Shown here in pieces: positions 1 to 64,000 of a DNA stretch of 64,000 bases; within the stretch, counting starts at the first letter, position 1, and each line of letters opens with the position of its first letter. The notes beneath the pieces are model-generated. The model did not search any database and was not told where the DNA came from. It saw only the letters and a list, made by a program, of their open reading frames with translations. The translations under genes were made by a program, and so were the position numbers. This DNA comes from Escherichia phage UE-S1: sequence record ON568341.1. One strand, written 5' to 3'.

Positions 1-44
1 GAGAAACATATTTCACAATCCGTCACCCAGAAGGATTTGAATTT

Positions 45-980
45 ATGATTAGTGCAAAAAACATGAATGATTTAATTATCAATAATGATATCATTAAAGG
101 TGTTTTTGTAGACCCAATGTTTTTTAACAATAACTTAGAATTGATTAATGGTAAAACAAAAACATTTGCTAAGTTAGTTGAAAAACAAAATAAAAAAGAA
201 CAACAAAAAGAAACTGTGGCAAGTCTTAAAGTTGGTGATGGTTTCACTTATCTTAAAGAAGATTACTATTACTGCGGTAAAGTACATGCAATTTGTATCA
301 AGAAAACTAAAGAATTTGCATATCCAGATAAAAGTTCAATATATCATTTAGTTTTTAATAGTACTCGTGGAACTTATGCATTGAATCAACGTTTGGATAA
401 TTACAATCTGGAACCTCGTGCACTCTTGAATAAGAAGACTACGACAGATGAAGAAATTAAACTTGCTAATGAATTTTGGCAAAGCTATAGAATAAACAGA
501 CATAACCCATTAGGTGAATCTAACATTCCAGTACTGGTACACAATAAATCATTTAAAGCAAAAGACCTTAAAATTAAATACGAAGAAATAAATGTTGATG
601 ATCTTATGAACAATGGACGTTTCAACGAAAACGTACCATTCATGACTAAAGATAATGAACAATCTTATCGCGTATTTTTTGGTGTAAGTGATAATACGAC
701 ACGTAGTTATTATGGACGTAGCGGGGATTATACTATTCATTATATTGATAAATTTGAACGCTTTAGTGCATACCCAGTTCAAATTGATGATAATGGAATT
801 ATGTCAATGGATGTTGATATTAATGAGCACACATCATTTAGTACATGGAATGGTTATCGTTCTCCATTCTTTCCACCAAATGAACGCAAAACATCAAGTA
901 CTCGTTACTATCAGGATAAACCATGTCACGTCCAATTATCAATTAGCAATCCACTTTTTATTGGAAAGTATTATCTATAA
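45..980 (+). CDS. hypothetical protein (311 aa)
   Basis: Long ORF immediately upstream of ligase in a co-directional array; no motif recognised. Confidence 0.5.
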   Translation: MISAKNMNDLIINNDIIKGVFVDPMFFNNNLELINGKTKTFAKLVEKQNKKEQQKETVASLKVGDGFTYLKEDYYYCGKVHAICIKKTKEFAYPDKSSIYHLVFNSTRGTYALNQRLDNYNLEPRALLNKKTTTDEEIKLANEFWQSYRINRHNPLGESNIPVLVHNKSFKAKDLKIKYEEINVDDLMNNGRFNENVPFMTKDNEQSYRVFFGVSDNTTRSYYGRSGDYTIHYIDKFERFSAYPVQIDDNGIMSMDVDINEHTSFSTWNGYRSPFFPPNERKTSSTRYYQDKPCHVQLSISNPLFIGKYYL

Positions 981-991
981 AGGAATATACA

Positions 992-2413
992 ATGAGCATT
1001 TTAGCAATTCTTGAAAGCATTAAAAATACTAGCAGTACTCTGGGTAAAAAAGCTATCCTTGAACAAAACAAAGATAACCAAACATTACAAAAAGTACTGA
1101 AATATACACTAGACCCTTCAATTGTAAGTGGGTATAAAAAGCTACCACAAGCTGATGATGTCTACCAACATATGACATTAGATGAAGCAATTGATAAGCT
1201 AGAATGCATTTACAAACGTGGTGTAACCGGAAATGCTGGACGTGACTTTATTGCTTCAGTACTGGGTTCTGTATCTGAAGATGATCAGGAAGTTCTACGA
1301 AGAATGCTCACTAAGAACCTTGATTGTGGTATTCAAGAAAAGAACTGCAATGATGTGTTCGGGAAAGGTTTTATCAAAGACGAACCATACATGCGTTGTT
1401 CTTTGATTGACAAAAAGACTGCAAAGAACATTAACTTCAAAGATTATGGTTATGCTATATCAGAAGTGAAAATGGATGGTCAGTACTTGAACCACGTTGT
1501 CATTAATGGTTCATTAACTTCTACATCCCGTAATGGTAAACTATACGACTTCCTGGGTTGTCGTGATGGTGAGATGGCAGGTCTTGCTCACATCATCCAA
1601 AGTAAAGATGAACGTTTTAGTAGTGGTGTAGTCTTTATGGGTGAAGGTGTAGTACTGGACAATGATGGAGAAACCATTCTCCCACGCACTACTGGCAATG
1701 GTATAATTCAGAAAGCTGGAAAAGATAGTATCAGTCAGAATGAAGCAATGCGTACTGTATTTGTTCTATGGGATGTTGTTCCATATGATGCATTTTGTGA
1801 AGGTGTATGGGATGTAAAACGTAAAGAACGTCGCGAGATCTTAGTAGATGCAATTAACGAACTCAGTAGTGATTTTGTTCGTATGGTTGGATTCCGTAAA
1901 GTTCTAAACATCAAAGAAGCATTTGAGTACAATAGTGAACTAATGAACGAAGGTGAAGAGGGTTCAGTACTGAAATGTGAAGATGGTATCTGGAAATCTC
2001 ACACTTCTCCTAAGCAATTGAAAATGAAACTTAAAATGCAATTGGACTTGCGTATTGTTGGTTTCAATGAAGGTGAAGGTAAGCGTAAAGGTAGCCTTGG
2101 TTCTTTACAACTGGAAAGTGCTTGTGGTACATTGAAAGTTAATGTAGGTACTGGAATTAAAGAGAAAGACGCAGAATGGACGTTTAAAACCATTTGGGAA
2201 AGAATGCAAGAACTCATTGGTCAAGTAGTAACCGTGCAGTGCAATGATATAGTGTATGATCAGCGTACTGGCGAACCATCACTATTTTTACCTGTGTTTA
2301 TTGAATTTAGATTTGACAAAAACACTTGTGACGACTATACTCGTATCTTAGAAATTCGTGATAGTGCTGTTGAAGTTTTTAGTAATGCTATCATAAAATC
2401 GTTAACTAACTAA
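992..2413 (+). CDS. ATP-dependent DNA ligase (T4 gp30-like)
   Basis: N-terminus KKAILEQNKDN resembles T4 ligase QKQAILEKNKDN; adenylation motif K-x-D-G (EVKMDGQY); AAGGAA RBS before ATG. Confidence 0.85.
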   Translation: MSILAILESIKNTSSTLGKKAILEQNKDNQTLQKVLKYTLDPSIVSGYKKLPQADDVYQHMTLDEAIDKLECIYKRGVTGNAGRDFIASVLGSVSEDDQEVLRRMLTKNLDCGIQEKNCNDVFGKGFIKDEPYMRCSLIDKKTAKNINFKDYGYAISEVKMDGQYLNHVVINGSLTSTSRNGKLYDFLGCRDGEMAGLAHIIQSKDERFSSGVVFMGEGVVLDNDGETILPRTTGNGIIQKAGKDSISQNEAMRTVFVLWDVVPYDAFCEGVWDVKRKERREILVDAINELSSDFVRMVGFRKVLNIKEAFEYNSELMNEGEEGSVLKCEDGIWKSHTSPKQLKMKLKMQLDLRIVGFNEGEGKRKGSLGSLQLESACGTLKVNVGTGIKEKDAEWTFKTIWERMQELIGQVVTVQCNDIVYDQRTGEPSLFLPVFIEFRFDKNTCDDYTRILEIRDSAVEVFSNAIIKSLTN

Positions 2414-2424
2414 AAAAGAATAAT

Positions 2425-3495
2425 ATGTATACTATTGATGATGAAATAATTAATAATAAATTTATTTCTGATACATACAATGCATATGATATATCTAAAA
2501 TAATTCTCAAGGAAAAGTATCCTCAATTTGATTGGGATACTATTGACCTTGAGAATTTAAAAACTGATGATTATTGTAAAAATGACATTATTGGATATAT
2601 ACAAGATAAAAAAAATATAAAATTGTATGGCATTAAATGTGAAAAATGCTCCCAAAATTACAAACTAAATGGTCTAGGGATATATTTTTCATATAAAGGA
2701 AATTTAGTTAAGGGTAAGTGTCCATGTAATTGTAGTAAGCATAAATTCTACACAAAATATCAAAATATTTTTTTGATTAATGAAAAAGCAAAAACGTTAA
2801 ATTATATTTTTTGTGGTTTTGTTGATGAGTATAAAGGTAAAAATAAAACAAAAATAAAATTATATTGTCCAAATAACAAACATGGTATATGGGATACAAC
2901 ATTAATATATAGTTTTATAGAATCAAACAATGGATGTATTAAATGTGCACATGAATCAGTCGGGTTAAGTAATAGTATAACTTTCGCAGATCATATAAAA
3001 GATTTTTTATCAACTGGTAAGTATAATAAAAATACAAAATTTTGGAAATCTAATAAGATTGACAGTAGAGGATATAATAATTATTGGTTTTGCCAATGTC
3101 CAATATGTAAAACTACAGTTGAGGCATCTACTACAAATCTTAAAAGTGGGAAAGTATCATGTTTATGTAACGGGAACACCCAGCAACAGGGATATATAAA
3201 TTTAGTACTTGACAATGATATACCAATTGCATTAAAATATGGAATAACATCTAATACAGAAGTCAGAGAAAAAACACAAAATCGCAATTCAATCTATGAT
3301 ATTGTAAACTGTGGTGTCTGGGAGTTTGAATCTTCTTTGTTATGTAAATCAGCAGAAGCGGAATGTAAAAGAACTTTCTCACCAGTACTTGAAGCTCGTG
3401 AAATGAAAGATGGATATACTGAAACTACATCACCATTAGATATTGACAAAATCATTGAAATATATGAAAATTGGGGTGGTGTGCGAATAAAATAA
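2425..3495 (+). CDS. Cys-rich hypothetical protein with three repeated Cys-cluster modules
   Basis: Clusters CEKC..CPCNC, CPNNKHG..CIKC, CQCPIC..CLCNG; likely zinc-binding. Confidence 0.5.
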   Translation: MYTIDDEIINNKFISDTYNAYDISKIILKEKYPQFDWDTIDLENLKTDDYCKNDIIGYIQDKKNIKLYGIKCEKCSQNYKLNGLGIYFSYKGNLVKGKCPCNCSKHKFYTKYQNIFLINEKAKTLNYIFCGFVDEYKGKNKTKIKLYCPNNKHGIWDTTLIYSFIESNNGCIKCAHESVGLSNSITFADHIKDFLSTGKYNKNTKFWKSNKIDSRGYNNYWFCQCPICKTTVEASTTNLKSGKVSCLCNGNTQQQGYINLVLDNDIPIALKYGITSNTEVREKTQNRNSIYDIVNCGVWEFESSLLCKSAEAECKRTFSPVLEAREMKDGYTETTSPLDIDKIIEIYENWGGVRIK

Positions 3496-3507
3496 CCGGA
3501 GGTAATT

Positions 3508-4299
3508 ATGAAATTTGTTGTAACGTCAGACGTACACGGTGGCACTGATTACCTCCATAGTGGTGATTACAGTGATACAGTACTGTTCATTGCTGGAGAC
3601 TTCGATGAAGTTAAACGCAGTCGTTACCGTACTGGTATCGAATCACTATGTAAGCAGTTCAAAAATGTAGTGCTGGTTCCTGGCAATCACGAATACTATG
3701 GTTCTAATATCCACAAAACGCATAAAGTTCTATCTGACATGCAAGATGAGATTCCCAATTTCATCTTTTTGCAAAACAAATTTGTATGGCTGGATGGGGT
3801 ACTTCTTGTTGGTAGTACTCTGTGGACAGACTTCGATAAAGGTAACTCTTTGACTAAGTTTGATGCTCGTCAAAAGATGAATGATTATAAACATATCCGT
3901 CATGGAACAACATCCGAGCCTTGGCGTAAGAAGTTGACACCAGATGATACGGAGTTCATGCATTATAAAGATAAACAATTTATTAAAAATTCTATTGACA
4001 CGGCTCGCTTTATGCATGATAATGATTTCAAGGTAATTGTGATTACACATCACGCACCAAGTTATCAAAGTGTTTCACCAAAATATAAAAATGATTCCCT
4101 GAATGGCTGTTACTGTTCAGATATGGATCAGTACATTGAAGATTTGGGTGCTGATATTTGGATTCATGGTCATGTTCATAGTAGCTTTGACTACCACATT
4201 GGTAAGACACGTATCATTTGTAATCCACGAGGCTATGAATCGTACAGTGGTGCTTGTGAGAATTTTGATTACAATCCTAAATTAGTATTTGAAATTTAA
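3508..4299 (+). CDS. calcineurin-like metallophosphoesterase
   Basis: Motifs SDVHGG, IAGDFD, PGNHEY, ITHHAPS, HGHVHSS; GGAGG RBS. Confidence 0.75.
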   Translation: MKFVVTSDVHGGTDYLHSGDYSDTVLFIAGDFDEVKRSRYRTGIESLCKQFKNVVLVPGNHEYYGSNIHKTHKVLSDMQDEIPNFIFLQNKFVWLDGVLLVGSTLWTDFDKGNSLTKFDARQKMNDYKHIRHGTTSEPWRKKLTPDDTEFMHYKDKQFIKNSIDTARFMHDNDFKVIVITHHAPSYQSVSPKYKNDSLNGCYCSDMDQYIEDLGADIWIHGHVHSSFDYHIGKTRIICNPRGYESYSGACENFDYNPKLVFEI

Positions 4300-4311
4300 T
4301 AAGAGGATATT

Positions 4312-4695
4312 GTGTCATTAATTTATTTTGAACTACCCGAATATACCAATTATCCAAGCCGAGTTATTTGCTCAATATATAGTAATGCATACCATCACTT
4401 GTTAGTGAATAGTAATAAAGCTGTGCATTATTATCGAGATAAAGAACCAATTATATTAAAGAATCGTTATGGATTTAACTCAACTGATCCTGAAGTTAAA
4501 CTCTGTGATTTATCAGGGGAAGTGTTGGTTGTAATGAAATGTGATACTAATCTTTTCCATACATACAAACTTAATCAGTACTTTATGGAAACACTTTCTA
4601 TACGTTCCCATGCTCCGATGATTAAAGTTGATTTGAATTATGTTGATGATAAATTAAAATACGATCTCATAAATTCACTTGTTTATTTGGAGTAA
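4312..4695 (+). CDS. hypothetical protein
   Basis: ORF in array, GTG start after AAGAGGA. Confidence 0.45.
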   Translation: MSLIYFELPEYTNYPSRVICSIYSNAYHHLLVNSNKAVHYYRDKEPIILKNRYGFNSTDPEVKLCDLSGEVLVVMKCDTNLFHTYKLNQYFMETLSIRSHAPMIKVDLNYVDDKLKYDLINSLVYLE

Positions 4696-4696
4696 T

Positions 4697-5101
4697 ATGA
4701 ATATACGTTCAGTACGAATATTTTCATTTGTTGATAAGAATGAAAAACACTCTTATGTGTTTGAAAATGTCAATAAGTTAAATCCTCATACAGCAAAAAT
4801 GATTGAAACAATGAAAATCTTTAGCTGGAAGATAGAAGTGTTCCATCTTAATGACGATTCTGTTTTTATATATGATGATGGATGGTATGACGGTGTGTTT
4901 TATGAGGACATTAGCACAACCTCAGATTACTACTTTCTAGTGAGTAATCCACTTTTCAGTACTAACACGTTGTTTGACATTACCATTTCAAACGCGTATG
5001 AAACAAGTCATGTTGAGTTACTTAAGTTTGATCCCGTATTATTCAATAAAGAAACAGCTTACTGGATGACTGATTTCTTTTCAAATATTCCAGTAAAATA
5101 G
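4697..5101 (+). CDS. hypothetical protein
   Basis: ORF in array; start moved to ATG at 4697 (GGAG RBS), directly after upstream stop. Confidence 0.45.
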   Translation: MNIRSVRIFSFVDKNEKHSYVFENVNKLNPHTAKMIETMKIFSWKIEVFHLNDDSVFIYDDGWYDGVFYEDISTTSDYYFLVSNPLFSTNTLFDITISNAYETSHVELLKFDPVLFNKETAYWMTDFFSNIPVK

Positions 5102-5102
5102 T

Positions 5103-5131
5103 TTGGACATTTTAAATCTTAGTGATATAAT
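5103..5131 (+). promoter_or_regulatory. sigma70-like promoter with extended -10
   Basis: TTGGAC - 17 nt - TATAAT preceded by TG; upstream of clpP. Confidence 0.5.
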
Positions 5132-5165
5132 ACTCACAACAACGAAATAATAGAGGAAATTAATA

Positions 5166-5861
5166 ATGGTTGAACAATTCAATTTTGGTGGTTATGCTAA
5201 TGGTGAAGTAAGTAACATTTCTATTCCGTATGTAGTTGAAAAAGTTAATGGTTCAGAGCGTACATATGATCTAGCATCTCGTATGATGCAAGACCGTATC
5301 ATTTTCCTTGATACTGATTTCAATGACCAGATGGCACATATCATCAAACAACAATTGGTGTGGTTAGACTCACAAGGTGATTCCCCTATTACATTCTATA
5401 TTAGTTCACCAGGTGGTTCAGTACATGCAGGTTTGGGCATCGCTGATATTGCTAAATCTTGTGTATCACCAATCCGTACTGTAGTAATGGGTTATGCAGC
5501 ATCAATGGGGTGTTATACACAATCTGTTATTGGGACTAAAGGCTTCCGTTTGGGTGGTAAACGTTCCTACTTCATGTGTCACCAAGTAAGTTCTGGTACG
5601 AAAGGTCTAATTACTGACCAGAAAATTTCACTTAAACATTCTGATGAACTGAACACGTTGCTGACGAAAGAAATCGCTGAAGCTGTTGGTGTTTCTCATG
5701 AACAACTACTGAAAGATGCAGACCGTGATTTGTGGTTGAATGCTGAAGAAGCACTCGAATATGGTGAAAAAGGATTTATCGATGGTATTATCCTTGGACC
5801 ACGCAACGAGAAAGGTCAATACCTAGTCAAGCGTCGTGGTGGTGTTGAAGAGTGGGTGTGA
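5166..5861 (+). CDS. clpP: ClpP-family serine peptidase
   Basis: Motifs SSPGGSV, GYAASMG (catalytic Ser), MCHQ (His); extended -10 promoter upstream. Confidence 0.75.
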   Translation: MVEQFNFGGYANGEVSNISIPYVVEKVNGSERTYDLASRMMQDRIIFLDTDFNDQMAHIIKQQLVWLDSQGDSPITFYISSPGGSVHAGLGIADIAKSCVSPIRTVVMGYAASMGCYTQSVIGTKGFRLGGKRSYFMCHQVSSGTKGLITDQKISLKHSDELNTLLTKEIAEAVGVSHEQLLKDADRDLWLNAEEALEYGEKGFIDGIILGPRNEKGQYLVKRRGGVEEWV

Positions 5862-5916
5862 TTTAGTGATGATTACACTTTATACCCACATTGTGTGGTA
5901 TTTCTAAGGAGCAAAA

Positions 5917-6213
5917 ATGACAAAAACTTTAGTTCGTAATAATTCAGCACAAGAGGCTGATGTTCTTGAAGATTCAGAATTCATCACTGTTGCCCTGGAA
6001 CAAATTAGTACTCAAGCATTGGCACTAAAAGATACTACACAGTCAGAAGACCTATTGGTAGGGATGGCTAATATCCTTGAACTAATGCAGGAAGTTCTAG
6101 TAAAGAACAATATTACACCAATTGATGCAGTACAATATGCTGCAAATCTACGAGCAGAATTCGGTTCATTCTGTGATAAGAAATATATCAGTACTGAAGA
6201 GGAAAAAGAATAA
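5917..6213 (+). CDS. hypothetical protein
   Basis: ORF with GGAG RBS. Confidence 0.5.
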   Translation: MTKTLVRNNSAQEADVLEDSEFITVALEQISTQALALKDTTQSEDLLVGMANILELMQEVLVKNNITPIDAVQYAANLRAEFGSFCDKKYISTEEEKE

Positions 6214-6214
6214 T

Positions 6215-6661
6215 ATGTCTAATGCACAACACAAAGAAGGTTATGACGCGTTTAAAAACAAAGTAGTTTTTAACAATGAACAGCTAAAATCACAGCACCC
6301 ACTATTCCGTCAAGGTTATCGTGCTGCACAAGCTGAAGCTATGAAGAAAAACAACGTAACATTCCCAACAACTCTGTATGATATTCCTAAACGTCCATCA
6401 GTGTTTAAAGCAGAATGGACTGACATTATGGCAGCAACTAAACGTCCTCGTTTTGCTAAACTTCACACTGATGAAGGTCGCTGGATGTTGATGGGTATTA
6501 TGAAAGCAGTCGAAAATCAATCACATAAGATTACTCGATATAAAGATGTTATTGCTATGGTTGATAAAGCATTTGATCTTGTTCTACAATATGGTTATGA
6601 CGAAGGTGTTCTAACTATTGCTGATTGTGAGCAATATCAGTACACCCCATATCAAAAATAA
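6215..6661 (+). CDS. hypothetical protein
   Basis: Track ORF 6122-6661 trimmed to internal ATG at 6215 (MSNAQHKEGY) to remove overlap with upstream ORF; terminator follows. Confidence 0.5.
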   Translation: MSNAQHKEGYDAFKNKVVFNNEQLKSQHPLFRQGYRAAQAEAMKKNNVTFPTTLYDIPKRPSVFKAEWTDIMAATKRPRFAKLHTDEGRWMLMGIMKAVENQSHKITRYKDVIAMVDKAFDLVLQYGYDEGVLTIADCEQYQYTPYQK

Positions 6662-6671
6662 TATAACAAAT

Positions 6672-6703
6672 AGGAATCCTAGTATGGGATTCCTATTTTT
6701 ATT
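6672..6703 (+). terminator. intrinsic terminator
   Basis: AGGAATCC / GGATTCCT stem then T-run. Confidence 0.7.
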
Positions 6704-6765
6704 ACTGCACGTCATCTTTTGATATAAATTTGAATACATTGTTGTTTATAATCTAGAGGGACATA

Positions 6766-7290
6766 ATGAAATACACACACCTAAGTATAGATGATACTAA
6801 TATCTGGTTAGATAACATAATCAAGACATTAGAATTAATTAAACTTACATTACAGAAATCAATTGATATTGAAACTAATATTAAACACGAAATATTAAAT
6901 TATTATCACAGAAACAAATATTGTACGTTTTTCTCTAAATTAATTTATGGATTATATGATAGTGAAGATATTTGTATCGGTTACAGTACTGGTATTTGCT
7001 TTACAATTAATGGTTTTATGAATGATTTAAATTTCCGTCTTTCAGAAGAACAGCAAAAGTTTCGTATATTTTGTGAGAATATTATCGATAAAGATGAAAT
7101 ATCATTTGTTATTGAATTAAATAGAACATGGTCTACATATGCAGATAAACCATTTGAAATTAATGAAACAGATGTGTTAAACTATATTCGAGTCATGAAA
7201 ATTCATGATTTGTGTAAAAATGCATTGTTAAGTATTGGAGCTTATAATGAAACATACGACTTGGTTGAAGATAGCAGAAGTAGTTGCTGA
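6766..7290 (+). CDS. hypothetical protein
   Basis: ORF in array; 3' end overlaps cd start. Confidence 0.45.
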   Translation: MKYTHLSIDDTNIWLDNIIKTLELIKLTLQKSIDIETNIKHEILNYYHRNKYCTFFSKLIYGLYDSEDICIGYSTGICFTINGFMNDLNFRLSEEQQKFRIFCENIIDKDEISFVIELNRTWSTYADKPFEINETDVLNYIRVMKIHDLCKNALLSIGAYNETYDLVEDSRSSC

Positions 7291-7726
7291 GGAAAGTAAA
7301 TGTATTTCACAAAAAGTTGGTTGTGTTATTGTTAAAAATAATCGAGTATTGAGTACTGGATATAACGGTACACCATCAAAGCAACCTAACTGTTGTGATG
7401 TTAATAAACATCTCGTAAACAATGGTCAATTTCAAAATTGGATTGATGAAGATGCAAAACACTTACATCACGAGTGGAGCAACATTCATGAGATTCATGC
7501 GGAAATGAATGCATTACTATATAGTTCACCACTAGAACGTCAGGGTGCAACACTTTACACCACACTTCAACCGTGCTATACTTGTTCTAAGTTAATCGCT
7601 GGTAGTGGTATTTCTCGTGTAATTTACGAAAAATCTTATCCTCGCACTCCACCAGAAGCTATTAAAGTACTGGAAGATGCTGGGATTATTGTTAATTGCA
7701 TTTATGATAAGGGTCTTGATAAATGA
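7247..7726 (+). CDS. cd: dCMP deaminase
   Basis: Zinc motifs HAEMNAL and PCYTCSKL; N-terminus aligns with T4 Cd (ESKC..VG.VI.KN.R..STGYNG). Confidence 0.8.
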   Translation: MKHTTWLKIAEVVAEESKCISQKVGCVIVKNNRVLSTGYNGTPSKQPNCCDVNKHLVNNGQFQNWIDEDAKHLHHEWSNIHEIHAEMNALLYSSPLERQGATLYTTLQPCYTCSKLIAGSGISRVIYEKSYPRTPPEAIKVLEDAGIIVNCIYDKGLDK

Positions 7727-7980
7727 CAGTAATGGTGATTATTGGTTTTTTAGTAATATTGTTATTCATTTTTATTTTATCAATGGTTGTCATTGATGAA
7801 CCTAATAGTTCTGTTAGAAATTATGAAGTTCGTTTTTCGGCACAAAACAATAAGTACTATATTGTAAACTGTGTGCATCGTAGTGAGAAAAAGGTAACTG
7901 GTAGGTTTGGATTTACAATTTATTATAAAGATCGAGTAGAAGCTGATATGATTTGTCAGAAACTTAATACAGTAGAATAA
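7723..7980 (+). CDS. small membrane protein
   Basis: Hydrophobic N-terminus IIGFLVILLFIFILSMVVI; bidirectional terminator follows. Confidence 0.45.
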   Translation: MTVMVIIGFLVILLFIFILSMVVIDEPNSSVRNYEVRFSAQNNKYYIVNCVHRSEKKVTGRFGFTIYYKDRVEADMICQKLNTVE

Positions 7981-8007
7981 AAAAAGGAGCCACATGGCTC
8001 CTTTTTT
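7981..8007. terminator. bidirectional intrinsic terminator
   Basis: A5-GGAGCC-ACAT-GGCTCC-T6. Confidence 0.7.
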
Positions 8008-8281
8008 ATGTTTTTACGTAATATGTATAGACAATTATGTAGTTTGATTTTGCGAATCATATACATAGTACAAAAACCTTCAACACTTGCTTCTTCATCT
8101 TTCAATTTAATGAAGAACGTATCATCTCTTAGATTATTAAAATATATAGTTTACAGAAAATAACTTCTCACTATTAATTTTAGCACCTGTAATTTCGATA
8201 CCATCAATAGAAAAAGGTTAATGCAATTATACTTCACGAAGGAAAGTGCATGAAAATTATCATGCACTATATTATTAAAAT

Positions 8282-10183
8282 TTACGCACTGATTGTTACA
8301 GTTGCAGTATCTGTTTTATTACCATCAGCAGTAGCCACTGTAATGACTACAGAACCTTCTTCTAGAGCAGTTACTAATCCCTCATCACTAATAGATACTT
8401 TAGTAGGTTCATCTGCACTATAAGTTACTGATTTGTTAGTTGCGTTAGATGGAAGAACTTCTGGAACTAGTTGAACTGTTTTAGTACCTGATAGTGAAAG
8501 TTCAGTAGTTTTAGGTGTTAAACTAACACTGGATACAGGAACTGGAATATTAACAGTAATAACACCTTGACCTGTTTTACCACTTCCATCAGCAGCAGTT
8601 GCGATAATGTTTGCAGTACCATTAGTTAGTGCAGTTACAATACCAGTACTAGCATCAACTTTTGCTACAGCAGGTTCACTAGAAGACCATGTTACAGATT
8701 TATTAGTTGCGTTAGATGGAAGAACTTCAGCAGCCATTGCTTGAGTTGCTTTAACAGCAGTCAATGTTTTAGTTGCTGGAGTAACATTAATAGATGCTAC
8801 AGGAACTGGAATATTAACAGTTACCACGCAAACTTTAGTAAATCCACCATCAGATGTGGTTGCTGTAATATTTGCAGTACCGTTTGCAACAGCAGTGATT
8901 AACCCAGTTGGACTTACCGTTGCGACACCCTCAGCAGAAGTAGTGTATGAAATATCTTTACGACGAGCGTTATCTGGAATAACAGATGCAGTTAATTGTT
9001 GAGTAGCACCTACCGAAGTTAGGGTTGCGGTCAACGGAGTCATATTAATACCAGTTACTGGGATCGTTACATCAATCACTGATTCAGCAGTTTTAGCACC
9101 ATCATCAGTGGTAACAGTAATAGTTGTAGTACCGTTATCAACCGAAGTTACTAGACCAGTATTACTAACTTTTGCTACGTCTGGATATGAAGAAACATAT
9201 GAAACTGCTTTATTGGATGCAGTTGCAGGAGCAACGGTTGTTTCTAATTGTTTAGTATCACCTAATGTTGAGAATGTATAAGTACTAGGAGTCATAGTGA
9301 CACCAGATACCGGTGTTTTCACAGTGATAGTAGTAGTATCAGTTTTAGCACCATCTTCGGTTGTTGCTGTAATCACCACTGTACCGTTAGCAACACCAGT
9401 TACTAGACCAGAAGTAGGGTTAACGGTTGCTACATCAGGTGTTGCTGAAGACCATGTAACGTTTTTATTAGTTGCATCATCAGGAGATACTGTAGCCGTT
9501 AATTGTTGAGTACCGCCAACGTTAATTGTTGCAGTTTTAGGAGAAACAATAACACCACTAACTGGAGTTGTTACGGTAAATGCACAAACATCGGTGAAAC
9601 CACCATCATGAGTAGTAACTGTTACATTTGCATTACCATTAGCACGGGCAATTGCTAAACCAGTTTCAGCATCAACTTCAACTATTGTTGGAGCAGAGGA
9701 ACTATAACTTACTGTTTTATCATTTGCATAATCTGGATCAATTGTAGCTGATAGCTGTTGTGTACTACCAACTTTAAGTGCTACAACTTTAGGTGAAATA
9801 ATAACACCATCAACTGGAGTAGTATAATCACGTTTAACCACACGACCATTGTTCAATTTAATAATACGACCCATATAAAGAGTAGTATATCCCTTACTAA
9901 TCCCATCATCTACATAAATCATGAATGAATTGTCTTGAACCATATTAATTGCGTCTACTGGTTTAACGGAATTTGGAATGTCGATACCACGGGTATCATA
10001 CCAACACATGGAAACTTTGTAATAGATATCACCATTATCATTTATGAGATCATAAACGTTACTGGAACGTTGACGGTTAATATATAAAGTTTCGGTTAAC
10101 ACCTTACCATCGATTTTAGCGACAGAAACTTTAATACCACCAATACCAAATGGCAATTTACCTTCACTAGATATTGCTTTCAT
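8282..10183 (-). CDS. Ig-like (Big_2-type) repeat protein, possible virion decoration protein
   Basis: Only convincing - strand gene; ~150-aa N-terminal domain then about six ~80-aa repeats (VTVTTHDGGFTDVCAFTVT, ITATTEDGAKTDTTTITV, ITVTTDDGAKTAESVIDV); AAGGAAAG RBS. Confidence 0.75.
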   Translation of the reverse strand: MKAISSEGKLPFGIGGIKVSVAKIDGKVLTETLYINRQRSSNVYDLINDNGDIYYKVSMCWYDTRGIDIPNSVKPVDAINMVQDNSFMIYVDDGISKGYTTLYMGRIIKLNNGRVVKRDYTTPVDGVIISPKVVALKVGSTQQLSATIDPDYANDKTVSYSSSAPTIVEVDAETGLAIARANGNANVTVTTHDGGFTDVCAFTVTTPVSGVIVSPKTATINVGGTQQLTATVSPDDATNKNVTWSSATPDVATVNPTSGLVTGVANGTVVITATTEDGAKTDTTTITVKTPVSGVTMTPSTYTFSTLGDTKQLETTVAPATASNKAVSYVSSYPDVAKVSNTGLVTSVDNGTTTITVTTDDGAKTAESVIDVTIPVTGINMTPLTATLTSVGATQQLTASVIPDNARRKDISYTTSAEGVATVSPTGLITAVANGTANITATTSDGGFTKVCVVTVNIPVPVASINVTPATKTLTAVKATQAMAAEVLPSNATNKSVTWSSSEPAVAKVDASTGIVTALTNGTANIIATAADGSGKTGQGVITVNIPVPVSSVSLTPKTTELSLSGTKTVQLVPEVLPSNATNKSVTYSADEPTKVSISDEGLVTALEEGSVVITVATADGNKTDTATVTISA

Positions 10184-10219
10184 ATACTTTCCTTTATAAA
10201 TTGTATTGTATTGTTATAT

Positions 10220-10227
10220 TATTTATA
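10220..10227 (-). promoter_or_regulatory. T4-late-type TATAAATA box
   Basis: TATAAATA on - strand ~37 nt upstream of the Ig-like gene start. Confidence 0.4.
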
Positions 10228-10251
10228 TTATAACAAAATTATTTTAGTATT

Positions 10252-10276
10252 AAAAAAGGAGTTCTAATGCTCCTTT
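10252..10276 (-). terminator. hairpin with T-run on - strand
   Basis: AGGAG / CTCCT stem, 8-nt loop, A6 on + strand; lies upstream of the - strand gene. Confidence 0.3.
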
Positions 10277-10493
10277 AAAATATAAAGGAACATACTGTGT
10301 AAATCTGGTTTGGTCAGGTTAATCTTTCAGAGAGAAGGAAGTAGTGAATGACATTTTATCATTAAAATCATCTCCTTATCTTTAAAATGGAATTGTAAAC
10401 TGCCTCTTAATATGATACCATAGTTCAAATGGTAAATCAATGAACTTAACAAAAAAAACTTGATACTACAGTCATAATTGTTCAGTTTTGTGC

Positions 10494-10522
10494 TTGACAT
10501 AATTAATCAATTATTGTACTAT
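10494..10522 (+). promoter_or_regulatory. sigma70-like promoter
   Basis: TTGACA - 17 nt - TACTAT in the divergent intergenic region upstream of 10558. Confidence 0.45.
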
Positions 10523-10557
10523 TAATAATGTTCCTTAACTCAAATCCGAGGTAATTA

Positions 10558-11163
10558 ATGAAACGATTATTGAAAGAGATTATACAAACCGTTGTTATAA
10601 TTGCTGCATTAAACTTTCCTGCGGCGGCAGAAGTTTCAAAAAAAGCATCTGTTTTTCTATTAAATGATCATGTTGGGTCAATTGATGGTGAACTAAATGA
10701 TAAAACTGTACAAGATGTGGAGCAGTTGTGGAAAGAAAAAAAATTTAAAATTTTAACAATTACATCACCTGGTGGTGATTTTGATGCTGGTATTAAAATG
10801 GGAAATTTTGTTAGAGACAATGGTATAAATTTAATTGTTTCTAGATATTGCAATTCAGCATGTACTGTGGTATTCTTTAGTGTGCCCCCTGAAAAGCGAT
10901 ATATGACAAATCAATCAGTACTGGGATTACATAACATTTCGATCAAAAGTAACGTTAGAGATAGGGATAATACCTTTGTATCTGTTAGACAATTATCAAC
11001 ATTTACTGAAGAAATGGCAACAAAAGTAGGATTTTTATTTACACTATATTCAGCTAATGGAATTCCACCTAGCGTTCTATATAGAGTTAGTCGTGCACGT
11101 GGTGAAGATGTTGTTATCTTAACAAAAAAAGACCTAATTCATTACGGTTCGGTAAATCCATAA
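10558..11163 (+). CDS. secreted ClpP/S49-fold protein
   Basis: Signal-peptide-like N-terminus (VVIIAALNFPAAAEV); ITSPGGDFDAG and NSACTVV..GLHN pattern parallels the ClpP motifs at 5166. Confidence 0.45.
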   Translation: MKRLLKEIIQTVVIIAALNFPAAAEVSKKASVFLLNDHVGSIDGELNDKTVQDVEQLWKEKKFKILTITSPGGDFDAGIKMGNFVRDNGINLIVSRYCNSACTVVFFSVPPEKRYMTNQSVLGLHNISIKSNVRDRDNTFVSVRQLSTFTEEMATKVGFLFTLYSANGIPPSVLYRVSRARGEDVVILTKKDLIHYGSVNP

Positions 11164-11231
11164 AAATAATTATAATAACAGGATGATTATGTTGTTCTTC
11201 CTTTGTTATTAACTATATCGGAAATATAACT

Positions 11232-11492
11232 ATGACAAACATCCAGAATTTGACGTCTATTATTTTTTATGCTACAGTGGTGATGTATACTATTGTACTT
11301 ATTTTAACAGTTTTTATTTACAAAGATTACAAAAAAGGCTTTATTAATAGCTCAACAATGAAGTTCAATTCTAAATTTGAAGCAATTATATTTTATGTTT
11401 TGACAACATCATATTTGTTGTGTATAATGTTATTAGGGTCATTGATTTATATTTTATATACAACATTATTTGCAATTGGAGCTATTTTATGA
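11232..11492 (+). CDS. small membrane protein
   Basis: Strongly hydrophobic segments; stop overlaps next start (ATGA). Confidence 0.45.
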   Translation: MTNIQNLTSIIFYATVVMYTIVLILTVFIYKDYKKGFINSSTMKFNSKFEAIIFYVLTTSYLLCIMLLGSLIYILYTTLFAIGAIL

Positions 11493-12085
11493 CATGTATT
11501 ATTGCACACACTGATGGTGTAACTTCATTTATTGCAGGGGACAAGATGGGGAGTGATGGTTTTACGAAATCAATCCAAACAGAGCCTAAAGTGTTTGAGA
11601 AAGAATTTGTAAAGATTAGTGGTGATGACGGCTTGACTCGTACAAAAGATGTTATGACAATTGGATTCACTACATCATTTCGTATGGGTCAACTGCTAAC
11701 TTATAATTTAAATTTACCAGACCAAAATTCAAATGAGACGTTTCTACAGTATTTAGTACTGAAAGTTATTCCTATTATTCGTCAAATGTTTAAAGACGAA
11801 TGGGGTGCACGTGATACAACACAAGATGTTGGTGGTGGTCAATTTATTATTTTGCACAATCATAAGATTTATGAAATTCAGGAAGATTTTTCAGTTCTCC
11901 AGGCAAAATCAAGAGTTGCATCAGTTGGTAGTGGTACATATCATGCAATTGCAGCGATGCAAGCATACATTGATCTTGAGAAAGAAACTAACGTACAACT
12001 ACATGAACGTATCAAATCCATTTTCAAAATTGTCAGTGATAATGTGTCGAGTGTAAGCGAAGAGTTTGATGTATTAAAATATTAA
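11489..12085 (+). CDS. HslV-like N-terminal-nucleophile (Thr1) peptidase
   Basis: MTCIIAHTDGVTSFIAGDKMGSDG resembles HslV N-terminus ([23 protein letters not shown]) with Thr directly after Met; VASVGSGTYHAIAAMQA resembles HslV IAIGSGGPYAQAAARA; start set at ATG 11489. Confidence 0.6.
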   Translation: MTCIIAHTDGVTSFIAGDKMGSDGFTKSIQTEPKVFEKEFVKISGDDGLTRTKDVMTIGFTTSFRMGQLLTYNLNLPDQNSNETFLQYLVLKVIPIIRQMFKDEWGARDTTQDVGGGQFIILHNHKIYEIQEDFSVLQAKSRVASVGSGTYHAIAAMQAYIDLEKETNVQLHERIKSIFKIVSDNVSSVSEEFDVLKY

Positions 12086-12100
12086 AATTATAAGAGAGAA

Positions 12101-12295
12101 ATGATGGCATACACAATTTATGAATGGATTTTGAGTTTTATTATAGTATTTTTTATGGTTGTAATTTACAATAATGCTACATGCTTATATAGAGATTTAA
12201 AATCCAATGGTTATCATGCAAACAATAATTTAATGTATGCCTATCATATTGGAATCATTCTATTATTATCAATATATTTAATTGGTTTTATATAA
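12101..12295 (+). CDS. small membrane protein
   Basis: Two hydrophobic helices. Confidence 0.4.
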   Translation: MMAYTIYEWILSFIIVFFMVVIYNNATCLYRDLKSNGYHANNNLMYAYHIGIILLLSIYLIGFI

Positions 12296-12304
12296 GGATT
12301 GCGT

Positions 12305-13057
12305 ATGATATCAGAAAAATTTATAAGTAATGAAGGAAACAAGAGATTACTTATCATCTCAGGAGCAGGTCTTTCCGTTGAAAGTGGGATGGAGCCATTT
12401 CGATTTGATGATGGCTTATGGGATACATTTAAAATTAATGACGTATGTAATATTGCAAATTTAGATACAAAATATCATGTTGTTCATTCGTTTTATAACA
12501 CACTGCGTGTTAAACTGGGTCAATGTGAACCAAATGCAATGCATTATTTTATCAAATCCTTAGAGGATCAATATGGTGATTGTTTCCTTCATATGACCTC
12601 CAACATGGATGATCTTTATACACGTATTGGTGGTAAAGAACTCAAACTTCATGGTAATTTGTGTGAAGTGATAGAAAATTATAGTATTAATGGTGATGAT
12701 TATAACATTGTTAACTGTGGTTATGAGCCATATATACCAAAACATGATGTTTTTGCTAAACCAAATGTAGTGATGATTGGTGAATATCACCGTTACGTTG
12801 ATGGTGTTCGTTTGCCAATATACGAAGAAAGAAATAATGTTTTAAAAACACTTACCGAAAACGATACTGTGATTGTTATTGGAAGTAGCGATACAGTGCT
12901 TGTGTGGTCCAGATTAGCTGCGGCATTGCCCTGTTATAGCGTTAATGTTAACATTCGCAAAAATGATAATGATTTTCTGTTCAATGAAAAAATTATCAAA
13001 CCAGCTACCAAAGCAATACATCAATTAGAGACTATAATTAAGGAACGTATGAAATGA
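12305..13057 (+). CDS. Sir2-family (sirtuin-like) NAD-dependent protein
   Basis: GAGLSVESGMEPFR (NAD-binding GAGIS..GIPDFR motif), TSNMDDL (TQNID-like), LHGNL (catalytic His), VIVIGSSDT; no Zn-binding Cys pairs; start at first ATG (track ORF begins at TTG 12299). Confidence 0.7.
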   Translation: MISEKFISNEGNKRLLIISGAGLSVESGMEPFRFDDGLWDTFKINDVCNIANLDTKYHVVHSFYNTLRVKLGQCEPNAMHYFIKSLEDQYGDCFLHMTSNMDDLYTRIGGKELKLHGNLCEVIENYSINGDDYNIVNCGYEPYIPKHDVFAKPNVVMIGEYHRYVDGVRLPIYEERNNVLKTLTENDTVIVIGSSDTVLVWSRLAAALPCYSVNVNIRKNDNDFLFNEKIIKPATKAIHQLETIIKERMK

Positions 13058-13605
13058 GTGTTAAAGAAGTTCCTTTTGGTGAATATGGTTCACGTGCCAA
13101 TTTTGTATTTTGCTATTTCTTTGCAAGAAAATGTAACCCTTACGAAAATTACGAATTGAATGATATACCAGAAGTAAATTTAGTATTACTCCAATTACGA
13201 TGGGATGGCCTTCTAGGGGGATGTGGTGGGACAGTTGAAAGTACTGATATCTCACTAGAAGATGCGTTACGTCGTGAAATTCAAGAAGAGATGGATTACA
13301 ATATTTTTGTTTCCCATCTTCGACCACTTAAAACTTTTGAAATTTATCCAGGTGCAAACAGTCATAGTTTTAGCTATGAAGTAACCTATGATGAGTTGAA
13401 ACACATTAGAGATGGATACACTAATGCTAAACATGCGAGTGCTGAAGTGGCTGGTGTAAATTTATGTCATATTTCTCGTTATTCTAAGGGACAAAATCGA
13501 GAAGCGGGATATAATAATCTTATGACTCAGAACTTCATTGGTACAGCAAAACAAGAATTGGAGTATCTGGTTCAAAAAGAAAACTTACTAATTAGTTATC
13601 TATAG
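13054..13605 (+). CDS. Nudix-like hydrolase (non-canonical box)
   Basis: GGCGGTVESTDISLEDALRREIQEEMD approximates the Nudix box with a 3-residue insertion; start overlaps Sir2 stop (ATGA). Confidence 0.45.
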   Translation: MSVKEVPFGEYGSRANFVFCYFFARKCNPYENYELNDIPEVNLVLLQLRWDGLLGGCGGTVESTDISLEDALRREIQEEMDYNIFVSHLRPLKTFEIYPGANSHSFSYEVTYDELKHIRDGYTNAKHASAEVAGVNLCHISRYSKGQNREAGYNNLMTQNFIGTAKQELEYLVQKENLLISYL

Positions 13606-13614
13606 GAGTTTAAC

Positions 13615-13935
13615 ATGTCTTACTCAATGTTTTTGGATGATATCCGTGATGCAAATCTATATTATCCAAACCAAGATATGGTGGTATGTCGTGACTTTAA
13701 AAGTGCATGTGAATATGTTATTGAAAATGGAATTCCAGCATTTGTATCATTTGACCATGACTTGGGTGATGTGAGCGAAGACGAAAAGACTGGATATTCT
13801 TTTGCTAAGTTTCTTATTGATTATATGTTTGATAATAATATTAAAGAACCGTTTGAGTACTTTGTTCACAGTAGTAATCCTGTTGGTAAAATTAATATTG
13901 AAACATACTTAAACAATGGGTTTAACGCATTATGA
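13615..13935 (+). CDS. small REC/CheY-like-fold protein (hypothetical)
   Basis: Motifs FLDDIRD, SFDHDLGD, HSSNPVG. Confidence 0.4.
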   Translation: MSYSMFLDDIRDANLYYPNQDMVVCRDFKSACEYVIENGIPAFVSFDHDLGDVSEDEKTGYSFAKFLIDYMFDNNIKEPFEYFVHSSNPVGKINIETYLNNGFNAL

Positions 13936-14234
13936 TTCAAACACACATCAAAAGTCTTATTTGTACTATTCTGTTGGGCACGGGAGTGTTTTTGTTCGGA
14001 CAATATCACGAGAATACTAAGCGTACCAACATTCACTACAATACCGCAGAAGTTGTTAGTTTAGGGCAATGTAGTGAGTCAAAATGTTCGTTTATGTACA
14101 AAACCAGCAATGGTGAAGTACGTAATGGACTATCAAGAGAACCAGTTTCAATTGGTCAACTTGTTTACCAGGAGTGCTGGGAAGAAAAGGTTCGAGGTTC
14201 CCGTTGCTATGTTGAATACGAACCAAATATGTAA
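13932..14234 (+). CDS. hypothetical protein, N-terminal TM helix
   Basis: ORF in array, ATGA overlap with upstream stop. Confidence 0.45.
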   Translation: MIQTHIKSLICTILLGTGVFLFGQYHENTKRTNIHYNTAEVVSLGQCSESKCSFMYKTSNGEVRNGLSREPVSIGQLVYQECWEEKVRGSRCYVEYEPNM

Positions 14235-14294
14235 TAATCCGAGTCAATAACATTAGTCGAGTACAAGGATGTACTCATAACTCAAGGATGTTTT

Positions 14295-15734
14295 ATGAAA
14301 AAATATACAATTGACACAAACGTACTTCTATCTGACCCTAATGCATCTATTGCGTTTGATGGTGCTGCAATCATTCTACCATTTACTGTTCTAGAAGAAT
14401 TGGATTCAATTAAGAGTCGTAGTGTGGATGTTTCACGAGATGCTCGCGTTGCTATTCGTAACATTGAAGCAATTATTGCAAATGCATCTCATGATGAAAT
14501 TAGTAGTTCTGGTGTTAATATTGCTGATGTTCATACCAATATGAATCCTGACAGCAAATTGTTTGTTATTACAAACGAAGAAGCTGAAGCACTAATTCGT
14601 ACTAAAGGTTCAAACGACAAAGTTCAAACCCTTCTCAAAAGCACTGTACCTGATGATAAAATTATTCTGGTAGCTTTAGCAACCGAATCAGTACTGGTAA
14701 CTCGTGATATCAACATGCGTATCAAAGCACTAAGTTATGGTGTCGAGGTACAAGACTATCGTCATGATATTGTTATTGGTGATAGTGATTTGATTCACAT
14801 TGGTCAACATCATATGGAAATTAATTTTTGGGATGTATATAGCAATTTAACAAATACAAATATTAAAACTGAACAAATCGGTCGTCGATTGTATCATTAC
14901 ATCCCTAAAAGCTTGATTGAGCATTTGCTTCCACAAAATCTATGTATTGGTGATTATCTATATGATGATGCTGATGTATTATTTGTATACGAAGGTCAAT
15001 CAGCCATTGAGGAAGATGATGGTACACTAACACCAGAAGATATTTTGGTATTCCAAGATATTGGTCAATCAGTAGCGTTGCGTACTAAAGTATGGGATAT
15101 TAAAGCAAAGAATATTCAGCAAGCACTTGCCATCAACAGTATTCTCGATCCTGATGTACATCTAACAGTACTACTAGGTTCGGCTGGAACTGGCAAAACA
15201 TTAGTGACGATTGCTACTGCACTAGAGTTAGTACTGGAAAAACGCAAATATGACCGTGTTGTGTTCTCAAAACCACAAGATTCACAATGGGCTGAAATTG
15301 GTTTCTTACCAGGTTCCGAAATGGAAAAAATGCTACCACATTGTGGCCCTGCACTGGATGCATTAGAATTTTTACACAAAGATGATGCCTCACCACAAGG
15401 TAGTATCGAAGAGATTCTTAAACGTAACGTGATGCAATTTAAAGCACTAAACTTTGTGCGTGGACGCTCATTCACTAATACGATTCTTGTAGTTGATGAA
15501 TTCCAAAACATTACACCTGCACAAGCAAAAACTATCTTGACACGAGCAGGATTAAACTGTAAAGTAGTGATTATGGGAAACTTAGCACAGATTGATAGCA
15601 AATTTATCAGTCCAGTAAACAGTGGTTTGACATATGTAACTGAAAAATTCAAAGATTGGAGTGGTTGCCGTATCATTGAATTAGAAGGTGTTGTTCGTTC
15701 ACCACTTGCTGAATTTGCTGAAGAAAATATGTAA
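14295..15734 (+). CDS. phoH: PIN-domain PhoH-like ATPase
   Basis: N-terminal PIN motif (IDTNVLL..PFTVLEELD); Walker A GSAGTGKT in C-terminal PhoH domain. Confidence 0.8.
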   Translation: MKKYTIDTNVLLSDPNASIAFDGAAIILPFTVLEELDSIKSRSVDVSRDARVAIRNIEAIIANASHDEISSSGVNIADVHTNMNPDSKLFVITNEEAEALIRTKGSNDKVQTLLKSTVPDDKIILVALATESVLVTRDINMRIKALSYGVEVQDYRHDIVIGDSDLIHIGQHHMEINFWDVYSNLTNTNIKTEQIGRRLYHYIPKSLIEHLLPQNLCIGDYLYDDADVLFVYEGQSAIEEDDGTLTPEDILVFQDIGQSVALRTKVWDIKAKNIQQALAINSILDPDVHLTVLLGSAGTGKTLVTIATALELVLEKRKYDRVVFSKPQDSQWAEIGFLPGSEMEKMLPHCGPALDALEFLHKDDASPQGSIEEILKRNVMQFKALNFVRGRSFTNTILVVDEFQNITPAQAKTILTRAGLNCKVVIMGNLAQIDSKFISPVNSGLTYVTEKFKDWSGCRIIELEGVVRSPLAEFAEENM

Positions 15735-15802
15735 TATAGTATGGGACGTACTGTCCCATACATGATATAATGTTGATATCATAATACAAAAGGAGATATA
15801 AA

Positions 15803-15991
15803 ATGGCTAAACAACCTAAGAAAAAAGAACCAGTAGCTAAAGTTAAAAAAGAAAAAGTTATTCAATCCAAAGAACAACGTCTGTACGAACAACGTAAGAG
15901 TGAAACACTATCTGGACTACAAGCTCTACGTAAACAAGGTATTCTAACTCGTGCACAATATCGTGAACTAGTATCTATGAAAGGCTTTTGA
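15803..15991 (+). CDS. small basic protein
   Basis: Lys-rich N-terminus; AAGGAG RBS. Confidence 0.5.
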   Translation: MAKQPKKKEPVAKVKKEKVIQSKEQRLYEQRKSETLSGLQALRKQGILTRAQYRELVSMKGF

Positions 15992-16009
15992 TTCATTTGA
16001 AGCAATATT

Positions 16010-16076
16010 ATGGAGTTCTTAATAAATACTTTTATAAGAATAATAATACTTTTTATTAAATTAAAAAGAACTCCAT
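16010..16076. repeat. 11-bp inverted repeat flanking a 45-nt AT-rich spacer
   Basis: ATGGAGTTCTT ... AAGAACTCCAT; spacer has repeated TACTTTT(T)AT. Confidence 0.5.
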
Positions 16077-16094
16077 GTGTTATTTCAGTTTTTT

Positions 16095-16122
16095 ATCCCT
16101 GTCAATTGGCAGGGATTTTTTC
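16095..16122 (+). terminator. intrinsic terminator
   Basis: ATCCCTG / CAGGGAT stem then T5. Confidence 0.7.
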
Positions 16123-16217
16123 TATCTCTATCTTGACAAAAGGTTTAAAACATGAGAACATACATTAAAGGTAGAATGACATTCCATTAGGTTATTTTTA
16201 ACTTAAAGGAGATATAT

Positions 16218-16775
16218 ATGTTTTTTGACCAAACATTTACGTTGTATCACGATTCTGGTAAAGTTGAGATTATTGATAATCTGCTACTGTACATTTCTGA
16301 GCATGAAGGGATAGACCGTTTTCATAGTAAGATGAAATTCGATTTAGCTGAATTCAACAAAAAGAATCGTGAAACTTTTTGGAAGAACCGATTCTATTAT
16401 GAAATGTTCCCAGAAAGGTTTGTTGGTTATTATCTTTGTACTGAGAAAGGTTTATTAGTATCTCCAGATTTACTTATGGGTGAATACATGGTTCTCTATA
16501 ATGAGTACTGGAAAAATAAACGCAACGCTCGTGACATTGAATGGAGACACAAGCGTTCTTATATGTACAAACACAACCACTCCCGATACAAACGTCCTAA
16601 AACTCAACAAGAGCGTCGTATGGCGTGTGCGGTACTGAAGGATGAGGGAGAACCTGATATACGTGGAAGACGTAAGATGCGTTCACTACCATCGTATTGG
16701 GACGATACCAGAACAAGACACAGTACTGGCTGGAAATACAGTACTAAGCGTAAAAAACAATACAAAGGGAGCTAA
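16218..16775 (+). CDS. hypothetical protein with basic C-terminus
   Basis: AAGGAG RBS; terminator hairpin overlaps the stop codon. Confidence 0.5.
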   Translation: MFFDQTFTLYHDSGKVEIIDNLLLYISEHEGIDRFHSKMKFDLAEFNKKNRETFWKNRFYYEMFPERFVGYYLCTEKGLLVSPDLLMGEYMVLYNEYWKNKRNARDIEWRHKRSYMYKHNHSRYKRPKTQQERRMACAVLKDEGEPDIRGRRKMRSLPSYWDDTRTRHSTGWKYSTKRKKQYKGS

Positions 16776-16790
16776 TGCTCCCTATTTTAT
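16766..16790 (+). terminator. intrinsic terminator
   Basis: AGGGAGC / GCTCCCT stem overlapping the stop codon. Confidence 0.6.
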
Positions 16791-16802
16791 AGGTTAAACT
16801 TT

Positions 16803-17972
16803 ATGAGCAAAATTAATGTTGATGTAGTTATTGGTTATATTGAAATTGAACCGTGTAGTATTGATACAATGATTGACACTCTTAATAAGTATCGTTTAGA
16901 GTACAGGGGACATATTAGTATTTCGCCCGACGGTGGTTACGGTGGATTCCATGGATACAATGTAATTTGGACCAGAGAAGAAACTGACGAAGAATATAAT
17001 ACACGAATTGAAGCTGAATCTAAAAGACGTGAAGAAATTGATCGTCAAGAAATGAAACACTTAATGAACAAGAAAATCATTAAGTTCCGAAGAGAAAGAA
17101 AAACTTCTAACATACATCAAGGATTACATGTAATGAAAAATGTAACTCAAGAAAAGATTCTGTACCTTGCAAAGTACAATGGTGGTTTCAATATCATTAG
17201 CCGTGAGTATCGTGGTAATTTGGCTAAGTTGATTGACAGCTTGTTAGAATTCGATTTCATTAAATGGGAAACTAATGAACTTTGGTATGAATATGCTGGT
17301 CAGAAATGGGAAAGTGATTATGATAATGCAACACATACCTATACTATCACCAAAGCAGGTGAAGTTCGTCTATTGATTTATCGTCTAGCATATGCTTATA
17401 AGAATCATAAAGATACTGATAAGCACCAACGTAGGATTGATGAATTACAGCAAGCACTTCAACAATATGATTTAGATATTAATAATTTCAAAGATTGTTG
17501 TTCTAAGAATGAACTTAAAGCAATTAATGATTTCAATAGTAAGACCACAAATGTTGAATTAACTGATTCTGTTGACTTAGAACTTTCACCATACAATACC
17601 AATCCTACTTGGGGAAGAACTCTTACTAATATCAATGATATTGATTTCAGCCAACCAGCACTGAATAATATGTTCCAAATGAGTTCAATGCTGGGTGCTA
17701 AAGGTTTTGATGCGTCAAGAACTGATGATTATGTTCTTCGTAAAATAAATGAAGAACTTGGTGAAATGACACTTGAAATGAACATCCGTGATGGGTTATC
17801 ATATAAAGAAGCAGGTAAAGATGGTGTCAAAGGTGAAGCTGTAGATCTTTGCATTTGTGCACTTGACATGTTCGCTTTGCAATGCGATAATATGAGTCCA
17901 GAAGAGATGGAACGTGAGTTCCTTACTTACATGAATGTTAAACTAGCCAAATGGCGTAAATCAATTCAATAG
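16803..17972 (+). CDS. hypothetical protein with C-terminal MazG-like domain
   Basis: C-terminal INEELGEMTLEM ... GEAVDLCICALDMFAL resembles MazG EExGE / ExxD motifs. Confidence 0.45.
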   Translation: MSKINVDVVIGYIEIEPCSIDTMIDTLNKYRLEYRGHISISPDGGYGGFHGYNVIWTREETDEEYNTRIEAESKRREEIDRQEMKHLMNKKIIKFRRERKTSNIHQGLHVMKNVTQEKILYLAKYNGGFNIISREYRGNLAKLIDSLLEFDFIKWETNELWYEYAGQKWESDYDNATHTYTITKAGEVRLLIYRLAYAYKNHKDTDKHQRRIDELQQALQQYDLDINNFKDCCSKNELKAINDFNSKTTNVELTDSVDLELSPYNTNPTWGRTLTNINDIDFSQPALNNMFQMSSMLGAKGFDASRTDDYVLRKINEELGEMTLEMNIRDGLSYKEAGKDGVKGEAVDLCICALDMFALQCDNMSPEEMEREFLTYMNVKLAKWRKSIQ

Positions 17973-17980
17973 GTTTTTTA

Positions 17981-18952
17981 ATGAAAACTAAAATTATTTC
18001 TGAACAAAAAATCGGCAATACTACAGTACTGAATATTGAAGTTCAAGATCTTAGTAATGTTCGTTCTCTTACTGTTTGTACTCAGAGAGATGATTTGACT
18101 GATTTTTATAACTCCGAATACATGTCAGAAGAACATTGGGATATGGGATGGTTAGACGGTAGTAGTTATATCAGTTCTCGTTATAGTTTTGGTTCTCATG
18201 AAAATATTGAACAAGTAAAAAATGAGTATATTAAACTCAGTGATACTATTGAAATGAAAGAAGAAGATTGTGTAGAACTTTTCATTTTTGAATTCGATGC
18301 AGGAAATGGTAATTCATTACTAGTAAGTAATATTGAAGAACATTTAATGTATCATGATATTGAAGATGTAGATTTTAAAAGTATTAAAAATGTTGTTCAT
18401 ATGGTTGGTGGTAGTATTACTGATGATTCAGATATCGGTCATAATATTTCACTGTGCTTAATTTCTCATCCAAAAACTCGTGGTTTTAAAGTTCCACAAG
18501 ATGAAACTTACGTGTTTGAAACTGCTGATGAAGGAATTTATCCTTGGAATGATTATGTAGAATACTATGGTCATTTCTGTTCTGATATAAAAGAACTGAA
18601 AAAAGGCGAACGATATTTTGATATGTTCCGTGCAGCACAGCGTTTAGTACTGAATAATACTGAACTATTTCCTGATCGCGGTGAAGAAAATATGATTGAT
18701 ATTATCTTCAAGAACTATGATTATGTGCAGAACATTCCTGATAATGTACATTTGGAATATGTTCACGGTTCTTCAAACAAATTCTATAATATTGAATTGA
18801 ATGTTTCAGTGTGTGAAGTAATCATTGAGTACGGTGCTATTGGTAAAACCAGTACTACCGATGGTGAAGAATTCGAAACTATTGAAGAAGCACGTAAGTT
18901 CTTCGAGAAGAAAGTAATTTCCAAAATTAAAAGTGGTTATATCCCAAAATGA
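17981..18952 (+). CDS. hypothetical protein with C-terminal WGR-like domain
   Basis: C-terminus KFYNIEL..EYGAIGKTSTTDGEEFETIEEARKFFEKKVISKIKSGY resembles WGR domain. Confidence 0.45.
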   Translation: MKTKIISEQKIGNTTVLNIEVQDLSNVRSLTVCTQRDDLTDFYNSEYMSEEHWDMGWLDGSSYISSRYSFGSHENIEQVKNEYIKLSDTIEMKEEDCVELFIFEFDAGNGNSLLVSNIEEHLMYHDIEDVDFKSIKNVVHMVGGSITDDSDIGHNISLCLISHPKTRGFKVPQDETYVFETADEGIYPWNDYVEYYGHFCSDIKELKKGERYFDMFRAAQRLVLNNTELFPDRGEENMIDIIFKNYDYVQNIPDNVHLEYVHGSSNKFYNIELNVSVCEVIIEYGAIGKTSTTDGEEFETIEEARKFFEKKVISKIKSGYIPK

Positions 18953-18962
18953 GAAAAATATC

Positions 18963-19196
18963 ATGAAAAATATATTCATTACATTAACAATATTTGTATC
19001 CATTATTCTCTGTGGTTGTGCTCCTAAAGTTGATGAGATGGATGCTGAAATCATCCGTCAAGGTTTAACAAAACTAAATCACCAAGGAACACTATACGCA
19101 TGTCATACTATGCGTCATGGGCAAGATCTTAATCTCATGTGCAGGAAGATTGTGAACCGCAAACGTCTTAATACTATTCCGAAGGATGCACAATGA
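18963..19196 (+). CDS. small secreted/lipoprotein-like protein
   Basis: MKNIFITLTIFVSIILCGC signal-like N-terminus; start taken at internal ATG. Confidence 0.4.
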   Translation: MKNIFITLTIFVSIILCGCAPKVDEMDAEIIRQGLTKLNHQGTLYACHTMRHGQDLNLMCRKIVNRKRLNTIPKDAQ

Positions 19197-19363
19197 AAGA
19201 AGTAATTGGCTACAAATGCAAAAATTGTGGCAAAGATATGGGTAAGCATTCAGTACAAGGTATGGCTTGTCCAAATCCAGGACGTGGTAATTTCAGAGGG
19301 TTCAGTACTGAAAAGTTTTATGAACCTGATTATTCAAAACCAGTAATGGGTTATAAATTATGA
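19193..19363 (+). CDS. small Cys-containing (zinc-ribbon-like) protein, 56 aa
   Basis: Not on track (<60 aa); MKEVIGYKCKNCGKDMGKHSVQGMACPN; ATGA overlaps at both ends. Confidence 0.35.
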   Translation: MKEVIGYKCKNCGKDMGKHSVQGMACPNPGRGNFRGFSTEKFYEPDYSKPVMGYKL

Positions 19364-19719
19364 GTGATTATGTGGCATTTCTTCATCGCTTTGGTGAAGC
19401 TAAAGAAAAACATATTATTCGTATGCCCGTATATGGTGAAAAAGACTGGTACAAAAGCACTATCAGTGTTGGTGCATTTCGTGACCGTGAAGCTGAATTC
19501 TTTCTGGGTAAGCAGCATGAACGAGAAGTACTTTGCTCACTTTGGCGTTTAGATGAGTGGGATAGTGAAAATTCCAGAACGGCTGAATCAATGATGGCTA
19601 TTGTTGGTATTGCGAACTATCAGCACCCATATAATCTATTACCTACATTTGAACATGCTTCTTTGTTTGACTTTTACAAAGCTGTAGGGTATGATTATAA
19701 AAAGAAACGTTACGTTTAA
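19360..19719 (+). CDS. hypothetical protein
   Basis: ORF in array. Confidence 0.5.
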   Translation: MSDYVAFLHRFGEAKEKHIIRMPVYGEKDWYKSTISVGAFRDREAEFFLGKQHEREVLCSLWRLDEWDSENSRTAESMMAIVGIANYQHPYNLLPTFEHASLFDFYKAVGYDYKKKRYV

Positions 19720-19752
19720 CATCAGTAATGTTCTTTTAAATTGGAGATTATT

Positions 19753-20367
19753 ATGACTACATCGGAAAAGTACTGGTGGATTTTGGGTCATCCTAAATTC
19801 ATAAACAAAGATATGGTTCCAGCTAGGATTGAGATAGAACCCCATGATGTGTGTCCAATGACAAATCGAATTGAAGATTTCAAAGCATTAAATACAAAGA
19901 CTCAATTTTGGGTAGAATTTCTTTCACCAATGTATATTGAGCAAGACGATGAATGGGTACAAGCACATGATTACCAATTAGATTGTGGTGGTGATACGTA
20001 TGAAGAGGCCATTGATGAATTATACAAAAATGTGCTAAAAACATATGGTGATTATACCCAACAAGAAGCTGACGATAAATTTAATAAGACCCATGCATTC
20101 AAATCTACTCAATCAATTTTTAATCCCACTAAAACTGTTTGGGAGGAACGACATAGTTGGAGTTCATGTGTAATCGATGAAGAAACCAAAGAAACAATTA
20201 TCGATGACATAAAAAATGTAAAAAATACAATAGAAGCCTTGCGTGAATTCATAAAGTCTTGTACAATAGAACAACAGAAAGAGGCAAAGATACATTTGGA
20301 GAGTGAAGAATGTAAACTTTGGGTTCTAGAGAAATCGATTGAAAAGGGTATAGACTTAGACATATGA
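19753..20367 (+). CDS. hypothetical protein
   Basis: Track ORF; start set at MTTSEK Met after GGAG. Confidence 0.45.
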   Translation: MTTSEKYWWILGHPKFINKDMVPARIEIEPHDVCPMTNRIEDFKALNTKTQFWVEFLSPMYIEQDDEWVQAHDYQLDCGGDTYEEAIDELYKNVLKTYGDYTQQEADDKFNKTHAFKSTQSIFNPTKTVWEERHSWSSCVIDEETKETIIDDIKNVKNTIEALREFIKSCTIEQQKEAKIHLESEECKLWVLEKSIEKGIDLDI

Positions 20368-20732
20368 ATAGTAAATTGGCGAAACTAATCGAAGATTTAC
20401 GCCAGATGCCGCCTATTGAACAAGTAGGAAATTACAAACGGTATCGTGTTATTGCTCGTGCACTTGATAAAAAAGGTCGAGTACTGGCAACTCGTACCAA
20501 TTCTTATACACAGACTCACCCAGTACAGAAGGGTTTCGCCATTCGTGCTGGGCGACCGCAAGGTGAGTTTCTTCATGCTGAAATTTCATGCTTACTGGCT
20601 GCTCGTGCTGATGTTCATACTTTACTGATTGCACGGATAAGTAAAGATGGAATTCCTGTTCCAGCCAAGCCTTGTGAGATTTGTACGTTGGCAATTATGG
20701 AATATGGGGTCAAAGAAATTATTCACACATGA
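20364..20732 (+). CDS. small cytidine-deaminase-fold zinc protein
   Basis: FLHAEISCLLAA and KPCEICTLA = H-A-E / P-C-x-x-C zinc-deaminase signature; second CDA-fold gene in window. Confidence 0.5.
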   Translation: MNSKLAKLIEDLRQMPPIEQVGNYKRYRVIARALDKKGRVLATRTNSYTQTHPVQKGFAIRAGRPQGEFLHAEISCLLAARADVHTLLIARISKDGIPVPAKPCEICTLAIMEYGVKEIIHT

Positions 20733-20956
20733 AAAAAATTGAACGCTACAAAAACCATACAGTTGTGGCTGAAGATGATATATTTTATTATTATATTTTC
20801 AGACCCACACACTGTTTACAAATAACGACATTTGATAATGATAATAATTTCAAAGATGTCAACTTCCATATAACAGATTTAGCTAAATATTCCAGTACTG
20901 AACACTTTAGTAATCTAGTATTTGTGTACTGTATACCAAACCCAAATAATAAGTAG
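20729..20956 (+). CDS. hypothetical protein
   Basis: ATGA overlap with upstream stop. Confidence 0.4.
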   Translation: MKKIERYKNHTVVAEDDIFYYYIFRPTHCLQITTFDNDNNFKDVNFHITDLAKYSSTEHFSNLVFVYCIPNPNNK

Positions 20957-20965
20957 GAGATTCAA

Positions 20966-21325
20966 ATGGCTAAAACAATTTCTTTAAAAAATGAAAAGGT
21001 AGGACAACGAAAAGATGGTTTCTATGGTTTTTCTTGGACTACATTATTTTTTGGACCTTTCCCTGCATTGTTCCGTGGTGACTTTATTACGTTCATCGGT
21101 GCATTTGTAATTTACTTTATCCTAAACGCAGTGTCTTTTTGGATTGTAGGTTCTATTGCCATGATCGTATGGGCATTTCTTTATAATAAGTACTACACAG
21201 TGAATCTCATCAAGAATGGGTATAAATTCAATGGTACACATGAAGAAAATGCTGAAGCTGCAATGGCTTTGCAAATTGATTTGAATAAAAACAACACAGT
21301 TGATAAAAATAAAGATCCTGAATAA
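20966..21325 (+). CDS. membrane protein
   Basis: Two long hydrophobic helices; AGGAG RBS. Confidence 0.5.
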   Translation: MAKTISLKNEKVGQRKDGFYGFSWTTLFFGPFPALFRGDFITFIGAFVIYFILNAVSFWIVGSIAMIVWAFLYNKYYTVNLIKNGYKFNGTHEENAEAAMALQIDLNKNNTVDKNKDPE

Positions 21326-21544
21326 ATGGAAAAATACGATATAATTTACGATTATTATGGTAAGGCTTATATGAAGTGTGGGCGTTATGTTGAACTATCT
21401 AATAGAGATTCAATAGATCCTCACACTATTATAACAATTCACAACTCTTACTATAAAAAAGTTACAATAGCTAATTTTGCAACATACGTAAATAATCCTT
21501 TATTTCCTTACATTATTCAGTACTACTGTCGAGTTATAAAATAA
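21326..21544 (+). CDS. hypothetical protein
   Basis: Starts directly after upstream stop. Confidence 0.4.
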   Translation: MEKYDIIYDYYGKAYMKCGRYVELSNRDSIDPHTIITIHNSYYKKVTIANFATYVNNPLFPYIIQYYCRVIK

Positions 21545-21555
21545 GGTAAAAAGAC

Positions 21556-21966
21556 ATGTTAGCCGATGATTTTATGTCTCTAAGTACCAAAATATTTGAT
21601 ATATTAGGAGATGAAATCGATTTTCATCTAAATGATGCAACTATACCGTTAGAAGATGGTGGTTATTTTTTCGCAATTGGTTATAAGTACAATGTTGATT
21701 TTTCAATTCCGATTCCTGATGGAAGTGATTACACATCATCAACATATTTTGAATTTCAGTTCAGAGGACACAAAGAGCGTTTACTAACGTACAGACGTAA
21801 AGGTAATTTCAGTAGACCAGAGATTATATTAATGGATATTGAAAAACGCATAGAAATTGCAAAGAATAATCCATTCTTCAGTTCTTATGCATTAAACCAA
21901 CTTATTGAACTATTTGATGGCTATCCAGACAGAATACGAGGGTCGTTACGTATAAATGCAGAATGA
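21556..21966 (+). CDS. hypothetical protein
   Basis: ORF in array. Confidence 0.45.
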   Translation: MLADDFMSLSTKIFDILGDEIDFHLNDATIPLEDGGYFFAIGYKYNVDFSIPIPDGSDYTSSTYFEFQFRGHKERLLTYRRKGNFSRPEIILMDIEKRIEIAKNNPFFSSYALNQLIELFDGYPDRIRGSLRINAE

Positions 21967-22141
21967 AATCTTCAAAAAAGAATACGATGGTGAAAGTCTC
22001 TATGATATTCAAAGAGACGTACATGAAGCCTTCGATTCAAGATTTAACCCATTAGCTGAACAAATCCCACAAGATGAATTTGGTTTTCAGGAAGGCACTT
22101 TCACAGTGACTATTACATGGAGTCCAGATGAGACTAGCTAA
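21956..22141 (+). CDS. small hypothetical protein
   Basis: Short ORF overlapping upstream stop. Confidence 0.35.
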   Translation: MQNEIFKKEYDGESLYDIQRDVHEAFDSRFNPLAEQIPQDEFGFQEGTFTVTITWSPDETS

Positions 22142-22243
22142 ACTTGTCATAGGGTGTAGTGCAATTGCTGCATATATGATTTTTTCACCTCCAACCAATG
22201 TATTACTGCTAATTTGGGCGGTTGTTATATTAGCAGTACTTTA

Positions 22244-22267
22244 AAAGCACCTTAGTGGTGCTTTTTA
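22244..22267 (+). terminator. intrinsic terminator
   Basis: AAGCACC / GGTGCTT stem then T5. Confidence 0.7.
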
Positions 22268-22404
22268 TATTTGTGCAAATAAAAACCAATGTGACTTTTC
22301 CTTGATATATATCAAGAGAAATAGCCTGTTCTGACGCTATAATATTGTCTGGTGATATTAAATATCTTCACCCCCAGATGATTTCAAAATACAAGGAATG
22401 TACA

Positions 22405-24210
22405 ATGCAGCTAGATAAATTATATAATGACGTAACGAATTTCCTAAATCAGAGTAATACAGATCTCACAAATGAAAATGCGAACAAAGATGCGAAGTGC
22501 GTCAATACACACAGGGATTTACTTGCAGGTATCCTATCTAAACATTATTCACAAGATGTTATCCCAAATGAACTAATGCAGTGGCATAATGATGGTTATG
22601 GACATATTCATGATTTAGACTACTATATCAGTCCATTAACCAACTGTTGCTTAGTCAACTACCCAGATATGCTAAAAAATGGATTTACTATTGGCTGTGC
22701 TAAAATTGAAGAACCAAAAAGTTTTAGTGTTGCATGTACAGTACTAACACAGATTGTACAAGCTGTAGCTAGTTCACAATACGGAGGTCAATCGTTGGCT
22801 CACATTGATGTCGGGTTGGAACCTTACGTTAAAAAGTCATGGGATAAACTATTAGAAAAACAAAAGAAATATAATCTAAGTGATGAATACATTGAAGAAG
22901 AATTACGAAAAGAAGTATACGATGGATGTCAAACATTACTTTATCAAACTAATTCAATGATTAGTACTAATGGTCAAGCTGCATTTATTTCTCTTAGTTT
23001 AGGTTTGAATACTTCCAAATTTGGTAAATTAATCACCGAACAGTACTTAAAAGTTCATGAGAATGGTTTAGGTAAAGATAAGATTACTCCAGTGTTTCCT
23101 AAAGTGATTTTCTTTTTACAAGATGGTATAAACATGAATACCAATGATTGTAATTATGACCTTAAACAGTTAGCTATGCGTTGTGCATCAAAACGAATCT
23201 ACCCAGACTTTGTTTCAGTTCCATTAAATCACAAAGTGACGGGAAGTAGTGGCACTGCTGTAACACCGATGGGCTGTCGTTCATTCTTAGGAAAATGGGA
23301 AGATTCAAATGGAAATGAACAATATAACGGTCGCTTCAATTTAGGTGTAGTTTCTATCAATTTACCACTAATTGCTCTTGAAAGTGCTACAGATGGAGAG
23401 TTTTTTGATAAGATAGATGAGCATATGAATATTGCATATCGTGCTCAGATGAACCGCGTAGAGCGTTTAAAAGGTACAAAAGCGAAACAGAATCCAATTT
23501 TGTTTATGGAAGGTGCATTAGCACGTTTAGATGCAGAAGAGACTATTGACAAGCTATTTTACAATGGTTATGCTAGTATTAGTATTGGTTATGTTGGACT
23601 TGTTGAATGTTCGGAAATCCTCACTGGTTCTATCAGTAAGGAGTTTTGTATGTCAGTACTGAATTATATGAAAGTAAAATGCGATGAGTTTAAAAAAGAA
23701 AGTAATATTGCTTTTAGTTTATATGGAACTCCAGCAGAGTCACTTTGTTATAAATTTGCACGTTGCATTGAAGCAAAGTATCCGTCTGTTCTAAAACGTA
23801 ATTATATTACAAATTCATTCCATCAACCAGTATGGGTTGAAAGTTCTGCTTTTGAAAAGTGGGATTATGAGGAAAACTTTGCTTATCTAAGCAATGGTGG
23901 TAATATTAGCTATGTCGAAACACCAAACTTAACAAACAACATTCAAGCACTTGAAACATTAATCAATTATGCCTATAAAAAAATTCCATATTTTGGAATA
24001 AACCAGCCTATAGATCATTGTCATAAATGTAATTTTGAAGGTGAATTCAGCGTCGATAAAAACGGTTTCCACTGTCCAGTTTGTAATAATAGAGATGAAA
24101 AATCTATGTCAGTTATTCGAAGAGTTAGCGGATATCTTAGTGCACCAAATAGTCGCCCATTCAATAAAGGAAAGCAAGATGAAGTGATTCAGAGAATTCG
24201 CCATTTATAA
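22405..24210 (+). CDS. nrdD: anaerobic ribonucleoside-triphosphate reductase
   Basis: Close resemblance to T4 NrdD (TDLTNENANKD, PLTNCCLV, GCRSFLG); C-terminal Zn ribbon CHKCNFEGEF..CPVCNN and glycyl-radical motif RRVSGYL; start at ATG 22405 aligning with T4 N-terminus. Confidence 0.9.
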   Translation: MQLDKLYNDVTNFLNQSNTDLTNENANKDAKCVNTHRDLLAGILSKHYSQDVIPNELMQWHNDGYGHIHDLDYYISPLTNCCLVNYPDMLKNGFTIGCAKIEEPKSFSVACTVLTQIVQAVASSQYGGQSLAHIDVGLEPYVKKSWDKLLEKQKKYNLSDEYIEEELRKEVYDGCQTLLYQTNSMISTNGQAAFISLSLGLNTSKFGKLITEQYLKVHENGLGKDKITPVFPKVIFFLQDGINMNTNDCNYDLKQLAMRCASKRIYPDFVSVPLNHKVTGSSGTAVTPMGCRSFLGKWEDSNGNEQYNGRFNLGVVSINLPLIALESATDGEFFDKIDEHMNIAYRAQMNRVERLKGTKAKQNPILFMEGALARLDAEETIDKLFYNGYASISIGYVGLVECSEILTGSISKEFCMSVLNYMKVKCDEFKKESNIAFSLYGTPAESLCYKFARCIEAKYPSVLKRNYITNSFHQPVWVESSAFEKWDYEENFAYLSNGGNISYVETPNLTNNIQALETLINYAYKKIPYFGINQPIDHCHKCNFEGEFSVDKNGFHCPVCNNRDEKSMSVIRRVSGYLSAPNSRPFNKGKQDEVIQRIRHL

Positions 24211-24286
24211 TATAGTATAACATGATTACCTCGATTTAACATAAATATTTAAAATTAAATCGAGTAAACTAATTATGAAATGAAAA

Positions 24287-24320
24287 ATGAACAAAGAATC
24301 TAATTTTTTGTTCATTTGTT
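24287..24320 (+). terminator. hairpin downstream of nrdD
   Basis: ATGAACAAA / TTTGTTCAT stem, interrupted T-run. Confidence 0.4.
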
Positions 24321-24384
24321 TATGAAATATCGTTTGATGATAGAATATTAAAAAAAACACTGAAATAAAATTAAGGAGAAATAT

Positions 24385-24744
24385 ATGTTAGAAGCTAAAC
24401 AGGTAATGTCAGGTGAACATCGTGGAACTATTTTTCTAAAAGAAGATGATGTTGTAAAAATTGTAGTATCTAAAACTTTTTCCGAAGATGATGAAGTACT
24501 ATTGAGTACTTTTGATGGTGAGGTTCTACGTGATGTACAGATCAAACATGAACCAGTAATTGAAGGTGGTCAGCATTTAAATGTAAATGTCTTATCTAAA
24601 GAACAACTCATTGATGCACAAAATAATCCAGAAAAATATCCGCAACTTACCATTCGTGTCAGTGGTTATGCTGTTCGTTTCAATTCACTAACAAAAGAAC
24701 AACAAGATGATGTAATTTCTCGTACCTTTACAAAGGAAATTTGA
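24385..24744 (+). CDS. grcA: autonomous glycyl-radical cofactor protein (GrcA/YfiD-like)
   Basis: [11 protein letters not shown] and [26 protein letters not shown] are near-identical to the E. coli GrcA / PFL C-terminal glycyl-radical domain. Confidence 0.75.
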
Positions 24745-25070
24745 TGGATTTAAAGCCAATTGTGGTTAACAAATACAAAGAACCGTATGATGTGTACATT
24801 GGTCGTGGGTCTAAATGGGGTAACCCATTTACCCATATCAATGATAAACAGACGAAAGCCGAGTTCATTGTTGCTACAAGGGAAGAATCAATCGAAAAGT
24901 TCAGAGAATACATAATTGAACGTATTTCTAATGGCGAAGTTAAAATTGATGATTTACTTGAATTAGCAGGGAAACGTCTTGGTTGTTTCTGTAAACCAAA
25001 ATCATGTCATGGTGATGTTCTCGTTGAAATAGTGAGTGCAATACTAGATGAATTACCAGACGATAATTAA
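24741..25070 (+). CDS. DUF4326-like small protein
   Basis: [11 protein letters not shown] and [14 protein letters not shown] motifs. Confidence 0.5.
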
Positions 25071-25518
25071 AGATGACCTTATTAATGGTGAGGGGGTGAG
25101 ATGTTCCCTCTTTGTTAGTGGGTGCAGTCATGGGTGTCCTGGATGCTTTAACGAAGTTGCATGGGATTACCGAAGTGGACAAGAGTTCAGTACTGAAACA
25201 ATTGATATAATTTTAGCTGAACTCAGTAAACCGTACATTAGTGGGTTATCACTACTTGGTGGAGATCCACTAATGAAAAAGAACATCGAAACAATTTTAG
25301 AACTATGTAAAATTGTAAAAGATACTTATCCAAATAAAACTATTTGGTGCTGGAGTGGGTATACTTTACAAGAGATTATGGTCAATCATGCCTCTCCAAT
25401 ACTGGAGTACATAGATGTATTGGTTGATGGTAAATTCATAGAAGCAGAAAAGAATTTAAAATTACCTTTTCGTGGTTCTAACAACCAACGAATTTTATAT
25501 AAAAATAAAGATTTTTAG
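25048..25518 (+). CDS. nrdG: anaerobic RNR activating enzyme (radical SAM)
   Basis: MNYQ..NGEGVRCSLFVSGCSHGCPGCFN aligns with T4 NrdG; Cys cluster; LLGGDPL. Confidence 0.85.
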   Translation: MNYQTIIKDDLINGEGVRCSLFVSGCSHGCPGCFNEVAWDYRSGQEFSTETIDIILAELSKPYISGLSLLGGDPLMKKNIETILELCKIVKDTYPNKTIWCWSGYTLQEIMVNHASPILEYIDVLVDGKFIEAEKNLKLPFRGSNNQRILYKNKDF

Positions 25519-25522
25519 TACA

Positions 25523-25547
25523 AAAGCACCCGTCGGGTGCTTTTTTG
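25523..25547 (+). terminator. intrinsic terminator
   Basis: GCACCC / GGGTGC stem then T6. Confidence 0.7.
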
Positions 25548-25554
25548 TTATGTA

Positions 25555-25562
25555 TATAAATA
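25555..25562 (+). promoter_or_regulatory. T4-late-type TATAAATA box
   Basis: Exact TATAAATA ~30 nt upstream of tail fibre ATG, just after the nrdG terminator. Confidence 0.45.
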
Positions 25563-25593
25563 CATTAACTAATATCTAATTTATAAGGGATAT

Positions 25594-28293
25594 ATGATGT
25601 CAAAGAAAATATATGGTGGATTAGATGTCACACATAATGTGACAGTTAATGGAAAAAGAACAATACAAGGTATTAACAAACAAGTGTTTGACGAAAATGG
25701 TAATATGGTGTTGGATACATATTCAAAAAATGAAATGAATGATATCATTGGTATGTTACCAATTTCACATTATGGTTCCATGAACTATCTACCTGCTGGG
25801 GTCGGTGGGGATTTCAATGGTGCATCAGAAAATCAGGCATATCGCAGGAATAAGGTATTATTGGAAAATGATGGAACACTCGTTCTTTTGCGTAGTGGTA
25901 CAAACGGTAGTGTTGAAGGTTTATATTATTCTTATTTGTCTAATGCATTAGCAGTTACTGATATGAGTCGTACAATTAACACAAGTCGTCAATACAAACC
26001 AGGATTCTTCGGTCCAAATCGTGTTGCACTTGGTTTATTTAACACTGATCAAAATATTATAATGGGGAGATATAAAGATATTTCAAACAACACAATTGGT
26101 ACATTCATTTCTATTACTAATGGTACACTTAATGATACATTACACACAGGTTTTTTTGTAAATCAAACTGATATATCACCTGAAGGTGGTGTTGAATATG
26201 CTATGATGGCAGAAGACGGTTCAATATATGTTTTTAATGTAATTAATGAAAATAATAAATTTGAAATAGCCATTGTTAAAGTTGTATTTAATGTGGATAA
26301 TGGTTCTTACACAGCAACCCGCATCACAGGGTGGACTACAAAAACATTTTATAATACTACTTATTCTGGGCAAAATAATATTGTGATAACTAATGCAATG
26401 ACGTCAACTAATATTGCGGATAAGCCTTATGTATTTGTTCCTCCGAATTTGTATGGTATGGGGATTTATATGACATCTATTGATTTATATGTTGCACAAC
26501 AACCAGGAACACAAAATTTTCGTTTCAGGATGAATGGTGACGCTTATTTCGCCATGCCAACATATAGTTCGCGTCCACAACACAATTATAGTTTCACGTT
26601 CGATATGAACTCAAAGCAATGTACATTAGATGCAGGTAACGATATTGGCTCCTTCCAAGCACCGTTGGTTATAACAAATACAGGTTCTGACTTAGTTGCA
26701 TCTGGTAATGTGTTGAATTTAGACCCACTATATGACCACAATGGATATAGAAACATTTATAGTTCATATTTTTATTTAAATTCTGGTGACGTGTTTTGTA
26801 CTGCATGTCCAAACTTAGCAGAGCCACTCGCTATGCAAAAAGCAAAGTTTCCTGTGCAAATAGTATATAACATGTTAAATGTTCGTGCTGTTATATCATC
26901 AAACTTCATAGGTGGTATCGTCCGACCATCATTTGGTTCAGCGGTTGGTTCATATATTAATGGCGTTGAACTACTTCCAGATAACAGTACTAAACAATAT
27001 TCACGAGCATCTGGTTCAGGTGGTTTTAGTCCGTCATATGCAGTTCATAAAAGTACTCCGAATTTTACATTTCAATCGTTATCATTGGGAACAATTCAAG
27101 GTTATGAACCCACCACTGAGCGTAAAAATGTAAGTGAAAATAACAACAATAGAATTTTCATTAGTACTGTGTCTGGGTCAACAGTTACAACTAATGGTGG
27201 TATTTTTATGGTCGGACAACGTTATTCACAATCACTGTCTTTTGATAAAAACTTAAATGGTACAGGTAGTATTAGTGTTTCGCAATCAGTTCTTGATGGG
27301 TTCAGAGACTCTGAATATGCTAAAGTTTTAAGTGATTGGAATTTATCTCCGCAAGCGGGTAAAGATATGACATTGTTTGTACCGCAACAAGCGGATATTC
27401 CAGCATTTGTCATGCTCAGTACAATAACTAATGATTTTAAAAACTACATTAGAATTGCTGAAGTTAATGTAAACACCAGAGTAGGTGAAATCAAATCGAT
27501 AACATTCAAGCGTTTAGTTCTTGAAAATAGATATGGTGATAGTTTCACACCGAATGTTGGCGGTTATATTGCACCATCATCTGTTGGTTTAACAATTTAT
27601 GATGGTGGTTCTTTTTATTTCATTGGCGGTTCAGATCCATTAACACATCCAACAATTGGTAATACAGCAACACACATATTTCGTGCATACGTAAACAAAT
27701 CATCTGCACAATTTGAGAGTTTTATTATTGATGGTATCCATGCGTACTATAATCAAGGCCGTCAATTCACTGCATTACCTGATATTGGATTTGGATATTT
27801 TGATACAATAGACTATGATAACAAAATGATTTTCCGCAAATGTGGAACTACTATTGAAGAATATAATAACTGGAAAGAACAAGGTAATCCAATCAACGTT
27901 GTTTCACAAGATGTTGCACAAGGATTTGTTGTTTATTTTACAGAAGAAACTCCAGTTATTCTTTCTGGTAAATCATTTACCTTACCAGTGTCAAATATTG
28001 ATTTAAGAACAATAAAGCCAAACCCAGCCAATACAACATTTCATGTATATGTTAAGTTAAAACAAGGATTAGTAACTTATCATATAACTACCGATGTTAT
28101 TTCAGAAACTGGGACAATTGCATATAATATATTGTGGATAGGAACAATTAGAACTAACGATATTCAAATTGTATCAATTGATATACAAAAACGTTCACGA
28201 TTGGATATTTTTGGTGCTTCACTTGAAGCGGCAGGGGTTTCGTTCCCAGTCAGCTACGGTCTACCATCACAAACAGGAACCATAAACTGGTAA
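25594..28293 (+). CDS. tail fibre protein (paralogue A, 899 aa)
   Basis: Large Ser/Thr/Asn/Gly-rich protein; paralogous to 28911-31643; conserved C-terminal module ending TGTINW; TATAAATA late-promoter-like box upstream. Confidence 0.65.
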   Translation: MMSKKIYGGLDVTHNVTVNGKRTIQGINKQVFDENGNMVLDTYSKNEMNDIIGMLPISHYGSMNYLPAGVGGDFNGASENQAYRRNKVLLENDGTLVLLRSGTNGSVEGLYYSYLSNALAVTDMSRTINTSRQYKPGFFGPNRVALGLFNTDQNIIMGRYKDISNNTIGTFISITNGTLNDTLHTGFFVNQTDISPEGGVEYAMMAEDGSIYVFNVINENNKFEIAIVKVVFNVDNGSYTATRITGWTTKTFYNTTYSGQNNIVITNAMTSTNIADKPYVFVPPNLYGMGIYMTSIDLYVAQQPGTQNFRFRMNGDAYFAMPTYSSRPQHNYSFTFDMNSKQCTLDAGNDIGSFQAPLVITNTGSDLVASGNVLNLDPLYDHNGYRNIYSSYFYLNSGDVFCTACPNLAEPLAMQKAKFPVQIVYNMLNVRAVISSNFIGGIVRPSFGSAVGSYINGVELLPDNSTKQYSRASGSGGFSPSYAVHKSTPNFTFQSLSLGTIQGYEPTTERKNVSENNNNRIFISTVSGSTVTTNGGIFMVGQRYSQSLSFDKNLNGTGSISVSQSVLDGFRDSEYAKVLSDWNLSPQAGKDMTLFVPQQADIPAFVMLSTITNDFKNYIRIAEVNVNTRVGEIKSITFKRLVLENRYGDSFTPNVGGYIAPSSVGLTIYDGGSFYFIGGSDPLTHPTIGNTATHIFRAYVNKSSAQFESFIIDGIHAYYNQGRQFTALPDIGFGYFDTIDYDNKMIFRKCGTTIEEYNNWKEQGNPINVVSQDVAQGFVVYFTEETPVILSGKSFTLPVSNIDLRTIKPNPANTTFHVYVKLKQGLVTYHITTDVISETGTIAYNILWIGTIRTNDIQIVSIDIQKRSRLDIFGASLEAAGVSFPVSYGLPSQTGTINW

Positions 28294-28304
28294 AGGATTA
28301 TACA

Positions 28305-28892
28305 ATGGCATATAAAATAAGAGCAGATCTTAAAGCAATGGAACAGGTTACAGTACAAGGTAAAAGAACTGGACTTGGTGTGTTAGGTAATAATATGACG
28401 TATTATCCAACAAATTCAGATGGGGAATGTACTTTCCCATCTATTACAAAAGATGATATTGATTTTATTGTAAATGGTTTTCCCATTACACAATATGGTG
28501 AATTATATGATAATGAAAATCTAAATATTACATCATCTGGTAACAAACTTACATTTAATAGAGAGATACCATCATTTATTGGTGGTTATCTATACAAGTT
28601 TCCGGCAGTTTCTGTTTTTGCATCACCAGTTACATCGGGAACACAGACTCAATATGTATATGCAACATTGGTTCTAGGTGAACCAATTTATAAAGTATCT
28701 CCGATACAAATGCAAGAATCTGAAATTATAATGTTTATTGGTACTATTATTGTTGGAACAAGTGGTATTACAAATATAAACATCGATAAGGTGTCAAGAT
28801 TTAGTACGTTTAGACCTAACGTTACACAAAAAGGTTCGTCATTCCCAGTTAGTTCTGGAAAACCATCCGAAACCGGTTCGATTAGTTGGTAA
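28305..28892 (+). CDS. small tail-fibre-associated protein sharing the fibre C-terminal module
   Basis: 195 aa; C-terminus (ITNINIDKVSRFSTFRP..SGKPSETGSISW) homologous to the C-termini of both flanking fibres. Confidence 0.55.
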   Translation: MAYKIRADLKAMEQVTVQGKRTGLGVLGNNMTYYPTNSDGECTFPSITKDDIDFIVNGFPITQYGELYDNENLNITSSGNKLTFNREIPSFIGGYLYKFPAVSVFASPVTSGTQTQYVYATLVLGEPIYKVSPIQMQESEIIMFIGTIIVGTSGITNINIDKVSRFSTFRPNVTQKGSSFPVSSGKPSETGSISW

Positions 28893-28910
28893 ATTAAGGA
28901 AAAGAAAAAA

Positions 28911-31643
28911 ATGTCATCAAAACGAATTATAGGAAGTGCTGAGATCCTTGGAAACTTAGCGATTGGTGGAAAATATGCAATGCGTACATTTAACGGAACT
29001 TCCCCCGATGCAAACACTGGAATAGTTAATTATCCAATATATAATAGGTCGGAAGTACAACGTATTTTAGACATGCTACCAATATCACGTATAGGAGAAA
29101 TGGATTATCTTCCATTAAACGTGAATGGCTCATATGAAGGGGCAACATCAAATTCAGATATATATCGCGTTCAACCGACTATCATTGAAGATGATGGAAC
29201 TGGTGTGGTATTACGTGCAGGTACTAATGGTAGTGAAAAAGGTTTCTATTATTCTTTCATACGAGATTTAAGAAATGTTTCTTCTTTAACTCAAGATATG
29301 GTCATTTCAACCACAAGTAAATATAAACCATCCATTCTCAGTGCTGGGGAAAGTGTTACTAGATTTATTGGTTCTAATGGGTATGAGCTTTTAGTTTCAT
29401 ATACATCGAACTTAAATTATATTTTTACGTTAACAAATGGTACATTCAATGAAACATCCCATATCCATGCTAAATTGGTTGGTACACAATTTAATACGGA
29501 TAAACCATTATATGCACATATAGTTGGGGCAAATATATTCATTTGGTGTAAAGATACAACAGTAACTAATGGTGGCATGGCATATACATTATACACCGTA
29601 TCAAAAAGTGATGTGATTAATGGCACGATGACATCTTTTGCTAAAGTTACAGGATTTTCTGGACAAACAGTTAGAAATACAAGCTATAGTTCATCAAACA
29701 ACATTCGTGTATTTGATAGTTATTTTTCCACAAATTCTGACTCGGACTCTCTATTTGTTATTAACAGTCCCGTGAATAGTGTAGAGTATATTGATTATAA
29801 TGACTATAATATCCAAGCGAATGCCAGTTCTGATAACTCTAGAATACGAGTTACTTTATATATAACACCACGTTTCAGTACACCATTGATTGTATCTCCT
29901 GTATTCGCAACAGGTATAAGTTTTGTTTATACTATTAGCTCAAAATCTATGTCATTGGACGGTAGTGCCAGAGCACCAGTTACAGTATCGTATACTAATA
30001 ATAAGTTTGTGGTTTCTAACCAGTTTGAAATTTCAATGAGTAATTTTACTGGTTCAAAGAACAGTTTATCTTCATTAGGTGATTGTGGCTCAATATGTCA
30101 AACAACAGATGGTCTAGTTTTCACTTCAAAATCCAGATGGGTTTCTGATGAGACATATGGCTTACAACTATATAAAGTTCAAGGTACACCATACGATAGT
30201 TGGGTTGCTAGTTCCCGTAAAGCAAGTGATTTAATAAACGTAAATGTTAAACCAACATACGGTTCGGCTGTAGGTGAAAACTTACTTGGTGTTAGATTCA
30301 TTGATACCAGAAAGATACTTCTTGCATGTTCAAGTACTAGCAATGGTGTAACTTATGGTTATGATAGTACTGTGTATTCTCAAATTGGGGAAAATCCAAC
30401 ACATACATATAATAGTGTTACTACTGGAAAATCTATAGAAGGGTTTGCACCTGAATCAGAACGTAAATATCTAGGTAATAGTTATGATTACAGTGCTATG
30501 ATTTCGTTAATCGCAGAAGACGGTACAGTAAGGTCTTATGGTTCATCATTTATTGAAGGAATTACCAAAGATGCAACTGGGTTACTAGATCCAGTTACAA
30601 TGACATTCTCTGGAAAATATACAATATCTGATGCTACTTTAATGGAGTTAAAACAATCTATCATTACTAGCTCTAAAATTTCTGGTACTAGTACTTCTAG
30701 AATATGCTTTTATTATGTACCTGACACTACATTCTCAAGATCTATGGCAGTCGTTTGTACATACAGCCCAACTAATAACCAAGGGTATGCTATTTTTGCT
30801 GAAGTTGATGTTGTACTTAGTGGTTCTGAAATCACAAGTGCATCAGTATATTCAACTAGATACGAAGTTGAAGATAATGTTTCTGGTATACAAAGCAATG
30901 CAATATTAAAGCGTTGCACGGGAATGACAGTTGCGAAATACACAGGGTTCAATTATCTTGGAATTGATACAATTCACCAGTTCACTGTACCTGGCGATGT
31001 TCATCAAAAAATGATGATAGCTAAAGTTAAAAATGGAGATATTAGTAGTAATCGTTATTTCACAACTTATCATGTTAATGCTAATAATAGCTTTGCTTTC
31101 CAACATGGTGCAATTCCCAATGTTGGGTTTGGGTATTATAACTTCAACATTTCAGATTTACAGACAAAAGCAGTTTTTTCTGTATTTGGTACAACTGAAG
31201 CACAAATGGATGGTTTGATTGCGGGGACTGGAGCAGTGCTGAATAATTATGTCATTGTGTCACAGGACGTTGCACAGGGTTTTAACGTATACTTCACTCG
31301 TGATGTACCAGTGTTTTTGGGTGGAATGTTTGACAGACTACCAGTTCAAAGTATAGATTTGAAAACTATTAAAACTAATCCTGCTAACAGTACTTTTTAT
31401 ATTTACATTCAAATGGATCGCAACACTGGAAAAGCGGCATACGTTATTAGTACTACCCTTCTCGATGAGACATTGACAAATGTTTATATTGGTAATATCA
31501 TCACTGGAAGTACAAGTATCACGTCGATTGATACTGAAAAGGTAACTCGCTTCTTGACCTACCGACCTAGTACCACAAAACGTGGGTCCGCAATACCTGC
31601 CAGTACTGGTGTACCATCTGGGCCTGGCTCCCGTTGGAAATAA
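28911..31643 (+). CDS. tail fibre protein (paralogue B, 910 aa)
   Basis: Shares N-terminal (MLPIS.IGEM.YLP) and C-terminal (SQDVAQGF..TIK.NPAN) blocks with 25594-28293. Confidence 0.65.
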   Translation: MSSKRIIGSAEILGNLAIGGKYAMRTFNGTSPDANTGIVNYPIYNRSEVQRILDMLPISRIGEMDYLPLNVNGSYEGATSNSDIYRVQPTIIEDDGTGVVLRAGTNGSEKGFYYSFIRDLRNVSSLTQDMVISTTSKYKPSILSAGESVTRFIGSNGYELLVSYTSNLNYIFTLTNGTFNETSHIHAKLVGTQFNTDKPLYAHIVGANIFIWCKDTTVTNGGMAYTLYTVSKSDVINGTMTSFAKVTGFSGQTVRNTSYSSSNNIRVFDSYFSTNSDSDSLFVINSPVNSVEYIDYNDYNIQANASSDNSRIRVTLYITPRFSTPLIVSPVFATGISFVYTISSKSMSLDGSARAPVTVSYTNNKFVVSNQFEISMSNFTGSKNSLSSLGDCGSICQTTDGLVFTSKSRWVSDETYGLQLYKVQGTPYDSWVASSRKASDLINVNVKPTYGSAVGENLLGVRFIDTRKILLACSSTSNGVTYGYDSTVYSQIGENPTHTYNSVTTGKSIEGFAPESERKYLGNSYDYSAMISLIAEDGTVRSYGSSFIEGITKDATGLLDPVTMTFSGKYTISDATLMELKQSIITSSKISGTSTSRICFYYVPDTTFSRSMAVVCTYSPTNNQGYAIFAEVDVVLSGSEITSASVYSTRYEVEDNVSGIQSNAILKRCTGMTVAKYTGFNYLGIDTIHQFTVPGDVHQKMMIAKVKNGDISSNRYFTTYHVNANNSFAFQHGAIPNVGFGYYNFNISDLQTKAVFSVFGTTEAQMDGLIAGTGAVLNNYVIVSQDVAQGFNVYFTRDVPVFLGGMFDRLPVQSIDLKTIKTNPANSTFYIYIQMDRNTGKAAYVISTTLLDETLTNVYIGNIITGSTSITSIDTEKVTRFLTYRPSTTKRGSAIPASTGVPSGPGSRWK

Positions 31644-31649
31644 TTTTAA

Positions 31650-31678
31650 AGCTCGTCTATTGACGGGCTTTTCTTTTG
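31650..31678 (+). terminator. intrinsic terminator
   Basis: AGCTCGTC / GACGGGCT stem (one G-U) then T-rich run. Confidence 0.6.
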
Positions 31679-31711
31679 TGTGTATAATACAAAGAAATAT
31701 AGGAGGAAATT

Positions 31712-32278
31712 ATGGTCAAATCATTACTACCACCACCAAAACGACATAAAATCAAAGAAATGAAAGAACAACGCACATTAAAGATGTACAACAACTTAGT
31801 TAAGTTACTTTGCAAAAGCCCATCACTCAAAGAAGTATTCACAACAGATGATGATCGTAATGCACTTATTGAGATGAAATATATGCTCAGTAAAATGTCC
31901 TTTTACAAATTTGTCAAAGAATACTCAACTGAACCATTCAGTCCTCGTTGGCGAGTCAAACCAAGAGAGTATTTTTTCGGTGGTTCATATACTGATATCA
32001 TTCAAGATACGGTGATAGGCGTAGAGTTCGAGATTGATTATGAGCCTAATGGTGTGGAAAACTGGCAGATTGACAAACATTTACCAAGTGAAGATGAAAT
32101 TTATGTTTATGCAAGAAAACAGACAACCTTCAGTTCAAGAATTGCTCTTAATAATTTAGATTCATTTATTATTTTCTATACACGTGTAGGTGTAGATAAA
32201 ATGGTAACTAAACTCAATGAATTATCATTACAACAAAAACAGATTAATGCATACAAAGACATTACAGATTTATACTAA
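31712..32278 (+). CDS. hypothetical protein, tandem paralogue 1 of 3
   Basis: Shares S.LK....T.DDR..L.E.KY.LSK N-terminal pattern with the next two ORFs. Confidence 0.5.
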   Translation: MVKSLLPPPKRHKIKEMKEQRTLKMYNNLVKLLCKSPSLKEVFTTDDDRNALIEMKYMLSKMSFYKFVKEYSTEPFSPRWRVKPREYFFGGSYTDIIQDTVIGVEFEIDYEPNGVENWQIDKHLPSEDEIYVYARKQTTFSSRIALNNLDSFIIFYTRVGVDKMVTKLNELSLQQKQINAYKDITDLY

Positions 32279-32284
32279 TGAGGA

Positions 32285-32806
32285 TTGGATATGTTTTTTG
32301 GACAGTTAAAAAAACCTAACAGTACTTTAATTTGGCATGAAATCATCTTTAAAATTATATCTAAAAGCTACTCACTAAAAGATATTATCAAAACAGATCA
32401 TGATCGACATGTTCTGTTAGAAGCAAAATATAAATTGAGCAAACACCCGTTACTTTCGTTAATCATTGATTACGTTAATGATTATGAATCCAGTCGTTGG
32501 CAGTGGGAAGACGGAGGTTTATTTCGTGGAAAAACATTCTACGGTGCCGAACGATATGTATTCAGTGATACAGCAAATGATGTTAAGTTTGCTATTAGAA
32601 ACTTTAACTCCAAAGAAAATGATTATCTTGAAAGTGGAGTTAAGGTGTATATAGATAATAATAGCAATGTACTTACATATGACGAATCACTAATTATGTT
32701 ACAAATAATGCGTGGAGTTGAAAGTGTAAGACACAATCTTACTAAGTTGAAAATCCAGCAAAATGATATACATAATAGACAGAAAATTAAGGGTTTATAT
32801 AAATGA
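32285..32806 (+). CDS. hypothetical protein, tandem paralogue 2 of 3
   Basis: YSLKDIIKTDHDRHVLLEAKYKLSK. Confidence 0.5.
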   Translation: MDMFFGQLKKPNSTLIWHEIIFKIISKSYSLKDIIKTDHDRHVLLEAKYKLSKHPLLSLIIDYVNDYESSRWQWEDGGLFRGKTFYGAERYVFSDTANDVKFAIRNFNSKENDYLESGVKVYIDNNSNVLTYDESLIMLQIMRGVESVRHNLTKLKIQQNDIHNRQKIKGLYK

Positions 32807-33312
32807 TTTCATTTTTCAAAAAGAAAGAAAAAGTTGATGAAACTGGATTAGAATCGTTTCTATGGACTCTTATCATTAAAAAAAGTCCATTGATGAAAGA
32901 ATATGCTATCAATGATGCTAATAGAAAAACTATCATTGAATACAAATATGAATTATCAAAATGTGATCCAATTGTTTATCACTTTGCGAAGTACTGTTCT
33001 AACAATTTATCGGATATCACTATTGAACACGAGTCAGTACCAATGAGTTTTCCTTATGGTGATTGGGTAGATACTTTTGATATTTTTGATGGTTCAAATG
33101 GTTTCAGTTTCTTTTACTCGTCAAATAAAGCAAATGTTCGTATTAAAACAGAGATAGGTTGGACACAGCATAGCTCAAATAAAGAAGATTATAATTTACT
33201 AGCTGACGTATACCGAAGTGTGAAGAATTCAAAGGATATTGATGAAAGAATTAAAAAGCAAAATCGTATTTCTTTATCACTTGAAACATACAAGTCAAAG
33301 TATGGTGGTTAA
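32803..33312 (+). CDS. hypothetical protein, tandem paralogue 3 of 3
   Basis: SPLMKEYAINDANRKTIIEYKYELSK. Confidence 0.5.
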   Translation: MISFFKKKEKVDETGLESFLWTLIIKKSPLMKEYAINDANRKTIIEYKYELSKCDPIVYHFAKYCSNNLSDITIEHESVPMSFPYGDWVDTFDIFDGSNGFSFFYSSNKANVRIKTEIGWTQHSSNKEDYNLLADVYRSVKNSKDIDERIKKQNRISLSLETYKSKYGG

Positions 33313-33314
33313 CT

Positions 33315-33716
33315 ATGACTACAGTTGATGATATCTATAGTACTATACGAAATATGAGTACAGATAGAAAAGTATTTGGTGATAAAGAAAAATCTAAGTG
33401 TTATGGTATTGATTCTTTTGATATAATTTCGTATGAGTACAACACGAATGGAAATAGTTCACTGAATATCGTCTGCCCTCGTGACCCAGAAAATAATTTT
33501 ATGTATGTTGAAATTAATAATGATGGGATGTTTTTTACAAAAGTTTTCAAAGGTGGTATTAATTACGAACCTATTGAATGTATGAATGAAGAAACTTTCT
33601 TTCAAGAAGATACAATTATCAATTTAGGTTTTAGTTTTGCGGATTATAAAACATTAGAACATGACTTTAATCGTTATTATAACGGTTTCTTAAAGGAGTT
33701 AACAATTTATCTATGA
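33315..33716 (+). CDS. hypothetical protein
   Basis: ORF in array. Confidence 0.45.
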   Translation: MTTVDDIYSTIRNMSTDRKVFGDKEKSKCYGIDSFDIISYEYNTNGNSSLNIVCPRDPENNFMYVEINNDGMFFTKVFKGGINYEPIECMNEETFFQEDTIINLGFSFADYKTLEHDFNRYYNGFLKELTIYL

Positions 33717-34945
33717 ATAACCAATATGTTGAACAAACAATAGTGAAACACTTGGCTGGGTCACAAGCCTACGGAACCAGTACGCCTGAAAGTGATACTG
33801 ATTATCGTGGTATTTTTCTTGCTAATAAAGAATTTATTCTTACGCCATTCTATAAGGTTAAAGAAGTAGCTGATAAAAATGAAGAAGATACCAAATTCTA
33901 TGAGTTAAATCAGTATTTAAAATTATACACTGAAGCCAACCCTAATATTCTGGAATCACTATGGGTTGAACCAGAACACATTGTAGAAAGTACTGAGATT
34001 TATGACTATCTTCGTTCATTTAACCAAAAACTTCTTAGTTCTAAGATTGCATTTTCATATACTGGATATGCATATAATCAGATTAAGCGTATGACAAATC
34101 ATCACGGTTGGATGGATAAAGAGCGAATTGCTGAAAAACGTTTAAATGAGATTTTAGAAGAACACCCTGTCGATGAGGTTCTTGCGTGGATGTATGATTC
34201 ATTCCCACAATATCTTGTTGAACGTTTAGATACATCTAACTTACATCCATTTAATACTAAAAAGATTGATTTTGAAAAATATATGCGTGATACGTCATTG
34301 CAGTTAGTTTCGAAAAATCCATTAAAGCAATATCATTTTGTAAGATTAGTGCATAACTACACTACTGACAAAATTCTAGATCGTGATTTCAATTTATTGA
34401 ATTTTAATAATGGCTATGAACTAATTCATTACGGAGAAAACATTTTTGCGATTATTAAAAATCCAAATGAAAGCACTATCAACGGTGATGGATCATTGCG
34501 TTATTTTTCTAAAGAGCGTAGTACTGAAGAATTGAAAACTAAACCAGAACTAATTGTCAAATTTAACGAAAAAGAATATCAGGAAAATAGTGAGAATAGA
34601 AAAAGTTATCATAAATGGAAAGAAAATCGTAATGCCAAACGTGCTATTTTAGAATCACAACACGGATACGATTGTAAACATGCTATGCACACAATCCGAC
34701 TTTTGAATAGTGCAGAAGAAGCATTACAAAGTGGAATTATTCAAGTTAAACGACCAGATGCACAAATGTTGATGGATATTCGTAATGGTAAATGGAAGTA
34801 TGAAGAAGTCTTAGAATATTTCGATGATAAAGTACAATACATTCGTGATGTTCTATATAAGAAATCAGTACTTCCCAAAAAACCTAACATCAAGTTAGCA
34901 TCGAAAATTATAATTGATATTCGAGAAATGCAATGGTATAAGTAA
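33713..34945 (+). CDS. pol-beta-superfamily nucleotidyltransferase
   Basis: N-terminal GSQAYGTSTPESDTDYRG matches the NTase-fold signature G[SG]..(9-13)..D.D; 410 aa with uncharacterised C-terminal region. Confidence 0.55.
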   Translation: MNNQYVEQTIVKHLAGSQAYGTSTPESDTDYRGIFLANKEFILTPFYKVKEVADKNEEDTKFYELNQYLKLYTEANPNILESLWVEPEHIVESTEIYDYLRSFNQKLLSSKIAFSYTGYAYNQIKRMTNHHGWMDKERIAEKRLNEILEEHPVDEVLAWMYDSFPQYLVERLDTSNLHPFNTKKIDFEKYMRDTSLQLVSKNPLKQYHFVRLVHNYTTDKILDRDFNLLNFNNGYELIHYGENIFAIIKNPNESTINGDGSLRYFSKERSTEELKTKPELIVKFNEKEYQENSENRKSYHKWKENRNAKRAILESQHGYDCKHAMHTIRLLNSAEEALQSGIIQVKRPDAQMLMDIRNGKWKYEEVLEYFDDKVQYIRDVLYKKSVLPKKPNIKLASKIIIDIREMQWYK

Positions 34946-35007
34946 TATATGGGTGTAATAGTTATAAAAATTCCATTACACACCAAATCACTTCAGTGAT
35001 TTATAAC

Positions 35008-35035
35008 TTGACATTGAAAAATAATTATGTATAAT
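35008..35035 (+). promoter_or_regulatory. sigma70-like promoter
   Basis: TTGACA - 16 nt - TATAAT; -10 abuts the terminator hairpin. Confidence 0.5.
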
Positions 35036-35037
35036 TA

Positions 35038-35065
35038 GAGAACTTCATATGGAGTTCTCTTTTTT
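35038..35065 (+). terminator. intrinsic terminator
   Basis: GAGAACT / AGTTCTC stem then T6. Confidence 0.6.
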
Positions 35066-35079
35066 ATAAGGGTGATAAA

Positions 35080-35481
35080 ATGTTAAATGAACGTATTAAA
35101 AATGCACTATATGTATTGAACCAAGAAGTTAATTCTATTCATAAAAGTACTGAGCGATATAAAGTATTACATGAAATTAGACAAGAATTGGAATCCATTA
35201 ATAAGGGAAAATGGGTTCTTGAACGCGAACGAACTATTGTTGAAAAAGCAATTGCAAAATTCATCTCGGAACGTTATGGTAAAATTTCAGAGGAAGATGT
35301 ACTAATGAACTTACATCTTTCACAAACGGAAGTGATGGAGAAATTTCATTTTGATTCATTAGACTGGTTAGAAATGATCATGGAATTGGAAGAAGAATTC
35401 AATGTAGAAGTAGATTTATATTATGAAAAACAAGAAACCAAACTATATGAACTAGCAGAACACATTAAACTAATGATGTAA
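35080..35481 (+). CDS. acyl-carrier-protein-like protein
   Basis: C-terminal FDSLDWLEMIMELEEEFNVEVD matches the ACP phosphopantetheine-attachment region (DSLD..E..M.LEEEF); ~55-aa N-terminal extension. Confidence 0.55.
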   Translation: MLNERIKNALYVLNQEVNSIHKSTERYKVLHEIRQELESINKGKWVLERERTIVEKAIAKFISERYGKISEEDVLMNLHLSQTEVMEKFHFDSLDWLEMIMELEEEFNVEVDLYYEKQETKLYELAEHIKLMM

Positions 35482-35534
35482 ACATATACCATTATATACT
35501 CTAAATAATATCATCAACCACAGGAGATATTATT

Positions 35535-35909
35535 ATGAGTATACTAGAAATAATAGTTTCAAACATTCTTATTCCATATTGGAAACCAATTTCTTTTGCA
35601 TTATTAATTAGTGGTTCAGCAATTGCGGGTTGGAAAGCTAATACTTATTATACTGGTTATCAAGAAAGTATAGAGCAACAAATAGCCAAAAAAGTTGATA
35701 TAGCACTTGATAAAATGCAACAAGAAAATACAAAAAGCTATCTTGAAACAAAAAAAATTATGGAAGATAATACAAAAGTCATTGAAACAAAGGTTCCTTA
35801 TATAGTAGAACGTGAAGTTTATAAAAATGTTTGTTTAGATGAAGATGGTGTGAAAGTACTGAATGAACTTAAACAAAATTCTAAAGCGGCAAGGAATAAA
35901 TTCAAATGA
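35535..35909 (+). CDS. i-spanin-like protein
   Basis: N-terminal TM helix (ISFALLISGSAIAGW) then charged coiled-coil-like region; overlaps next gene by ATGA. Confidence 0.5.
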   Translation: MSILEIIVSNILIPYWKPISFALLISGSAIAGWKANTYYTGYQESIEQQIAKKVDIALDKMQQENTKSYLETKKIMEDNTKVIETKVPYIVEREVYKNVCLDEDGVKVLNELKQNSKAARNKFK

Positions 35910-36214
35910 AAAAAATGTTAGTACCGTTTATTTCTTTTTTAATTATAAGTGGATGTGCAGAACAAGTAAAAGTACAATCCCCTGCACCAATTAAACAAGA
36001 AATTCTGTTAGAAAGATGTGATGATGACACACCACTACCACAAAAAATTATGATTGACCAAAACGGATTTAAAGGGTATAGTGGGAGTGAAATTCTCAAA
36101 GTTCTTACCCGTTGGGATGCAATCTATAACGAATGTGCATTGAAACATGATGCATTGATCAAAACCATTCGTGATTTACAAGGTAAAGATATTAAAATAA
36201 ATATCAAGGATTAA
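35906..36214 (+). CDS. o-spanin-like lipoprotein
   Basis: Lipobox-like FLIISGC at N-terminus; position immediately after TM/coiled-coil gene. Confidence 0.5.
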   Translation: MKKMLVPFISFLIISGCAEQVKVQSPAPIKQEILLERCDDDTPLPQKIMIDQNGFKGYSGSEILKVLTRWDAIYNECALKHDALIKTIRDLQGKDIKINIKD

Positions 36215-36215
36215 A

Positions 36216-36827
36216 ATGAACAAATATCATGTTTATTATACAACAAAGTTATCCCTTCTTGATGAATTAAATCACCGAAGTACTAAGATGAAACGTTATA
36301 CTTTAAATGGTATTACTTTTCGATATTTCCCACAAAAAGTCCTTACTTTTGTCAAGAATCCAAAATGCGTGGCATGTGGGATTGAAGCCACTGAAGTACG
36401 CATTGAACGTACATTTAGTTCTGATCCAGTTTATGGTAAACCACATTTAAATGTATATGCGGTATGTGGTCTTTATGAAGTGTTGATGACAGTTGATCAC
36501 AACCATCTGGCATCGAAGGGTGGTTGTGATTTAGAGTCAAACTTTAATACTATGTGCTCCAAATGCAATCAACTACGTTCTAATAAAACCGAAACAGTTG
36601 ATGAGTTTCTTGAGAAAGTTAAAGATCGTAATCTTCTCCAAGAACATATGAATAAATTCTTTAACGTACAAAAAAAGAAAAATAACATTGACAAGTCGAA
36701 ACTACTAGAAGAACGTAGGTTACGTCAAGAATTATGGGAAACAGACCATCTATGGCATGTTCGAGAATTTGGTCGTCATATGAAAGCTTTGAAAAAAGAA
36801 CAGAAGAAATTGAATAAACATGATTGA
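36216..36827 (+). CDS. HNH endonuclease
   Basis: VDHNHLASKGGCDLESNFNTMCSKCNQLRSN (HNH core with CxxC); CxxC also upstream (CVAC); strong terminator follows. Confidence 0.7.
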   Translation: MNKYHVYYTTKLSLLDELNHRSTKMKRYTLNGITFRYFPQKVLTFVKNPKCVACGIEATEVRIERTFSSDPVYGKPHLNVYAVCGLYEVLMTVDHNHLASKGGCDLESNFNTMCSKCNQLRSNKTETVDEFLEKVKDRNLLQEHMNKFFNVQKKKNNIDKSKLLEERRLRQELWETDHLWHVREFGRHMKALKKEQKKLNKHD

Positions 36828-36840
36828 TATGATATTATAG

Positions 36841-36868
36841 GGACTTGAGTATTCAAGTCCTTTTTTTT
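36841..36868 (+). terminator. intrinsic terminator
   Basis: GGACTTGA / TCAAGTCC stem then T8. Confidence 0.8.
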
Positions 36869-36879
36869 GGAGAAGATAA

Positions 36880-37236
36880 ATGAAATCTAAAATATTTTTA
36901 CCACAATTAATGTGGCATCTGGCAGAGTTAGATGAAGATGATGAATATACTGACTATGGTGCATGGGATGACAGTACTGAAACTTTTAAATCAGATGTAA
37001 AATATAAAATCATCTGCAATGAAAGCAAAGGGCACAGAAGGTGGACTGAAGAATTTGATCTCGTATTTCTTGACATGAGTACAAATAAGTTTTATCATTG
37101 TACTTATGAACGAGGTTTAACAGAAGATAGACCAGTACAACCATTCAGTAATGAAACGGATGGTGTTAAGTGCAATGAAGTTTCTGTAACCAGAGAAGAA
37201 ATTATTACTTATCGAACTTTGTGGAAATATTTGTAA
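36880..37236 (+). CDS. hypothetical protein
   Basis: ORF with GGAG RBS. Confidence 0.5.
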   Translation: MKSKIFLPQLMWHLAELDEDDEYTDYGAWDDSTETFKSDVKYKIICNESKGHRRWTEEFDLVFLDMSTNKFYHCTYERGLTEDRPVQPFSNETDGVKCNEVSVTREEIITYRTLWKYL

Positions 37237-37237
37237 A

Positions 37238-37636
37238 ATGCTTAAAGAATTAGATTTTTCAAACTTAGAAATTATCAGTGCTGTAAAAAACATTTCCGAT
37301 ATGGGTGATGAGAAAGCAGTTCTTGTTACTATTACTTTTGTAAAAGAAAAAGATAGCTATAGCCATTTAACGGGTATTGAAGAACTAATTCATAAAACCA
37401 ATCTTGAGAATGATGGTAAACTCATCAAGCTTCAGGCTTCCTATACGCAAAAAACGTCAAATTTTATAGACCTAAATAATGTAGTCAAGGTGGTATACAA
37501 TCATCCTGAACACACATATAGGAATACGTCAAGAAATGAAAATGTTGCTAACGATTCGAATATTATCGAAGATGTTGAATTCATAAACACAATTTTTGAT
37601 CGTTGTTCTAAGGATTTAAAAAAAGTATACATGTAA
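37238..37636 (+). CDS. hypothetical protein
   Basis: ORF in array. Confidence 0.5.
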   Translation: MLKELDFSNLEIISAVKNISDMGDEKAVLVTITFVKEKDSYSHLTGIEELIHKTNLENDGKLIKLQASYTQKTSNFIDLNNVVKVVYNHPEHTYRNTSRNENVANDSNIIEDVEFINTIFDRCSKDLKKVYM

Positions 37637-37656
37637 TGGGACATTATATGTTCCAA

Positions 37657-37665
37657 TGATATAAT
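37657..37665 (+). promoter_or_regulatory. extended -10 promoter element
   Basis: TGATATAAT at the start of the ORF-poor island. Confidence 0.4.
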
Positions 37666-37739
37666 GTATATAGAAAATGACAACGGACATTGAAAAATGG
37701 ACACTGAGAACCTACTTCTCTTGAAAATGTAAAGGATAG

Positions 37740-37856
37740 ATGAGCTTTACCGTTGTAGCGAACAGCAGAAGAAACCTGTTAGAGTACTGGCATTCAAACA
37801 AACACGATATAAGACCACGAATCACGGCGACACGGCTGTATAAAGAACTCCGATAA
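37740..37856 (+). CDS. candidate small ORF (38 aa) in island
   Basis: AAAGGA RBS 4 nt upstream of ATG; MSFTVVANSRRNLLEYWHSNKHDIRPRITATRLYKELR. Confidence 0.25.
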   Translation: MSFTVVANSRRNLLEYWHSNKHDIRPRITATRLYKELR

Positions 37857-37879
37857 GCATACAGAGAGTTCCTAGATAG

Positions 37880-38044
37880 ATGTATAAGGTTCGCACCTTA
37901 CCAGATTTGCTAAGGGAGTTCAAGAATTGCGGACGCATTTTTACAAGAAAGTTGCGTCCAAAATTTGAGAACAAGTACTACTTTGATCGAATAGAGTTAG
38001 TACTGAGTGCTGTTGATGAAAAGACCAGCGACCGTTGCATATGA
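37880..38044 (+). CDS. candidate small ORF (54 aa) in island, contains repeat copy A
   Basis: Encodes ..FTRKLRPKFENKYYF..; weak RBS; stop overlaps next ATG (ATGA). Confidence 0.25.
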   Translation: MYKVRTLPDLLREFKNCGRIFTRKLRPKFENKYYFDRIELVLSAVDEKTSDRCI

Positions 38045-38139
38045 CTGCGATAGAGAGAAACCGAGCAACCCGCTTTCGCTCTCTAATTTTTGGTACAAGA
38101 AAGATCCGTCCAAAATTTGAGAAATTCGCAATTCGATAA
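38041..38139 (+). CDS. candidate small ORF (32 aa) in island, contains repeat copy B
   Basis: Encodes ..FGTRKIRPKFEKFAIR; the repeat is in the same frame as in the 54-aa ORF. Confidence 0.25.
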   Translation: MTAIERNRATRFRSLIFGTRKIRPKFEKFAIR

Positions 38140-38161
38140 TATCCGATGCCATCATCGTCAA

Positions 38162-38186
38162 GAGAGACTTAATTGTCTCTTTTTTA
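38162..38186 (+). terminator. intrinsic terminator at end of ORF-poor island
   Basis: GAGAGAC / GTCTCT stem then T6. Confidence 0.6.
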
Positions 38187-38325
38187 TTACCTTCATTCCC
38201 CTGCGGGGGGATGTAATAGTCCTCAACAAATCCCGTCAAGTTTTTAAAGTACATTATCATTTTTAGAAGGAACTAGTTTACGAAGTAAACGCAGTGACTT
38301 CTTGAGTTACGAGAGAACGAAGTGA

Positions 38326-38754
38326 ATGAGTAACACAACGAAAATATCCGATAAATCTGAATTAACACAAATGTTATTCAAAGAATATTTTGAGTTTCAG
38401 ATAAAAGACGAACATCAATTACCACAGCAATATTTGAAAAGAATTAAAGATCCGTCAATAATTACTAAAGAAACAAATTTTTATAATAGTATTTTTGATT
38501 TCGTTAAATCAGTTCATACAACAAGACCTATTGTAGTTTTGTTTTTTGATAAATCTATTCCTTTAGTAGTTCCTGAAAATGTATTTTTTATTTCAGAAAC
38601 TGATTTAAATAACCAAAGTACTGTAAGTAGATTAAGAAATTGCTTACTTGTAGTATGTGATTCTTCATTATATAATAACAGAATACTATGGGATAGAAGT
38701 AAACGCAATGCAATTGCAGAAATGAATCCTGAAGTTACATTTATTATTAACTAA
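38326..38754 (+). CDS. hypothetical protein
   Basis: ORF in array. Confidence 0.5.
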   Translation: MSNTTKISDKSELTQMLFKEYFEFQIKDEHQLPQQYLKRIKDPSIITKETNFYNSIFDFVKSVHTTRPIVVLFFDKSIPLVVPENVFFISETDLNNQSTVSRLRNCLLVVCDSSLYNNRILWDRSKRNAIAEMNPEVTFIIN

Positions 38755-38785
38755 ATACCATATAATAACTCTAAGGAGAGATTTT

Positions 38786-39226
38786 ATGGAAAATATTGAA
38801 AATTTAAGACATGTTATGGATTTTATCATTGATACTGAAGAAGATAATGCTTATGATGAAATCTTACTAACTTTTATTGAAAATAGTTTGTTTTTAAGTT
38901 CTGCTGCACATAGCTGGCATTTACAAAGCCGTTTCTACACAAAGCATCTTCAATTGGATGAACTATACAAAGAGTTACCAGAGTACGTTGATGCATTTGT
39001 TGAGGGTATAATGAATACTCGTGGGGCATTACAGGTAGGTACTGGTAACAGTTATCGATTTACCCACATTGAGGATTGTGTTCCAATTCTTGAAGAGTAT
39101 TCTAGCCAATGTAAAGCAATTCATGCTATGCTCGAAGAGGCAGAAGACTATGGCAGTACTAACACACTAGAAGATATTATGAGTTTTGTTGATGGTGTGC
39201 TTTACAAACTTAAAGTTTTACAATAA
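38786..39226 (+). CDS. hypothetical protein
   Basis: AAGGAGAG RBS; terminator follows. Confidence 0.5.
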   Translation: MENIENLRHVMDFIIDTEEDNAYDEILLTFIENSLFLSSAAHSWHLQSRFYTKHLQLDELYKELPEYVDAFVEGIMNTRGALQVGTGNSYRFTHIEDCVPILEEYSSQCKAIHAMLEEAEDYGSTNTLEDIMSFVDGVLYKLKVLQ

Positions 39227-39233
39227 ACTATAT

Positions 39234-39262
39234 GGAGAGTCATAGTGACTCTCCTTTTCTTT
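39234..39262 (+). terminator. intrinsic terminator
   Basis: GGAGAGTCA / TGACTCTCC stem then T-rich run. Confidence 0.8.
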
Positions 39263-39272
39263 TGGAGAATAT

Positions 39273-39626
39273 ATGAGTGACTACCGAGTAACATCTGGAC
39301 TAATGGCACGTCTTACTGAAGCAGTTCCTGAAGATGATTATGAAGCTATTTCAGATCGTCTTTTTGACGCAGATTCTAAACTCCATATTACATATGATGG
39401 TGCATTGATTTACAGTACTGATATTGATATCCCTAGCTATGAATTTGAGATTTCTTTTGGTAGTAAATTAACCACTGAAGAATTCGCTCGAAAATGTGAG
39501 CGTGAAGGGTTGTGTATTGATATTAGTTCAGTTCAGCCATATACATCACTGTGGTATGATGGTGCTGATAGTCCAATGTCTACTACATCTTTAAAGGATT
39601 TTCTAAATGCAAATCAAAAAGATTAA
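39273..39626 (+). CDS. hypothetical protein
   Basis: GGAG RBS. Confidence 0.5.
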   Translation: MSDYRVTSGLMARLTEAVPEDDYEAISDRLFDADSKLHITYDGALIYSTDIDIPSYEFEISFGSKLTTEEFARKCEREGLCIDISSVQPYTSLWYDGADSPMSTTSLKDFLNANQKD

Positions 39627-39999
39627 ATTCCACCAGCATTGTTCTATACATGAATGTGATGATTGTGGTATGAACATGAGTAACATTTATACAGTTTCCT
39701 GTAAAGGATTTAAATTCACTCACGGTGAACCTGCTTATTGTTATGGCACAGAAGAAGGTGATATCGAGGTAGTTCTGAAAGAATTATTCCAATACTTGCA
39801 AAGTACTGGACATGATGTTACAATGCCCACATATTACGAAGATGATTATGACTCACATATAGAAGAAAATACATATTATAATCAATTCGTTCATGGTAAT
39901 GGTTTTATCACATACCTTCATGAGAATGGCATTGAGGTAAAAACTAAGTACACTAGTGATGATTATGAAGGTGATGACTCTATGGAGATTGAAGATTGA
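39607..39999 (+). CDS. hypothetical Cys/His-containing protein
   Basis: HQHCSIHECDDCG near N-terminus. Confidence 0.45.
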   Translation: MQIKKIKFHQHCSIHECDDCGMNMSNIYTVSCKGFKFTHGEPAYCYGTEEGDIEVVLKELFQYLQSTGHDVTMPTYYEDDYDSHIEENTYYNQFVHGNGFITYLHENGIEVKTKYTSDDYEGDDSMEIED

Positions 40000-40577
40000 A
40001 AGCAAAAGACTTAGCAGCACTGTTGATGCAGAATCCTGAAATGGAAGTGTATCATGAGCACATGCATATTAATGATATGTGTGAATCGTACTATTCACCA
40101 GAAAATGTGTCTGGAATTGAAATCACACCAAGTGGTGTATTCATCAGTACTGAATATATTGATTTCGATGACCGTCAAGAAATCAAAACTCCACACAATA
40201 AGCCCAGAATCGGAACTATCGATCTGGTATTCCATCAGGAACGTTTAGTTGAGTACGATGAAGACGATGGTTCTATGGTAACTGATGTTGAAAATGTCGT
40301 TTTTCCTTTTTATAACGCATATGAAGACCCAACTACTGGAGAAGATTTCTTCCGTGAGCTATTCGAGGATGGTCAAGTTTATGGTCAGGATGGTACTGTT
40401 TTTGTACTGGACCCTAACTATGTGCCAGATCACAATACATGGCAATTCTATACACCACAAGATGTAATGGAAGTTAAAGTACTTACGGACATTGACGAAA
40501 AATGGAATCCGGTATATACTACAATGACATATGAAGAGGCTAAAAAATACTTCATTTCTAAATTAAACATTACATAA
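39996..40577 (+). CDS. hypothetical protein
   Basis: ATGA overlap with upstream stop. Confidence 0.5.
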   Translation: MKAKDLAALLMQNPEMEVYHEHMHINDMCESYYSPENVSGIEITPSGVFISTEYIDFDDRQEIKTPHNKPRIGTIDLVFHQERLVEYDEDDGSMVTDVENVVFPFYNAYEDPTTGEDFFRELFEDGQVYGQDGTVFVLDPNYVPDHNTWQFYTPQDVMEVKVLTDIDEKWNPVYTTMTYEEAKKYFISKLNIT

Positions 40578-40597
40578 TAGTAAGGATTCATAAATTT

Positions 40598-40879
40598 ATG
40601 AAAATTGTTGCAAGTGCATGGATGAAACTGACAGATGGTACAACTGCTTTTGAAGATTATGGTTTTGTTGAAAGTGTTGATGATTTAAAGCGTTTTAAAC
40701 GTGATAACAGTGATAATGTATTTGAAATTGTATTTACATATCATCACATTTCAAACGATACTGATTATGAACATTATTACTATCATCCTGAGTTATTGGA
40801 AATCCTTGTATGTGATAATCATCATGAAATTGATGAAAATACAGCTTTGATTATGTTGAGTACCGTATCTCCGGTATAA
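40598..40879 (+). CDS. hypothetical protein
   Basis: AAGGA RBS. Confidence 0.45.
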   Translation: MKIVASAWMKLTDGTTAFEDYGFVESVDDLKRFKRDNSDNVFEIVFTYHHISNDTDYEHYYYHPELLEILVCDNHHEIDENTALIMLSTVSPV

Positions 40880-40887
40880 GGAGTAAT

Positions 40888-41367
40888 ATGTATAATCTTA
40901 TAATTATCCGAGAGCCACATTATAGTGGTGATGAATCAGTAGAGGGTGAGGTTTTAGTATATCAAAGTTATGAATACAGTGGGATTGAAACTGAATTAAT
41001 GGTTTATTTACGTGAGCATTTGTATCTGTATCGCACAGAACCCCATAAACAGTATGGGGATATAATGTTTATCGTAACGCATAATGGTACAGTTATTGAA
41101 CATGTTAATATGACAAATAACATGGATTTTCATAATTACACACAACCTACTAAACCCATAAGTAATAAATTCATTGATGTTTATAATGAATTACGTAAGA
41201 ATGTTTCCAAAAATGATGCATTCTGTACTAATATTAGGATAGAAGAAAGTAAAACAAAAAGGAATCTTATTAAAAAGTATGAGGAAGAACGTAAAAAAGA
41301 TCAGGAGATTAAACGTTTACATGAGTTAATGAAGAAATATCCAGATGAGGTTAAAAGTGGCACTTAG
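40888..41367 (+). CDS. hypothetical protein
   Basis: AGGAG RBS. Confidence 0.5.
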   Translation: MYNLIIIREPHYSGDESVEGEVLVYQSYEYSGIETELMVYLREHLYLYRTEPHKQYGDIMFIVTHNGTVIEHVNMTNNMDFHNYTQPTKPISNKFIDVYNELRKNVSKNDAFCTNIRIEESKTKRNLIKKYEEERKKDQEIKRLHELMKKYPDEVKSGT

Positions 41368-41695
41368 AGGTTCAACTCAATATAAATGCATTACTGAGAT
41401 CAGGAAGAAAGACGGAACACTAATTGACAGGCAATTAAAACAGGAGTATAAAGACCTAATAGATGTTCTACGAAATGAAAGTTTTGGTGGTAAGCGTAGA
41501 CAGAAGATTTATGAATTCATGAAGAATGGTTTGGAAATTCAAGTTAATGGTATTCATTGTACACAAACCAAAAATGATCCAGATATTTTACGTCTTTTAA
41601 AAGAGGGTAAAATAGAAATGTTTAATGTCCCTATTTCATCCTACGGCAATAGACTAAAATGTAAGCACACATACTTAAGGATGAAAAATGGGTAA
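41345..41695 (+). CDS. hypothetical protein
   Basis: Track ORF; exact start uncertain. Confidence 0.4.
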   Translation: MRLKVALRGSTQYKCITEIRKKDGTLIDRQLKQEYKDLIDVLRNESFGGKRRQKIYEFMKNGLEIQVNGIHCTQTKNDPDILRLLKEGKIEMFNVPISSYGNRLKCKHTYLRMKNG

Positions 41696-42272
41696 ATTAG
41701 TATATTACTATGGTAGTATGTCCAGTGGTAAAAGCACTCATCTTTTACAAAACGCATATAACCATAAGAAAAATGGAATGAAGGTAATTTACTTAACCAG
41801 TGCACTTGATGATCGTTATGGAACCGGAAAGATCACTTCAAGAATTGGTATTGAAGCTGATGCTGAAGTAATTCCAAAAAATGACATTAGTGTTCTTCTT
41901 AAAGTTAAAGAAACACTCAATAATGATGTTGACATTAACAGCATTTATGTTGATGAATGTCAATTTTTAAACAGAGAGCAGATTGACCATTTGGCTGATA
42001 TTGCCGATAATTATGGTGTTGATGTTTCCTGTTATGGTATTCGAACAGATTTTGAATCTAATCTATTTGAAGGTTCCCACCGACTTTTTGAAATAGCTGA
42101 TGATATACATGAACTTAAGAATGTGTGTGAGAATCAGAAGTGTGGGAAAGAAGCTACCATGAATGCACGTATTGTAGACAGTACTGAAAAAGTTTTCATT
42201 GGTGGTAACGAATCCTATAAAAGTTTGTGTAGAAAATGTTATAAAGAATATATGAGGAATAAAAATGGTTGA
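41688..42272 (+). CDS. tk: thymidine kinase
   Basis: P-loop YYGSMSSGKST; C-terminal Cys pairs (CENQKCG .. CRKCY). Confidence 0.85.
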   Translation: MGKLVYYYGSMSSGKSTHLLQNAYNHKKNGMKVIYLTSALDDRYGTGKITSRIGIEADAEVIPKNDISVLLKVKETLNNDVDINSIYVDECQFLNREQIDHLADIADNYGVDVSCYGIRTDFESNLFEGSHRLFEIADDIHELKNVCENQKCGKEATMNARIVDSTEKVFIGGNESYKSLCRKCYKEYMRNKNG

Positions 42273-42486
42273 TTCATTCATGAAACGAGTTTTAACAGAT
42301 GTTCTATCTGGATTTAAAAAAGCAACTAATATTATTTTCAGTTCAATTGTGATGGTTATTACTGTATTGACATTTTCTCTAGTGTTACATTTTGTGCCAT
42401 TCTGGTTAATCTTTATTGTATTAATTGGTCTTCTATGTGCACATGTTTATCATGTTTACAGTGAAATGTTGGATAATGACGATTAA
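42265..42486 (+). CDS. small membrane protein
   Basis: Two hydrophobic helices; terminator follows. Confidence 0.45.
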   Translation: MVDSFMKRVLTDVLSGFKKATNIIFSSIVMVITVLTFSLVLHFVPFWLIFIVLIGLLCAHVYHVYSEMLDNDD

Positions 42487-42494
42487 ATATATTT

Positions 42495-42518
42495 GACCCC
42501 ACTATGTGGGGTCTTTTT
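42495..42518 (+). terminator. intrinsic terminator
   Basis: GACCCCA / TGGGGTC stem then T5. Confidence 0.7.
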
Positions 42519-42531
42519 GAAGGTAAATTTT

Positions 42532-42975
42532 ATGTACATTGAAGTTGAAACATTCAAACGATTTATTGACATTTGTCGTCATACTAATCTTATATATTTG
42601 GGTCCAGGAGCAAACTTCAGAACTTTATCTTCAATTTTAGGATATACTGAACCATCATGCTTATATTGCGATGGGAACATGATTCATCTCACTGATGGTG
42701 ATTACAATGTTCAGTACATTTCTCAATGTGATTTGTATGTATTAAATACTCCAGAATATAATATTATTATTGAAGAACGTACTAAAGATAATTACCCAAC
42801 CCAATATGTAAGTTGGGATAGAACAGATTGCGTATATGCCACTGGTCCAGTACAGAAACCTATGAACTATCCTACTATTCATTTGAATGTTATCCATGAT
42901 GAATTGAAAGATTACTGTAACAGTATTTCAGATTCGGAAACAAAATACTTTCCTATTATATTTTATAAGGTTTAA
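42532..42975 (+). CDS. hypothetical protein
   Basis: Track ORF 42493-42975 trimmed to ATG 42532 because the terminator hairpin occupies 42495-42518. Confidence 0.45.
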   Translation: MYIEVETFKRFIDICRHTNLIYLGPGANFRTLSSILGYTEPSCLYCDGNMIHLTDGDYNVQYISQCDLYVLNTPEYNIIIEERTKDNYPTQYVSWDRTDCVYATGPVQKPMNYPTIHLNVIHDELKDYCNSISDSETKYFPIIFYKV

Positions 42976-42977
42976 TT

Positions 42978-43367
42978 ATGAGATGGCGTAAACGACATAC
43001 TAAAAGATTTAATACTATAATTAAGAAATATTATTCCCATAAGTTGGATTCAATGATTCTTCAATTAAGAAGTAGTATTTTTGACAGGCGTTATCCACAG
43101 TGTTTAGAATCGTACAGTAGGAGGCGTTCAAAGAATGAGTATCAAATATATCGTTATGATCTATCTGAATTATTTTTGAATACCCGTGTTTCTGTACCAA
43201 TTAGACTGTATTCAAGGTCTAAACGAAGTAGAATTCAAGATATTACATATGGATATCTCATGCTTGATATTGACGAATTGAATGAAAAAATGGATAGAAA
43301 CTTCAGTGCTTTATGTCTGGAAAACAATAATACCATTAAACATATCATAAAAAATTTGGATAAGTAG
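42978..43367 (+). CDS. hypothetical basic protein
   Basis: ORF in array. Confidence 0.45.
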   Translation: MRWRKRHTKRFNTIIKKYYSHKLDSMILQLRSSIFDRRYPQCLESYSRRRSKNEYQIYRYDLSELFLNTRVSVPIRLYSRSKRSRIQDITYGYLMLDIDELNEKMDRNFSALCLENNNTIKHIIKNLDK

Positions 43368-43384
43368 AAGTTTTAGTGATATAA

Positions 43385-43741
43385 TTGGAGATGAGTATGA
43401 AATATATAGATAAAGGTACAGTGGAGACACAGTACTGGAATATTCATATTGCGGGTGATATTAACACCGCAAGAGAGTACACAAGAAAGTTTGCGTTTAA
43501 AAATGGGTTTTGTGTACAATTGATTCCATGTGAATATATCTATACTGGTGGTCTTGAAAGTGGAATCTGTGCTCGTATTATTCAGTACCCACGCTTTCCT
43601 AAAGAAGAAGTGTACCTAAATCGAGATGTACTAAATTACGCTAAGGGATTAGCTGAAGAGTTGTGTCAGAAGAGTTTCACTATTGAGAGAAATAATGATA
43701 CAATTTATTATGAAAGTGATGACCCTTTACACAAGAAATAA
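43385..43741 (+). CDS. hypothetical protein
   Basis: GGAG RBS. Confidence 0.5.
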   Translation: MEMSMKYIDKGTVETQYWNIHIAGDINTAREYTRKFAFKNGFCVQLIPCEYIYTGGLESGICARIIQYPRFPKEEVYLNRDVLNYAKGLAEELCQKSFTIERNNDTIYYESDDPLHKK

Positions 43742-43752
43742 AAGGAAACTAT

Positions 43753-43884
43753 ATGAATGGACTAAAAAAGTTTGGTAAAGATTTTCTACAGTGCATCAAA
43801 TATACATATGATGCAAATCCAGAAATGACTGCGATTGTAGGTGTATTTATTGCATTAGTTGTATTAAGTTTCATTATGGGGTAA
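43753..43884 (+). CDS. small membrane protein (43 aa)
   Basis: Not on track; AAAGGAAA RBS; C-terminal TM segment TAIVGVFIALVVLSFIMG. Confidence 0.35.
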   Translation: MNGLKKFGKDFLQCIKYTYDANPEMTAIVGVFIALVVLSFIMG

Positions 43885-43887
43885 CAT

Positions 43888-44091
43888 ATGATTGAAATTA
43901 ATGCTGATATCTACTGTAGTGCTTTTCCAAATTACTTCATTTATGCATTAAGTACATTTGGTGAAACAGAAGGTGAGACGTTTGTTTTAGTAGATAATAC
44001 TACTTGGTATAAAACAAGTAATAAAATTTCTGAAGATGTTTTTGAAACATATGTTCGTATTGAAAATAAAAACATATATGTAAATTTATAG
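43888..44091 (+). CDS. small hypothetical protein
   Basis: ORF in array. Confidence 0.4.
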   Translation: MIEINADIYCSAFPNYFIYALSTFGETEGETFVLVDNTTWYKTSNKISEDVFETYVRIENKNIYVNL

Positions 44092-44098
44092 GTAAAAT

Positions 44099-44509
44099 AT
44101 GATTGAAATGGAAGGCATTCTGGTGTATGATCCAGATCGTGGAGCTATGAAAAAGAAGAAGGATTTCTGGTTAGTCCTACAACTTCCATTACAGTTGGTT
44201 AGATACTACCAGTACTTCATTCGAACTGACTTACATATTGACATTAAAGACCCACAATGGGGTGCACACGTCAGTATTGTTCGTGGGGAAGTGCCACCAA
44301 ATCCAGAGTACTGGAAGAAGTACCATGGTAAAAAAATCAAAATAAAATTTAATCCTGATATCATACAAGTGAAAGACAAAAAGAATCCAGGTTCGTTCTT
44401 TATTATAGAGTTTGATGATGAATTTATTGGTCATATTCGAAATGAATTAGGATTACAATCGAAGTTCTTACGTTATCACATTACAGTTGGTAGAACGTAC
44501 TACGATTAG
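44099..44509 (+). CDS. 2H-phosphoesterase-like protein
   Basis: Two H-x-[ST]-x motifs ~70 residues apart (HVSIV and HITVG), the arrangement typical of 2H phosphoesterases. Confidence 0.45.
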   Translation: MIEMEGILVYDPDRGAMKKKKDFWLVLQLPLQLVRYYQYFIRTDLHIDIKDPQWGAHVSIVRGEVPPNPEYWKKYHGKKIKIKFNPDIIQVKDKKNPGSFFIIEFDDEFIGHIRNELGLQSKFLRYHITVGRTYYD

Positions 44510-44527
44510 TTTAGTGGTAAATATATC

Positions 44528-44555
44528 TTGACTGAAAATAAAAATATGCTATAAT
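44528..44555 (+). promoter_or_regulatory. sigma70-like promoter with extended -10
   Basis: TTGACT - 16 nt - TATAAT preceded by TGC; upstream of lysozyme gene. Confidence 0.5.
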
Positions 44556-44673
44556 ACTTAAACACTTGAAAATAACGTTTTAGTACTGTAGAAAGTCCGA
44601 TGAGGCTTTTGCAAAATGGCCTCTTTGCCATCTTTGTGATTGCCCCGTCTTAACAATCAACAAAGGAGGCGTT

Positions 44674-45600
44674 TTGAAACAAGCGAAAAAAGCACTGAAA
44701 ACTAAAATTGCCGTAGGCGTATTAGTTTCATCAGCCCTATTCGCTGCTATTGGATTTTATGGTTTTTCACGACATGATCATGTACCATCATTAGACGAAA
44801 GTCAGGTGCATAATTTAAAACCACAGTTTACTCAAATTCAAAAGCAGGAACTTCCAGTGGTGTCAATACCGAAAGAAGTTTCAAGCAGCGAGAAACATTA
44901 TACGGTTCAACCAGGTGATAGTTATTATTCTATTGCTAAAAAGTTTAAGCCTAAAAATGTACAACTTGAAGAGTATGTTATTTTGTTGAAAAATATCAAT
45001 TTAAATGCTACACTTCATACTTCTCAGGGTATCTTTATCCCAACAAAAGAGGATTTGAAAAACATATTATTACCAGATGTGACTGTACTGTTTGATTATA
45101 CTGATCCTGAAATTGTCAATCACATCAAAGAAGCTGAAGGTTCAATTGAATTTCAGTCTAAAAATAAACGCCGTTTACTTGGTGGGCAAGTTGGTGTATC
45201 ATATCGTAATTCTAAATTTTATCCATATCGTGATGTAAAAGGTAACTACACAATTGGGTACGGACATTACCTTGGAAGGAATGCTTCAGATGCAAGTAAA
45301 TATCGCAATGGAATTACTAAATCGCAAGCACATGAACTTTTATTGTCTGATATGGAACGAATTAATAATGATTTAATTTTATTATTGAAGAAAAGAAATG
45401 CAACAAACCTTACGGTTGAACAACAAAGAATTTTATTTGAGATGGCATTTACTTTAGGTGTTGATAAATTAAACACTTTCAACAAACTATGGAAAAGTGT
45501 TGAAAATCAAAATTACAACAAGTTCAAAAAAGAAATTAAGAATTCTCTATGGTATCGACAAGTTGGAAACCGTGCAGAATTGTTGTTAAGTTCACTCTAA
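44674..45600 (+). CDS. membrane-anchored LysM-lysozyme (T4-lysozyme-fold; endolysin candidate)
   Basis: N-terminal TM/signal-anchor (IAVGVLVSSALFAAIGFYGF); LysM motif YTVQPGDSYYSIAKKF; C-terminal YTIGYGHYL .. GITK .. SLWYRQVGNRAELL resembles T4 lysozyme; TTG start after AAAGGAGG. Confidence 0.75.
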   Translation: MKQAKKALKTKIAVGVLVSSALFAAIGFYGFSRHDHVPSLDESQVHNLKPQFTQIQKQELPVVSIPKEVSSSEKHYTVQPGDSYYSIAKKFKPKNVQLEEYVILLKNINLNATLHTSQGIFIPTKEDLKNILLPDVTVLFDYTDPEIVNHIKEAEGSIEFQSKNKRRLLGGQVGVSYRNSKFYPYRDVKGNYTIGYGHYLGRNASDASKYRNGITKSQAHELLLSDMERINNDLILLLKKRNATNLTVEQQRILFEMAFTLGVDKLNTFNKLWKSVENQNYNKFKKEIKNSLWYRQVGNRAELLLSSL

Positions 45601-45617
45601 AAAAAGGAAGGTGAAAT

Positions 45618-45950
45618 ATGCTAAATCTAAATATTCAAGGCAACGTTGATATCACTCCAGCAATCCAAGATGCTATTTATAATGAAGCAAAAAGTCTGGA
45701 TAAGTACCGTACTTCTTCAGTACTAGACATTGGTGTTCATGTTAAGAAAGAGCATAAAACTCAATATGCTGTAACTTTAACTGCTGGTAGTAAATCAGTA
45801 ACTGCTGATGATGCTGATTTGTATAAAGCAATTGTTGAATCTTTTGATAAGATGGAAACTGTATTCAGTAAAGACAAAAGCATTAAATTACACCGCCGAA
45901 ACCATCCAGAACACCCCGTTCTTGATGATTTGACAGAAAACGAAGAGTAA
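45618..45950 (+). CDS. hypothetical protein
   Basis: AAGGAAGG RBS; terminator follows. Confidence 0.5.
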   Translation: MLNLNIQGNVDITPAIQDAIYNEAKSLDKYRTSSVLDIGVHVKKEHKTQYAVTLTAGSKSVTADDADLYKAIVESFDKMETVFSKDKSIKLHRRNHPEHPVLDDLTENEE

Positions 45951-45961
45951 GATAGACTAAA

Positions 45962-45990
45962 GGGACAGATTAATTCTGTCCCTTTTCTTA
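45962..45990 (+). terminator. intrinsic terminator
   Basis: GGGACAGA / TCTGTCCC stem then T-rich run. Confidence 0.8.
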
Positions 45991-46003
45991 TGGAGTTTTA
46001 ATT

Positions 46004-46399
46004 ATGAATTATTCCTGGATGGAAATTGTAAAATCTCTAATATCAACACATGATATGGACTTACCTGAACACTTAGTTATTAATAGATGGTACTATCCAT
46101 ATCCAGATAACCGTTGTGTTGGGATTGGATTTTTTATTAATGAAAAATCTCAATATATTGGATTAATTGAAGATTATACAAAAACCAACATTGCGTTCTC
46201 AATTGAGTTGAATGTAGATCACATAAAATACTACACTAATAAAATGGACGAAGACGATGGTGATGTTATAATTCCAGCAGAAATAGATGAAGCTTCATTT
46301 TTTCAGTTATCATTAATTCATGATGTATCTGATATTACTTATGATAATGTGAAAGACCTTTTTATATTGTACAATAAACTGTATAATTACTTTTTATAA
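46004..46399 (+). CDS. hypothetical protein
   Basis: ORF in array. Confidence 0.5.
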   Translation: MNYSWMEIVKSLISTHDMDLPEHLVINRWYYPYPDNRCVGIGFFINEKSQYIGLIEDYTKTNIAFSIELNVDHIKYYTNKMDEDDGDVIIPAEIDEASFFQLSLIHDVSDITYDNVKDLFILYNKLYNYFL

Positions 46400-46412
46400 C
46401 AGAGGAATTGTA

Positions 46413-46598
46413 ATGGAATATACCATATGTGTAATTGTATGTATCGTAGCCTTACTTGCAGGAGTTGGTGTGATGATTTACTGTGATGCGGAACCCAGTA
46501 CAGAAACAGGAACAACTATTGAACTTAAGCCTGGTGTTAAGGTAAATGATTCATATTGTTACGATCCACATAGTAATAAGTATGTGATTTGTCTATGA
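46413..46598 (+). CDS. small membrane protein
   Basis: N-terminal TM helix ICVIVCIVALLAGVGVMIY. Confidence 0.4.
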   Translation: MEYTICVIVCIVALLAGVGVMIYCDAEPSTETGTTIELKPGVKVNDSYCYDPHSNKYVICL

Positions 46599-47005
46599 AA
46601 AAGTTTGATATTAAACCTATGATCGATGCTATCGAAATTAAATTAAAAAATACTAAAAAGACAGATAGTACATGTTTGTTCTTTAGCTTAGATAAAATGT
46701 ATTATGAAACACACGTGTCAAGTTATGATAGAACAGGAAATCTCTTCATCCGTACTTATAACATATTTTATAGTGACGATGTTTTTATGATAGATATAAA
46801 TCTGGATGAAAGTATAGTGTTGATGTATATTGAGGATGTTCAATCAACAGAACAACGAAACGGGACTCTTCCTATTGCTGCTACAGAGGAAGAGTTTATG
46901 CAATATCAGTTCATTGATGATACCTTTGGCATTGACTTTGACACATATCAGAGTATAATGAGGGTATACGAACTTTATGAGGATTATGTGATTGGACGTT
47001 ACTAA
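46589..47005 (+). CDS. hypothetical protein, paralogue 1 of 2
   Basis: C-terminal QYQFIDDTFGIDFDTYQSIMRVYELY paralogous to next ORF. Confidence 0.5.
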   Translation: MSMKKFDIKPMIDAIEIKLKNTKKTDSTCLFFSLDKMYYETHVSSYDRTGNLFIRTYNIFYSDDVFMIDINLDESIVLMYIEDVQSTEQRNGTLPIAATEEEFMQYQFIDDTFGIDFDTYQSIMRVYELYEDYVIGRY

Positions 47006-47414
47006 AATTTCAAAATTTAATGAAACTTTAAAGTACTTTGCTGAACACGAAATCAGTACTGAAAGACGCGGTTTAATTTCATACAATCCACATCGTGTTC
47101 TGTACACTAATAATTTTCAGGGTACAGTTCGTATTAAATTTCGTAATGCACTCGAAGACAATGATGAATTGTTAATTTTACTACGAAAAAGTAAGATTGA
47201 ATTAACATACGTAACTCACGATATTGAAAGTGAGTTGATGTGGCACACGCTGTCAAAAAAAGAAGGTTCATTGCCAGTTGTTGATAATGGCCCTGAAACA
47301 CTTGATCAGTACATGTTCATTGATGATACATTTGGCATTGACTATTCTGCGTATCAATGTATACTAGCTATATACGAAAAATATTACGACCGTCTACGTG
47401 ACAGATTAATTTAA
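46992..47414 (+). CDS. hypothetical protein, paralogue 2 of 2
   Basis: C-terminal DQYMFIDDTFGIDYSAYQCILAIYEKY. Confidence 0.5.
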   Translation: MDVTKISKFNETLKYFAEHEISTERRGLISYNPHRVLYTNNFQGTVRIKFRNALEDNDELLILLRKSKIELTYVTHDIESELMWHTLSKKEGSLPVVDNGPETLDQYMFIDDTFGIDYSAYQCILAIYEKYYDRLRDRLI

Positions 47415-47425
47415 TTGGAGGCATT

Positions 47426-47548
47426 GTGATTACAGTATTAGAAGAGGATTGGGGTGTTTCAGAGCAAGGAACTGACGAATATGAATACCCAGAATATAAG
47501 ACTAAAGGCTTTTGGGAACGTTTTCGTGATTGGTTGATGGGGGAATAA
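47426..47548 (+). CDS. candidate small ORF (40 aa)
   Basis: Not on track; GTG start 5 nt after GGAGG; stop directly precedes CCA-enzyme ATG. Confidence 0.3.
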   Translation: MITVLEEDWGVSEQGTDEYEYPEYKTKGFWERFRDWLMGE

Positions 47549-47549
47549 T

Positions 47550-48662
47550 ATGAAAAAGTATTTGGTTGGCGGTTACGTCCGTGACCGTTTAATGGGTCTT
47601 CGTGCAAAAGACAAAGATTATGTCATTGTTGGTGCATCCGAATCTGATCTTAAGTACTTGCAAAGTATTGGCTATAAGCAAGTAGGTAAGGATTTCCCAG
47701 TATATCTAAGTCCAGAAGGTAATGAACACGCATTAGCCCGTACTGAGCGTAAAACTGGTACTGGATATGGTGGATTTGAAGTGGATACAAAAGGCGTAAC
47801 ACTAGAACAAGATTTGTATCGCCGTGACCTTACAATAAACAGTATCGCGTATGATCCAGTACTGCAAATTCACATCGACCCATACGGTGGAAAAGCTGAT
47901 ATCAAGAATAAAGTTCTACGCCATGTATCCGAACACTTCAAAGAAGATCCATTGCGTGTATTACGCCTGTGTCGCTTTGCAACGCGTTATTCTGATTTCT
48001 CTATACACGAGACTACTGAAGCACTTGTCATCGATATGGTAGCGTCTGGTGAGCTAAATCATCTTGTTCCAGACCGTGTTTTTGTGGAATTTGAAAAAGC
48101 ACTGTCGGAAGAAAAGCCAGCTAAGTTCCTTAAGACTCTAAGTCATTTTGGTTATTACGAAAATGTGTTTAAAACACCATTGACCAAAAAGAATTTGGAT
48201 CTCATTGATTATATTTCAGATAACTGTACTGATGTATATAAACCATATTTTCTGTGGTCTATTCTTCTAGAAAATGAAGAAGTAAATAATGACTCAGAAA
48301 TTAACGGTGCTATTAAAGTTCCTGTTAAATATGTCAAATTTAGTAATTACATCAAACTTTTCCGTGATGATATCAAAACATTCCGTAAAAAGACCCCAAA
48401 TGAAATGGGACAGTTATTACTGGATATGAATATTAAAAATAATGGAGGTGAAGAATTCCTTTATAAAGTGTTGGAATACTTCATTTTGCGAAAAGAAATT
48501 GATTTAGAACTTGAAGATCTAATTATTAAAGTTTATGATCGTTATACTGATGTTGAATTACCTGATATTCAGCAAATGGTTAAAGATGGTGAACTTGAAA
48601 CGTCAGAAATTCGTGATTTTGTTTGTGAACTCCGATGTGAAGCAATCAAGAAACTATTCTAA
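47550..48662 (+). CDS. tRNA nucleotidyltransferase (CCA-adding enzyme)
   Basis: N-terminal GGYVRDRLMG and KDKDYV match the Pol-beta head domain of CCA-adding enzymes / poly(A) polymerases. Confidence 0.7.
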   Translation: MKKYLVGGYVRDRLMGLRAKDKDYVIVGASESDLKYLQSIGYKQVGKDFPVYLSPEGNEHALARTERKTGTGYGGFEVDTKGVTLEQDLYRRDLTINSIAYDPVLQIHIDPYGGKADIKNKVLRHVSEHFKEDPLRVLRLCRFATRYSDFSIHETTEALVIDMVASGELNHLVPDRVFVEFEKALSEEKPAKFLKTLSHFGYYENVFKTPLTKKNLDLIDYISDNCTDVYKPYFLWSILLENEEVNNDSEINGAIKVPVKYVKFSNYIKLFRDDIKTFRKKTPNEMGQLLLDMNIKNNGGEEFLYKVLEYFILRKEIDLELEDLIIKVYDRYTDVELPDIQQMVKDGELETSEIRDFVCELRCEAIKKLF

Positions 48663-48770
48663 AAAACAGTGGGACAGAATACCAATAACTGATATAATTA
48701 TTAGTATCTGAACATCGATTGATGAAAAAGAGATAAGATATGCGTTATAGTTGTGGTATAATATTTTATC

Positions 48771-49172
48771 GTGATGGTCAGATACTTATCGGACATACAA
48801 CACGGACAGAAACATTGGGATTTACCTAAAGGGAAAGCAGAGGGTGAAGAAACATTCAAAGAAGCTGCTGTGCGTGAATGTTTTGAAGAGACAGGATACG
48901 AAATCGATGAAGATGATCTTCTGTTTCTTGGTGATGTATCCTATAGAAAGGGAAAAAGGTTGGTTCTTTTCTTTTATACTGCTAAAGACAAGCCTGTACC
49001 AGATGAATTAGTATGTAAAAGTACATATACTAATAGATATGGTAAGAGTCATCCAGAATTGGATAAGTTCATGTACATTGATGTGCGAGAATGTCAAAAG
49101 TATTTGACTGAACGAATGTGTAACAGTATAATAAAAGCGGTTAAAGCTTTTCAAAGAAATAAAAGGAAATAA
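48771..49172 (+). CDS. Nudix hydrolase (N-terminal strand encoded in a different frame; possible frameshift)
   Basis: Canonical Nudix box GKAEGEETFKEAAVRECFEETGYEI; a 29-codon ORF at 48740-48829 in another frame encodes MRYSCGIIFYRDGQILIGHTTRT, the expected Nudix N-terminal strand. Confidence 0.55.
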   Translation: MMVRYLSDIQHGQKHWDLPKGKAEGEETFKEAAVRECFEETGYEIDEDDLLFLGDVSYRKGKRLVLFFYTAKDKPVPDELVCKSTYTNRYGKSHPELDKFMYIDVRECQKYLTERMCNSIIKAVKAFQRNKRK

Positions 49173-49173
49173 T

Positions 49174-49422
49174 ATGAAAGTTAAAATTTATGGTCGCACG
49201 ACTGGTTGTAAATTTTGCGATACTGCAAAAGCTGTATGTGAGCAAAATAAATTTGACATGGAATTTGTAGATATTGTTACTGAAGGTATTGATGGTGCAA
49301 AGCTATCAGAAATTTGTGGTGAGCCAGTACGTCAGGTTCCTCAAATTTTTGTAAATGACATTTATGTACCTGGGGGTTGTACTGGATTTATTGAAGGACT
49401 TAAAGAAGGTCGTTGGAAATAA
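49174..49422 (+). CDS. nrdC: glutaredoxin/thioredoxin (NrdC-like)
   Basis: KIYGRTTGCKFCDTAK CxxC active site; overall resemblance to T4 NrdC (KVYG..C.YCDNAK .. PQ.F). Confidence 0.65.
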   Translation: MKVKIYGRTTGCKFCDTAKAVCEQNKFDMEFVDIVTEGIDGAKLSEICGEPVRQVPQIFVNDIYVPGGCTGFIEGLKEGRWK

Positions 49423-49664
49423 TGGATATTGAAAAAGTATCATCTCGTGCAAAACAACTAGCTGACACGTTGGGAGTAGAGTTCAAAATTCCTGATATCA
49501 CCATCGCTAAAGAAAAAGCACAGAATAAAATTAATAAGATGAAAGAATATCTATCTAAACAGGAGCAATATGATTCTGCTGTAGAATTTATTATGAAATC
49601 ATTTAGTAAAGATGATATTTTGGCATTCATCAAATATGTGAAGGTTTCTGGTAACCCTAAATAA
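49422..49664 (+). CDS. hypothetical protein
   Basis: Start overlaps upstream stop (TAATG). Confidence 0.45.
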   Translation: MDIEKVSSRAKQLADTLGVEFKIPDITIAKEKAQNKINKMKEYLSKQEQYDSAVEFIMKSFSKDDILAFIKYVKVSGNPK

Positions 49665-49694
49665 CAATGAAGAACAAAAGTTCTTCTTAACAAT

Positions 49695-49949
49695 TTGGGA
49701 GATACTATTATGCTCAGTTTTCGTGAACAATTAGCAAAAGGTCAAATTAAGACTCAAGCTCAAACTAATATTCCTAAAAAATCTGCATTTTTGGGAACAA
49801 TTACGGAAGATGGATATTGTGACTATGATGCACCAGAAGATTCATGGTATATTACAAAAGACACAAAACGTAGTAATAGACTTCACAAAAGTACAATAGC
49901 TAGAAAGCATCGAAAAGAATTGAAAAAAATTCGTTTCGGTGAAGAATAA
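49695..49949 (+). CDS. small basic protein
   Basis: GGGAGA RBS; terminator follows. Confidence 0.45.
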   Translation: MGDTIMLSFREQLAKGQIKTQAQTNIPKKSAFLGTITEDGYCDYDAPEDSWYITKDTKRSNRLHKSTIARKHRKELKKIRFGEE

Positions 49950-49963
49950 TAAAATATAAATTA

Positions 49964-49993
49964 AGGACTCTGTGTTTGGAGTCCTTTCTTTTC
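49964..49993 (+). terminator. intrinsic terminator
   Basis: AGGACTC / GAGTCCT stem then T-rich run. Confidence 0.7.
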
Positions 49994-50003
49994 GGAGAAC
50001 ATA

Positions 50004-50480
50004 ATGATACATGAGCACCGAGGTAATCTGTTTGAATTGTTCAGTACTGTAACCGATGATGAAACTGCATTGCATATTATTGCACATGGTTGCAACGCCC
50101 AAGGTAAAATGGGTTCTGGTTTTGCAAAAGAACTAAGAAATCGTTACCCAATGGCATATGATGATTATAAAGCATATGAAAAGGAAATGGGATTTCTAAG
50201 AACTGGAAAAATTGCATATTCTTCGGTAAGTGATGATTTACTTATTGCAAACTGTATTACCCAACAATTCTACGGGAATGATGGTAAAAAATATGTAAGT
50301 TATGATGCAATTGATGATATTTTCAAAGAGATAAATTACTTATGTAATATTGAACGTAGTGTTTATGTACACTTTCCGAAAATTGGAGCCGATTTGGGTG
50401 GTGGTAACTGGAACGTTATCAAAGAAATTATTGATCACAGACTGGTCAATGCAGAAAAACACTTATATATTCTAAAATAA
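50004..50480 (+). CDS. macro-domain protein (ADP-ribose binding/processing)
   Basis: HGCNAQGKMGSGFAKEL and HFPKIGADLGGGNW resemble macro-domain Gly-rich loops. Confidence 0.6.
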   Translation: MIHEHRGNLFELFSTVTDDETALHIIAHGCNAQGKMGSGFAKELRNRYPMAYDDYKAYEKEMGFLRTGKIAYSSVSDDLLIANCITQQFYGNDGKKYVSYDAIDDIFKEINYLCNIERSVYVHFPKIGADLGGGNWNVIKEIIDHRLVNAEKHLYILK

Positions 50481-50491
50481 TCAAAAAGGAC

Positions 50492-50809
50492 TTGACAAAA
50501 ATGACTATGACCGTTAAACTACTAAACATCAATAACATTGGCCCAGTACTAGCTGTTCTTCAAACTGATTCTGCTGAAGCAGTGGTAGTTAACTACCCAG
50601 CACAATTAGGTACTGATGAAAATGGTGAAATCATTCTTCGTGATTATCTAGAGTTTGTTAGTATGGAGAAAAATGTTATTTTTTATAAATCCAACATTAT
50701 TAGTGTTAGTGATGCAAACCCTGCATTAGTTGATGCTTATGTTGATGCTATTAAAGCAATCGAAGACACTCCAAAAGTTTTTGTTCCTGAGAATAAAATT
50801 ATTCTATAA
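50492..50809 (+). CDS. hypothetical protein
   Basis: ORF in array. Confidence 0.5.
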   Translation: MTKMTMTVKLLNINNIGPVLAVLQTDSAEAVVVNYPAQLGTDENGEIILRDYLEFVSMEKNVIFYKSNIISVSDANPALVDAYVDAIKAIEDTPKVFVPENKIIL

Positions 50810-50823
50810 TAGAGGTATATAAA

Positions 50824-51201
50824 ATGGCTGTTAATGACGTTAAAGTAAAAACTATTCAAGCTATCGTAGTACTGAAAGATTCAACTCCATCTCCAAAAGA
50901 ATTGGTAATGGCTGGGATGACAATGCTTCATCAATACAATCCTGAATCACCAAATTATGTTCAAGAATACGAAGCAAAGCAGTTTAAAGAACATTGGCAG
51001 TCATGGATTAAAGATAATGAAATGGAGCAAGTTGTTTATGCTGCTGATGACATTTTCGAATTAGAACAAATTGAATATCTAGCAGGTCAACAATCTGTGC
51101 CGTTGAGTATCTTCGGTAATGGTGAAGAAGTCTTAGTTCTAGGACCATTCACTGCCGATGTAATTACACACTTACTAAGTAATTGTGAAAAAATTGGCTA
51201 A
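50824..51201 (+). CDS. hypothetical protein
   Basis: ORF in array. Confidence 0.5.
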   Translation: MAVNDVKVKTIQAIVVLKDSTPSPKELVMAGMTMLHQYNPESPNYVQEYEAKQFKEHWQSWIKDNEMEQVVYAADDIFELEQIEYLAGQQSVPLSIFGNGEEVLVLGPFTADVITHLLSNCEKIG

Positions 51202-51412
51202 ATGCTTAAAATTATCAGGATACCGAAACAATACATTGATGTTAAATAATATAAAGTATTGGGTTGATCCATACTTTAATAATTCATTGTTAATGTACAG
51301 AGATAAAAGTCGAGATTTATACGGAATATATGTTACACAGTTAATATATGCTATAGATTCAGAACATTTTACTCCGTTGGTATACCTGTACTGTTTGTAT
51401 AATTCAGAATAA
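51185..51412 (+). CDS. small hypothetical protein
   Basis: ORF overlapping upstream stop. Confidence 0.35.
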   Translation: MKKLAKCLKLSGYRNNTLMLNNIKYWVDPYFNNSLLMYRDKSRDLYGIYVTQLIYAIDSEHFTPLVYLYCLYNSE

Positions 51413-51417
51413 GTATT

Positions 51418-51465
51418 AGCACCTCTAAATAATGTATATATAAACATTAATGAGGTGCTTTTTTA
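51418..51465 (+). terminator. long-loop hairpin with T-run
   Basis: AGCACCTC / GAGGTGCT stem, 26-nt AT-rich loop, T6 running into the next ATG. Confidence 0.4.
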
Positions 51466-52256
51466 TGTCTTACAATTATATGGGTGGAAATCCAGATGCT
51501 CCTAACTTTGATCATCGTGAAAAACTGAAAGATGTTATCACTCAAATGTTGGGAGCAGGTGCAGTTGAGGTAGAAATTACTGATGGTCAATTAGAAATTG
51601 CAATTGATAATGCTGTATCAAATTACAGAGCGTGGAGTTCTGCTTCTAAAGAAGAAGCTTTTTTAAATATGAAATTTTATGATTCACAATCTGTATATAT
51701 GCTCCCAACTGAAGTTGAAATAGTTAAAAAGATTTACCGCTATGGTAATGGTTATTTAAGTTCTGGGTCAGGTAACAGCGTAGACCCATTCTCATTGGCA
51801 TTCACGAATACATATCTATTGACGTCGGCTAGGAATGCAGGTGGATATGATCTAACAACTTATGATTTCAGCTTTCAATTTCAAGAATTGGTTGGTCGTA
51901 TGTTTGGACGTGAAATTATATTCCAATTTAACCCAATGACTAAGAAACTTATTATTGATCGTGATATTCGCGGTACAGAAGAAGTATTACTACATGTGTA
52001 TCATAATATTCCAGAACCATTATTGTTCCAACGTCAGCAAAGCTACCCGTGGCTTCGTGATTGGGCATTGTCTGAAGCAATGATTATGCTTGGTCGTAAC
52101 CGTGCTAAGTTTGCTAGTTTGCCTGGACCACAAGGGACATTTTCAATGGATGGTGATACATTAAGAAATGAAGGTATCCAATTACAAGAACAACTAAAAG
52201 AACAGTTGAAGCGATATAAAGATGGTGGAGAACCACTTGGAATGATTATCGGGTAA
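51465..52256 (+). CDS. hypothetical protein (possible virion/tail-associated)
   Basis: Track ORF 51450-52256 trimmed to MSYNYMGG Met; sits upstream of the tail module. Confidence 0.45.
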   Translation: MSYNYMGGNPDAPNFDHREKLKDVITQMLGAGAVEVEITDGQLEIAIDNAVSNYRAWSSASKEEAFLNMKFYDSQSVYMLPTEVEIVKKIYRYGNGYLSSGSGNSVDPFSLAFTNTYLLTSARNAGGYDLTTYDFSFQFQELVGRMFGREIIFQFNPMTKKLIIDRDIRGTEEVLLHVYHNIPEPLLFQRQQSYPWLRDWALSEAMIMLGRNRAKFASLPGPQGTFSMDGDTLRNEGIQLQEQLKEQLKRYKDGGEPLGMIIG

Positions 52257-52284
52257 ATTTTAAACATTAAAAAAAGAGTACTAT

Positions 52285-54279
52285 ATGAATAATGAAGAAT
52301 TGAAAAAACTTTTGTTGTCAAAACATATTAATTCATGGGTACATTTATACAAAGGGGACTCTCATGTGAGAGATCTCCTTTCTGTTTTTGGAATAGAACC
52401 AAAAACTGATTTCGAAATATATAAAATTCTATATATGTTCATGAATGATATAACAACAGTTCCAACTGCATATTGTGGAAAAAAAGCAAGATACAAAAAT
52501 TTTCAAAAAGGATTTTATAAATTTTGTGATGATTATGTAATTAATAAGAAAAATACGTGTAATGTATGCCATGAGATGTATTATAAAAATCGAACTAATA
52601 AAACAAAATCAACATTAATGAATATGTATGGTGTATCTAATGTATCCCAGATCCAAGAAGTAAAACAAAAGAAAGAAAAAACTAACATTGAACGTTATGG
52701 TGTCTCTACTAATTTACAGACAACAGAATCTAAAGAGAAAATCAAACAAACTAATATAGAGCGATATGGATGTGAATATCCAAATCAAAACCCTGAAATA
52801 TTCAATAAAGTAAAAGAAACAAATTTAAAAAAGTATGGTGTTGAATTCCAAAGTAAAAGAAATGAAGTAAAAGAGAAAGCCAAAAATACAAATATATTAA
52901 GATACGGAACTGAGTATTCTTTATCATCACCGACTATTCGCGAAAAAATCAATAAAACAAATCTTGAACGATATGGTGGAAACCCACTATCAAATAAAAT
53001 TATCCAAGATAAAATAAAAAACACCAACACATTGAAGTATAATTCATTTTATCCAATGAGCAATATGAGTATTCAGGAAAAAGTTCATAATACCAATGTG
53101 GAACGATATGGTGTAAAATACCCAGCCCAAAATAATTCTATCATTGAAAAAATGAAAGAAACCACAAAAAATAGATATGGTTCAGAACACTACTCACAAA
53201 CAGATGAGTATAAAGATAAAATATCACTTGCCCGTCTAGACGAAAGATATAATATAATTGTTGCAAATATTGATAAAAACTATATTCCATTATTTGAAAA
53301 TACCGATCTGATTATGAAAGTTAATACAGACGAATACCCATTTTGGTGTGAGTATTGTGATGATTTGTTTTATAGTAAGTATAAAAATCATAAAGTGAAA
53401 TGTAAGTGTCAGAAAAATAATGGTCATTCCTTGAAAGAGAAAGATTTAGTTGATTATATAAAATCATTAATACCAAATACCGAAATCATAGAAAATGACC
53501 GTTCAGTACTGAAACCTAAAGAGTTGGATGTGTATATCCCTGACCGAAATCTAGCTATTGAATTTAATGGTGTGTATTGGCATAATGATGAAAATGTCAA
53601 TTCTACTAAACACCAAGATAAGGTATTGGATTGTTTAAAACATGGGGTGAATCTTATTCACATTTATGAAGATGAATGGGATAACCCATTAACAAATAAA
53701 ATAATCAAGGAACGTTTAAAGAATAAACTTCTAGTGTCAAATAGAATTTATGCTAGAAAATGTACTGTTAGAAATATAGACAAACAAGTAAGTAATATGT
53801 TTACTAAATCACACCATATTCAAGGTGTTGCACAAGCAAGTATTCACATTGGACTTTACTATGGAAGTGAGTTGGTTGCAGTTATGACCTTTGGTAAATC
53901 AAGGTTTGATAAAAACTATGAATATGAATTAATCAGATACTGTTCATCCGGTACAGTTGTTGGTGGTGCATCAAAATTACTAAAATATTTTGAAACAGTA
54001 TATAATCCACAATCATTATTGACATATGCGGATATGGATTGGAGTAGTGGTGATCTTTATACAGTTCTAGGCTTTGAGTTTGATAGTTATACAGAACCAG
54101 GATATTTTTATTATGACCCACAAACACATGAGAGGATTTCACGTCAGAAATGTCAAAAACATAAATTGGTCAAGAAAGGTTATGATATTAACTTAACCGA
54201 GAGACAAATTTGCTGTGATGTGTTGGGATATTATAAGATTTACAACTCTGGTAATATAAAATACACAAAAAAATATTAA
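52285..54279 (+). CDS. free-standing homing-endonuclease-like protein with tandem peptide repeats and a Vsr/PD-(D/E)xK-like nuclease core
   Basis: Eight or nine tandem ~23-29-aa repeats with core TN(I/L/V)ERYG; nuclease-like block ELDVYIPDRNLAIEFNGVYWH; extra C-terminal domain (GGASKLL). Confidence 0.6.
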   Translation: MNNEELKKLLLSKHINSWVHLYKGDSHVRDLLSVFGIEPKTDFEIYKILYMFMNDITTVPTAYCGKKARYKNFQKGFYKFCDDYVINKKNTCNVCHEMYYKNRTNKTKSTLMNMYGVSNVSQIQEVKQKKEKTNIERYGVSTNLQTTESKEKIKQTNIERYGCEYPNQNPEIFNKVKETNLKKYGVEFQSKRNEVKEKAKNTNILRYGTEYSLSSPTIREKINKTNLERYGGNPLSNKIIQDKIKNTNTLKYNSFYPMSNMSIQEKVHNTNVERYGVKYPAQNNSIIEKMKETTKNRYGSEHYSQTDEYKDKISLARLDERYNIIVANIDKNYIPLFENTDLIMKVNTDEYPFWCEYCDDLFYSKYKNHKVKCKCQKNNGHSLKEKDLVDYIKSLIPNTEIIENDRSVLKPKELDVYIPDRNLAIEFNGVYWHNDENVNSTKHQDKVLDCLKHGVNLIHIYEDEWDNPLTNKIIKERLKNKLLVSNRIYARKCTVRNIDKQVSNMFTKSHHIQGVAQASIHIGLYYGSELVAVMTFGKSRFDKNYEYELIRYCSSGTVVGGASKLLKYFETVYNPQSLLTYADMDWSSGDLYTVLGFEFDSYTEPGYFYYDPQTHERISRQKCQKHKLVKKGYDINLTERQICCDVLGYYKIYNSGNIKYTKKY

Positions 54280-54286
54280 TAAAAAA

Positions 54287-54310
54287 GACTCCTATGTGGG
54301 GTCTTTTTTC
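54287..54310 (+). terminator. intrinsic terminator
   Basis: GACTCC / GGGGTC stem (one G-U) then T6; loop and 3' arm nearly identical to terminator at 42495. Confidence 0.6.
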
Positions 54311-54354
54311 TTTATCTGTGATATAATGATAATATTAATAGAAGAGAATATAAC

Positions 54355-54624
54355 ATGAATGATAATATAAATGTAATGTATAACAGATATCGTTGCGGGA
54401 AACCAACGCTTGATTATGAATCTACGGAAAAGTATTGGAAATTTATAAAAGATTCAATTGTTGATGTATTCGGTCGAGATCGTATAAATGCGTGGGCCAG
54501 TATATATCGTGATGAGCATGGAGAAACATTTTTCATTACTTATGTTTCTGTTTATAATAGTAACGAATCAATAGTTAAATTGCTTCAATGTTTGGTGGGG
54601 AAGGATTTTGTTGTATTGGAATAA
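54355..54624 (+). CDS. hypothetical protein
   Basis: ORF in array. Confidence 0.45.
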   Translation: MNDNINVMYNRYRCGKPTLDYESTEKYWKFIKDSIVDVFGRDRINAWASIYRDEHGETFFITYVSVYNSNESIVKLLQCLVGKDFVVLE

Positions 54625-54641
54625 TTTCATGGAGAAATATT

Positions 54642-55268
54642 ATGGAAAGACAAATAATCGCAATTAATGGAACAATAGGAAGTGGAAAAGATACTTTTGC
54701 AAAAACATTTATTGAAAATGGATATACAAAAATGTCATTTGCTACCAATTTAAAAGACTCAGTATCTTCTATTTTTGGGTGGGATCGTGAAATGCTTGAA
54801 GGAACGACTAAGGAAAGCCGCATGATTCGTGAAAAACCGGATAAGTACTGGTGTGAAAAATTGGGGCGTGATGATGTATCCCCTCGATGGGTATTACAAA
54901 ATTATGGTACTAATATACTACGTAAGTATTTTCATAATGATATTTGGGTATTCAGTTTAGAAAAATCTATGCAAGAAGTAAATGGAAATATCATCATCAC
55001 TGATTGTCGTTTTCCTAATGAATTAAAAATGATTAGATCTCAACATGGTACGATTATTGAAGTGCAACGTGTACTTCCACATTGGTATGGATTGGCTGCA
55101 TCTTATAATAAAGGAAATATTAAAATTAAACCAGTAGAACTTGAATCAGTACATGAATCAGAGTGGGCTTGGATTGGAATAAACAAACCTGATATAATTA
55201 TTCATAATAGCAGCACATTAGATGACTTACATCAAAAAGCAATGGCGATTATTTATTCTAATATGTAA
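54642..55268 (+). CDS. P-loop kinase, dNMP-kinase-like (T4 gp1-like)
   Basis: INGTIGSGKDTFAKTF P-loop resembles T4 dNMP kinase (LSGVKRSGKDTTADFI); start at ATG after GGAG. Confidence 0.55.
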   Translation: MERQIIAINGTIGSGKDTFAKTFIENGYTKMSFATNLKDSVSSIFGWDREMLEGTTKESRMIREKPDKYWCEKLGRDDVSPRWVLQNYGTNILRKYFHNDIWVFSLEKSMQEVNGNIIITDCRFPNELKMIRSQHGTIIEVQRVLPHWYGLAASYNKGNIKIKPVELESVHESEWAWIGINKPDIIIHNSSTLDDLHQKAMAIIYSNM

Positions 55269-55365
55269 AATATAAACAATAAAGACTTGTCATTTAGATC
55301 CTTCAATAAATAAGATTATACGAATATATAATTCGAACAACCAATTATTTTTGGAGGATTTTAAT

Positions 55366-58029
55366 ATGGCAGGAGATCTACTCTCACCTGGCGTGTCTAT
55401 CTCAGTAACTGATAACAGTATGAGTACTGCTGCTGCTCCAGGCACAGTACCACTATTTGTAATTGCTACTGCTGAAGACAAACTTGTTCCTGGTAGCAAT
55501 GCAATTGCTGTAGGAACTACTAAAGCAAATGCTGGAAAACTACAGCTTTTGACATCACAAAAAAGCTCACTTGATACCTATGGTACACCAATTTTCCAAA
55601 CGAATAACGGTTCTGTTGTTCAGGGGGATGAACTAAACGAATATGGTCTACATGCAGTATATTCTTATCTAGGGATTACTAATCGTGCATATGTAATTCG
55701 TGCTGACATTGATCTAGCACAATTAGCACCAAGTGCACAAGCCCCAACTGGTCCAGTTTCAAATGGCACTTTGTGGTTTGATACTGCACAATCACAAGTT
55801 GAGGCATATGTAGCTAAGAAAGACAGCCCTAGTAGTTTTTATGATTGGCAGCTTAAACCAGTCACTATTGTAAGTGCAGAAGAAGTTGAGGATGTAAGTT
55901 TAGTTGGTTTGAATGTTGATGATTTGGTTCTACGTTATAAACCAAGTAATGGTCAGATGCTAATGTATAAACGTTCCGCTTCTGGTTTGGTGCAAATGGA
56001 AACTTACCTATCCCCTATCAACAAAGTTCCAGTAGGCTCCACTGTGGAGAAAGGAAACATTTGGATTCGTGATGGTTATACCCAAAATGGGTCAAACTAT
56101 TTTGGCACTCGTTTTGTTATTAAACGTTATGCATCTTTAACTCAAGTTTGGAATATTGTGCCAGCATTTACTGGTAATTCATTCCAAGAAATTGAAGCGA
56201 AAAGTGGTGTTCTAAATAATAGTTATATCGCATCTCGCTTTGATGATGATAGCAAAAGTTTCTCTTTTTATATTCAAAGTGCAAAACTATCAACAATTAG
56301 TGCTCCTGCTTTGCCATTAGGTGAAACCATTATTGAACAAGCAGGTGATGATAGTTATATGATTTTCACTTATTTGAACAAATCTGTTAAAGTTCTAGCA
56401 GTACCTAATGGTGGTGTTATCAATACACAAACTATCATCAATAATCTAAATTCTAATGCTGAAGTAATTAACGATGGTTTCAAATTCAAACGTGAAACTA
56501 ATGGAGGTTTGGTTATCACCAATACTAAAGGGTATAGTTTCAAAATTACCCAAAGTGGTGATGATATTTTTGCAGCAGATGAACTACAAAAACTAACTGT
56601 AAACAGTAACAACTACTCCCAAATCAATCTTAAAAACTTCCGTGTTAGTTATGAAGTACCACGTAATATCGCAAAAGATGGTACATTATGGTATAATTTT
56701 GGAAACTCTGATAATTTAAATGTTACTTTGTATGTAGCTGATGTAGCAAACGACAAATGGGAGCTTGTTCAAGACGAAAACAAATATGTACAAGTCGATG
56801 AGCCAGCAGCAGATCGTACAATTTGGGTATGCCCTCTTTCACAAGGTATCGATGGATACGAATTCTATCGTAATGTCGATGGTGAATGGGTTAAACTTGA
56901 CAATACAGATCAAAGCACATTAAATGGTATGGTTTTCCATGACTTTAATACTCCATCAAAAGTTCCCGCTGCTGCATTGTATCAAAATGGTATGTTGGCA
57001 GTAGACTTAGGCAATACTGAAGGTGTTGTTAAGAAAATGGTTAATGGAAAATGGGAAGTTGTTAGTGGTGTAAGTATTGATGGTGCTGGTTTGTTTGGTC
57101 GTGCTGCACAACGTCAACTTGTCGTCGAAGCACTGGCAGCAGTTATTGTTGGTAATGATGAAATTCGTTCCGAATTTATTGATTTCAATCTAATTTGTGT
57201 ACCTGGTTATGTTGAAACTCTAGCTGAATGTGTAACTTTAAATACAGATCGTAAAGAAACTGCATTTATCGTAACTGACGTTCCTGCACGATTGGACCCA
57301 ACTGGTAATGGTAGTGCTGTTCAGAAATGGGCTACTAATGCTAATAATGCACCAAGTAATGGCCCAGTTGGTAGAACAACTGCATATGATTATGCAGCCC
57401 AGTATATGGGGTGGTGTCTAAGTACAAACGTAGATGGTATGGAAGTTGCTGTACCAGGAAGCACTATTGCAATGCGTACTTATGCATATAGTGATAGCGT
57501 TAGTTATGTGTGGTATCCACCTGCTGGTACAACTCGTGGCGTTGTGACTAATGCTGCAAGTACTGGTTTCATTAATAGTGAAGGTGAATATCAACCAGTT
57601 GTATACAATCAAGGCCAACGTGATGTTATGTATACAAACAACATTAACCCAATTGCAATGCGTCCGAATCGTGGCTTACTTGTGTATGGAGATAAAACGC
57701 TATCTGCTAATCAAACATCAGCACTAAGCCGCGTTAACGTCGCACGTTTAGTTGTTTATATTCGTCGTCAACTTGAAATTATTTCTGAACCATTCCTATT
57801 CCGTTTGAATACCCCAAGTACTCGTCAGGAATTCAGTGGTGTAGTTAATAGTTTTTTGGCAGAAATTGTTCAACAACAAGGTCTATATAATTTCGCAGTA
57901 GTTTGTGACGAAAGTAACAACACTTCTGAACGTATTGACCGTAATGAACTTTGGATGGATATTGCAATCCAACCAACCAAGTCTATTAACTTCATATACG
58001 TACCAATTCGTATTGAAAAGACTCAATAA
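55366..58029 (+). CDS. tail sheath protein (gp18-like)
   Basis: N-terminal LLSPGV and C-terminal RVNVARL .. VVCDESNNTSERIDRNELW .. IQPTKSINFIYV match conserved myovirus sheath termini; GGAGG RBS; terminator follows. Confidence 0.85.
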   Translation: MAGDLLSPGVSISVTDNSMSTAAAPGTVPLFVIATAEDKLVPGSNAIAVGTTKANAGKLQLLTSQKSSLDTYGTPIFQTNNGSVVQGDELNEYGLHAVYSYLGITNRAYVIRADIDLAQLAPSAQAPTGPVSNGTLWFDTAQSQVEAYVAKKDSPSSFYDWQLKPVTIVSAEEVEDVSLVGLNVDDLVLRYKPSNGQMLMYKRSASGLVQMETYLSPINKVPVGSTVEKGNIWIRDGYTQNGSNYFGTRFVIKRYASLTQVWNIVPAFTGNSFQEIEAKSGVLNNSYIASRFDDDSKSFSFYIQSAKLSTISAPALPLGETIIEQAGDDSYMIFTYLNKSVKVLAVPNGGVINTQTIINNLNSNAEVINDGFKFKRETNGGLVITNTKGYSFKITQSGDDIFAADELQKLTVNSNNYSQINLKNFRVSYEVPRNIAKDGTLWYNFGNSDNLNVTLYVADVANDKWELVQDENKYVQVDEPAADRTIWVCPLSQGIDGYEFYRNVDGEWVKLDNTDQSTLNGMVFHDFNTPSKVPAAALYQNGMLAVDLGNTEGVVKKMVNGKWEVVSGVSIDGAGLFGRAAQRQLVVEALAAVIVGNDEIRSEFIDFNLICVPGYVETLAECVTLNTDRKETAFIVTDVPARLDPTGNGSAVQKWATNANNAPSNGPVGRTTAYDYAAQYMGWCLSTNVDGMEVAVPGSTIAMRTYAYSDSVSYVWYPPAGTTRGVVTNAASTGFINSEGEYQPVVYNQGQRDVMYTNNINPIAMRPNRGLLVYGDKTLSANQTSALSRVNVARLVVYIRRQLEIISEPFLFRLNTPSTRQEFSGVVNSFLAEIVQQQGLYNFAVVCDESNNTSERIDRNELWMDIAIQPTKSINFIYVPIRIEKTQ

Positions 58030-58037
58030 AACACAAA

Positions 58038-58062
58038 GGGAACCTCGTGGTTCCCTTTTTTA
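58038..58062 (+). terminator. intrinsic terminator after sheath gene
   Basis: GGGAACC / GGTTCCC stem then T6. Confidence 0.8.
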
Positions 58063-58113
58063 TTATTTAAAATTAAATATATTATCTATTAATCACACTT
58101 TTTTGGATATATT

Positions 58114-58260
58114 ATGGAAGAAATACTCAAAAAAACATTACAAGAAGTTAGTAACACCGTATCAACACAGGCTGAATCATTATTGATATTAAAAGCATTT
58201 ATGGAGAATTTAGAACATTGTCGGTATTATTCGTGGTTATACTGTATACACAAATGGTAA
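58114..58260 (+). CDS. candidate small ORF (48 aa)
   Basis: Not on track; between sheath terminator and tube gene; weak RBS. Confidence 0.2.
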   Translation: MEEILKKTLQEVSNTVSTQAESLLILKAFMENLEHCRYYSWLYCIHKW

Positions 58261-58418
58261 ATGGTCTATTGGAATAAATTATATAGATTATAAACAAACT
58301 AAAAAATACTTGTATTGTGTTAATATAGATTGGTTCCCATGTTAATGACATACTTGAATAAAAGTATAAGTAATCGATAAATAAAATAAAGATGTCATTC
58401 CATGATAGGAGAATATAA

Positions 58419-59105
58419 ATGGCTACAATGCTTGATCGATATGGCGTGCCGCTGGCAGGTGGTGGTCGTATCTCTATGAAACAACCGAAGGCAAAATATA
58501 AATTTCGTGTCATTTTCTTTGGTTTCGGTACTAATGATGATGGTAATATGATTACACTAGACACTAATACCGTAGGTGCAGTATCGGTATCACATGAAAA
58601 CGTTACTGTTCATAGTTATAACAGTTCTGCACACTATAAAGGTAAGTACACATGGGATACTATTGAAATTGCTTTCCGTGATTCAGTTGGTAATGCTTCT
58701 GCTAAAGCACTATATAACCAAATGCGTAAAGAATTTAACTATTATAGTCAAGAATCACGTATGACCGATTCTCAATTCAAGTTCGAAATGTGGATTCAAG
58801 AACTTGATGGCTCTAATAGTGAAAATACGTCAAACCTGTTTGAAGGTACATTAAGTACTTGGGTATGTCAAGGTTGCTTTATTGAATCTAGTAACTTTGG
58901 TGATTGGGACTATTCTTCAAGTGATGCACAAGTCATTTCTATGACAGTACAACCTGATGGGTGTGCCAAGTTGGGTCCAAACGGTGAAGCATTTGGTGAT
59001 GAAGTTAGTGGTTTCGGTAATCCATCAACAGCTACTTCTATTTCTGGTGCACAAACTAATATTAGTAGCACTACACTACCAGATAGTAATTTCTATGAAA
59101 AATAA
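58419..59105 (+). CDS. tail tube-like protein (paralogue 1)
   Basis: Follows sheath; N-terminal KYGVPL..GGR.SM.QPKAKYKFRVI shared with next gene; GGAGAA RBS; terminator follows. Confidence 0.6.
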   Translation: MATMLDRYGVPLAGGGRISMKQPKAKYKFRVIFFGFGTNDDGNMITLDTNTVGAVSVSHENVTVHSYNSSAHYKGKYTWDTIEIAFRDSVGNASAKALYNQMRKEFNYYSQESRMTDSQFKFEMWIQELDGSNSENTSNLFEGTLSTWVCQGCFIESSNFGDWDYSSSDAQVISMTVQPDGCAKLGPNGEAFGDEVSGFGNPSTATSISGAQTNISSTTLPDSNFYEK

Positions 59106-59124
59106 TTTCATTTAAACTTAATAT

Positions 59125-59153
59125 AGCCTCGAATCATTTCGAGGCTTTTTTTA
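59125..59153 (+). terminator. intrinsic terminator after first tube gene
   Basis: AGCCTCGAA / TTCGAGGCT stem then T7. Confidence 0.8.
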
Positions 59154-59197
59154 TGCTAAATAAAGTATAATACCTTATAAAATAAAAAGAGGTTGCT

Positions 59198-59974
59198 ATG
59201 GCAAATAACATGATTAATAAATATGGGGTTCCTTTACCATCAGGGCGTAATAGATCTATGCTACAACCAAAAGCAAAATACAAGTTTCGTGTTATTGTAT
59301 ATAATTTCGGTACTGAAATAAATGAACGAGATCACATTGCACTTGATGTGGATAAAATAGATAGACCTACTGTCACATTTAGTACACATAAACTGTATCA
59401 ATTTACTACAAATACATCATATATTGGTAGTTATGATTGGGAACCAATCACATTATCGATCCGTGATTCGGTTGGTAACGCTTCTGCAAAAGCATTATCT
59501 AGACAGTTACAAAAACAACTTGACTTTCAGCGTAGAATAACATCAAGAAGAGTTCATGACTATGGTTCATATAAATTTGGATTAGTTATACAAATGCTTA
59601 GTGGACGTAACTCTGATGATACATTAGATAATTTGGGTAGAGATACATTAGTTGATGCATCCACCGCAGCAACAAATAATACTGGATTGGTTAATGCTGT
59701 CGATCAATTTATAGGTGGTTCGTCTTATAATAGTGCTGGTGTCATGGAATACTTTGTTTTAACGGGATGTGTTATACAAAACATAACATATGACTCTCTT
59801 GATTATAGTTCAAGTTCACCAGTTGAAATGGTAGTAACAATAAAACCAGATAACTGTATACAATTTGATAACATTGAAGAAATGTATAGTACCAGAATAA
59901 ATTCTCTTTTACCTGAAAATGTCAATCAAGGATTAGATATCATTGATCGTGTTTTTGGTAATGTTGGATTTTAA
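59198..59974 (+). CDS. tail tube-like protein (paralogue 2)
   Basis: N-terminus KYGVPLPSGRNRSMLQPKAKYKFRVI and RDSVGNASAKAL shared with 58419-59105. Confidence 0.6.
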   Translation: MANNMINKYGVPLPSGRNRSMLQPKAKYKFRVIVYNFGTEINERDHIALDVDKIDRPTVTFSTHKLYQFTTNTSYIGSYDWEPITLSIRDSVGNASAKALSRQLQKQLDFQRRITSRRVHDYGSYKFGLVIQMLSGRNSDDTLDNLGRDTLVDASTAATNNTGLVNAVDQFIGGSSYNSAGVMEYFVLTGCVIQNITYDSLDYSSSSPVEMVVTIKPDNCIQFDNIEEMYSTRINSLLPENVNQGLDIIDRVFGNVGF

Positions 59975-59985
59975 GGAGATGATGG

Positions 59986-61080
59986 ATGAGTGATTTTTTT
60001 GATTCATTTGTCAGTACTGGCACAAGTATTGTAAATGGGGTTGTTGATAATATAGAAATAGTAAAAGACCCTGCATTCAAAAACTATAATGCTGCTCAAC
60101 GTGTTTTTGGAACAGCAGGTGAAATGGGTTTTTCATTTTATAATTTACCTAAATTTAAAAATAGTTTTATAATTGAATTTGTGTTAACTCCTTTTGCAAA
60201 AAACTTTATTAAAACTCAATTACCAGACACACATACTGGTTTTGACGTTAATAATGTATCATGTTTTGTTAAAGATGTTACATTACCAAGCTTTTCATTT
60301 AATATTGAAACAGTCAATCAATATAATAAAAAACGATTAGTTACTGGAGACATAGTTTATAAACCAAGTAATGTGGTTTTTTATGATACTGTTGATGGTG
60401 CTGGGTACTTATTATTGGATGCATATAGAAAGTTTTATTATGGTGATTTCTTTGATAAAAATCCCCAATCGTACCGTAATGATGTTCTAAGTACACCTGA
60501 TAACTTTAATGGTTTGGGGGGTAACTGGGGTCGTTCCGTTATGAACAACGGTAATTATGATAACCAATACTTTTTTAAATCAATTAATATATATGAAATT
60601 GATAATGAAACATACACAGTACATAATATGATAAACGTATTCATCGAAGATGTACAGTTAGAAACTAAATCTATGGAAAGTGAAGCAGAACCGTCTGTTA
60701 TTTCTTTAACTATGAGATACGAAGCATGTAACAACTTTGGACCTGATGGATATTTGAGTATTAGTGTACCTTCAATGGAGATTGCACATTTGATTACAAA
60801 CACAGAAGGACTTGGTGTTAGTGGTTTCTTCAAATATTTTGGTGAATTGGATGATAAAACAACAGGAATAGAGACAGTTGGCAAAATTATCCGAGCAGGT
60901 ACGTCAGTTAGTGATATAATCAGTAGTGTTGATGATATATTGCGTGGGGACACTACACCTGACACTATTAGAAACATCGGGGCGGCTGTAACCAGAGGTT
61001 CTAATGCTATTGGATTTGGTAGTGTTGTGTCTGAAGCAAGTTCTAAATTTGGACTTGGTAATATACTAGGAGATTTCTAA
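59986..61080 (+). CDS. tail tube-related structural protein (paralogue 3, 364 aa)
   Basis: Shares blocks (SFIIEFVL; ISLTMRYEACNNFGPDG vs ISMTVQPDGCAKLGPNG) with the two upstream tube-like genes. Confidence 0.5.
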   Translation: MSDFFDSFVSTGTSIVNGVVDNIEIVKDPAFKNYNAAQRVFGTAGEMGFSFYNLPKFKNSFIIEFVLTPFAKNFIKTQLPDTHTGFDVNNVSCFVKDVTLPSFSFNIETVNQYNKKRLVTGDIVYKPSNVVFYDTVDGAGYLLLDAYRKFYYGDFFDKNPQSYRNDVLSTPDNFNGLGGNWGRSVMNNGNYDNQYFFKSINIYEIDNETYTVHNMINVFIEDVQLETKSMESEAEPSVISLTMRYEACNNFGPDGYLSISVPSMEIAHLITNTEGLGVSGFFKYFGELDDKTTGIETVGKIIRAGTSVSDIISSVDDILRGDTTPDTIRNIGAAVTRGSNAIGFGSVVSEASSKFGLGNILGDF

Positions 61081-61152
61081 CACACATTTCGTGGAATATT
61101 GAAATGTTTAGAATTAAATATTGTTAAATTAATAAAATCAAAAGGTATATAA

Positions 61153-62163
<1,011 letters not shown>

Positions 62164-62192
62164 CTAAAACATCTATTTAATGGAGTTATTAA

Positions 62193-62729
62193 ATGAACAA
62201 GCTACAACAAATTCTAACACAAAATAAGCCTGTATATGAATATCGTGTCAAATTTGCATTTGAGCCTAGTGCTGAACAATTGAGTAAAGTAACGCAACGT
62301 CTTGTTGATCGTTATGATGCTTTTGAAGTTGGTGCGTTAAAGAAAACAATTTTTATGGAAAAACCACTAGATTTTTATGAACTTGATTGTGGTGAAATTT
62401 GGATGTTTGATTTTAAATGCAATCGTGGTGTACAGTCTAATGTACTAATGTATGAAATTGGAAACCTTCTATCTGTCACCGAAGCACTTATTCGTGTTCG
62501 TAATAAAGATGAACCTCGTCAAATTGAAATGACTGATTTGGAAGATGATATTGATTTTGATGATATCGATGAACCAATTATCGGGGTGGATTTTGGGAAA
62601 CCAGAAGACAGTTATGATTTAGCAGGACAAGAACGTGCTGATACAGCAGTTTCTGATGCAATTGATGCATTTAAAAAAGACAATAAATACTCTCAATATA
62701 TGAGTGCTGGTTTTGGTAAAAAGGATTAA
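62193..62729 (+). CDS. hypothetical protein
   Basis: GGAG RBS. Confidence 0.5.
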   Translation: MNKLQQILTQNKPVYEYRVKFAFEPSAEQLSKVTQRLVDRYDAFEVGALKKTIFMEKPLDFYELDCGEIWMFDFKCNRGVQSNVLMYEIGNLLSVTEALIRVRNKDEPRQIEMTDLEDDIDFDDIDEPIIGVDFGKPEDSYDLAGQERADTAVSDAIDAFKKDNKYSQYMSAGFGKKD

Positions 62730-62732
62730 CAC

Positions 62733-63284
62733 ATGAGTATACTTAATGAAATGTTAGACTATGATGACAAAGAGTTAAACGAGGCTCGCCCATATAGTCG
62801 TTCACAAAGTGCTATTGATAGTGCTAAAGGTAAAGTGAAAGGTTTTTTTGGTAGTGGGCAAATTGAACAAGGTGCACAAGAAGTTGGTGCTGAAGCGAAC
62901 AAGTTGTGGGCTGAGTTTAAACGATATGTAGGCCGCAAATATGGAAAAGCACAGCCAACCGTACCTTATGCTGATGTTGCACAGTTTTTTAAAGGGAACA
63001 ATCTTGATATTAAATACTTGGGTAATAATACACGTCGTTCTTTTACACCAAAAGATGTAGGTACTGCTTTATTAAACGCTGCTCGTGATCTAATGAATGA
63101 CTATCGTGACCAACAAGGCGAGGAAGAACGTTCTGAACCACAACAGTCACAGCGTACTGCACCAGAACAGCAAGAACAGCCAGCACAACAAGAACAACCA
63201 AAAGCACAAGGTTCCAGTATCCCTGATGCTCTACAAAAATTAAGTCCAGAGCAACGCGACCAACTGTTACGTATGCTTTCTTAA
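62733..63284 (+). CDS. hypothetical protein with Gln/Glu-rich low-complexity C-terminus
   Basis: QQSQRTAPEQQEQPAQQEQPKAQ. Confidence 0.5.
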   Translation: MSILNEMLDYDDKELNEARPYSRSQSAIDSAKGKVKGFFGSGQIEQGAQEVGAEANKLWAEFKRYVGRKYGKAQPTVPYADVAQFFKGNNLDIKYLGNNTRRSFTPKDVGTALLNAARDLMNDYRDQQGEEERSEPQQSQRTAPEQQEQPAQQEQPKAQGSSIPDALQKLSPEQRDQLLRMLS

Positions 63285-63298
63285 GGAGAATCAACGCA

Positions 63299-64000
63299 TG
63301 GATAATTTTTTCAGTACTGAAACTGTCACCGTTCCTAATGGTTATGTATATACGTCACATACTGGTGCAAAATATGTATTTCTTGAAGGATTCTGGTTTA
63401 ATGACAGCAACATGTTAATGGTAGACCCTAGAAAATACCCATCCATGTACGCAAGTGCTCGTCAACAAATTGTCGAGCATAATCTAGCCTCAAATGAATA
63501 TAAGATTGGTAAAAAATATATTGTTGAAGGTAAAGAGTGTACATTTATTGGTGAAAACCGTTTCAAAACAAAAGATGGAATTCTGCTGTCTGAAAGTGAA
63601 ATCATCACAGAATTAATGGCAGATGATCATCGTGTATATAACGTTTCAAAAGAAACACTCCAAAAAGAATGGAATGCATTAAAATTTTACATTCTTCCTC
63701 CCTATGCTGATGATATATCAATTCCAGCAGGTATGGAAATTAGTGGTTTTAAGTTTGTTCCAAAGAATCACCGTTTTGTCGATATGAAATCAGGCAGACC
63801 AGTTGATCCAGCAATGACCCGCAAGCTATCCGATGAAGGCATACGTATTGCTCGTCAGTTAGCTTCAAAAAACAAACTAATTCCAATCAAATCAACTTTA
63901 GTTCAAGGTAATACACGTTGTGAGTGGAATGGTAAAGACTTTTGCGATAACGATGGTAATGTGGTAATTCCAGAACAAAATGCACATGCAATTATTAAGG
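63299..64000 (+). CDS. hypothetical protein (5' part; ORF runs off window end)
   Basis: ATG after AAGGAGAA; open to end of window. Confidence 0.4.

Follow-up and report, generated by a model that had tools for sequence, protein, structure and literature searches.

Two look-alike intrinsic terminators in an Asteriusvirus-like jumbo coliphage are most likely independent, positionally conserved elements

Promoter-early stem-loops (PeSLs) of T4-type phages are repeated intergenic terminator hairpins that mediate modular gene shuffling. They occur in ~50 copies per genome with ~100 bp conserved, interleave a strong sigma70 promoter with the stem-loop, and bracket ORFan indels (Arbiol et al. 2010, PMC2839356; Comeau et al. 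2014, PMC4122927). The intrinsic terminators of enterobacteria and their phages are simpler, with a GC-rich stem of 6–10 bp, a loop of 3–5 nt and an immediate U-run, positioned on the coding strand right after stop codons; their orthologs keep structure rather than sequence, and an optional upstream A-tract yields a bidirectional-type hairpin.

We analyzed 64,000 nucleotides of Escherichia phage UE-S1 (ON568341.1; hereafter the window), which belongs to an Asteriusvirus-like jumbo coliphage (identity 89.7% to ph0011, 88.5% to TH47, and about 88% to 121Q). Two hairpins, T1 at 42495 and T2 at 54287, share all these traits of intrinsic terminators, the A-tract being found at T2, and show no essential difference from them; their function is predicted. 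PeSLs are the described system that matches the idea, raised in an earlier note, that recurring terminators mark recombination hotspots or the boundaries of mobile gene cassettes. T2 and the promoter-like element downstream of it superficially resemble a terminator/promoter composite, but T1 and T2 lack the copy number, the ~100 bp of conservation, the interleaved promoter, and the two-sided ORFan flanking of PeSLs. T1 and T2 are very probably independent, positionally conserved Rho-independent terminators on a single coding strand, made identical over 17 nt by mutation, with an endonuclease insertion as a separate event.

T1, T2 and their orthologs

41688–42272, + strand: thymidine kinase gene (Pfam TK, 8.7e-49), itself an indel relative to 121Q and SD-15
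42495–42518, + strand: T1, intrinsic terminator; 8-bp perfect stem GACCCCAC/GTGGGGTC, loop UAU, then U5
54281–54309, + strand: T2, intrinsic terminator of the neck-gene unit; GACTCC/GGGGTC stem with one G.U pair, loop UAUGU, A6/U6 extension
54319–54327, + strand: putative extended -10 promoter-like element TGaTATAAT, 9 nt after T2

The T1 hairpin (42495–42513, GACCCCAC-tat-GTGGGGTC) is followed directly by T5, the whole reading GACCCCACtatGTGGGGTC plus T5, and folds strongly (-14.6 kcal/mol, z = -4.3). It starts 8 nt past the stop codon of a 73-aa ORF (42265–42486), which appears to be of a small membrane type, and the ATG of the ORF at 42532–42975 comes 13 nt after it. No promoter was found between T1 and this ATG, so T1 is probably a partial stop or a 3'-end stabilizer; with the Shine-Dalgarno sequence and ATG of the next gene within 13 nt, it is likely a leaky terminator. 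GACCTCAC-tat-GTGGGGTC is the sequence of every ortholog compared (ph0011, 121Q, TH47, Ecwhy_1, SD-15_S21); T1 varies at a single C/T position only.

The T2 core (54287–54303) reads GACTCC-tatgt-GGGGTC followed by T6 (as a whole, GACTCCtatgtGGGGTC plus T6), and A6/T6 lengthens the helix to 54281–54309, again with a strong fold (-14.5 kcal/mol, z = -5.4). An orthologous hairpin lies directly 3' of the neck gene in 121Q, Ecwhy_1, SD-15_S21, and OEQX01000033, and phages Muenster and Munch have annotated terminators downstream of this gene. In relatives, T2 reads GACTCCtatatGG(A/G)GTC or carries another loop: tatatGGAGTC in 121Q, SD-15, OEQX, and JACCDR, tatatGGGGTC in Ecwhy_1 and TH47, and AtttttttGGGGTC in ph0011, versus tatgtGGGGTC in the window. 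T2 would end the neck-gene unit, and the predicted promoter next to it lies upstream of the ORF at 54355–54624 and the dNMP kinase gene. The block TGTGATATAATGATAATATTAAT at the promoter-like site is kept in 121Q, TH47, Ecwhy_1, and SD-15 and reads GGTGATATAATG in ph0011; inspection of the sequence revealed no -35 hexamer.

In both T1 and T2, a GC-rich RNA hairpin followed by a U-run would release RNA polymerase; we infer termination itself from these features. The window contains 17–18 terminators. In ph0011 and 121Q, each junction concerned carries an ortholog (18/18), and the changes fall in loops or alter stems by wobble or compensatory change.

Extent and origin of the sequence likeness

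The near-identity of loop and 3' arm reported for the hairpins at 42495 and 54287 was borne out: the exact 17-mer CTATGTGGGGTCTTTTT is the longest string common to T1 and T2, and CTATGTGGGGTC occurs exactly twice in the window. A comparison of the T1 and T2 flanks found no similarity beyond the hairpins. Across the complete 121Q genome the T1 15-mer has a single occurrence, and further copies of this pair, or of a second terminator family proposed alongside it, were absent from ~316 kb of TH47 (90% of the genome), 100 kb of ph0011, and 75 kb of 121Q.

Whether the likeness exceeds chance depends on the null chosen. Of 64-kb sequences simulated with a Markov model, 45% contain some repeated 17-mer, and five unrelated repeats of this kind are present in the window itself. 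Structure-preserving shuffles of the 17–18 window terminators did not once attain the T1/T2 likeness: the longest common string averages 8.8, with P(>=14) = 0.0015 and P < 0.001 for the 12/12 identity of T1 and T2 before the T-run. This improbability, together with the fact that both T2 substitutions went towards the T1 sequence, makes pure coincidence uncomfortable. We regard the 17-base likeness as largely coincidental. In the genus ancestor, T1 and T2 would already have been moderately alike, with 9–10 of 12 bases matching before the U-run and GAC..GTC stems in both. The 17-nt identity would then have arisen in this genome alone via two A>G transitions in T2: GGAGTC>GGGGTC, common to the window, TH47, ph0011, and Ecwhy_1, and the loop change TATAT>TATGT, confined to the window.

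Short-patch ectopic gene conversion could also have copied part of T1 (TATGTGGGGTC) onto T2 in this phage's lineage, making the hairpins occasional sites of non-allelic exchange without gene movement. Both derived T2 states agree with T1 in register, and the resulting identity is improbable under shuffling, but we consider conversion unlikely: the two changes came stepwise (Ecwhy_1, TH47, and ph0011 already have GGGGTC, and TATGT is seen here only), each is a simple A>G transition, the T2 5' arm is unconverted (GACTCC versus GACCCCAC), leaving the G.U pair, and a homology tract of 10–12 nt is very short for recombination. Less probable still is convergence under selection, with the loop and 3' arm serving as a specific recognition element (such as the target of an RNA-binding protein or nuclease of the phage) or as a highly efficient terminator. 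T1 is nearly invariant in six genomes while adjoining intergenic bases vary, and T2 has drifted towards it; against this, T2 varies among healthy relatives in both loop (tatat, tatgt, attttttt) and arm (GGAGTC/GGGGTC), the motif is found at no other site in the ~316 kb of TH47, and no Rfam match was found.

The second family had been proposed for hairpins at 22244, 25523, and 51418.

22244–22269, + strand: ordinary intrinsic terminator, AAAGCACC-uuagu-GGUGCUUU plus U-run; -12.2 kcal/mol
25522–25562, + strand: ordinary intrinsic terminator plus TATAAATA; stem-loop 25522–25544, AAAAGCACCC-guc-GGGUGCUUUU

The hairpins exist, but their kinship does not hold up, as those at 22244 and 25522 resemble each other about as much as chance predicts (they share at most 10 consecutive bases; null maximum ~9). 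The 51418 element was rejected as a member: its loop measures 26 nt, the AAGCACC 5' context is missing, and it belongs to another class of element. The group would thus comprise two unrelated ordinary terminators and a neck-gene leader hairpin. The first terminator (as DNA, AAAGCACC-ttagt-GGTGCTTT) lies after the ORF at 21956–22141 and before an nrdD-like gene; in ph0011 the ortholog (GCACCCCatagTGGGTGT) does not preserve the family arm. The second (AAAAGCACCC-gtc-GGGTGCTTTT) is followed after 10 nt by an exact TATAAATA (25555–25562), 31 nt before the ATG of an 899-aa ORF.

Indel edges and a homing-endonuclease insertion next to T2

The motifs are not enriched at cassette boundaries, which the earlier note had suggested they may mark. 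A terminator is found no more than 60 nt from 5/19 indel edges (P = 0.21; ~17% of gene junctions carry one), and one of the five sites singled out in that note is at an indel, equal to the base rate. Edges next to terminators include 6707, 8007, 34980, and 39269. T1 is not at a breakpoint: the thymidine kinase indel (alignment gap 41691|42253 versus 121Q) ends 220 nt upstream, its edges overlapping adjoining ORFs away from T1. A recently exchanged patch (42593–43000) has both edges inside genes.

51465–52256, + strand: neck gene (head-tail adaptor, T4 gp13-like; ortholog annotation)
52285–54279, + strand: predicted free-standing homing-endonuclease gene, 664 aa (phrog_3339, phrog_559, Pfam DUF7487)

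The ORF at 52285–54279 matches phrog_3339 'homing endonuclease' (5.7e-166), the HNH endonuclease phrog_559 (8e-80), and, weakly, the I-Bth0305I-type mobile intron protein 3r3p, and has an odd composition (GC 0.297, AT skew 0.185). As expected of the free-standing homing endonucleases to which it is predicted to belong, it is intergenic between conserved genes, present or absent among near-identical relatives, and recurrent at the neck-to-dNMP-kinase locus in another genus. The cassette (~52257–54280) lies between the neck stop codon (52254–52256) and T2, with TAAATT at its left limit and AAAAGACTCC at its right. The neck region is present in 32 Escherichia phage records, and among Escherichia phage records the gene is shared with the window by TH47 and ph0011 only; it was not found at this locus in 121Q-type relatives. 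T2 begins 2 nt past its 3' end; a hairpin looked for at the left end of the cassette was not found. In relatives that lack the endonuclease gene, T2 is already in place as the neck-gene terminator, so it was not brought in by the cassette. The endonuclease gene would have been inserted into the A-rich stretch that separates T2 from the neck stop codon, independently of the T1/T2 likeness, and would borrow T2 as its own terminator, so that T2 now borders a mobile cassette. RaK2, K64-1, and Muenster have a 55%-identical homolog at the same locus, but on the downstream side of the neck terminator; the insertion point thus differs, being upstream of that terminator in the window. A second window-specific endonuclease insertion (2425–3495) has no terminator at either edge.

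A PeSL-like cassette does recur in this clade: GGTTGACttcgGTCAGCC followed by a T-run and GCTATAAT, with the -35 in the stem and the -10 after the T-run, is present in 11 copies in TH47 and also in 121Q, RaK2, and CBB; a search of the window did not find it. That T1 and T2 are copies of such a mobile terminator/promoter cassette, with recombination between copies shuffling adjoining or intervening genes, is very improbable despite this occurrence, the promoter-like TGaTATAAT after T2, the inserted gene at its border, and the several other indel edges that adjoin terminators. There are just two copies, and their homology ends at 17 nt; T1 is without a promoter; the endonuclease cassette is flanked by a hairpin at one end alone; the 44 records compared are all collinear, with no rearrangement in any relative that ends in T1 or T2; and terminators show no significant association with indel edges. 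T1 and T2 do not constitute a family of mobile or recombination-prone repeats; what stands of the hotspot proposal is that the hairpins are of terminator type and that T2 lies beside a mobile gene, while the idea that recurrence as such is a marker is not supported.

Leader hairpins of the neck and tail-sheath genes

51418–51464, + strand: neck-gene leader hairpin; 5' arm AGCACCTC (51418–51425), 3' arm GAGGTGCT (51452–51459)
55296–55361, + strand: tail-sheath leader hairpin; anti-SD arm AGATCCTTCAA, SD arm TTGGAGGAT (55351–55359); -14 to -21 kcal/mol

Leaders of this type have precedents in T4 genes e, soc, 49, and I-TevI (PMC3014915). The neck leader (tAGCACCTC-26 nt-GAGGTGCT-T6) has an inner helix within its loop, a late-promoter-like TAAATA between the arms (51426–51431), a Shine-Dalgarno sequence in its 3' arm, and a U-run to 51464. 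Across five lineages (15 phages), its folding energy ranges from -17 to -25 kcal/mol (z = -4.3 in the window). Covariation analysis gave 86% of cells paired and 3 pairs with compensatory change, a score reached by 1/500 shuffles, with few independent lineages behind the result. RNAalifold, which is sequence-based, recovered just 3 pairs, an effect of register shifts that MAFFT introduces between clades. The true start of the neck gene is the ATG at 51465, with the SD GAGG 9 nt upstream; an in-frame ATG at 51450, inside the hairpin, was rejected in view of the ortholog annotation and this SD.

The tail-sheath leader shares this design, with ATAAATA at 55306–55312, then a loop, and the ATG at 55366, and is kept in ph0011, 121Q, Ecwhy_1, SD-15, RaK2, Munch, GAP32, and Yen9-03. 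An ATAAATA late-promoter motif and a gp55-like sigma factor have been described in this clade (PMC5259590). Both ATAAATA (13 occurrences, 46.5 expected) and TATAAATA (3 occurrences, 13 expected) are scarcer than expected.

Like the T4 leaders, both hairpins pair the Shine-Dalgarno sequence with an upstream arm and carry a T4-late-promoter-like (T)ATAAATA/TAAATA between the arms; they differ in belonging to neck and sheath genes of a RaK2-like jumbo phage clade and in a 3' arm that also precedes a U-run. Because of this U-run, the same leader hairpin could terminate read-through, although the neck leader may act on translation only, its 26-nt loop being long by terminator standards. Early or middle transcripts that read through into the neck leader are predicted to be terminated and/or translationally silent. 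With the late-promoter-like motif between the arms, late transcripts, predicted to start inside the loop, would lack the inhibitory 5' arm and be translated.

The terminators T1 and T2

The window shares ~90% identity with three Asteriusvirus jumbo coliphages, ph0011, TH47, and 121Q, whose genomes measure ~350 kb, and nearly all of its genes lie on the + strand. An earlier note had singled out two hairpins, T1 and T2, for an almost identical loop and 3' arm, grouped three others (22244, 25522, 51418) as a second family, and proposed that recurring terminators may mark recombination hotspots or the boundaries of mobile cassettes.

Hairpins of the window
42495-42513, + strand: T1 hairpin, GACCCCAC-tat-GTGGGGTC then T5; 8 bp, 6 of them GC pairs
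54287-54303, + strand: T2 hairpin, GACTCC-tatgt-GGGGTC then T6; A6/T6 extends the helix to 54281-54309
22244: ordinary terminator, AAAGCACC-ttagt-GGTGCTTT
25522: ordinary terminator, AAAAGCACCC-gtc-GGGTGCTTTT
51418: neck leader hairpin, AGCACCTC-26 nt-GAGGTGCT-T6
55296-55361, + strand: tail-sheath leader hairpin, AGATCCTTCAA, ATAAATA, loop, Shine-Dalgarno (SD) arm TTGGAGGAT, ATG 55366

As RNA, T1 and T2 each fold into a single strong hairpin, of -14.6 kcal/mol (z = -4.3) and -14.5 kcal/mol (z = -5.4), respectively, in which a GC-rich stem is followed immediately by a U-run (U5 in T1, U6 in T2). T1 begins 8 nt past the stop codon at 42486, and the A-tract of T2 begins 2 nt past the stop codon at 54279; both are intergenic and flanked exclusively by + strand ORFs. 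For each of the 18 terminators called in the window, ph0011 and 121Q have an ortholog at the corresponding junction; changes mostly affect loop bases and are otherwise wobble or compensatory in the stems. Structure is thus kept despite sequence drift for T1, T2, and the 16 others, with C-G/U.G variation in the T1 stem, and loop changes and a stem alternating between A-U and G.U in T2. Fold energies, U-runs, post-stop location, and ortholog structure bear out the terminator nature of the hairpins, and we assign T1 and T2 as predicted intrinsic terminators. A sigma70 promoter overlapping T1 (TTGACC at 42493) was rejected, as no -10 lies at 16-19 nt.

The shared loop and 3' arm are confirmed: CTATGTGGGGTC occurs exactly twice in the window, and the longest string common to T1 and T2 is the 17-mer CTATGTGGGGTCTTTTT. 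This match was set against two nulls, first-order Markov sequences of window composition and shuffled terminators, the latter made by shuffling stem pairs and loop bases of 17 curated window terminators. A repeated 17-mer arises in 45% of the Markov sequences, and five such unrelated repeats are found in the window; as a bare repeat, the 17-mer is unremarkable. Shuffled terminators have a mean maximal common string of 8.8; strings of 14 or more came up in 0.15% of trials, and 17 in none. For T1 and T2, which are identical at 12 of 12 bases ahead of the T-run, this terminator comparison gives P < 0.001. The match stands out among window terminators only. The 22244/25522 pair has 10 bases in common, the value of the best random pair under the same shuffling.

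Orthologs place the match in time. T1 reads GACCTCAC-tat-GTGGGGTC in ph0011, 121Q, TH47, Ecwhy_1, and SD-15_S21, from which the window differs by a single T>C that makes the stem perfect. T2 varies: 121Q, SD-15_S21, and two metagenome contigs have GACTCC-tatat-GGAGTC, Ecwhy_1 and TH47 share -tatat-GGGGTC, ph0011 carries -attttttt-GGGGTC, and the window alone has -tatgt-GGGGTC. Aligned at the T-run, T1 and T2 agree at 9 of 12 positions in ph0011, 10 in 121Q (counted by hand, the G.U pair of T2 there using the first T of the T-run), 11 in TH47, and 12 in the window. The genus-level resemblance is borderline, with P(max >= 10) of about 0.04-0.12, and two A>G transitions gained at different depths of the tree made the match perfect. 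The flanks of T1 and T2 are unrelated, and identity is confined to 17 nt. The window-specific perfection of the match is a residual oddity. That a short conversion patch made it is improbable. Less probable still, the perfection could be the trace of ectopic conversion from one hairpin to another, between ordinary terminators 11.8 kb apart. If so, jumbo-phage terminators would occasionally pair and swap short patches, a low-frequency version of the recombination mediated by promoter-early stem-loops (PeSLs, mobile terminator/promoter cassettes of T4-type phages), and the 11.8-kb block between T1 and T2 could in principle be excised or duplicated.

Beyond the window, the motifs were counted in the relatives 121Q, ph0011, and TH47. 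The T1 15-mer (TATGTGGGGTCTTTT) has one copy in the complete 121Q genome, and its 34-35 further matches in IMG/VR are singletons in unrelated contigs, at chance level. Degenerate hairpin patterns match orthologous sites only in 100 kb of ph0011 and 75 kb of 121Q; across 316 kb (90%) of TH47, GACYYC..GRRGTCTTT and GGGGTCTTTT find T1 and T2 only, and GCACC..GGTGCTTT finds three orthologous sites only. The genome-wide search proposed in the earlier note therefore returned no extra copies of T1/T2 or of the second family over these stretches, and neither terminator 'family' is a dispersed repeat. IMG/VR matches to AAGCACC-N3-9-GGTGCTTT, a 15-base pattern with seven gap lengths, are uninformative on enrichment because hundreds are expected by chance. 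Scans with the neck protein gave only 121Q in IMG/VR and three loci in metagenomes, so relatives were drawn from the GenBank phage collection. No Rfam family was found in the window.

Gene-content breakpoints and the insert beside T2

T1 is preceded by a 73-aa ORF (phrog_22328) and followed by a 147-aa ORF (phrog_35643). The thymidine kinase gene upstream is missing in 121Q and SD-15, and the edges of this indel overlap flanking ORFs and stop 220 nt short of T1. In the gene after T1, a patch at 42593-43000 is 97-99% identical to TH47 and Ecwhy_1 in surroundings of ~80% identity, and the 121Q and SD-15 alleles of this gene reach only 48-70% identity. The patch begins and ends within coding sequence (about 80 nt past T1, 25 nt into the gene that follows) and has the look of a recent allelic exchange confined to one gene. 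T1 itself is no junction.

Alignment of the window with ph0011 and 121Q contains 11 indel/replacement events with 19 edges, five of which (6707, 8007, 34980, 39269, 54278) lie within 60 nt of a terminator. With terminators at ~17% of the ~100 gene junctions, this gives P = 0.21, and one of the five sites listed in the earlier note borders an indel, which is the base rate; the correlation with breakpoints suggested there shows no enrichment.

Block 8008-10755, which has a shorter replacement in 121Q, includes the sole large - strand gene (8282-10183), encoding an Ig-domain structural protein with six tandem 252-264-nt repeats; it converges on a bidirectional terminator at 7982-8005, AAAAGGAGCC-acat-GGCTCCTTTT. 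Block 17413-19005 spans 1.6 kb in the window versus 0.5-0.6 kb in ph0011 and 121Q and contains a 323-aa ORF (17981-18952) without any PHROG match. The ORF before it (16803-17972) is a composite of several PHROG families and has a MazG-like part.

T2 lies downstream of a 664-aa ORF and upstream of a small ORF and the genes for dNMP kinase and tail sheath. The order in 121Q is neck gene (gp548), an 11-nt spacer, the T2 ortholog, a conserved TGTGATATAATG block, then gp549; an insertion of ~2.0 kb separates the neck stop codon from the T2 hairpin in the window, TH47, and ph0011. The insert is one ORF, 52285-54279, with profile matches to phrog_3339 'homing endonuclease' (5.7e-166), phrog_559 (8e-80), and Pfam DUF7487. 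Its tblastn relatives annotated as homing endonucleases come from RaK2, K64-1, LIMEstone1 (F-LimIII), and Campylobacter phages (Hef), and it matches the I-Bth0305I-type mobile intron protein 3r3p weakly (E = 0.018). The composition is deviant (GC 0.297, AT skew 0.185). Among 32 Escherichia phage records holding the neck region, the insert is found at >90% identity in TH47 and ph0011 only, and it is absent from 121Q, Ecwhy_1, SD-15, and others, a presence/absence polymorphism at one intergenic locus with clean junctions (TAAATT on the left, AAAAGACTCC on the right). In Klebsiella Alcyoneusviruses, the interval from the neck gene to dNMP kinase also holds a 55%-identical homolog, placed there downstream of the neck terminator. 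Family homology with a nuclease domain, and locus polymorphism with clean junctions, point to a free-standing homing endonuclease gene with putative cleavage and homing activity.

A second endonuclease ORF (2425-3495, 356 aa; phrog_681 'endonuclease', 4.4e-45) sits between the DNA ligase and metallophosphoesterase genes, is absent from ph0011 and 121Q, and has no terminator at either edge. NCBIfam returned nothing for either window endonuclease.

The earlier note's idea of a terminator at a mobile-gene boundary holds in that T2 borders the homing-endonuclease insert, and fails in that the hairpin is resident in relatives that lack it. Arrival of T2 with the endonuclease gene was rejected, since the same hairpin and downstream promoter are present in relatives without the gene; nor was the GGGGTC state of T2 brought by the insert, because Ecwhy_1 has GGGGTC without the endonuclease gene. 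The insert would now use T2, the resident terminator, and its left edge carries no hairpin. The promoter-like part of T2 is a downstream extended -10 only, and the exact string TGTGATATAATG is unique, with near matches at chance level; it is therefore not a repeated promoter. The insert accounts for the gene-content difference at the neck locus, which helps in the annotation of RaK2-like jumbo phages. RaK2 (L169 3440-3490, GTACTAATA..TATTAGTAC) and Munch (L171 1340-1370, GGAAGTACTT..) have neck-gene terminators that show no sequence relation to T2, and both have AGTACT in the stem.

A recurring terminator cassette elsewhere in these genomes

PeSLs occur in tens of copies in plastic regions, whereas T1 and T2 are two sites only in the window and over the stretches of TH47, ph0011, and 121Q counted above. 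The ~100-bp composite conservation and interleaved sigma70 promoter of PeSLs likewise differ from the 17 nt shared by T1 and T2, the first of which is without a promoter. PeSL copies stand on both sides of indels, with crossovers within the motif; the endonuclease insert has a right hairpin only, and the exchanges adjacent to T1 end inside genes (42593, about 43000). A PeSL-like role for T1/T2 is highly doubtful.

As a positive control for a recurring family, all TH47 terminator candidates were clustered. The family recovered (GGTTGACttcgGTCAGCC) reads GG(G)TTGAC-ttcg-GTCAGCC(C), a T-run, then GCTATAAT-TATTTCATCAA, and has 11 copies on one strand between ~97 and 147 kb, 0.6-4 kb apart.

GGTTGACttcgGTCAGCC cassettes in TH47 (L185-L186)
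Positions: ~97.0, 122.9, 124.3, 125.1, 125.7, 127.3, 131.4, 132.0, 134.9, 138.5, 147.3 kb

TTGACT in the stem and loop corresponds to a -35 box, and TATAAT, 18 nt on and past the T-run, to a -10 box; the stem-loop is thus enclosed by the two boxes, an arrangement described among PeSLs of T4-type phages (PMC2839356, PMC4122927). The composite is also present in 121Q (L262), RaK2 (L190/L195/L224/L267), CBB (L206), and other large phage contigs, and was not found in the window with up to 3 mismatches allowed. Its sequence marks it as a genuine PeSL-like family of predicted terminator/promoter cassettes across genera, to which T1 and T2 bear no resemblance.

The elements of the window are all of known kinds: the terminators are intrinsic, the inserted gene is of the free-standing homing endonuclease type, and the leader is predicted to act on translation as in T4. 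What stands of the earlier interpretation is that the hairpins are terminators, one of which (T2) borders a mobile gene. The sequence recurrence of T1 and T2 is neither a repeat family nor a recombination or cassette-boundary marker. In itself the T1/T2 finding is of little consequence. A striking 17-nt terminator match is possible without common ancestry or mobility, and a single comparative alignment suffices to separate such a match from a true repeat family. The GGTTGACttcgGTCAGCC family is the right place to test the recombination idea.

A different recurrent element of the window is the palindrome AGTACT, with 102 occurrences versus about 22-25 expected. Its extension CAGTACTG is the most over-represented 8-mer of the window (26 versus 0.6-1.5 expected), and the longer form TTCAGTACTGAA, allowing at most one mismatch, occurs 16 times versus 0.33 expected.

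CAGTACTG sites in the window
Sites 1-13: 529, 1257, 1965, 3578, 6189, 6984, 10916, 14689, 16721, 18024, 19303, 20893, 23654
Sites 14-26: 25188, 31601, 36972, 39413, 40145, 42179, 43430, 47054, 47857, 50042, 53504, 60012, 63312

AGTACT is found in all three codon phases, each exceeding its dicodon expectation (AGT-ACT, 46 versus 11), and the excess is therefore a DNA-level signal. It extends to ph0011, 121Q, TH47, RaK2, and Muenster and, in short pieces, to Munch, GAP32, CBB, and Yen9-03; no mention of it was found in the jumbo-phage literature examined. The word could be a protein-binding or modification site.

Leader hairpins of the neck and sheath genes

The second family dissolves on inspection. 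Hairpins are present at 22244, 25522, and 51418, as the earlier note had it; the likeness of the first two is at chance level, and the third is the leader of the neck gene. The three have GGTGCTTTT in common largely because the 51418 arm is an SD sequence, and this arm is no longer present in the ph0011 ortholog of the 22244 terminator. An exact TATAAATA lies 10 nt past the 25522 terminator, ahead of an 899-aa ORF.

In the neck leader (51418-51459), the 3' arm GAGGTGCT (51452-51459) contains the neck-gene SD, an arrangement also found in leaders of the T4 gene e type. The neck gene starts at ATG 51465; the in-frame ATG 51450 falls within the helix, and the downstream ATG is favoured because the SD spacing is conserved. 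The mechanical ORF list and some records (121Q gp548, L002 13540; Kaldavass, L177 278) use the in-hairpin ATG, at least 15 nt too far upstream.

The same layout recurs ahead of the neck gene in 15 phages of Asteriusvirus, Alcyoneusvirus, Mimasvirus, Eneladusvirus, and the Munch group: a C-rich arm is followed at +0 to +2 by TAAATA, then by a loop of 24-31 nt and an SD arm 10-13 nt before the ATG. Folds are of -17 to -25 kcal/mol, and the 3' arm has GAGG or GGGG. The arms vary by clade (AGCACCTC/GAGGTGCT, GCACCCC/GGGGTGC, ATACCCC/GGGGTAT). RNAalifold on a MAFFT alignment gave only 3 pairs because clades were shifted by one column, and the helix was assessed instead by per-sequence folds and an arm-anchored alignment. 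In the latter, 86% of cells pair and three of the eight pairs are changed on both sides, and covariation is 0.243 versus 0.130 in shuffles (1/500), over few lineages; slid controls are 36-56% paired with zero compensatory pairs. Compensatory change is thus present in the neck helix.

TAAATA after the 5' arm is invariant in 15 of 15 phages, with the full TATAAATA in Munch, and its late-promoter role is putative. It matches ATAAATA, the predicted late-promoter motif in CBB and GAP32; both phages encode a gp55-like sigma factor (PMC5259590). On both strands of the window, ATAAATA (13 versus 46.5 +/- 7.6 expected) and TATAAATA (3 versus 13 +/- 3.6 expected) are strongly avoided, as would be expected of a promoter word. 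The few late-promoter-like copies on the + strand are mostly ahead of structural genes (25556, 55306, 58377, 59217, 62156, 62683), and a - strand copy at 10220 precedes the only large - strand gene.

The tail sheath leader has the same design, with the SD TTGGAGGAT pairing with AGATCCTTCAA; it is conserved in five lineages and kept in RaK2, Munch, GAP32, and Yen9-03. The closest precedent for both leaders is provided by the T4 genes e, soc, 49, and I-TevI, in which early read-through transcripts sequester the ribosome-binding site and internal late promoters yield translatable mRNAs (PMC3014915). By analogy, the neck and sheath hairpins would insulate late structural genes from upstream early/middle transcription; transcripts begun at a late promoter between the arms would lack the 5' arm, and termination may also occur at the U-run that follows the neck hairpin. 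For five lineages, the two leaders point to a predicted temporal control of translation like that of T4, and they should aid the annotation of RaK2-like phages.

Follow-up and report, generated by a model that had tools for sequence, protein, structure and literature searches.

A predicted stand-alone 2H phosphoesterase from an Escherichia coli jumbo phage, outside the Acb1 family and with a putative role in RNA repair

The 'Swiss Army Knife' (SAK) RNA-repair proteins, from which the 2H-SAK domain takes its name, were reportedly so named by Burroughs and Aravind in 2016, and in these proteins the 2H-SAK domain is one part of a multidomain polypeptide. The closest described systems further include the RNA 2',3'-cyclic phosphodiesterases of the LigT/ThpR family (PF02834, PF13563; PDB 5LDI, 1VGJ, 4QAK, 5H7F), the anti-CBASS nucleases Acb1 of T4 (gp57B) and phage FBB1 (PDB 7T26-7T28), and the viral 2',5'-phosphodiesterases MHV ns2 and the C-terminal domain of rotavirus VP3 (PDB 4Z5V, 4RPT), which belong to eukaryotic RNA viruses and degrade 2-5A, blocking RNase L. 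A role analogous to the one that we propose below belongs to T4 Pnkp (PseT), which removes 2',3'-cyclic or 3' phosphate ends before ligation; it is metal-dependent, and its fold, a P-loop kinase joined to a HAD phosphatase, is unrelated to 2H. For jumbo phages, 2H domains have been predicted to clear 2',3'-cyclic ends for RNA ligases (Iyer et al., 2021), a prediction that was made likewise in a later study (Iyer et al., 2022, PMC9503650), and Pfam and UniProt already label orthologs of the gene considered here as '2H-SAK'.

In this study, we analysed a window of 64 kb (64,000 nucleotides, the whole stretch of DNA under consideration) from an Asteriusvirus-like jumbo myovirus of E. coli, which is 90% identical at the nucleotide level to ph0011 and 85-87% identical to 121Q, PBECO4, and their relatives. 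One small gene of this window (Table 1), 'hypothetical' in almost every GenBank record, is predicted to encode a 2H phosphoesterase with an intact active site. The modelled protein consists of two internally duplicated beta-beta-alpha-beta lobes in a confident 2H fold, and each lobe presents one H-x-S/T on its central beta-strand (H57/S59 and H127/T129), the two histidines being 70 residues apart. When 110 sequences are aligned (mean column identity 19%), no columns but those of H57 and H127 are invariant; T129, G63, Y10, P12, Y37, W72, R114, and G118 are more than 90% conserved, and both motifs are kept in essentially every full-length representative of 150 clusters. An earlier note on this DNA had put the protein forward as a candidate 2H phosphoesterase from a pair of motifs about 70 residues apart; both motifs were confirmed at residues 57-61 and 127-131, the call agrees with the invariant histidines and the modelled fold, and the structure prediction that the note had named as a check returned a 2H fold.

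Table 1. Features of the 64-kb window, with positions counted from its first nucleotide
Feature	Coordinates	Strand	Remarks
SIR2, 252 aa	12299-13057	+	cluster 12299..15734, about 30 kb upstream of the 2H gene
Nudt16-like Nudix, 183 aa	13054-13605	+	4-nt overlap with SIR2
cREC cyclic-phosphate-processing receiver domain, 106 aa	13615-13935	+	SIR2 cluster, followed by a 100-aa ORF
PIN-PhoH fusion, 479 aa	14295-15734	+	end of the SIR2 cluster
RlaP, RNA-ligase-associated Pol-beta nucleotidyltransferase	33713..34939	+	tblastn with BF gp153: 57% identity, 2e-163
Four small ORFs packed directly upstream of the 2H gene	42978..44091	+	gaps of 3-17 nt
2H phosphoesterase gene (predicted), 136 aa, stand-alone, 2H-SAK-like clade, PHROG 12204	44099..44509	+	ATG start
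Motif 1, H57-V-S-I-V, then R62-G-E; predicted catalytic His and Ser; strand 57-62	44267..44281	+	residues 57-61
Motif 2, H127-I-T-V-G, then R132; predicted catalytic His and Thr; strand 126-132	44477..44491	+	residues 127-131
Near-consensus sigma-70 promoter-like site: TTGACT, 16-nt spacer, TG-extended TATAAT	44528..44555	+	from the sequence
CCA-adding tRNA nucleotidyltransferase, 370 aa	47550..48662	+	PolyA_pol head and RNA-binding domains
Nudix hydrolase	48771..49172	+	Pfam
Macro-domain protein, Appr-1''-p / ADP-ribose processing family	50004..50480	+	weak Pfam match, 19.6 bits; annotated in ph0011

The gene is real and under strong purifying selection, with a dN/dS of 0.07 against ph0011 and 0.10 against ECO103, and its annotated start is backed by a conserved I-E at residues 2-3. 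Orthologs throughout the 121Q/RaK2/GAP32/CBB/BF supergroup share 54-93% identity, the PHROG assigned in Table 1 matches the protein end to end (4.9e-63), and a search of 1.84 billion cluster representatives returned 381 relatives at E up to 1e-3, nearly all of them stand-alone proteins of 125-170 aa. When all 3008 six-frame ORFs of a related complete 352-kb genome were screened for hydrophobic-H-x-S/T-hydrophobic pairs lying 45-120 residues apart, this gene and one other short frame were the only ones recovered. The other frame, of 120 codons (OR844650.1, ECO103 4-12-1, 313599-313958, minus strand), carries CHVSV and LHCTV 59 residues apart and might represent another mini-2H protein or match by chance.

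Several lines of comparison place the protein near 2H-SAK (PF22547), which is the sole Pfam family matched consistently by the protein and its relatives. The window protein itself scores 22.7 bits (E 1.2e-4) against a threshold of 27 bits, over residues 78-136 only and just the C-terminal half of the model, and this sub-threshold, partial match indicates that it is a divergent, stand-alone branch. The ortholog in Serratia phage BF scores 33.7 bits, above the cutoff; PF22547 is matched by 27 of 27 close and 103 of 110 distant relatives (at E below 1 for the 110) and is precomputed for 21 of 26 close homologs, while the best relatives reach about 1e-9 to 1e-10 only. The branch shares with 2H-SAK the H-x-S/T pair, its carriage by phages, and an RNA-repair context, and differs from it in being made of free-standing proteins of about 135-165 aa rather than of domains within SAK proteins. 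The protein has no match to LigT/ThpR (PF02834), which is weakly matched by 10 of the 110 relatives (best E 1.2e-3); it is about 40 residues shorter than the LigT/ThpR enzymes and, unlike them and the archaeal and bacterial '2'-5' RNA ligase' family, its family is confined to phages. No sequence similarity to the viral 2',5'-phosphodiesterases was detected. Neither the single protein nor the 110-sequence profile found a genuine match among PDB chain sequences, so that the protein has no solved relative; NCBIfam likewise returned no match for it, and Rfam nothing meaningful around the gene.

It is with regard to Acb1 that our results depart from the earlier note, which had likened the protein to the T4 enzyme. 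The likeness in size holds (136 against 152 aa), but membership in the Acb1 family is rejected. Neither the protein, at E up to 10, nor any of its 27 close or 110 distant relatives matches the Pfam Acb1 family (PF23474), to which T4 gp57B aligns at 2.7e-60. BLASTP against T4 Acb1 gives a nonsignificant E of 0.12, and hhalign against a 17-sequence Acb1 profile gives a probability of 24.7% over 37 columns, with lobe 2 of the candidate placed onto lobe 1 of Acb1, a pairing that reflects the generic internal repeat of the 2H fold and makes the profile similarity non-specific. The spacing of the motifs is close (70 residues for HxS/HxT here, 69 for HxT/HxT in Acb1), but all 2H enzymes share such a pair. 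In Acb1, the ligand is captured by Y12, W74, F107, W147, E141, and a C-terminal lid of residues 145-152, where E141 reads the adenine N6 and W147 belongs to the lid. While Acb1 continues for 39 residues after H113, the window protein, like its homologs, ends 9 residues past H127, so that the region of the lid, E141, and W147 is absent; in place of the roughly 37-residue C-terminal segment of Acb1 it has a longer N-terminal hairpin. The gene neighbourhoods of the Acb1 comparators are also unlike those of the 2H gene. Moreover, Yersinia phage fHe-Yen9-04 has both an Acb1 (by its BFVD/UniProt name) and a 57%-identical ortholog of the 2H protein, which indicates that the two are separate genes in a related jumbo phage. 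An Acb1-profile scan of a complete genome from the E. coli lineage, ECO103 4-12-1, gave no match, and that genome has only one 2H-family gene. In structural comparison, the single best neighbour of the model is Acb1. Small phage 2H proteins should not all be taken for Acb1. RefSeq and many T4-like records still label T4 gene 57B 'RNA ligase'.

At the family level, the RNA-repair enzymes found next to the 2H gene in RaK2-like phages are an RNA ligase, DUF2828, a CCA-adding enzyme, RlaP, and Thg1. Of 17 RaK2-like IMG/VR loci, 15 carry the ligase (PF09414 with a PHA02142 OB domain) about 3.7 kb upstream of the 2H gene (-3.4 to -4.0 kb), 16 carry near -2 kb the DUF2828/DUF7788 protein, whose annotation is RNA-binding, and 16 carry the CCA-adding enzyme at +2.5 to +3.8 kb; Nudix, YqeY, Macro, and a Pth-like gene are likewise found downstream, with Thg1 and RlaP farther upstream. 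In Serratia phage BF, the 2H ortholog gp183 is preceded by a ligase of the same domain composition (gp178), by DUF2828/DUF7788 (gp180), and by Thg1 and RlaP, and is followed by the CCA-adding enzyme, Nudix, YqeY, and Macro. The ligase and DUF2828 genes are both missing only in the lineages of 121Q (E. coli) and RaK2 (Klebsiella). In the window, the interval that they occupy in relatives (42265-44091) holds small ORFs instead, and both genes, as well as homologs of YqeY and Thg1, are found neither in the window nor anywhere in the complete ECO103 genome. By this comparison, the 121Q/E. coli lineage has evidently lost the ancestral ligase that adjoined the 2H gene. The RNA-repair neighbours in the window itself are only the CCA-adding enzyme, RlaP (its BF counterpart, gp153, matches Pfam RlaP), Nudix, and Macro. 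A glutaredoxin gene also lies downstream, and past the Macro gene comes one with the annotation aminoacyl-tRNA hydrolase in ph0011. Outside the 2H neighbourhood, the lineage also has T4-type Rnl1 (8e-58) and Pnkp (5e-43) genes side by side. No HD phosphohydrolase domain was detectable in the CCA-adding enzyme of the window; the CCA enzymes near two distant 2H homologs (L007 and L030), of about 690-700 aa, show a weak HD match.

In distant relatives the 2H gene is often embedded in tRNA arrays. At 60 loci with 26-41% identity, a tRNA gene lies within 10 kb of the 2H homolog in 45, within 2 kb in 39, within 500 nt in 28, and within 100 nt in 13, raw counts to be read against an expected rate of roughly 5-10% or less, which is our own estimate from tRNA clustering rather than a whole-contig baseline. 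The number of tRNAs per locus has a median of 6.5 and a maximum of 30. Single-linkage clustering (50% identity) sorts the loci into 15 clusters, and in 7 of these the majority of members carry a tRNA no more than 2 kb away; the huge-phage loci L003, L005, L007, L029, and L030, which are 54-77% identical, were counted as one lineage. Other neighbours at the distant loci are a Ro60/TROVE protein, PARG, a CCA-HD enzyme, a HIT protein, a Band_7 protein, and a directly adjoining cREC gene, and NAD-salvage and Macro genes recur near the homologs. YqeY, a module that resembles GatB and is predicted to bind tRNA, is fused to one 2H homolog and is encoded close by in Atu_ph07 and BF. The T4 Acb1 gene (57B; L002 3953-4411) lies 1.4 kb from the T4 tRNA cluster, so that proximity to tRNA genes alone is no proof of an RNA-repair role. 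Moreover, the 64-kb window has no tRNA gene, and in the ECO103 genome some 170 kb separate the 2H gene from the closest ones; the argument from tRNA proximity is therefore limited to the distant relatives, and we do not apply it to the gene of the window. Two side observations concern the distant family members. On IMGVR_UViG_3300043177_000122 (359 kb), two divergent 2H-family paralogs lie about 35 kb apart. In a 595-kb uncultured phage (LR756511.1), a 2H homolog at 7977-8381 has one in-frame TAG (8226-8228) within a conserved stretch (…EKYNGQ*IDFQV…), with homology resuming beyond it, which suggests that TAG is recoded in this huge phage under an alternative genetic code, or that the homolog has recently become a pseudogene.

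Taken with the active site, this context leads us to favour, at a probability of about 0.55, the reading that the gene product is a catalytically competent, metal-independent 2H phosphoesterase that would open 2',3'-cyclic phosphate ends on damaged tRNA or RNA. By the established chemistry of other 2H enzymes, H57 and H127 would serve as general acid and base on a phosphate at the ribose 2'/3' position. The genomic context points to 2',3'-cyclic ends generated by metal-independent host nucleases (anticodon nucleases, toxins) as the substrate; opening of the cyclic end would be the 'healing' step, after which a phosphatase/kinase, an RNA ligase, RlaP, and the CCA-adding enzyme would restore the tRNA pool. 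Since the ancestral ligase is lost in the E. coli-phage lineage, its partners there would be the distal T4-type Pnkp and Rnl1, or else the CCA-adding enzyme encoded 3 kb downstream, in which no HD domain was detectable. As a secondary substrate, Appr>p is plausible. Some of our findings weigh against RNA repair. The T4-type Pnkp is annotated with cyclic-phosphodiesterase and 3'-phosphatase activity, so that a 2H enzyme would not be strictly needed for the classical pathway. In the lineage of the window, the missing adjacent ligase and DUF2828 and the distance to the tRNA genes count against it as well, as does the combination of Acb1 as the best structural neighbour with a lineage that has no Acb1 of its own.

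This combination bears on another explanation, namely that the protein is an anti-defence nuclease, Acb1-like by function and not by family, which would degrade cyclic-oligonucleotide or 2'-5'-linked immune messengers of CBASS, type III CRISPR (cOA), or related systems and so block abortive infection. Such a function would suit an E. coli lineage that lost the neighbouring ligase and is without Acb1; we regard it as unlikely. It is quite unlikely, in our view, that the stand-alone 2H-SAK-like proteins of jumbo phages as a group form a second compact family of signal-degrading anti-defence nucleases, unrelated to Acb1, that would cut the cyclic oligonucleotides of CBASS or of type III CRISPR, or else the 2',3'-cyclic-phosphate 'damage' signals by which secondary defences are set off, and would fill the role of Acb1 in E. 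coli jumbo phages lacking it. If the enzyme did destroy immune signals, it would found a new anti-defence family, on present evidence a minority reading. Unlikely, too, is an enzyme dedicated to Appr>p, a by-product formed when KptA or a KptA-like phage sirtuin removes a 2'-phosphate in an NAD-dependent reaction; Appr-1''-p would be passed on to Macro and then to Nudix. Within the window, 31 kb separate SIR2 from the 2H gene, a homolog of KptA was not found, prediction already assigns that step to cREC, and the tightest links of the family (tRNA genes within 100 nt, the YqeY fusion, and the RNA ligase) indicate RNA itself. This explanation overlaps with RNA repair, and the two are compatible.

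The links to tRNA could also be taken to mean that the protein matures or trims tRNA 3' ends, as a Usb1-like 3'-to-5' exoribonuclease acting on tRNA-array transcripts or on damaged acceptor ends before CCA addition. The best structural matches of the protein include Usb1, homologs of the 2H gene sit in tRNA arrays, and a CCA-adding enzyme recurs nearby, all of which would fit. However, the protein has no sequence relationship to Usb1, and in the lineage of the window the tRNAs lie 170 kb away; as far as we are aware, Usb1-like trimming is without precedent in phages, and we judge this function very improbable. Finally, the motifs might be fortuitous and the protein not an enzyme, for which one could cite the score of the window protein alone, under the Pfam gathering threshold (22.7 against 27 bits). 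Against this stand the invariance of H57 and H127 among 110 divergent sequences, the confident 2H fold of the model, and the strong purifying selection, and we consider a chance origin of the motifs effectively refuted.

The gene thus belongs to a computationally predicted class. To the predictions already made for this class we add the explicit rejection of an Acb1 assignment; the conserved island of ligase, DUF2828, 2H, CCA, YqeY, and Macro genes, together with its decay in the 121Q and RaK2 lineages; and the counts of how distant homologs are embedded in tRNA arrays. With its placement as a 2H phosphoesterase, a family of 381 cluster representatives (at 50% identity), whose sampled members are on jumbo- and huge-phage contigs, gains a function that can be tested, and the RaK2-like island and the tRNA arrays tie the putative enzyme to the defence of the tRNA pool against host nucleases.

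About 30 kb upstream, the SIR2, Nudix, cREC, and PIN-PhoH genes of Table 1 form a sirtuin-centred neighbourhood of the kind predicted, for this group of phages, to act in NAD-dependent RNA-end clean-up (Iyer et al., 2022, PMC9503650, section 3.7.3). They are followed by two large ORFs without a Pfam match (16218-16775 and 16803-17972) and by a 323-aa protein with a C-terminal WGR domain (17981-18952). The WGR domain is usually tied to PARP and to the sensing of DNA or RNA breaks.

Around the 2H gene itself, the local arrangement is compact. The gene closes a dense run of small ORFs, which are 2-17 nt apart and probably co-transcribed with it, and a 164-nt spacer follows. Two of the four small ORFs have no Pfam match, and the run includes a 118-aa ORF (43385-43741) that is conserved in Serratia phage BF (gp174). 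Just upstream of the run, a perfect 8-bp GC-rich hairpin at 42495-42513 (GACCCCAC-TAT-GTGGGGTC), followed by a T-run on the + strand, is terminator-like in both directions. The strong promoter that had been reported beside the gene does exist as a near-consensus site, but it is found past the 2H stop codon (downstream), on the strand of the gene and pointing away from it, so that it cannot drive the 2H gene; as a mark of an early anti-defence gene it was rejected on this orientation. This promoter serves the LysM-lysozyme gene at 44674. The 164-nt spacer (44510-44673) includes a predicted leader (44562-44673) that folds at -29.7 kcal/mol (z = -2.75 against shuffled controls), has no match in Rfam, and pairs the Shine-Dalgarno AAAGGAGG of the LysM-lysozyme gene (44674-45600) in its basal stem, an arrangement that could regulate a lysis-type gene at the level of translation. 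A ribosome hibernation/modulation factor of the S30AE family (110 aa) is encoded at 45618-45950, two genes past the 2H gene; the 121Q locus and three IMG/VR loci related to it have an S30AE-family gene near the same place, where one is also annotated in Serratia phage BF. Tandem paralogous ORFs of 138 and 140 aa follow at 46589-47005 and 46992-47414, overlapping by 14 nt and sharing the C-terminal motif QY.FIDDTFGID..(Y/T)YQ.I...YE.Y.

Follow-up and report, generated by a model that had tools for sequence, protein, structure and literature searches.

A signal-anchor LysM lysozyme of a RaK2-like jumbo coliphage and its conserved leader RNA: a possible tethered endolysin

Introduction

The closest described relatives of the gene studied here are CBB_187, GAP32 gp180, 121Q gp532 and RaK2 ORF029 of the RaK2-like jumbo phages. 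Buttimer et al. (2017; PMC5259590) described a three-domain architecture for the CBB_187 family and proposed that its members are SAR-type endolysins. Since both were given in that paper, the combination of anchor, LysM and lysozyme is already known, in silico, since 2017. Induction of CBB_187 was also stated to inhibit the growth of Escherichia coli ('data not shown'; PMC5259590), as would be expected of an exported lysin.

The nearest structural and sequence match of the catalytic domain (residues 145–308) is the product of T4 gene e. T4 E is a soluble cytoplasmic protein of 164 aa that depends on holin T, and it lacks the anchor, the LysM domain and the 23-residue insertion between Glu and Asp that are present in the enzyme described here. 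Translation of gene e is controlled by an inhibitory leader hairpin that is bypassed by late promoters (PMC3014915).

The SAR endolysins P1 Lyz (class I) and R21 of phage 21 (class II) share with our enzyme the GH24 fold, the Glu/Asp/Thr triad and an N-terminal, marginally hydrophobic helix, which in them is an uncleaved Sec signal that exports the protein without a holin. Their anchor abuts the catalytic domain and joins in its activation, and their catalytic residues are spaced E-x8-D-x5-T. Phages of Gram-positive bacteria also encode Sec-exported endolysins with signal peptides, for example Lys44 of Oenococcus phage fOg44. They, too, are exported without the aid of a holin and are kept in check for as long as the membrane is energised, as may be the case here; these enzymes differ in being cleaved by signal peptidase, in acting on hosts without an outer membrane and in their catalytic folds. 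E. coli MltD likewise combines membrane attachment, LysM and a domain that cleaves glycan strands, but it is an outer-membrane lipoprotein with another catalytic fold and a housekeeping role. The LysM region of our protein matches MltD weakly.

Results

The gene and its orthologs

The 64-kb stretch of DNA analysed here (the window) comes from an Asteriusvirus-like (RaK2-like) jumbo coliphage. The ORF under study, 308 aa in length, was as described in an earlier note on this DNA:

44674–45600, + strand: coding sequence of the anchor-LysM-lysozyme, 308 aa, TTG start, TAA stop
44663–44669, + strand: Shine-Dalgarno sequence AAGGAGG, 4 nt before the TTG start

TTG is the earliest possible start codon of the ORF, and no in-frame ATG was seen before approximately residue 228; therefore, no other start preserves the N-terminus of the lysozyme. 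The protein is the ortholog of 121Q gp532, CBB_187 and RaK2 ORF029, in a family that also includes GAP32 gp180. Its closest allele is the 'lysozyme' of ph0011 (96% identity), and it is 80% identical to 121Q gp532 and 55% identical to CBB_187. The start codon is non-ATG in 16 of 18 orthologs, and the gene lies at a syntenic position in every RaK2-like genus sampled. It resembles this family in its three-domain layout, in synteny and in starting with TTG; there is no essential difference, and the window gene is a new allele. The neighbouring genes are early or metabolic (tk, HPF/RaiA, CCA-adding enzyme, Nudix). A tblastn search with the 308-aa protein revealed no other lysozyme-domain gene in the window. 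For the 136-aa upstream neighbour, considered as a candidate Acb1, a PDB sequence search gave no confirmation; its sole match was a sub-threshold Pfam 2H-phosphoesterase.

Domain architecture

Reading the letters alone, the earlier note had described a T4-lysozyme-like domain preceded by a hydrophobic, anchor-like helix and a LysM motif, and had set this protein apart from the soluble T4 e lysozyme. The ORF, Pfam, AlphaFold2 and hydropathy analyses confirmed each of these points, and the anchor plus LysM architecture that distinguishes the protein from T4 E is real. The protein is divided as follows:

44674–44706, + strand: predicted cytoplasmic N-tail MKQAKKALKTK, charge +5 (sequence and charge analysis)
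44707–44766, + strand: hydrophobic signal-anchor helix IAVGVLVSSALFAAIGFYGF, residues 12–31 (hydropathy; kept in 36 homologs)
44767–44892, + strand: disordered, predicted periplasmic linker, residues 32–73, about 42 residues (pLDDT below 50)
44836–44847, + strand: IQKQ linker motif, residues 55–58 (family conservation)
44893–45039, + strand: LysM peptidoglycan-binding domain, residues 74–122 (Pfam, AlphaFold2, profile against solved LysM)
45106–45597, + strand: T4-lysozyme-like (GH24) catalytic domain, residues 145–308 (Pfam, homolog conservation, Foldseek, profile comparison)
45136–45138, 45232–45234 and 45250–45252, + strand: codons of catalytic E155, D187 and T193

Pfam Phage_lysozyme (PF00959) matched residues 184–298 (E 3.4e-10; 40.8 bits against a cut-off of 22.3) and was matched by all 36 family members. 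E155, D187 and T193 are invariant across 36 homologs, down to 37% identity. A Foldseek comparison of residues 145–308 with the PDB placed T4 lysozyme on top (E about 1e-5 to 1e-6). Profile comparison with T4 lysozyme gave an E-value of 6e-17 and aligned D187 and T193 with T4 D20 and T26; the E-G motif and the structural alignment suggest that E155 is the equivalent of T4 E11. The profile match, the fold and the Glu-Asp-Thr triad are those of a GH24, T4-type phage lysozyme. The residues are, however, spaced E-x31-D-x5-T and not in the canonical GH24 manner, E-x8-D-x5-T, because of a conserved insertion (KRRLLGG...KFYPY). The KFYPYKD motif is also found in soluble relatives from small phages, in which the Glu-Asp spacing is much shorter.

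The LysM domain was detected by Pfam as a partial match (PF01476; residues 76–95, E 2.2e-4, score 21.5 bits with the cut-off at 20.9). Pfam LysM was matched by 20 of the 36 family members, and a profile of residues 68–128 matched solved LysM domains at 1e-9 to 1e-6. AlphaFold2 modelled a beta-alpha-alpha-beta unit at residues 75–121 with pLDDT above 90 (strand 75–77, helix 84–91, helix 98–108, strand 119–121). Residues 74–122 thus have both the sequence and the fold of a LysM domain. The linker ahead of it measures 34 to 60 residues across the family (median 44) and contains a conserved IQKQ: I55 is present in 34/36 members, Q56 in 35/36, and K57 and Q58 in 28/36 each.

The predicted membrane anchor

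Residues 12–31 reach a peak Kyte-Doolittle value of 1.99. The Hessa-scale sum of the helix is +1.15 kcal/mol (family mean +0.6), and Gly, Ala, Ser and Thr make up 47% of it; members of the family average 37%, and their helix cores are rich in Leu. In a SAR helix, these weakly hydrophobic residues would be expected to account for some 50–60% or more. For the sequences that we take to be the P1 Lyz and R21 helices, the corresponding Hessa sums are similar (0.46 and 0.78) and the share of the four residues is 53–63%. The N-tail has five Lys in 11 residues, and N-tails in the family carry charges of +2 to +6. As the charge is +5 ahead of the helix and an acidic segment follows it, an N-in/C-out topology is predicted, in which the LysM and catalytic domains would be periplasmic without the help of a holin, in line with the holin-independent endolysin considered in the earlier note.

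SAR enzymes are expected to have the catalytic Glu within about 10–25 residues of the adjoining helix. Here, the end of the helix (residue 31) and E155 are 123 residues apart, with linker and LysM intervening. A class I SAR domain would also carry a regulatory Cys for disulfide caging; the protein contains no Cys, nor do 26 of the 36 family members. Membrane topology rules call for a short SAR N-tail that is able to cross the bilayer, to which the five Lys are ill suited. In three distant relatives (P0085, P0087 and P0089), a homologous cytoplasmic domain of 75–95 aa precedes the anchor. These long N-domains have their own SD and start codon and lie in syntenic T4-like contexts; with a domain of this size ahead of the anchor, membrane release would be difficult to explain and is implausible for these proteins.

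Using a crude, hand-made (-3,-1) rule, we found signal-peptidase-compatible sites (AAA|F, AIG|F) in most family members, so that cleavage is conceivable. TMHMM-based annotations label the helix as transmembrane. No pinholin was found next to the lysozyme gene: the small membrane proteins encoded at 42265–42486, 43753–43884 and 46413–46598 matched only PHROGs of unknown function. Of the two options offered by the earlier note, a SAR-type or a membrane-tethered enzyme, tethering fits best and the SAR label finds only partial support, given the 123-residue gap, the lack of Cys, the Lys-rich tail and the long N-domains of relatives.

Virion proteins, spanins and holins

According to the literature, the ortholog gp293c was not found in phAPEC6 virions by mass spectrometry, and the anchor-LysM-lysozyme is absent from three Eneladusvirus virion proteomes. 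The only lysozymes listed in the latter are a 96-kDa hub protein and an 18.1-kDa small lysozyme. Thus, the virion association that the earlier note had raised against its own reading is contradicted by both sets of proteomes. Neither Pfam nor AlphaFold2 revealed a gp5-type OB-fold or beta-helix domain in the 308-aa protein. RaK2-like phages have two other lysozyme-domain proteins, whose genes belong to the baseplate module; Eneladusvirus virions were found to contain both. One of them, a soluble T4-type lysozyme of 162 aa, is encoded between baseplate genes; LysUE1, the 162-aa enzyme of these phages, is muralytic in vitro.

A spanin pair lies 8.5–9.1 kb upstream of the lysozyme gene, in agreement with the distance of 9 kb noted before:

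35535–35909, + strand: i-spanin, Rz-like, with an N-terminal transmembrane helix (phrog_1152, E 3.7e-27)
35906–36214, + strand: lipoprotein o-spanin candidate with lipobox LIISGC (read from the sequence)

121Q gp511 carries an Rz-like spanin annotation. The lysis genes of RaK2-like jumbo phages are scattered. In agreement with the earlier note, none of the small membrane proteins encoded in the window could be recognised as a holin, and PHROG scans of those near the gene gave no lysis annotation. In RaK2, no large-hole holin was found and T and RI are not recognisable, and no convincing holin has been found so far in the RaK2-like jumbo phages. In fEgEco12, gp406c weakly resembles T4 holin T (HHpred probability 89.9), and a canonical route of holin and soluble endolysin may exist given this candidate.

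A conserved leader RNA

Upstream of the gene we found a conserved element in which two covarying hairpins, P0 and P2, flank GUAGAAAGUCC:

44528–44555, + strand: sigma70-like promoter, TTGACT-16 nt-TATAAT with TG extension, 11/12 consensus matches
44566–44583, + strand: leader hairpin P0 (TTGAAA ataacg TTTTAG), from comparative structure
44588–44598, + strand: conserved leader motif GTAGAAAGTCC, one exact copy in the 64-kb window
44602–44623, + strand: leader hairpin P2 (GAGGCT tttgcaaaat GGCCTC) with conserved loop UUUGUGCAAA, from covariation

In a structure-fitted alignment, five of the six P0 pairs show compensatory changes across genera, and one P2 pair is AU in 10, CG in 9 and UA in 1 of the sequences. 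The presence of G-U pairs indicates an RNA of the sense strand. The motif GTAGAAAGTCC hardly varies among 20 leaders, which represent at least four genera, and it could pair with either the P2 loop, forming a pseudoknot, or the 5' arm of this hairpin. When the window leader was folded by minimum free energy (z = -2.4), the conserved P2 hairpin did not emerge, and we therefore relied on the comparative evidence.

Our covariance model of the element (R1) matched the window only at 44570–44627. The element occurs once per RaK2-like locus examined and always upstream of the anchor-LysM-lysozyme gene; the model did not detect it ahead of the genes for the long-N-domain relatives. An exact-pattern scan of IMG/VR for the motif returned RaK2-like contigs and three extra matches, which we discarded as chance (one GC-rich phage, no P2 stem, no lysozyme). 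The leader has no match in the Rfam family library: the whole window gave none at gathering thresholds, and the leader gave only chance-level matches at E up to 10. A 17-codon upstream ORF starting at 44600 was dropped because it is not conserved, for example in GAP32.

The leader core lies 50–70 nt upstream of the SD and follows the sigma70-like promoter. In 16 of 20 homologous loci, the 70 nt or so before the motif contained a sigma70-like site with at least 10/12 matches, its position being specific to the lineage; the background, counting consensus matches only as throughout, was 0.15 such sites per 150 nt. P0 was rejected as a promoter operator because its position is fixed relative to the motif and not to the -10 element. 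No leader among the 20 has an exact match to the T4-type late promoter TATAAATA, and with one mismatch allowed there is none downstream of -133.

The leader probably controls translation of the lysozyme gene. In the window, the predicted pairing probability of the SD was 0.79 as compared to 0.65 +/- 0.21 in shuffled sequences, which is not significant; nor was sequestration significant against shuffles in the Munch group and RaK2. In Mimasvirus, Eneladusvirus and EJP2, the probability was 0.83–1.0, a level reached by at most 3% of shuffles. General sequestration of the SD by the leader is thus unsupported in the window and several lineages. As at T4 gene e, a lysozyme gene is open to non-late transcription and has a structured leader beside its ribosome-binding site. 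Unlike at gene e, the leaders lack TATAAATA, the core has its own covarying hairpins and is located before the SD, and only some genera show significant sequestration. We rejected the gene e mechanism as a direct copy because no leader holds a late promoter.

Discussion

We propose, tentatively and at somewhat less than even chances, that the gene encodes the lysis muramidase (endolysin) of the RaK2-like jumbo phages, exported by Sec, tethered by its signal anchor and held in check by controlled translation. We infer the following course. Host Sec would insert the lysozyme as a type II (N-in/C-out) membrane protein through its uncleaved N-terminal signal anchor. The disordered tether of ~42 residues and the LysM domain would then bring the T4-lysozyme-type domain across the periplasm to the peptidoglycan, so that no holin-made hole would be needed. 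The enzyme would most likely remain anchored, unlike a released SAR endolysin. Until infection ends, its lethal activity would be restrained by low, controlled translation from a TTG or GTG start codon behind the structured leader, and possibly also by the energised membrane; the spanin pair would then complete lysis. Tethering is suggested by the conserved anchor, by the 34–60 residue linker with IQKQ and by the long cytoplasmic domains of P0085, P0087 and P0089; a lysis role is favoured by the absence of the protein from virion proteomes, where both baseplate-encoded lysozymes were detected, by the toxicity of induced CBB_187 and by the occurrence of the gene in every RaK2-like genus sampled; and control of synthesis is suggested by the non-ATG starts and the covarying leader RNA specific to this gene. 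The sigma70-like promoter and the early or metabolic neighbourhood sit oddly with an endolysin. The muralytic activity of soluble LysUE1 and the T-like holin candidate of fEgEco12 also count against a tethered endolysin, as do the marginal hydrophobicity of the anchor, which is compatible with SAR release, the (-3,-1) motifs and the non-significant SD sequestration in the window.

Two alternatives concern the fate of the anchor. In a true SAR endolysin, depolarisation by a (pin)holin would cause the helix to exit the bilayer, and this would free and activate the enzyme. The marginal Hessa sum of the window helix and its content of small residues would agree with this, as would the absence of a recognised large-hole holin near the gene and in RaK2 and the published proposal with toxicity on induction (PMC5259590). 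Yet neither R21-type refolding nor P1-type disulfide caging is applicable, because the anchor is distant and Cys is absent. Further, the Glu-Asp spacing is not that of class II, the family-mean helix is poorer in small residues and Leu-rich, five Lys would have to cross the bilayer, relatives carry a 75–95 aa cytoplasmic domain, and no adjacent pinholin was found. We regard SAR release as unlikely. A cleavable Sec signal peptide, giving a soluble periplasmic LysM-lysozyme, is suggested by the positively charged n-region and by the conserved A-A-A or A-I-G at residues 21–30, which fit the (-3,-1) rule in most members. These sites come from a hand-made rule, however, and the hydrophobic stretch of 17–20 residues runs beyond them (FGFIGF, FYGF). 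A polar c-region is absent, TMHMM-based annotations give a transmembrane helix, and the helix occupies an internal position in relatives whose N-terminal domains are long. We regard cleavage as very unlikely.

The other alternatives concern the role of the enzyme. It could be an accessory enzyme for early peptidoglycan remodelling, with lysis carried out by the soluble 162-aa T4-type lysozyme, a T-like holin and spanins. The promoter ahead of the leader in most loci, the absence of TATAAATA, the gene neighbourhood, the in vitro activity of LysUE1 and fEgEco12 gp406c all point this way. Against it, the gene of the 162-aa paralog lies between baseplate genes and its 18.1-kDa product is found in Eneladusvirus virions, RaK2 is without recognisable T and RI, and a muramidase that is active and exported would, if made early, bring about the death of the host prematurely. 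Both the leader and the weak start codon speak for repression and not for early use, and in the distant relative L086 the gene is closely preceded by ATAAATA motifs that resemble late promoters. An accessory role seems to us unlikely. A virion-associated ('tail') lysozyme acting at entry, which is the annotation in phages Munch, Muenster and G17, is highly improbable: a PHROG tail-lysozyme family was the second-best match, but with the catalytic domain only, and virions of phAPEC6 and Eneladusvirus did not yield the protein. The protein lacks a gp5-type OB-fold or beta-helix domain, its N-terminal anchor is unsuited to a baseplate component and its gene lies outside the baseplate module.

If the tethered-endolysin reading holds, the enzyme would add a third kind to the endolysins that need no holin, next to the SAR and the signal-peptide enzymes, and control would have to act on its synthesis or on membrane energisation. 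A bolder and rather doubtful extension is that the leader (P0, GUAGAAAGUCC, P2 and a possible pseudoknot) is a new gene-specific cis-regulatory RNA through which the translation of an endolysin that is exported by Sec and permanently tethered would be gated; in RaK2-like jumbo phages, the timing of lysis would then depend on endolysin synthesis, by way of an RNA switch or an RNA-binding factor, and not on a holin. The only non-virion lysozyme of these phages is predicted to reach the periplasm unaided, and the conserved leader offers a concrete handle on lysis timing. The family also provides natural LysM-bearing lysins against Gram-negative bacteria, and the toxicity of the anchor-bearing form on expression matters for their cloning as enzybiotics.

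Architecture and phylogenetic range of the lysozyme

The earlier note had described a T4-lysozyme-like domain preceded by a membrane-anchor-like helix and a LysM motif, and our ORF, Pfam and helix analyses located all of these features in the following gene:

44674-45600, + strand: lysozyme coding sequence, 308 aa, TTG start, AAGGAGG 4 nt before the start

TTG is the earliest possible start codon of this ORF, no in-frame ATG was seen until about residue 228, and 16 of 18 orthologs likewise start with TTG or GTG. An N-terminal tail, MKQAKKALKTK, is followed by a hydrophobic helix (residues 12-31). Pfam assigned residues 184-298 to Phage_lysozyme (E 3.4e-10) and gave a marginal, partial LysM match at residues 76-95, and PHROG 15410 covered the protein over its full length (2.7e-157). 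Pfam LysM was matched by 20 of the 36 family members, and a profile of the region matched the solved LysM domains of LytE, Ecp6, YaaH and a chitinase (1e-9 to 1e-6). AlphaFold2, run on the 36-sequence alignment, yielded pLDDT values above 90 at residues 73-308 and below 50 at residues 1-72, with a beta-alpha-alpha-beta unit at residues 75-121. T4 lysozyme was the best match of residues 145-308 both by fold and by profile (6e-17). E155, D187 and T193 are invariant among the 36 homologs, the latter two aligning with D20 and T26 of T4 lysozyme. A conserved insertion in the catalytic domain widens the Glu-Asp spacing to 31 residues; this spacing is far shorter in the soluble 148-154-aa lysozymes of small phages, which have the KFYPYKD motif in common with our protein.

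The window DNA is 86-93% identical to Asteriusvirus jumbo coliphages (e.g. ph0011, 121Q, PBECO4 and phAPEC6); the lysozyme shares 96% identity with the ph0011 'lysozyme' and 80% with 121Q gp532. Orthologs 50-58% identical to it are found at an equivalent syntenic position, with HPF/RaiA, CCA-adding enzyme, Nudix hydrolase and glutaredoxin genes downstream, in Mimasvirus (CBB, GAP32), Eneladusvirus (BF, fHe-Yen9-03), Alcyoneusvirus (RaK2, Muenster) and the Munch group. This is a narrow family: it comprises 81 clusters at 90% identity, and a search of 1.84 billion proteins gave just 12 representatives at 50% identity with E <=1e-30. Buttimer et al. 2017 (PMC5259590) described an N-terminal transmembrane helix, a weak LysM and a lysozyme domain in CBB_187, pointed to 121Q gp532 as a homolog whose LysM is clearer, and proposed a signal-arrest system. 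The architecture was thus already known in silico and the novelty of the protein is low; new here are its departure from SAR (signal-arrest-release) enzymes in several defining features and a structured leader RNA.

A stably tethered enzyme fits better than a SAR endolysin

From the distribution of charges, an N-in/C-out topology is predicted, which should place LysM and the catalytic domain in the periplasm. With a Hessa-scale sum of +1.15 kcal/mol and 47% Gly/Ala/Ser/Thr (family means +0.6 and 37%), the helix is marginally hydrophobic. These values overlap with those computed for P1 Lyz and R21, but more Leu is found in the family helices. Canonical SAR behaviour is opposed by four observations. 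The catalytic Glu lies 123 residues from the helix, which leaves no way for R21-type refolding or P1-type disulfide caging to work; the protein also contains no Cys. The N-tail has five lysines. We found no pinholin-like neighbour of the lysozyme gene. Finally, three diverged relatives (P0085, P0087 and P0089) carry mutually homologous cytoplasmic domains of 75-95 aa ahead of the anchor. The genes of all three start properly, with an SD sequence and a start codon, and stand in syntenic surroundings: P0085 and P0087 are followed by HPF, and P0089 by a gp13-like neck gene and tail sheath.

The protein lacks several defining features of SAR endolysins, and a stably tethered enzyme fits better. 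The 42-residue disordered tether is about as long as required to reach from the inner membrane to peptidoglycan, so the enzyme could act while anchored. Across the family this linker measures 34-60 residues (median 44). Within the otherwise variable tether, the motif IQKQ (residues 55-58, nt 44836-44847) is conserved (I55 in 34, Q56 in 35, K57 and Q58 each in 28 of 36 sequences), which suggests a docking site for a partner. In most members (-3,-1) motifs also occur (AAA|F and AIG|F, for example), at which signal peptidase might cleave the N-terminus.

Lysozymes of the KFYPYKD subfamily in smaller phages (IMG/VR contigs L036 and L045, of 47-53 kb, and protein P0094) have a SAR-like, Gly/Ala/Ser-rich helix, e.g. 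IPTALLSALLAVMGGSAIWSAA, and a linker of 60-100 residues before the catalytic domain, with PKP repeats in some. Anchor, long linker and GH24 domain thus recur in this order outside jumbo phages.

Proposed role in lysis

RaK2-like phages encode three lysozyme-domain proteins: a hub protein (~890 aa), a 162-aa T4-type lysozyme encoded next to it, and the anchored LysM protein. According to published proteomes, the hub protein is found in virions and the small lysozyme (18.1 kDa) was detected in those of Eneladusvirus by few peptides; the latter is muralytic in vitro as LysUE1. Virion association of the anchored protein, raised in the earlier note as a contrary outcome, was not borne out: its phAPEC6 ortholog, gp293c, was not detected in phAPEC6 virions by published MS, and its ortholog is missing from the published Eneladusvirus virion list. 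Induction of CBB_187 inhibits growth of E. coli ('data not shown'; PMC5259590), which fits an exported lysin. We conclude with moderate confidence that the protein is the lysis muramidase. Of the earlier proposal of a SAR-type or membrane-tethered lysozyme, the exported, non-virion enzyme is supported, and the SAR mechanism is doubtful.

As noted before, the spanin pair (an Rz-like i-spanin and a candidate lipoprotein o-spanin) is distant, 8.5 kb upstream, and our analysis recognised no holin in the window. T and RI were not recognised in RaK2, and the sole candidate in fEgEco12, 128 kb away, is a weak T-like one. On either side of the lysozyme gene lie genes for small, conserved membrane proteins, each with one or two transmembrane helices (42265-42486, 43753-43884 and 46413-46598, all +). 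Their only matches are PHROGs of unknown function, and each might be a holin, pinholin or regulator that went unrecognised.

A conserved structured leader RNA

The most interesting lead is a conserved structured leader RNA that has no match in Rfam. The elements upstream of the gene are:

44528-44555, + strand: near-consensus sigma70-type promoter preceding the leader
44562-44673, + strand: structured leader region (core 44566-44627), comprising P0, the invariant motif GUAGAAAGUCC, then P2 with loop UUUGUGCAAA
44566-44583, + strand: hairpin P0, on one side of the motif
44602-44623, + strand: hairpin P2, on the other side

The leader motif GTAGAAAGTCC is unique in the 64-kb window and is conserved across genera whose proteins are just ~50% identical. 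With a covariance model trained on five leaders from Mimasvirus, every RaK2-like locus examined gave exactly one match upstream of the lysozyme gene; matches elsewhere were at chance level. In the structure-fitted alignment, 96.9% of cells pair versus 88% in shuffles and eight pairs show double changes, values reached in 0 of 500 shuffles; they come from related sequences aligned to fit the model, which calls for caution. When the partner columns are slid, this signal collapses. Stem covariation extends across four or more jumbo-phage genera, and the presence of G-U pairs points to RNA of the sense strand.

Two pairings are open to the invariant motif: one with the conserved P2 loop UUUGUGC, which gives an H-type pseudoknot, and one with the 5' arm of P2, which gives a competing hairpin and is the choice of RNAalifold. 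Covariation is silent on this choice because the motif is invariant; the leader may form the pseudoknot or alternative hairpins. SD sequestration was significant in some lineages only. We infer that the leader exerts translational control of a toxic product.

A sigma70-type promoter at an endolysin gene was unexpected. Sigma70-like promoters (at least 10 of 12 matches) precede the leader in 16 of 20 loci; their distance from it depends on the lineage (-7 to -70 nt in the window and the equivalent sites of loci L001-L032), and in Mimasvirus and Eneladusvirus they lie inside the upstream gene. None of the leaders contains a T4-type late promoter, so the mechanism of T4 gene e (PMC3014915) is not copied. 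The leader RNA motif is absent from the loci of the distant relatives that carry the extra cytoplasmic domain (P0085, P0087 and P0089; loci L084-L088). At L086, a terminator and ATAAATA late-promoter-like motifs stand directly upstream of the gene.

Neighbouring genes

Directly upstream lies a 136-aa gene (44099-44509, +) whose product has the motif H-x-S/T twice and matches Pfam 2H-phosphoesterase below threshold. HHpred-based annotation of the fEgEco12 ortholog reads Acb1-like (anti-CBASS nuclease), an identity that a PDB sequence search did not confirm. An HPF/RaiA ribosome-hibernation homolog (PF02482, 3.3e-10; 45618-45950, +) begins 17 nt past the lysozyme stop. This gene comes after the lysozyme in most lineages examined, and directly so in Asteriusvirus, Mimasvirus, Eneladusvirus and two distant relatives. 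An acyl-carrier-protein-like gene (35080-35481, +; PHROG ACP, 1e-7 and 6e-5) lies directly upstream of the spanin pair, and an Erwinia jumbo-phage paper likewise reports ACP adjoining a spanin-like gene. Further downstream, three ORFs in a row (46004-46399, 46589-47005 and 46992-47414; together 46004-47414, +) resemble tandem paralogs, and the last two have the C-terminal motif Y-x-F-I-D-D-T-F-G-I-D-x-x-x-Y-Q in common.

Follow-up and report, generated by a model that had tools for sequence, protein, structure and literature searches.

The cca gene and its product

The DNA analysed here, a window of 64,000 nucleotides, is a 64-kb piece of the genome of an Asteriusvirus (121Q/PBECO4/slurp01-like) E. 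coli jumbo phage of ~345 kb. It carries on the plus strand a cca gene, whose product (phage Cca) is organized as follows.

47550-48662, +: cca, class II tRNA nucleotidyltransferase (CCA-adding enzyme type) without an HD domain; 370 aa, ATG start
47559..47921, +: head (Pol-beta nucleotidyltransferase) domain; residues 4-124, Pfam PF01743
47568-47585, +: motif A, GGYVRD, in the head domain; residues 7-12
47610-47618, +: catalytic DxD (D21/D23) in the head domain, from alignment with D21/D23 of E. coli Cca
47820-47828, +: motif B, RRD, in the head domain; residues 91-93
47943..48173, +: neck region, with motif D, R139/R142 and the PolyA_pol_RNAbd match
47943-47957, +: motif D, EDPLR, in the neck; residues 132-136
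47994-48173, +: PolyA_pol_RNAbd match in the neck; residues 149-208, Pfam
48174..48659, +: C-terminal helical body/tail region; residues 209-370

The assignment to the CCA-adding enzymes, made in the original prediction from the letters alone, is borne out by Pfam, by PHROG and by the motifs GGYVRD and KDKDYV. Pfam identified the PolyA_pol head in residues 4-124 (E 3.7e-18) and PolyA_pol_RNAbd in residues 149-208 (E 1.9e-09), and PHROG 2244, "tRNA nucleotidyltransferase", matched the protein over its full length (E 2.9e-115). KDKDYV occupies residues 20-25, where D21 and D23 align with the catalytic D21 and D23 of E. coli Cca; the D21A/D23A mutation inactivates the E. coli enzyme (PMC6468291). 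In alignments of 18 and of 90 homologues, GGxVRD, D23, RRD (91-93), EDPxR (132-136), R139 and R142 are invariant, and D21 is kept in at least 90% of the sequences. In class II enzymes, motif B (RRD) and motif D (EDxxR) together form the protein "template" that selects CTP and ATP.

Loss of the HD domain

Residues 1-207 of phage Cca are 52% identical to E. coli K-12 Cca (BLASTP). Beyond residue 207, BLASTP found no similarity to residues 208-412 of E. coli Cca, the half that contains the HD domain, and the Pfam search returned no match to PF01966 (HD) in the phage protein. In the 18-sequence alignment, the HHPE..H..HDLGK..HE block of the PF01966-bearing bacterial homologues is deleted throughout the phage clade, and phage Cca has no histidine past residue 199. 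E. coli Cca (b3056) is a fused CCA tRNA nucleotidyltransferase/phosphohydrolase; it has the catalytic D21/D23, RRD and EDxxR in common with the phage enzyme, which falls short of it by 42 aa and has neither the HD domain nor its H..HD..D residues.

According to Yakunin et al. (2004), the HD domain of E. coli Cca reportedly has phosphatase and 2',3'-cyclic phosphodiesterase activities. Phage Cca is predicted to have neither, and since the domain is absent it should extend 3'-OH ends only and not heal phosphorylated ones. The best NCBIfam model, "multifunctional CCA addition/repair protein" (NF008137), scored 271 bits against a cutoff of 451, and its match was confined to model positions 1-207 of 409; with the HD domain absent, membership in this family was rejected. 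Among relatives the gene is labelled variously as tRNA nucleotidyltransferase, CCA-adding enzyme, multifunctional CCA protein, phosphatase or hypothetical protein. Because the HD domain has been lost, the labels "multifunctional CCA protein" and "phosphatase" overstate the phage enzyme and need correcting.

Predicted structure and enzyme type

An AlphaFold2 model of phage Cca, built from the 90-sequence alignment, has a pLDDT of 95 and a pTM of 0.88. Its C-terminal region is helical and predicted with high confidence, and the model aligns over its full length to canonical class II enzymes. The closest PDB structure in a Foldseek search was the CCA-adding enzyme of T. maritima, 3H38 (TM 0.72, E 3.8e-16, ~400 columns), and the tRNA complex 5HC9 aligned with a TM of 0.69, also over ~400 columns. 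All 46 significant PDB matches belong to class II enzymes of the CCA-adding, A-adding or poly(A) kinds, the CCA-adding ones ranking first. The head-neck-body-tail fold is thus predicted to be retained. The same four-domain fold is found in the canonical HD-less class II enzymes (T. maritima 3H38/5HC9, G. stearothermophilus 1MIV and the NCBIfam PRK13296/PRK13297 types), to which phage Cca aligns over ~390-400 columns with TM 0.66-0.72 at a sequence identity of only 20-24%. Unlike these enzymes, the phage protein has a head and neck that clearly belong to the gammaproteobacterial Cca lineage.

It is very unlikely that, in practice, the protein adds something other than CCA, whether as a poly(A) polymerase, as an enzyme of the A-adding or CC-adding kind, or by tailing other RNAs of the phage or its host. 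Such a deviation would be in keeping with the C-terminal half, which has diverged from E. coli Cca; the specificity of class II enzymes is, according to Tretbar et al., reportedly influenced by this region, and its divergence could change the substrate range of phage Cca. All NCBIfam equivalog cutoffs were also missed, although HD-less bacterial Cca equivalogs of ~360 aa do exist and two of them, NF009811 and NF009812, are among the matches of phage Cca. Against the 271 bits of the Cca model, the PcnB models reached only 91 and 51 bits, and poly(A) polymerase I was rejected as an assignment (TIGR01942, 91 bits, cutoff 305.65; NF008634, 51.5 bits, cutoff 702). CC-adding enzymes are said to be marked by a deletion in the flexible loop (Neuenfeldt et al. 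in 2008). In phage Cca this loop, residues 60-80, has only a one-residue gap relative to E. coli Cca and no deletion relative to the HD-bearing bacterial homologues, so that a deletion of the CC-adding type is absent, and the best full-length structural matches are CCA-adding enzymes. That the gene represents a captured bacterial cca in decay and no longer functional is hardly credible: the HD domain has been lost relative to the host-type enzyme, but the ORF is intact, with a length of 370 ± 4 aa kept even in phages with protein identity down to 48%, all catalytic residues are invariant and the predicted structure is very confident. We read the protein as a genuine enzyme of the CCA-adding type, of gammaproteobacterial ancestry, that has lost its phosphohydrolase module; the activity itself is predicted.

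Gene neighborhood

The genes flanking cca, all on the same strand, are listed below.

45618..45950, +: HPF/YfiA-like (S30AE) ribosome-associated or hibernation-factor-like protein; Pfam PF02482, E 3.3e-10
46589-47005 and 46992-47414, +: paralogous pair, function not assigned; both phrog_20693, 14-nt overlap
47426..47548, +: 40-aa ORF; a single nucleotide separates its stop codon from the cca ATG
48771..49172, +: NUDIX hydrolase, directly downstream of cca; Pfam NUDIX, E 1.6e-12
49174..49422, +: glutaredoxin-like protein; Pfam Glutaredoxin, E 1.2e-08
50004-50480, +: Macro/DarG-like protein; Pfam Macro, E 9e-4, below cutoff

The HPF-like product also matched the NCBIfam yfiA model below its cutoff (E 6e-09), and its gene lies upstream of cca in the same position in GAP32 and other relatives. 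The 40-aa ORF is called as a gene in three loci from relatives (L004, L005 and L007) and is annotated as phrog 34272 in SHEFM2K. Head-tail and tail genes follow downstream, beyond the Macro/DarG-like gene. No terminator-like site was found on the plus strand between cca and the NUDIX gene, and a promoter scan around cca returned 29 sites, a number that is uninformative next to the 27.2 ± 6.5 of shuffled sequences.

The order lysozyme, HPF-like, cca, NUDIX, glutaredoxin is common to the Klebsiella phages of Alcyoneusvirus, Cronobacter phage GAP32 and metagenomic relatives with Cca identity down to 50%; in RaK2/121Q/GAP32-like phages a gp13-like gene comes next after glutaredoxin. At a Cca identity of 40%-41% the NUDIX and glutaredoxin genes are gone, and cca is followed by YqeY and Macro genes, or directly by PTH2 and YqeY genes. 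The adjacency of cca and NUDIX was considered as a sign of functional coupling and set aside as weak, since it is confined to one syntenic clade and is lost at 40%-41% identity. The cca gene is unlinked to the tRNA cluster described below and sits within the block of HPF-like, NUDIX, glutaredoxin and Macro-like genes. This block looks like a translation-upkeep neighborhood, and the setting is as compatible with general maintenance of the translation machinery as with counter-defence.

Several further observations were made on genes of this region and elsewhere in the window. The product of 50004-50480 weakly matches the antitoxin DarG (E 2.3e-07) and is labelled "phosphatase" or "Appr-1-p processing" in relatives; it might be an anti-DarT counter-defence gene. 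In the locus of one distant relative (L017, 5122-6203), a clear PTH2 and a YqeY-domain protein directly follow cca. In the window, the product of a 125-aa ORF at 50824-51201 (+) has an orthologue in a Klebsiella phage, at 61% identity, whose own PTH2 record is weak. With no Pfam PTH2 match at E ≤ 0.05, no PDB sequence match and this orthologue as the sole support, its assignment as PTH2 was not confirmed. A second template-independent nucleotidyltransferase gene lies 12.6 kb upstream of cca (33713-34945, +) and encodes a 410-aa protein of the RlaP family (Pfam "RNA repair pathway DNA polymerase beta family", E 2.9e-16); none of the eight ORFs neighboring it is an RNA ligase or kinase. Three consecutive tail-fibre-like paralogues (25594-28293, 28305-28892 and 28911-31643, +) have conserved N- and C-terminal segments. 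From the tail-protein gene to cca, the window is ~3.2 kb longer than SHEFM2K.

tRNA genes in the window and in its relatives

The original prediction had reported that the window contains no tRNA gene, and searches with dedicated programs agree. ARAGORN found no tRNA or tmRNA in the 64 kb, and Rfam at gathering thresholds found no tRNA; when the whole window was searched at E ≤ 1 for degenerate tRNAs, Rfam gave two chance-level matches only, both to unrelated families. No clear counterpart was found for the "ORF-poor island" also mentioned in that prediction: except for the last 706 bp of the window, stretches lacking ORFs of 80 aa or more extend to 454 bp at most.

The relatives of the window do carry tRNA genes. 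Megablast of positions 47000-49200 matched 36 phage records, the best at 92.4% identity; they are jumbo myoviruses of ~320-385 kb from E. coli, Salmonella or Klebsiella, of the 121Q/PBECO4/slurp01 group, Asteriusvirus. The orthologues in RaK2/121Q/GAP32-like phages (RaK2 gp031, 121Q gp539, Sharanji WNN14700 and SHEFM2K M2K_0579) have the same length and neighborhood, and nothing substantive distinguishes the cca of the window from them. Within Asteriusvirus the DNA is 86%-92% identical, and the protein is 68% identical to that of Klebsiella phages and 60% to that of GAP32. Phage Cca is 100% identical to a database cluster present on at least 12 contigs, including a 342,045-bp ENA metagenome scaffold (scaffold_4). 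Six contigs with the identical protein show 98.2%-99.3% DNA identity to the window, none of them being identical to it. On scaffold_4, where cca lies at 107,664-108,776, a 21-kb stretch around the gene is 99.1% identical in DNA to window positions 37555-58662.

The tRNA locus of scaffold_4 was found through a homologue of a protein encoded inside the slurp01 cluster. ARAGORN predicts nine tRNAs there at 276,352-282,033, of which seven pass the Rfam gathering score; Gly-UCC(a) and Ser-GCU score below the threshold. The cluster is 168 kb from cca. The window maps to ~60-124 kb of the scaffold, which places the cluster ~152 kb past its right edge, or ~120 kb away in the other direction if the genome is circularly permuted. 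In slurp01 (348,043 bp, 92% DNA identity), seven tRNA genes lie at 13,021-17,148 and cca near 198 kb. The cluster region is present in 18 of the 18 distinct relatives listed from megablast. Seven tRNA names are annotated under the Sharanji match to the cluster, and published genomes give similar totals: seven tRNAs in Sharanji (PMC11895373), eight in JP4 (PMC12648861) and seven in ELP-22 (PMC11465974). The nearest relatives found are ~99% identical; the source genome of the window probably carries the cluster too. The content of the cluster differs among relatives, with seven tRNAs in slurp01 and nine on scaffold_4, and a NUMOD4/HNH homing-endonuclease gene lies inside the scaffold_4 cluster (10714-11238 of locus L008).

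These results support the earlier suggestion that the phage carries its tRNAs elsewhere, given the nine predicted on a 342-kb scaffold at 168 kb from cca. It had been added that a tRNA cluster nearby, outside the window, would reduce the matter to ordinary tRNA maturation; such a cluster exists, so that this outcome is reached in substance, but it is not nearby, being at least 120 kb off. The idea of a phage with a CCA enzyme and no tRNA genes was rejected on the basis of its relatives: nine tRNAs on a scaffold with the identical protein, seven in slurp01 and the cluster in 18 of 18 relatives. Since the cluster takes up 5.7 kb in a genome of 342 kb, only ~20% of all 64-kb windows would overlap it, (64+5.7)/342, and ~80% would be free of tRNAs. 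A tRNA-free window is therefore the expected outcome of sampling, and the implied oddity of a CCA enzyme without tRNAs is an artefact of window size.

CCA-less tRNA genes and the probable role of the enzyme

The predicted tRNA genes of scaffold_4 differ at their 3' ends.

Ser-UGA, Arg-UCU, Met-CAU and Asn-GUU: full CCA templated
Gly-UCC(b), Ser-GCU, Ser-ACU and Thr-UGU: a lone C, then AAA, past the discriminator
Gly-UCC(a): without any C

CCA is thus not templated in 5 of the 9 predicted genes, or in 3 of the 7 that pass Rfam. The same pattern is seen in slurp01, where 3 of 7 tRNA genes lack a templated CCA, and RaK2, with a Cca of 68% identity, has 4 such genes out of 8. In E. coli, all tRNA genes encode CCA and loss of cca has a mild repair phenotype only (PMC6468291). 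With about half of the phage tRNA genes CCA-less and none of those in E. coli, it is the phage's own tRNAs, and not the host genes, that give rise to a demand for CCA addition. Before charging, the CCA-less phage tRNAs need to be trimmed at their 3' ends and then given CCA (or CA) post-transcriptionally, as in T4, where tRNA genes that do not template CCA require trimming and CCA addition (PMC11143913). Phage Cca most likely performs the addition on these tRNAs. It would supplement host Cca, which in E. coli is limited to end repair because every tRNA gene of this host templates CCA. T4 depends on the host enzyme, whereas the Asteriusvirus group brings its own; as T4 copes with host Cca alone, CCA-less tRNA genes need not by themselves demand a phage cca. 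The RaK2 paper of 2013 had already put forward maturation of RaK2's own tRNAs as the function of gp031 (PMC3622015), and the CCA-less genes support this role without proving it. We assign a probability of roughly 75% to the reading that phage Cca is a functional class II CCA-adding enzyme, that 7-9 phage tRNAs lie in one cluster >120 kb outside the window and that the enzyme most likely completes the CCA-less ones, both its activity and its in vivo substrates being predictions.

Like any CCA-adding enzyme, phage Cca should also be able to rebuild host tRNA ends shortened by exonucleases, and incidental repair of host tRNAs is expected. A different proposal is that counter-defence is its main role, the CCA tails of host and phage tRNAs being rebuilt after immune damage to their 3' ends, such as tail cleavage of the Cas12a3 type or increased trimming by exonucleases, so that translation keeps going. 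This we regard as unlikely. It draws on the finding that Cas12a3 cuts tRNA CCA tails as an anti-phage defence, for which the authors call the means of viral resistance unknown (PMC12851939), and on the placement of jumbo-phage CCA-adding enzymes with RNA-end repair by Iyer et al. (PMC7824862). An RlaP nucleotidyltransferase of the RNA-repair type is encoded in the same window, the neighbors of cca are HPF-like, NUDIX and Macro/DarG-like genes and not tRNAs, and Fri1-like podophages have an annotated tRNA nucleotidyltransferase with zero tRNA genes (PMC5537680). However, the CCA-less tRNAs of the phage itself are a simpler reason for carrying cca, and the gene order around it, being conserved among phages of a single related clade, does not count as independent evidence for functional coupling. 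Without an HD domain the enzyme could not heal ends bearing a phosphate or 2',3'-cyclic phosphate. Ba1Cas12a3 can also take the discriminator base, as the paper describes a cleaved ACCA tail (PMC12851939), and this loss CCA addition is unable to make good. Nor can CCA addition reverse the pyrophosphorylation of the tRNA CCA end by toxSAS and CapRel (PMC9712102, PMC11559606) or remove the nucleotides with which MenT toxins extend it (PMC10435456).

A more specific version, which we hold to be distinctly improbable, is that the HD-less Cca belongs to a conserved "translation-upkeep" block (HPF-like, NUDIX, glutaredoxin and Macro-like, with PTH2/YqeY in distant relatives) selected to resist immunity directed at tRNA 3' tails, whether Cas12a3-type cleavage or induced exonucleolytic trimming. 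If true, it would answer the open question of how phages escape tail-targeting defences. Completion of the phage's own CCA-less tRNAs remains the reading we prefer; now that defences that cut tRNA tails are known, phage Cca is nevertheless an obvious and cheaply testable resistance candidate.

The presence of cca is an ordinary finding and has been described before. Dozens of deposited genomes carry an annotation for the gene, the proposal of its likely role dates from 2013 and surveys of jumbo phages list the enzyme; the phAPEC6 paper contains nothing on Cca. What is refined here is that about half of the tRNA genes of the group lack a templated CCA, which means a concrete substrate for the enzyme in cells whose own tRNA genes all template CCA, and that the loss of the HD phosphohydrolase domain allows the misleading labels to be corrected.

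The tRNA-Ser with anticodon ACU (A34), unusual for bacteria-type tRNAs, is found at 15634-15725 of locus L001 and 11301-11392 of L008; it scores 49.9 bits against the Rfam tRNA model and has no templated CCA. Inosine at position 34 of this tRNA would read the Arg codon AGA too. The Sharanji paper lists a phage "tRNA-specific adenosine deaminase" (PMC11895373). The window holds two zinc-deaminase ORFs, one at 7235-7726 (+), which is dCMP deaminase/ComEB-like (PF00383, E 1.3e-21), and one at 20364-20732 (+), of 122 aa (PF00383, E 9.8e-07; no NCBIfam match). Either of them could be the protein labelled tRNA adenosine deaminase in the relatives.
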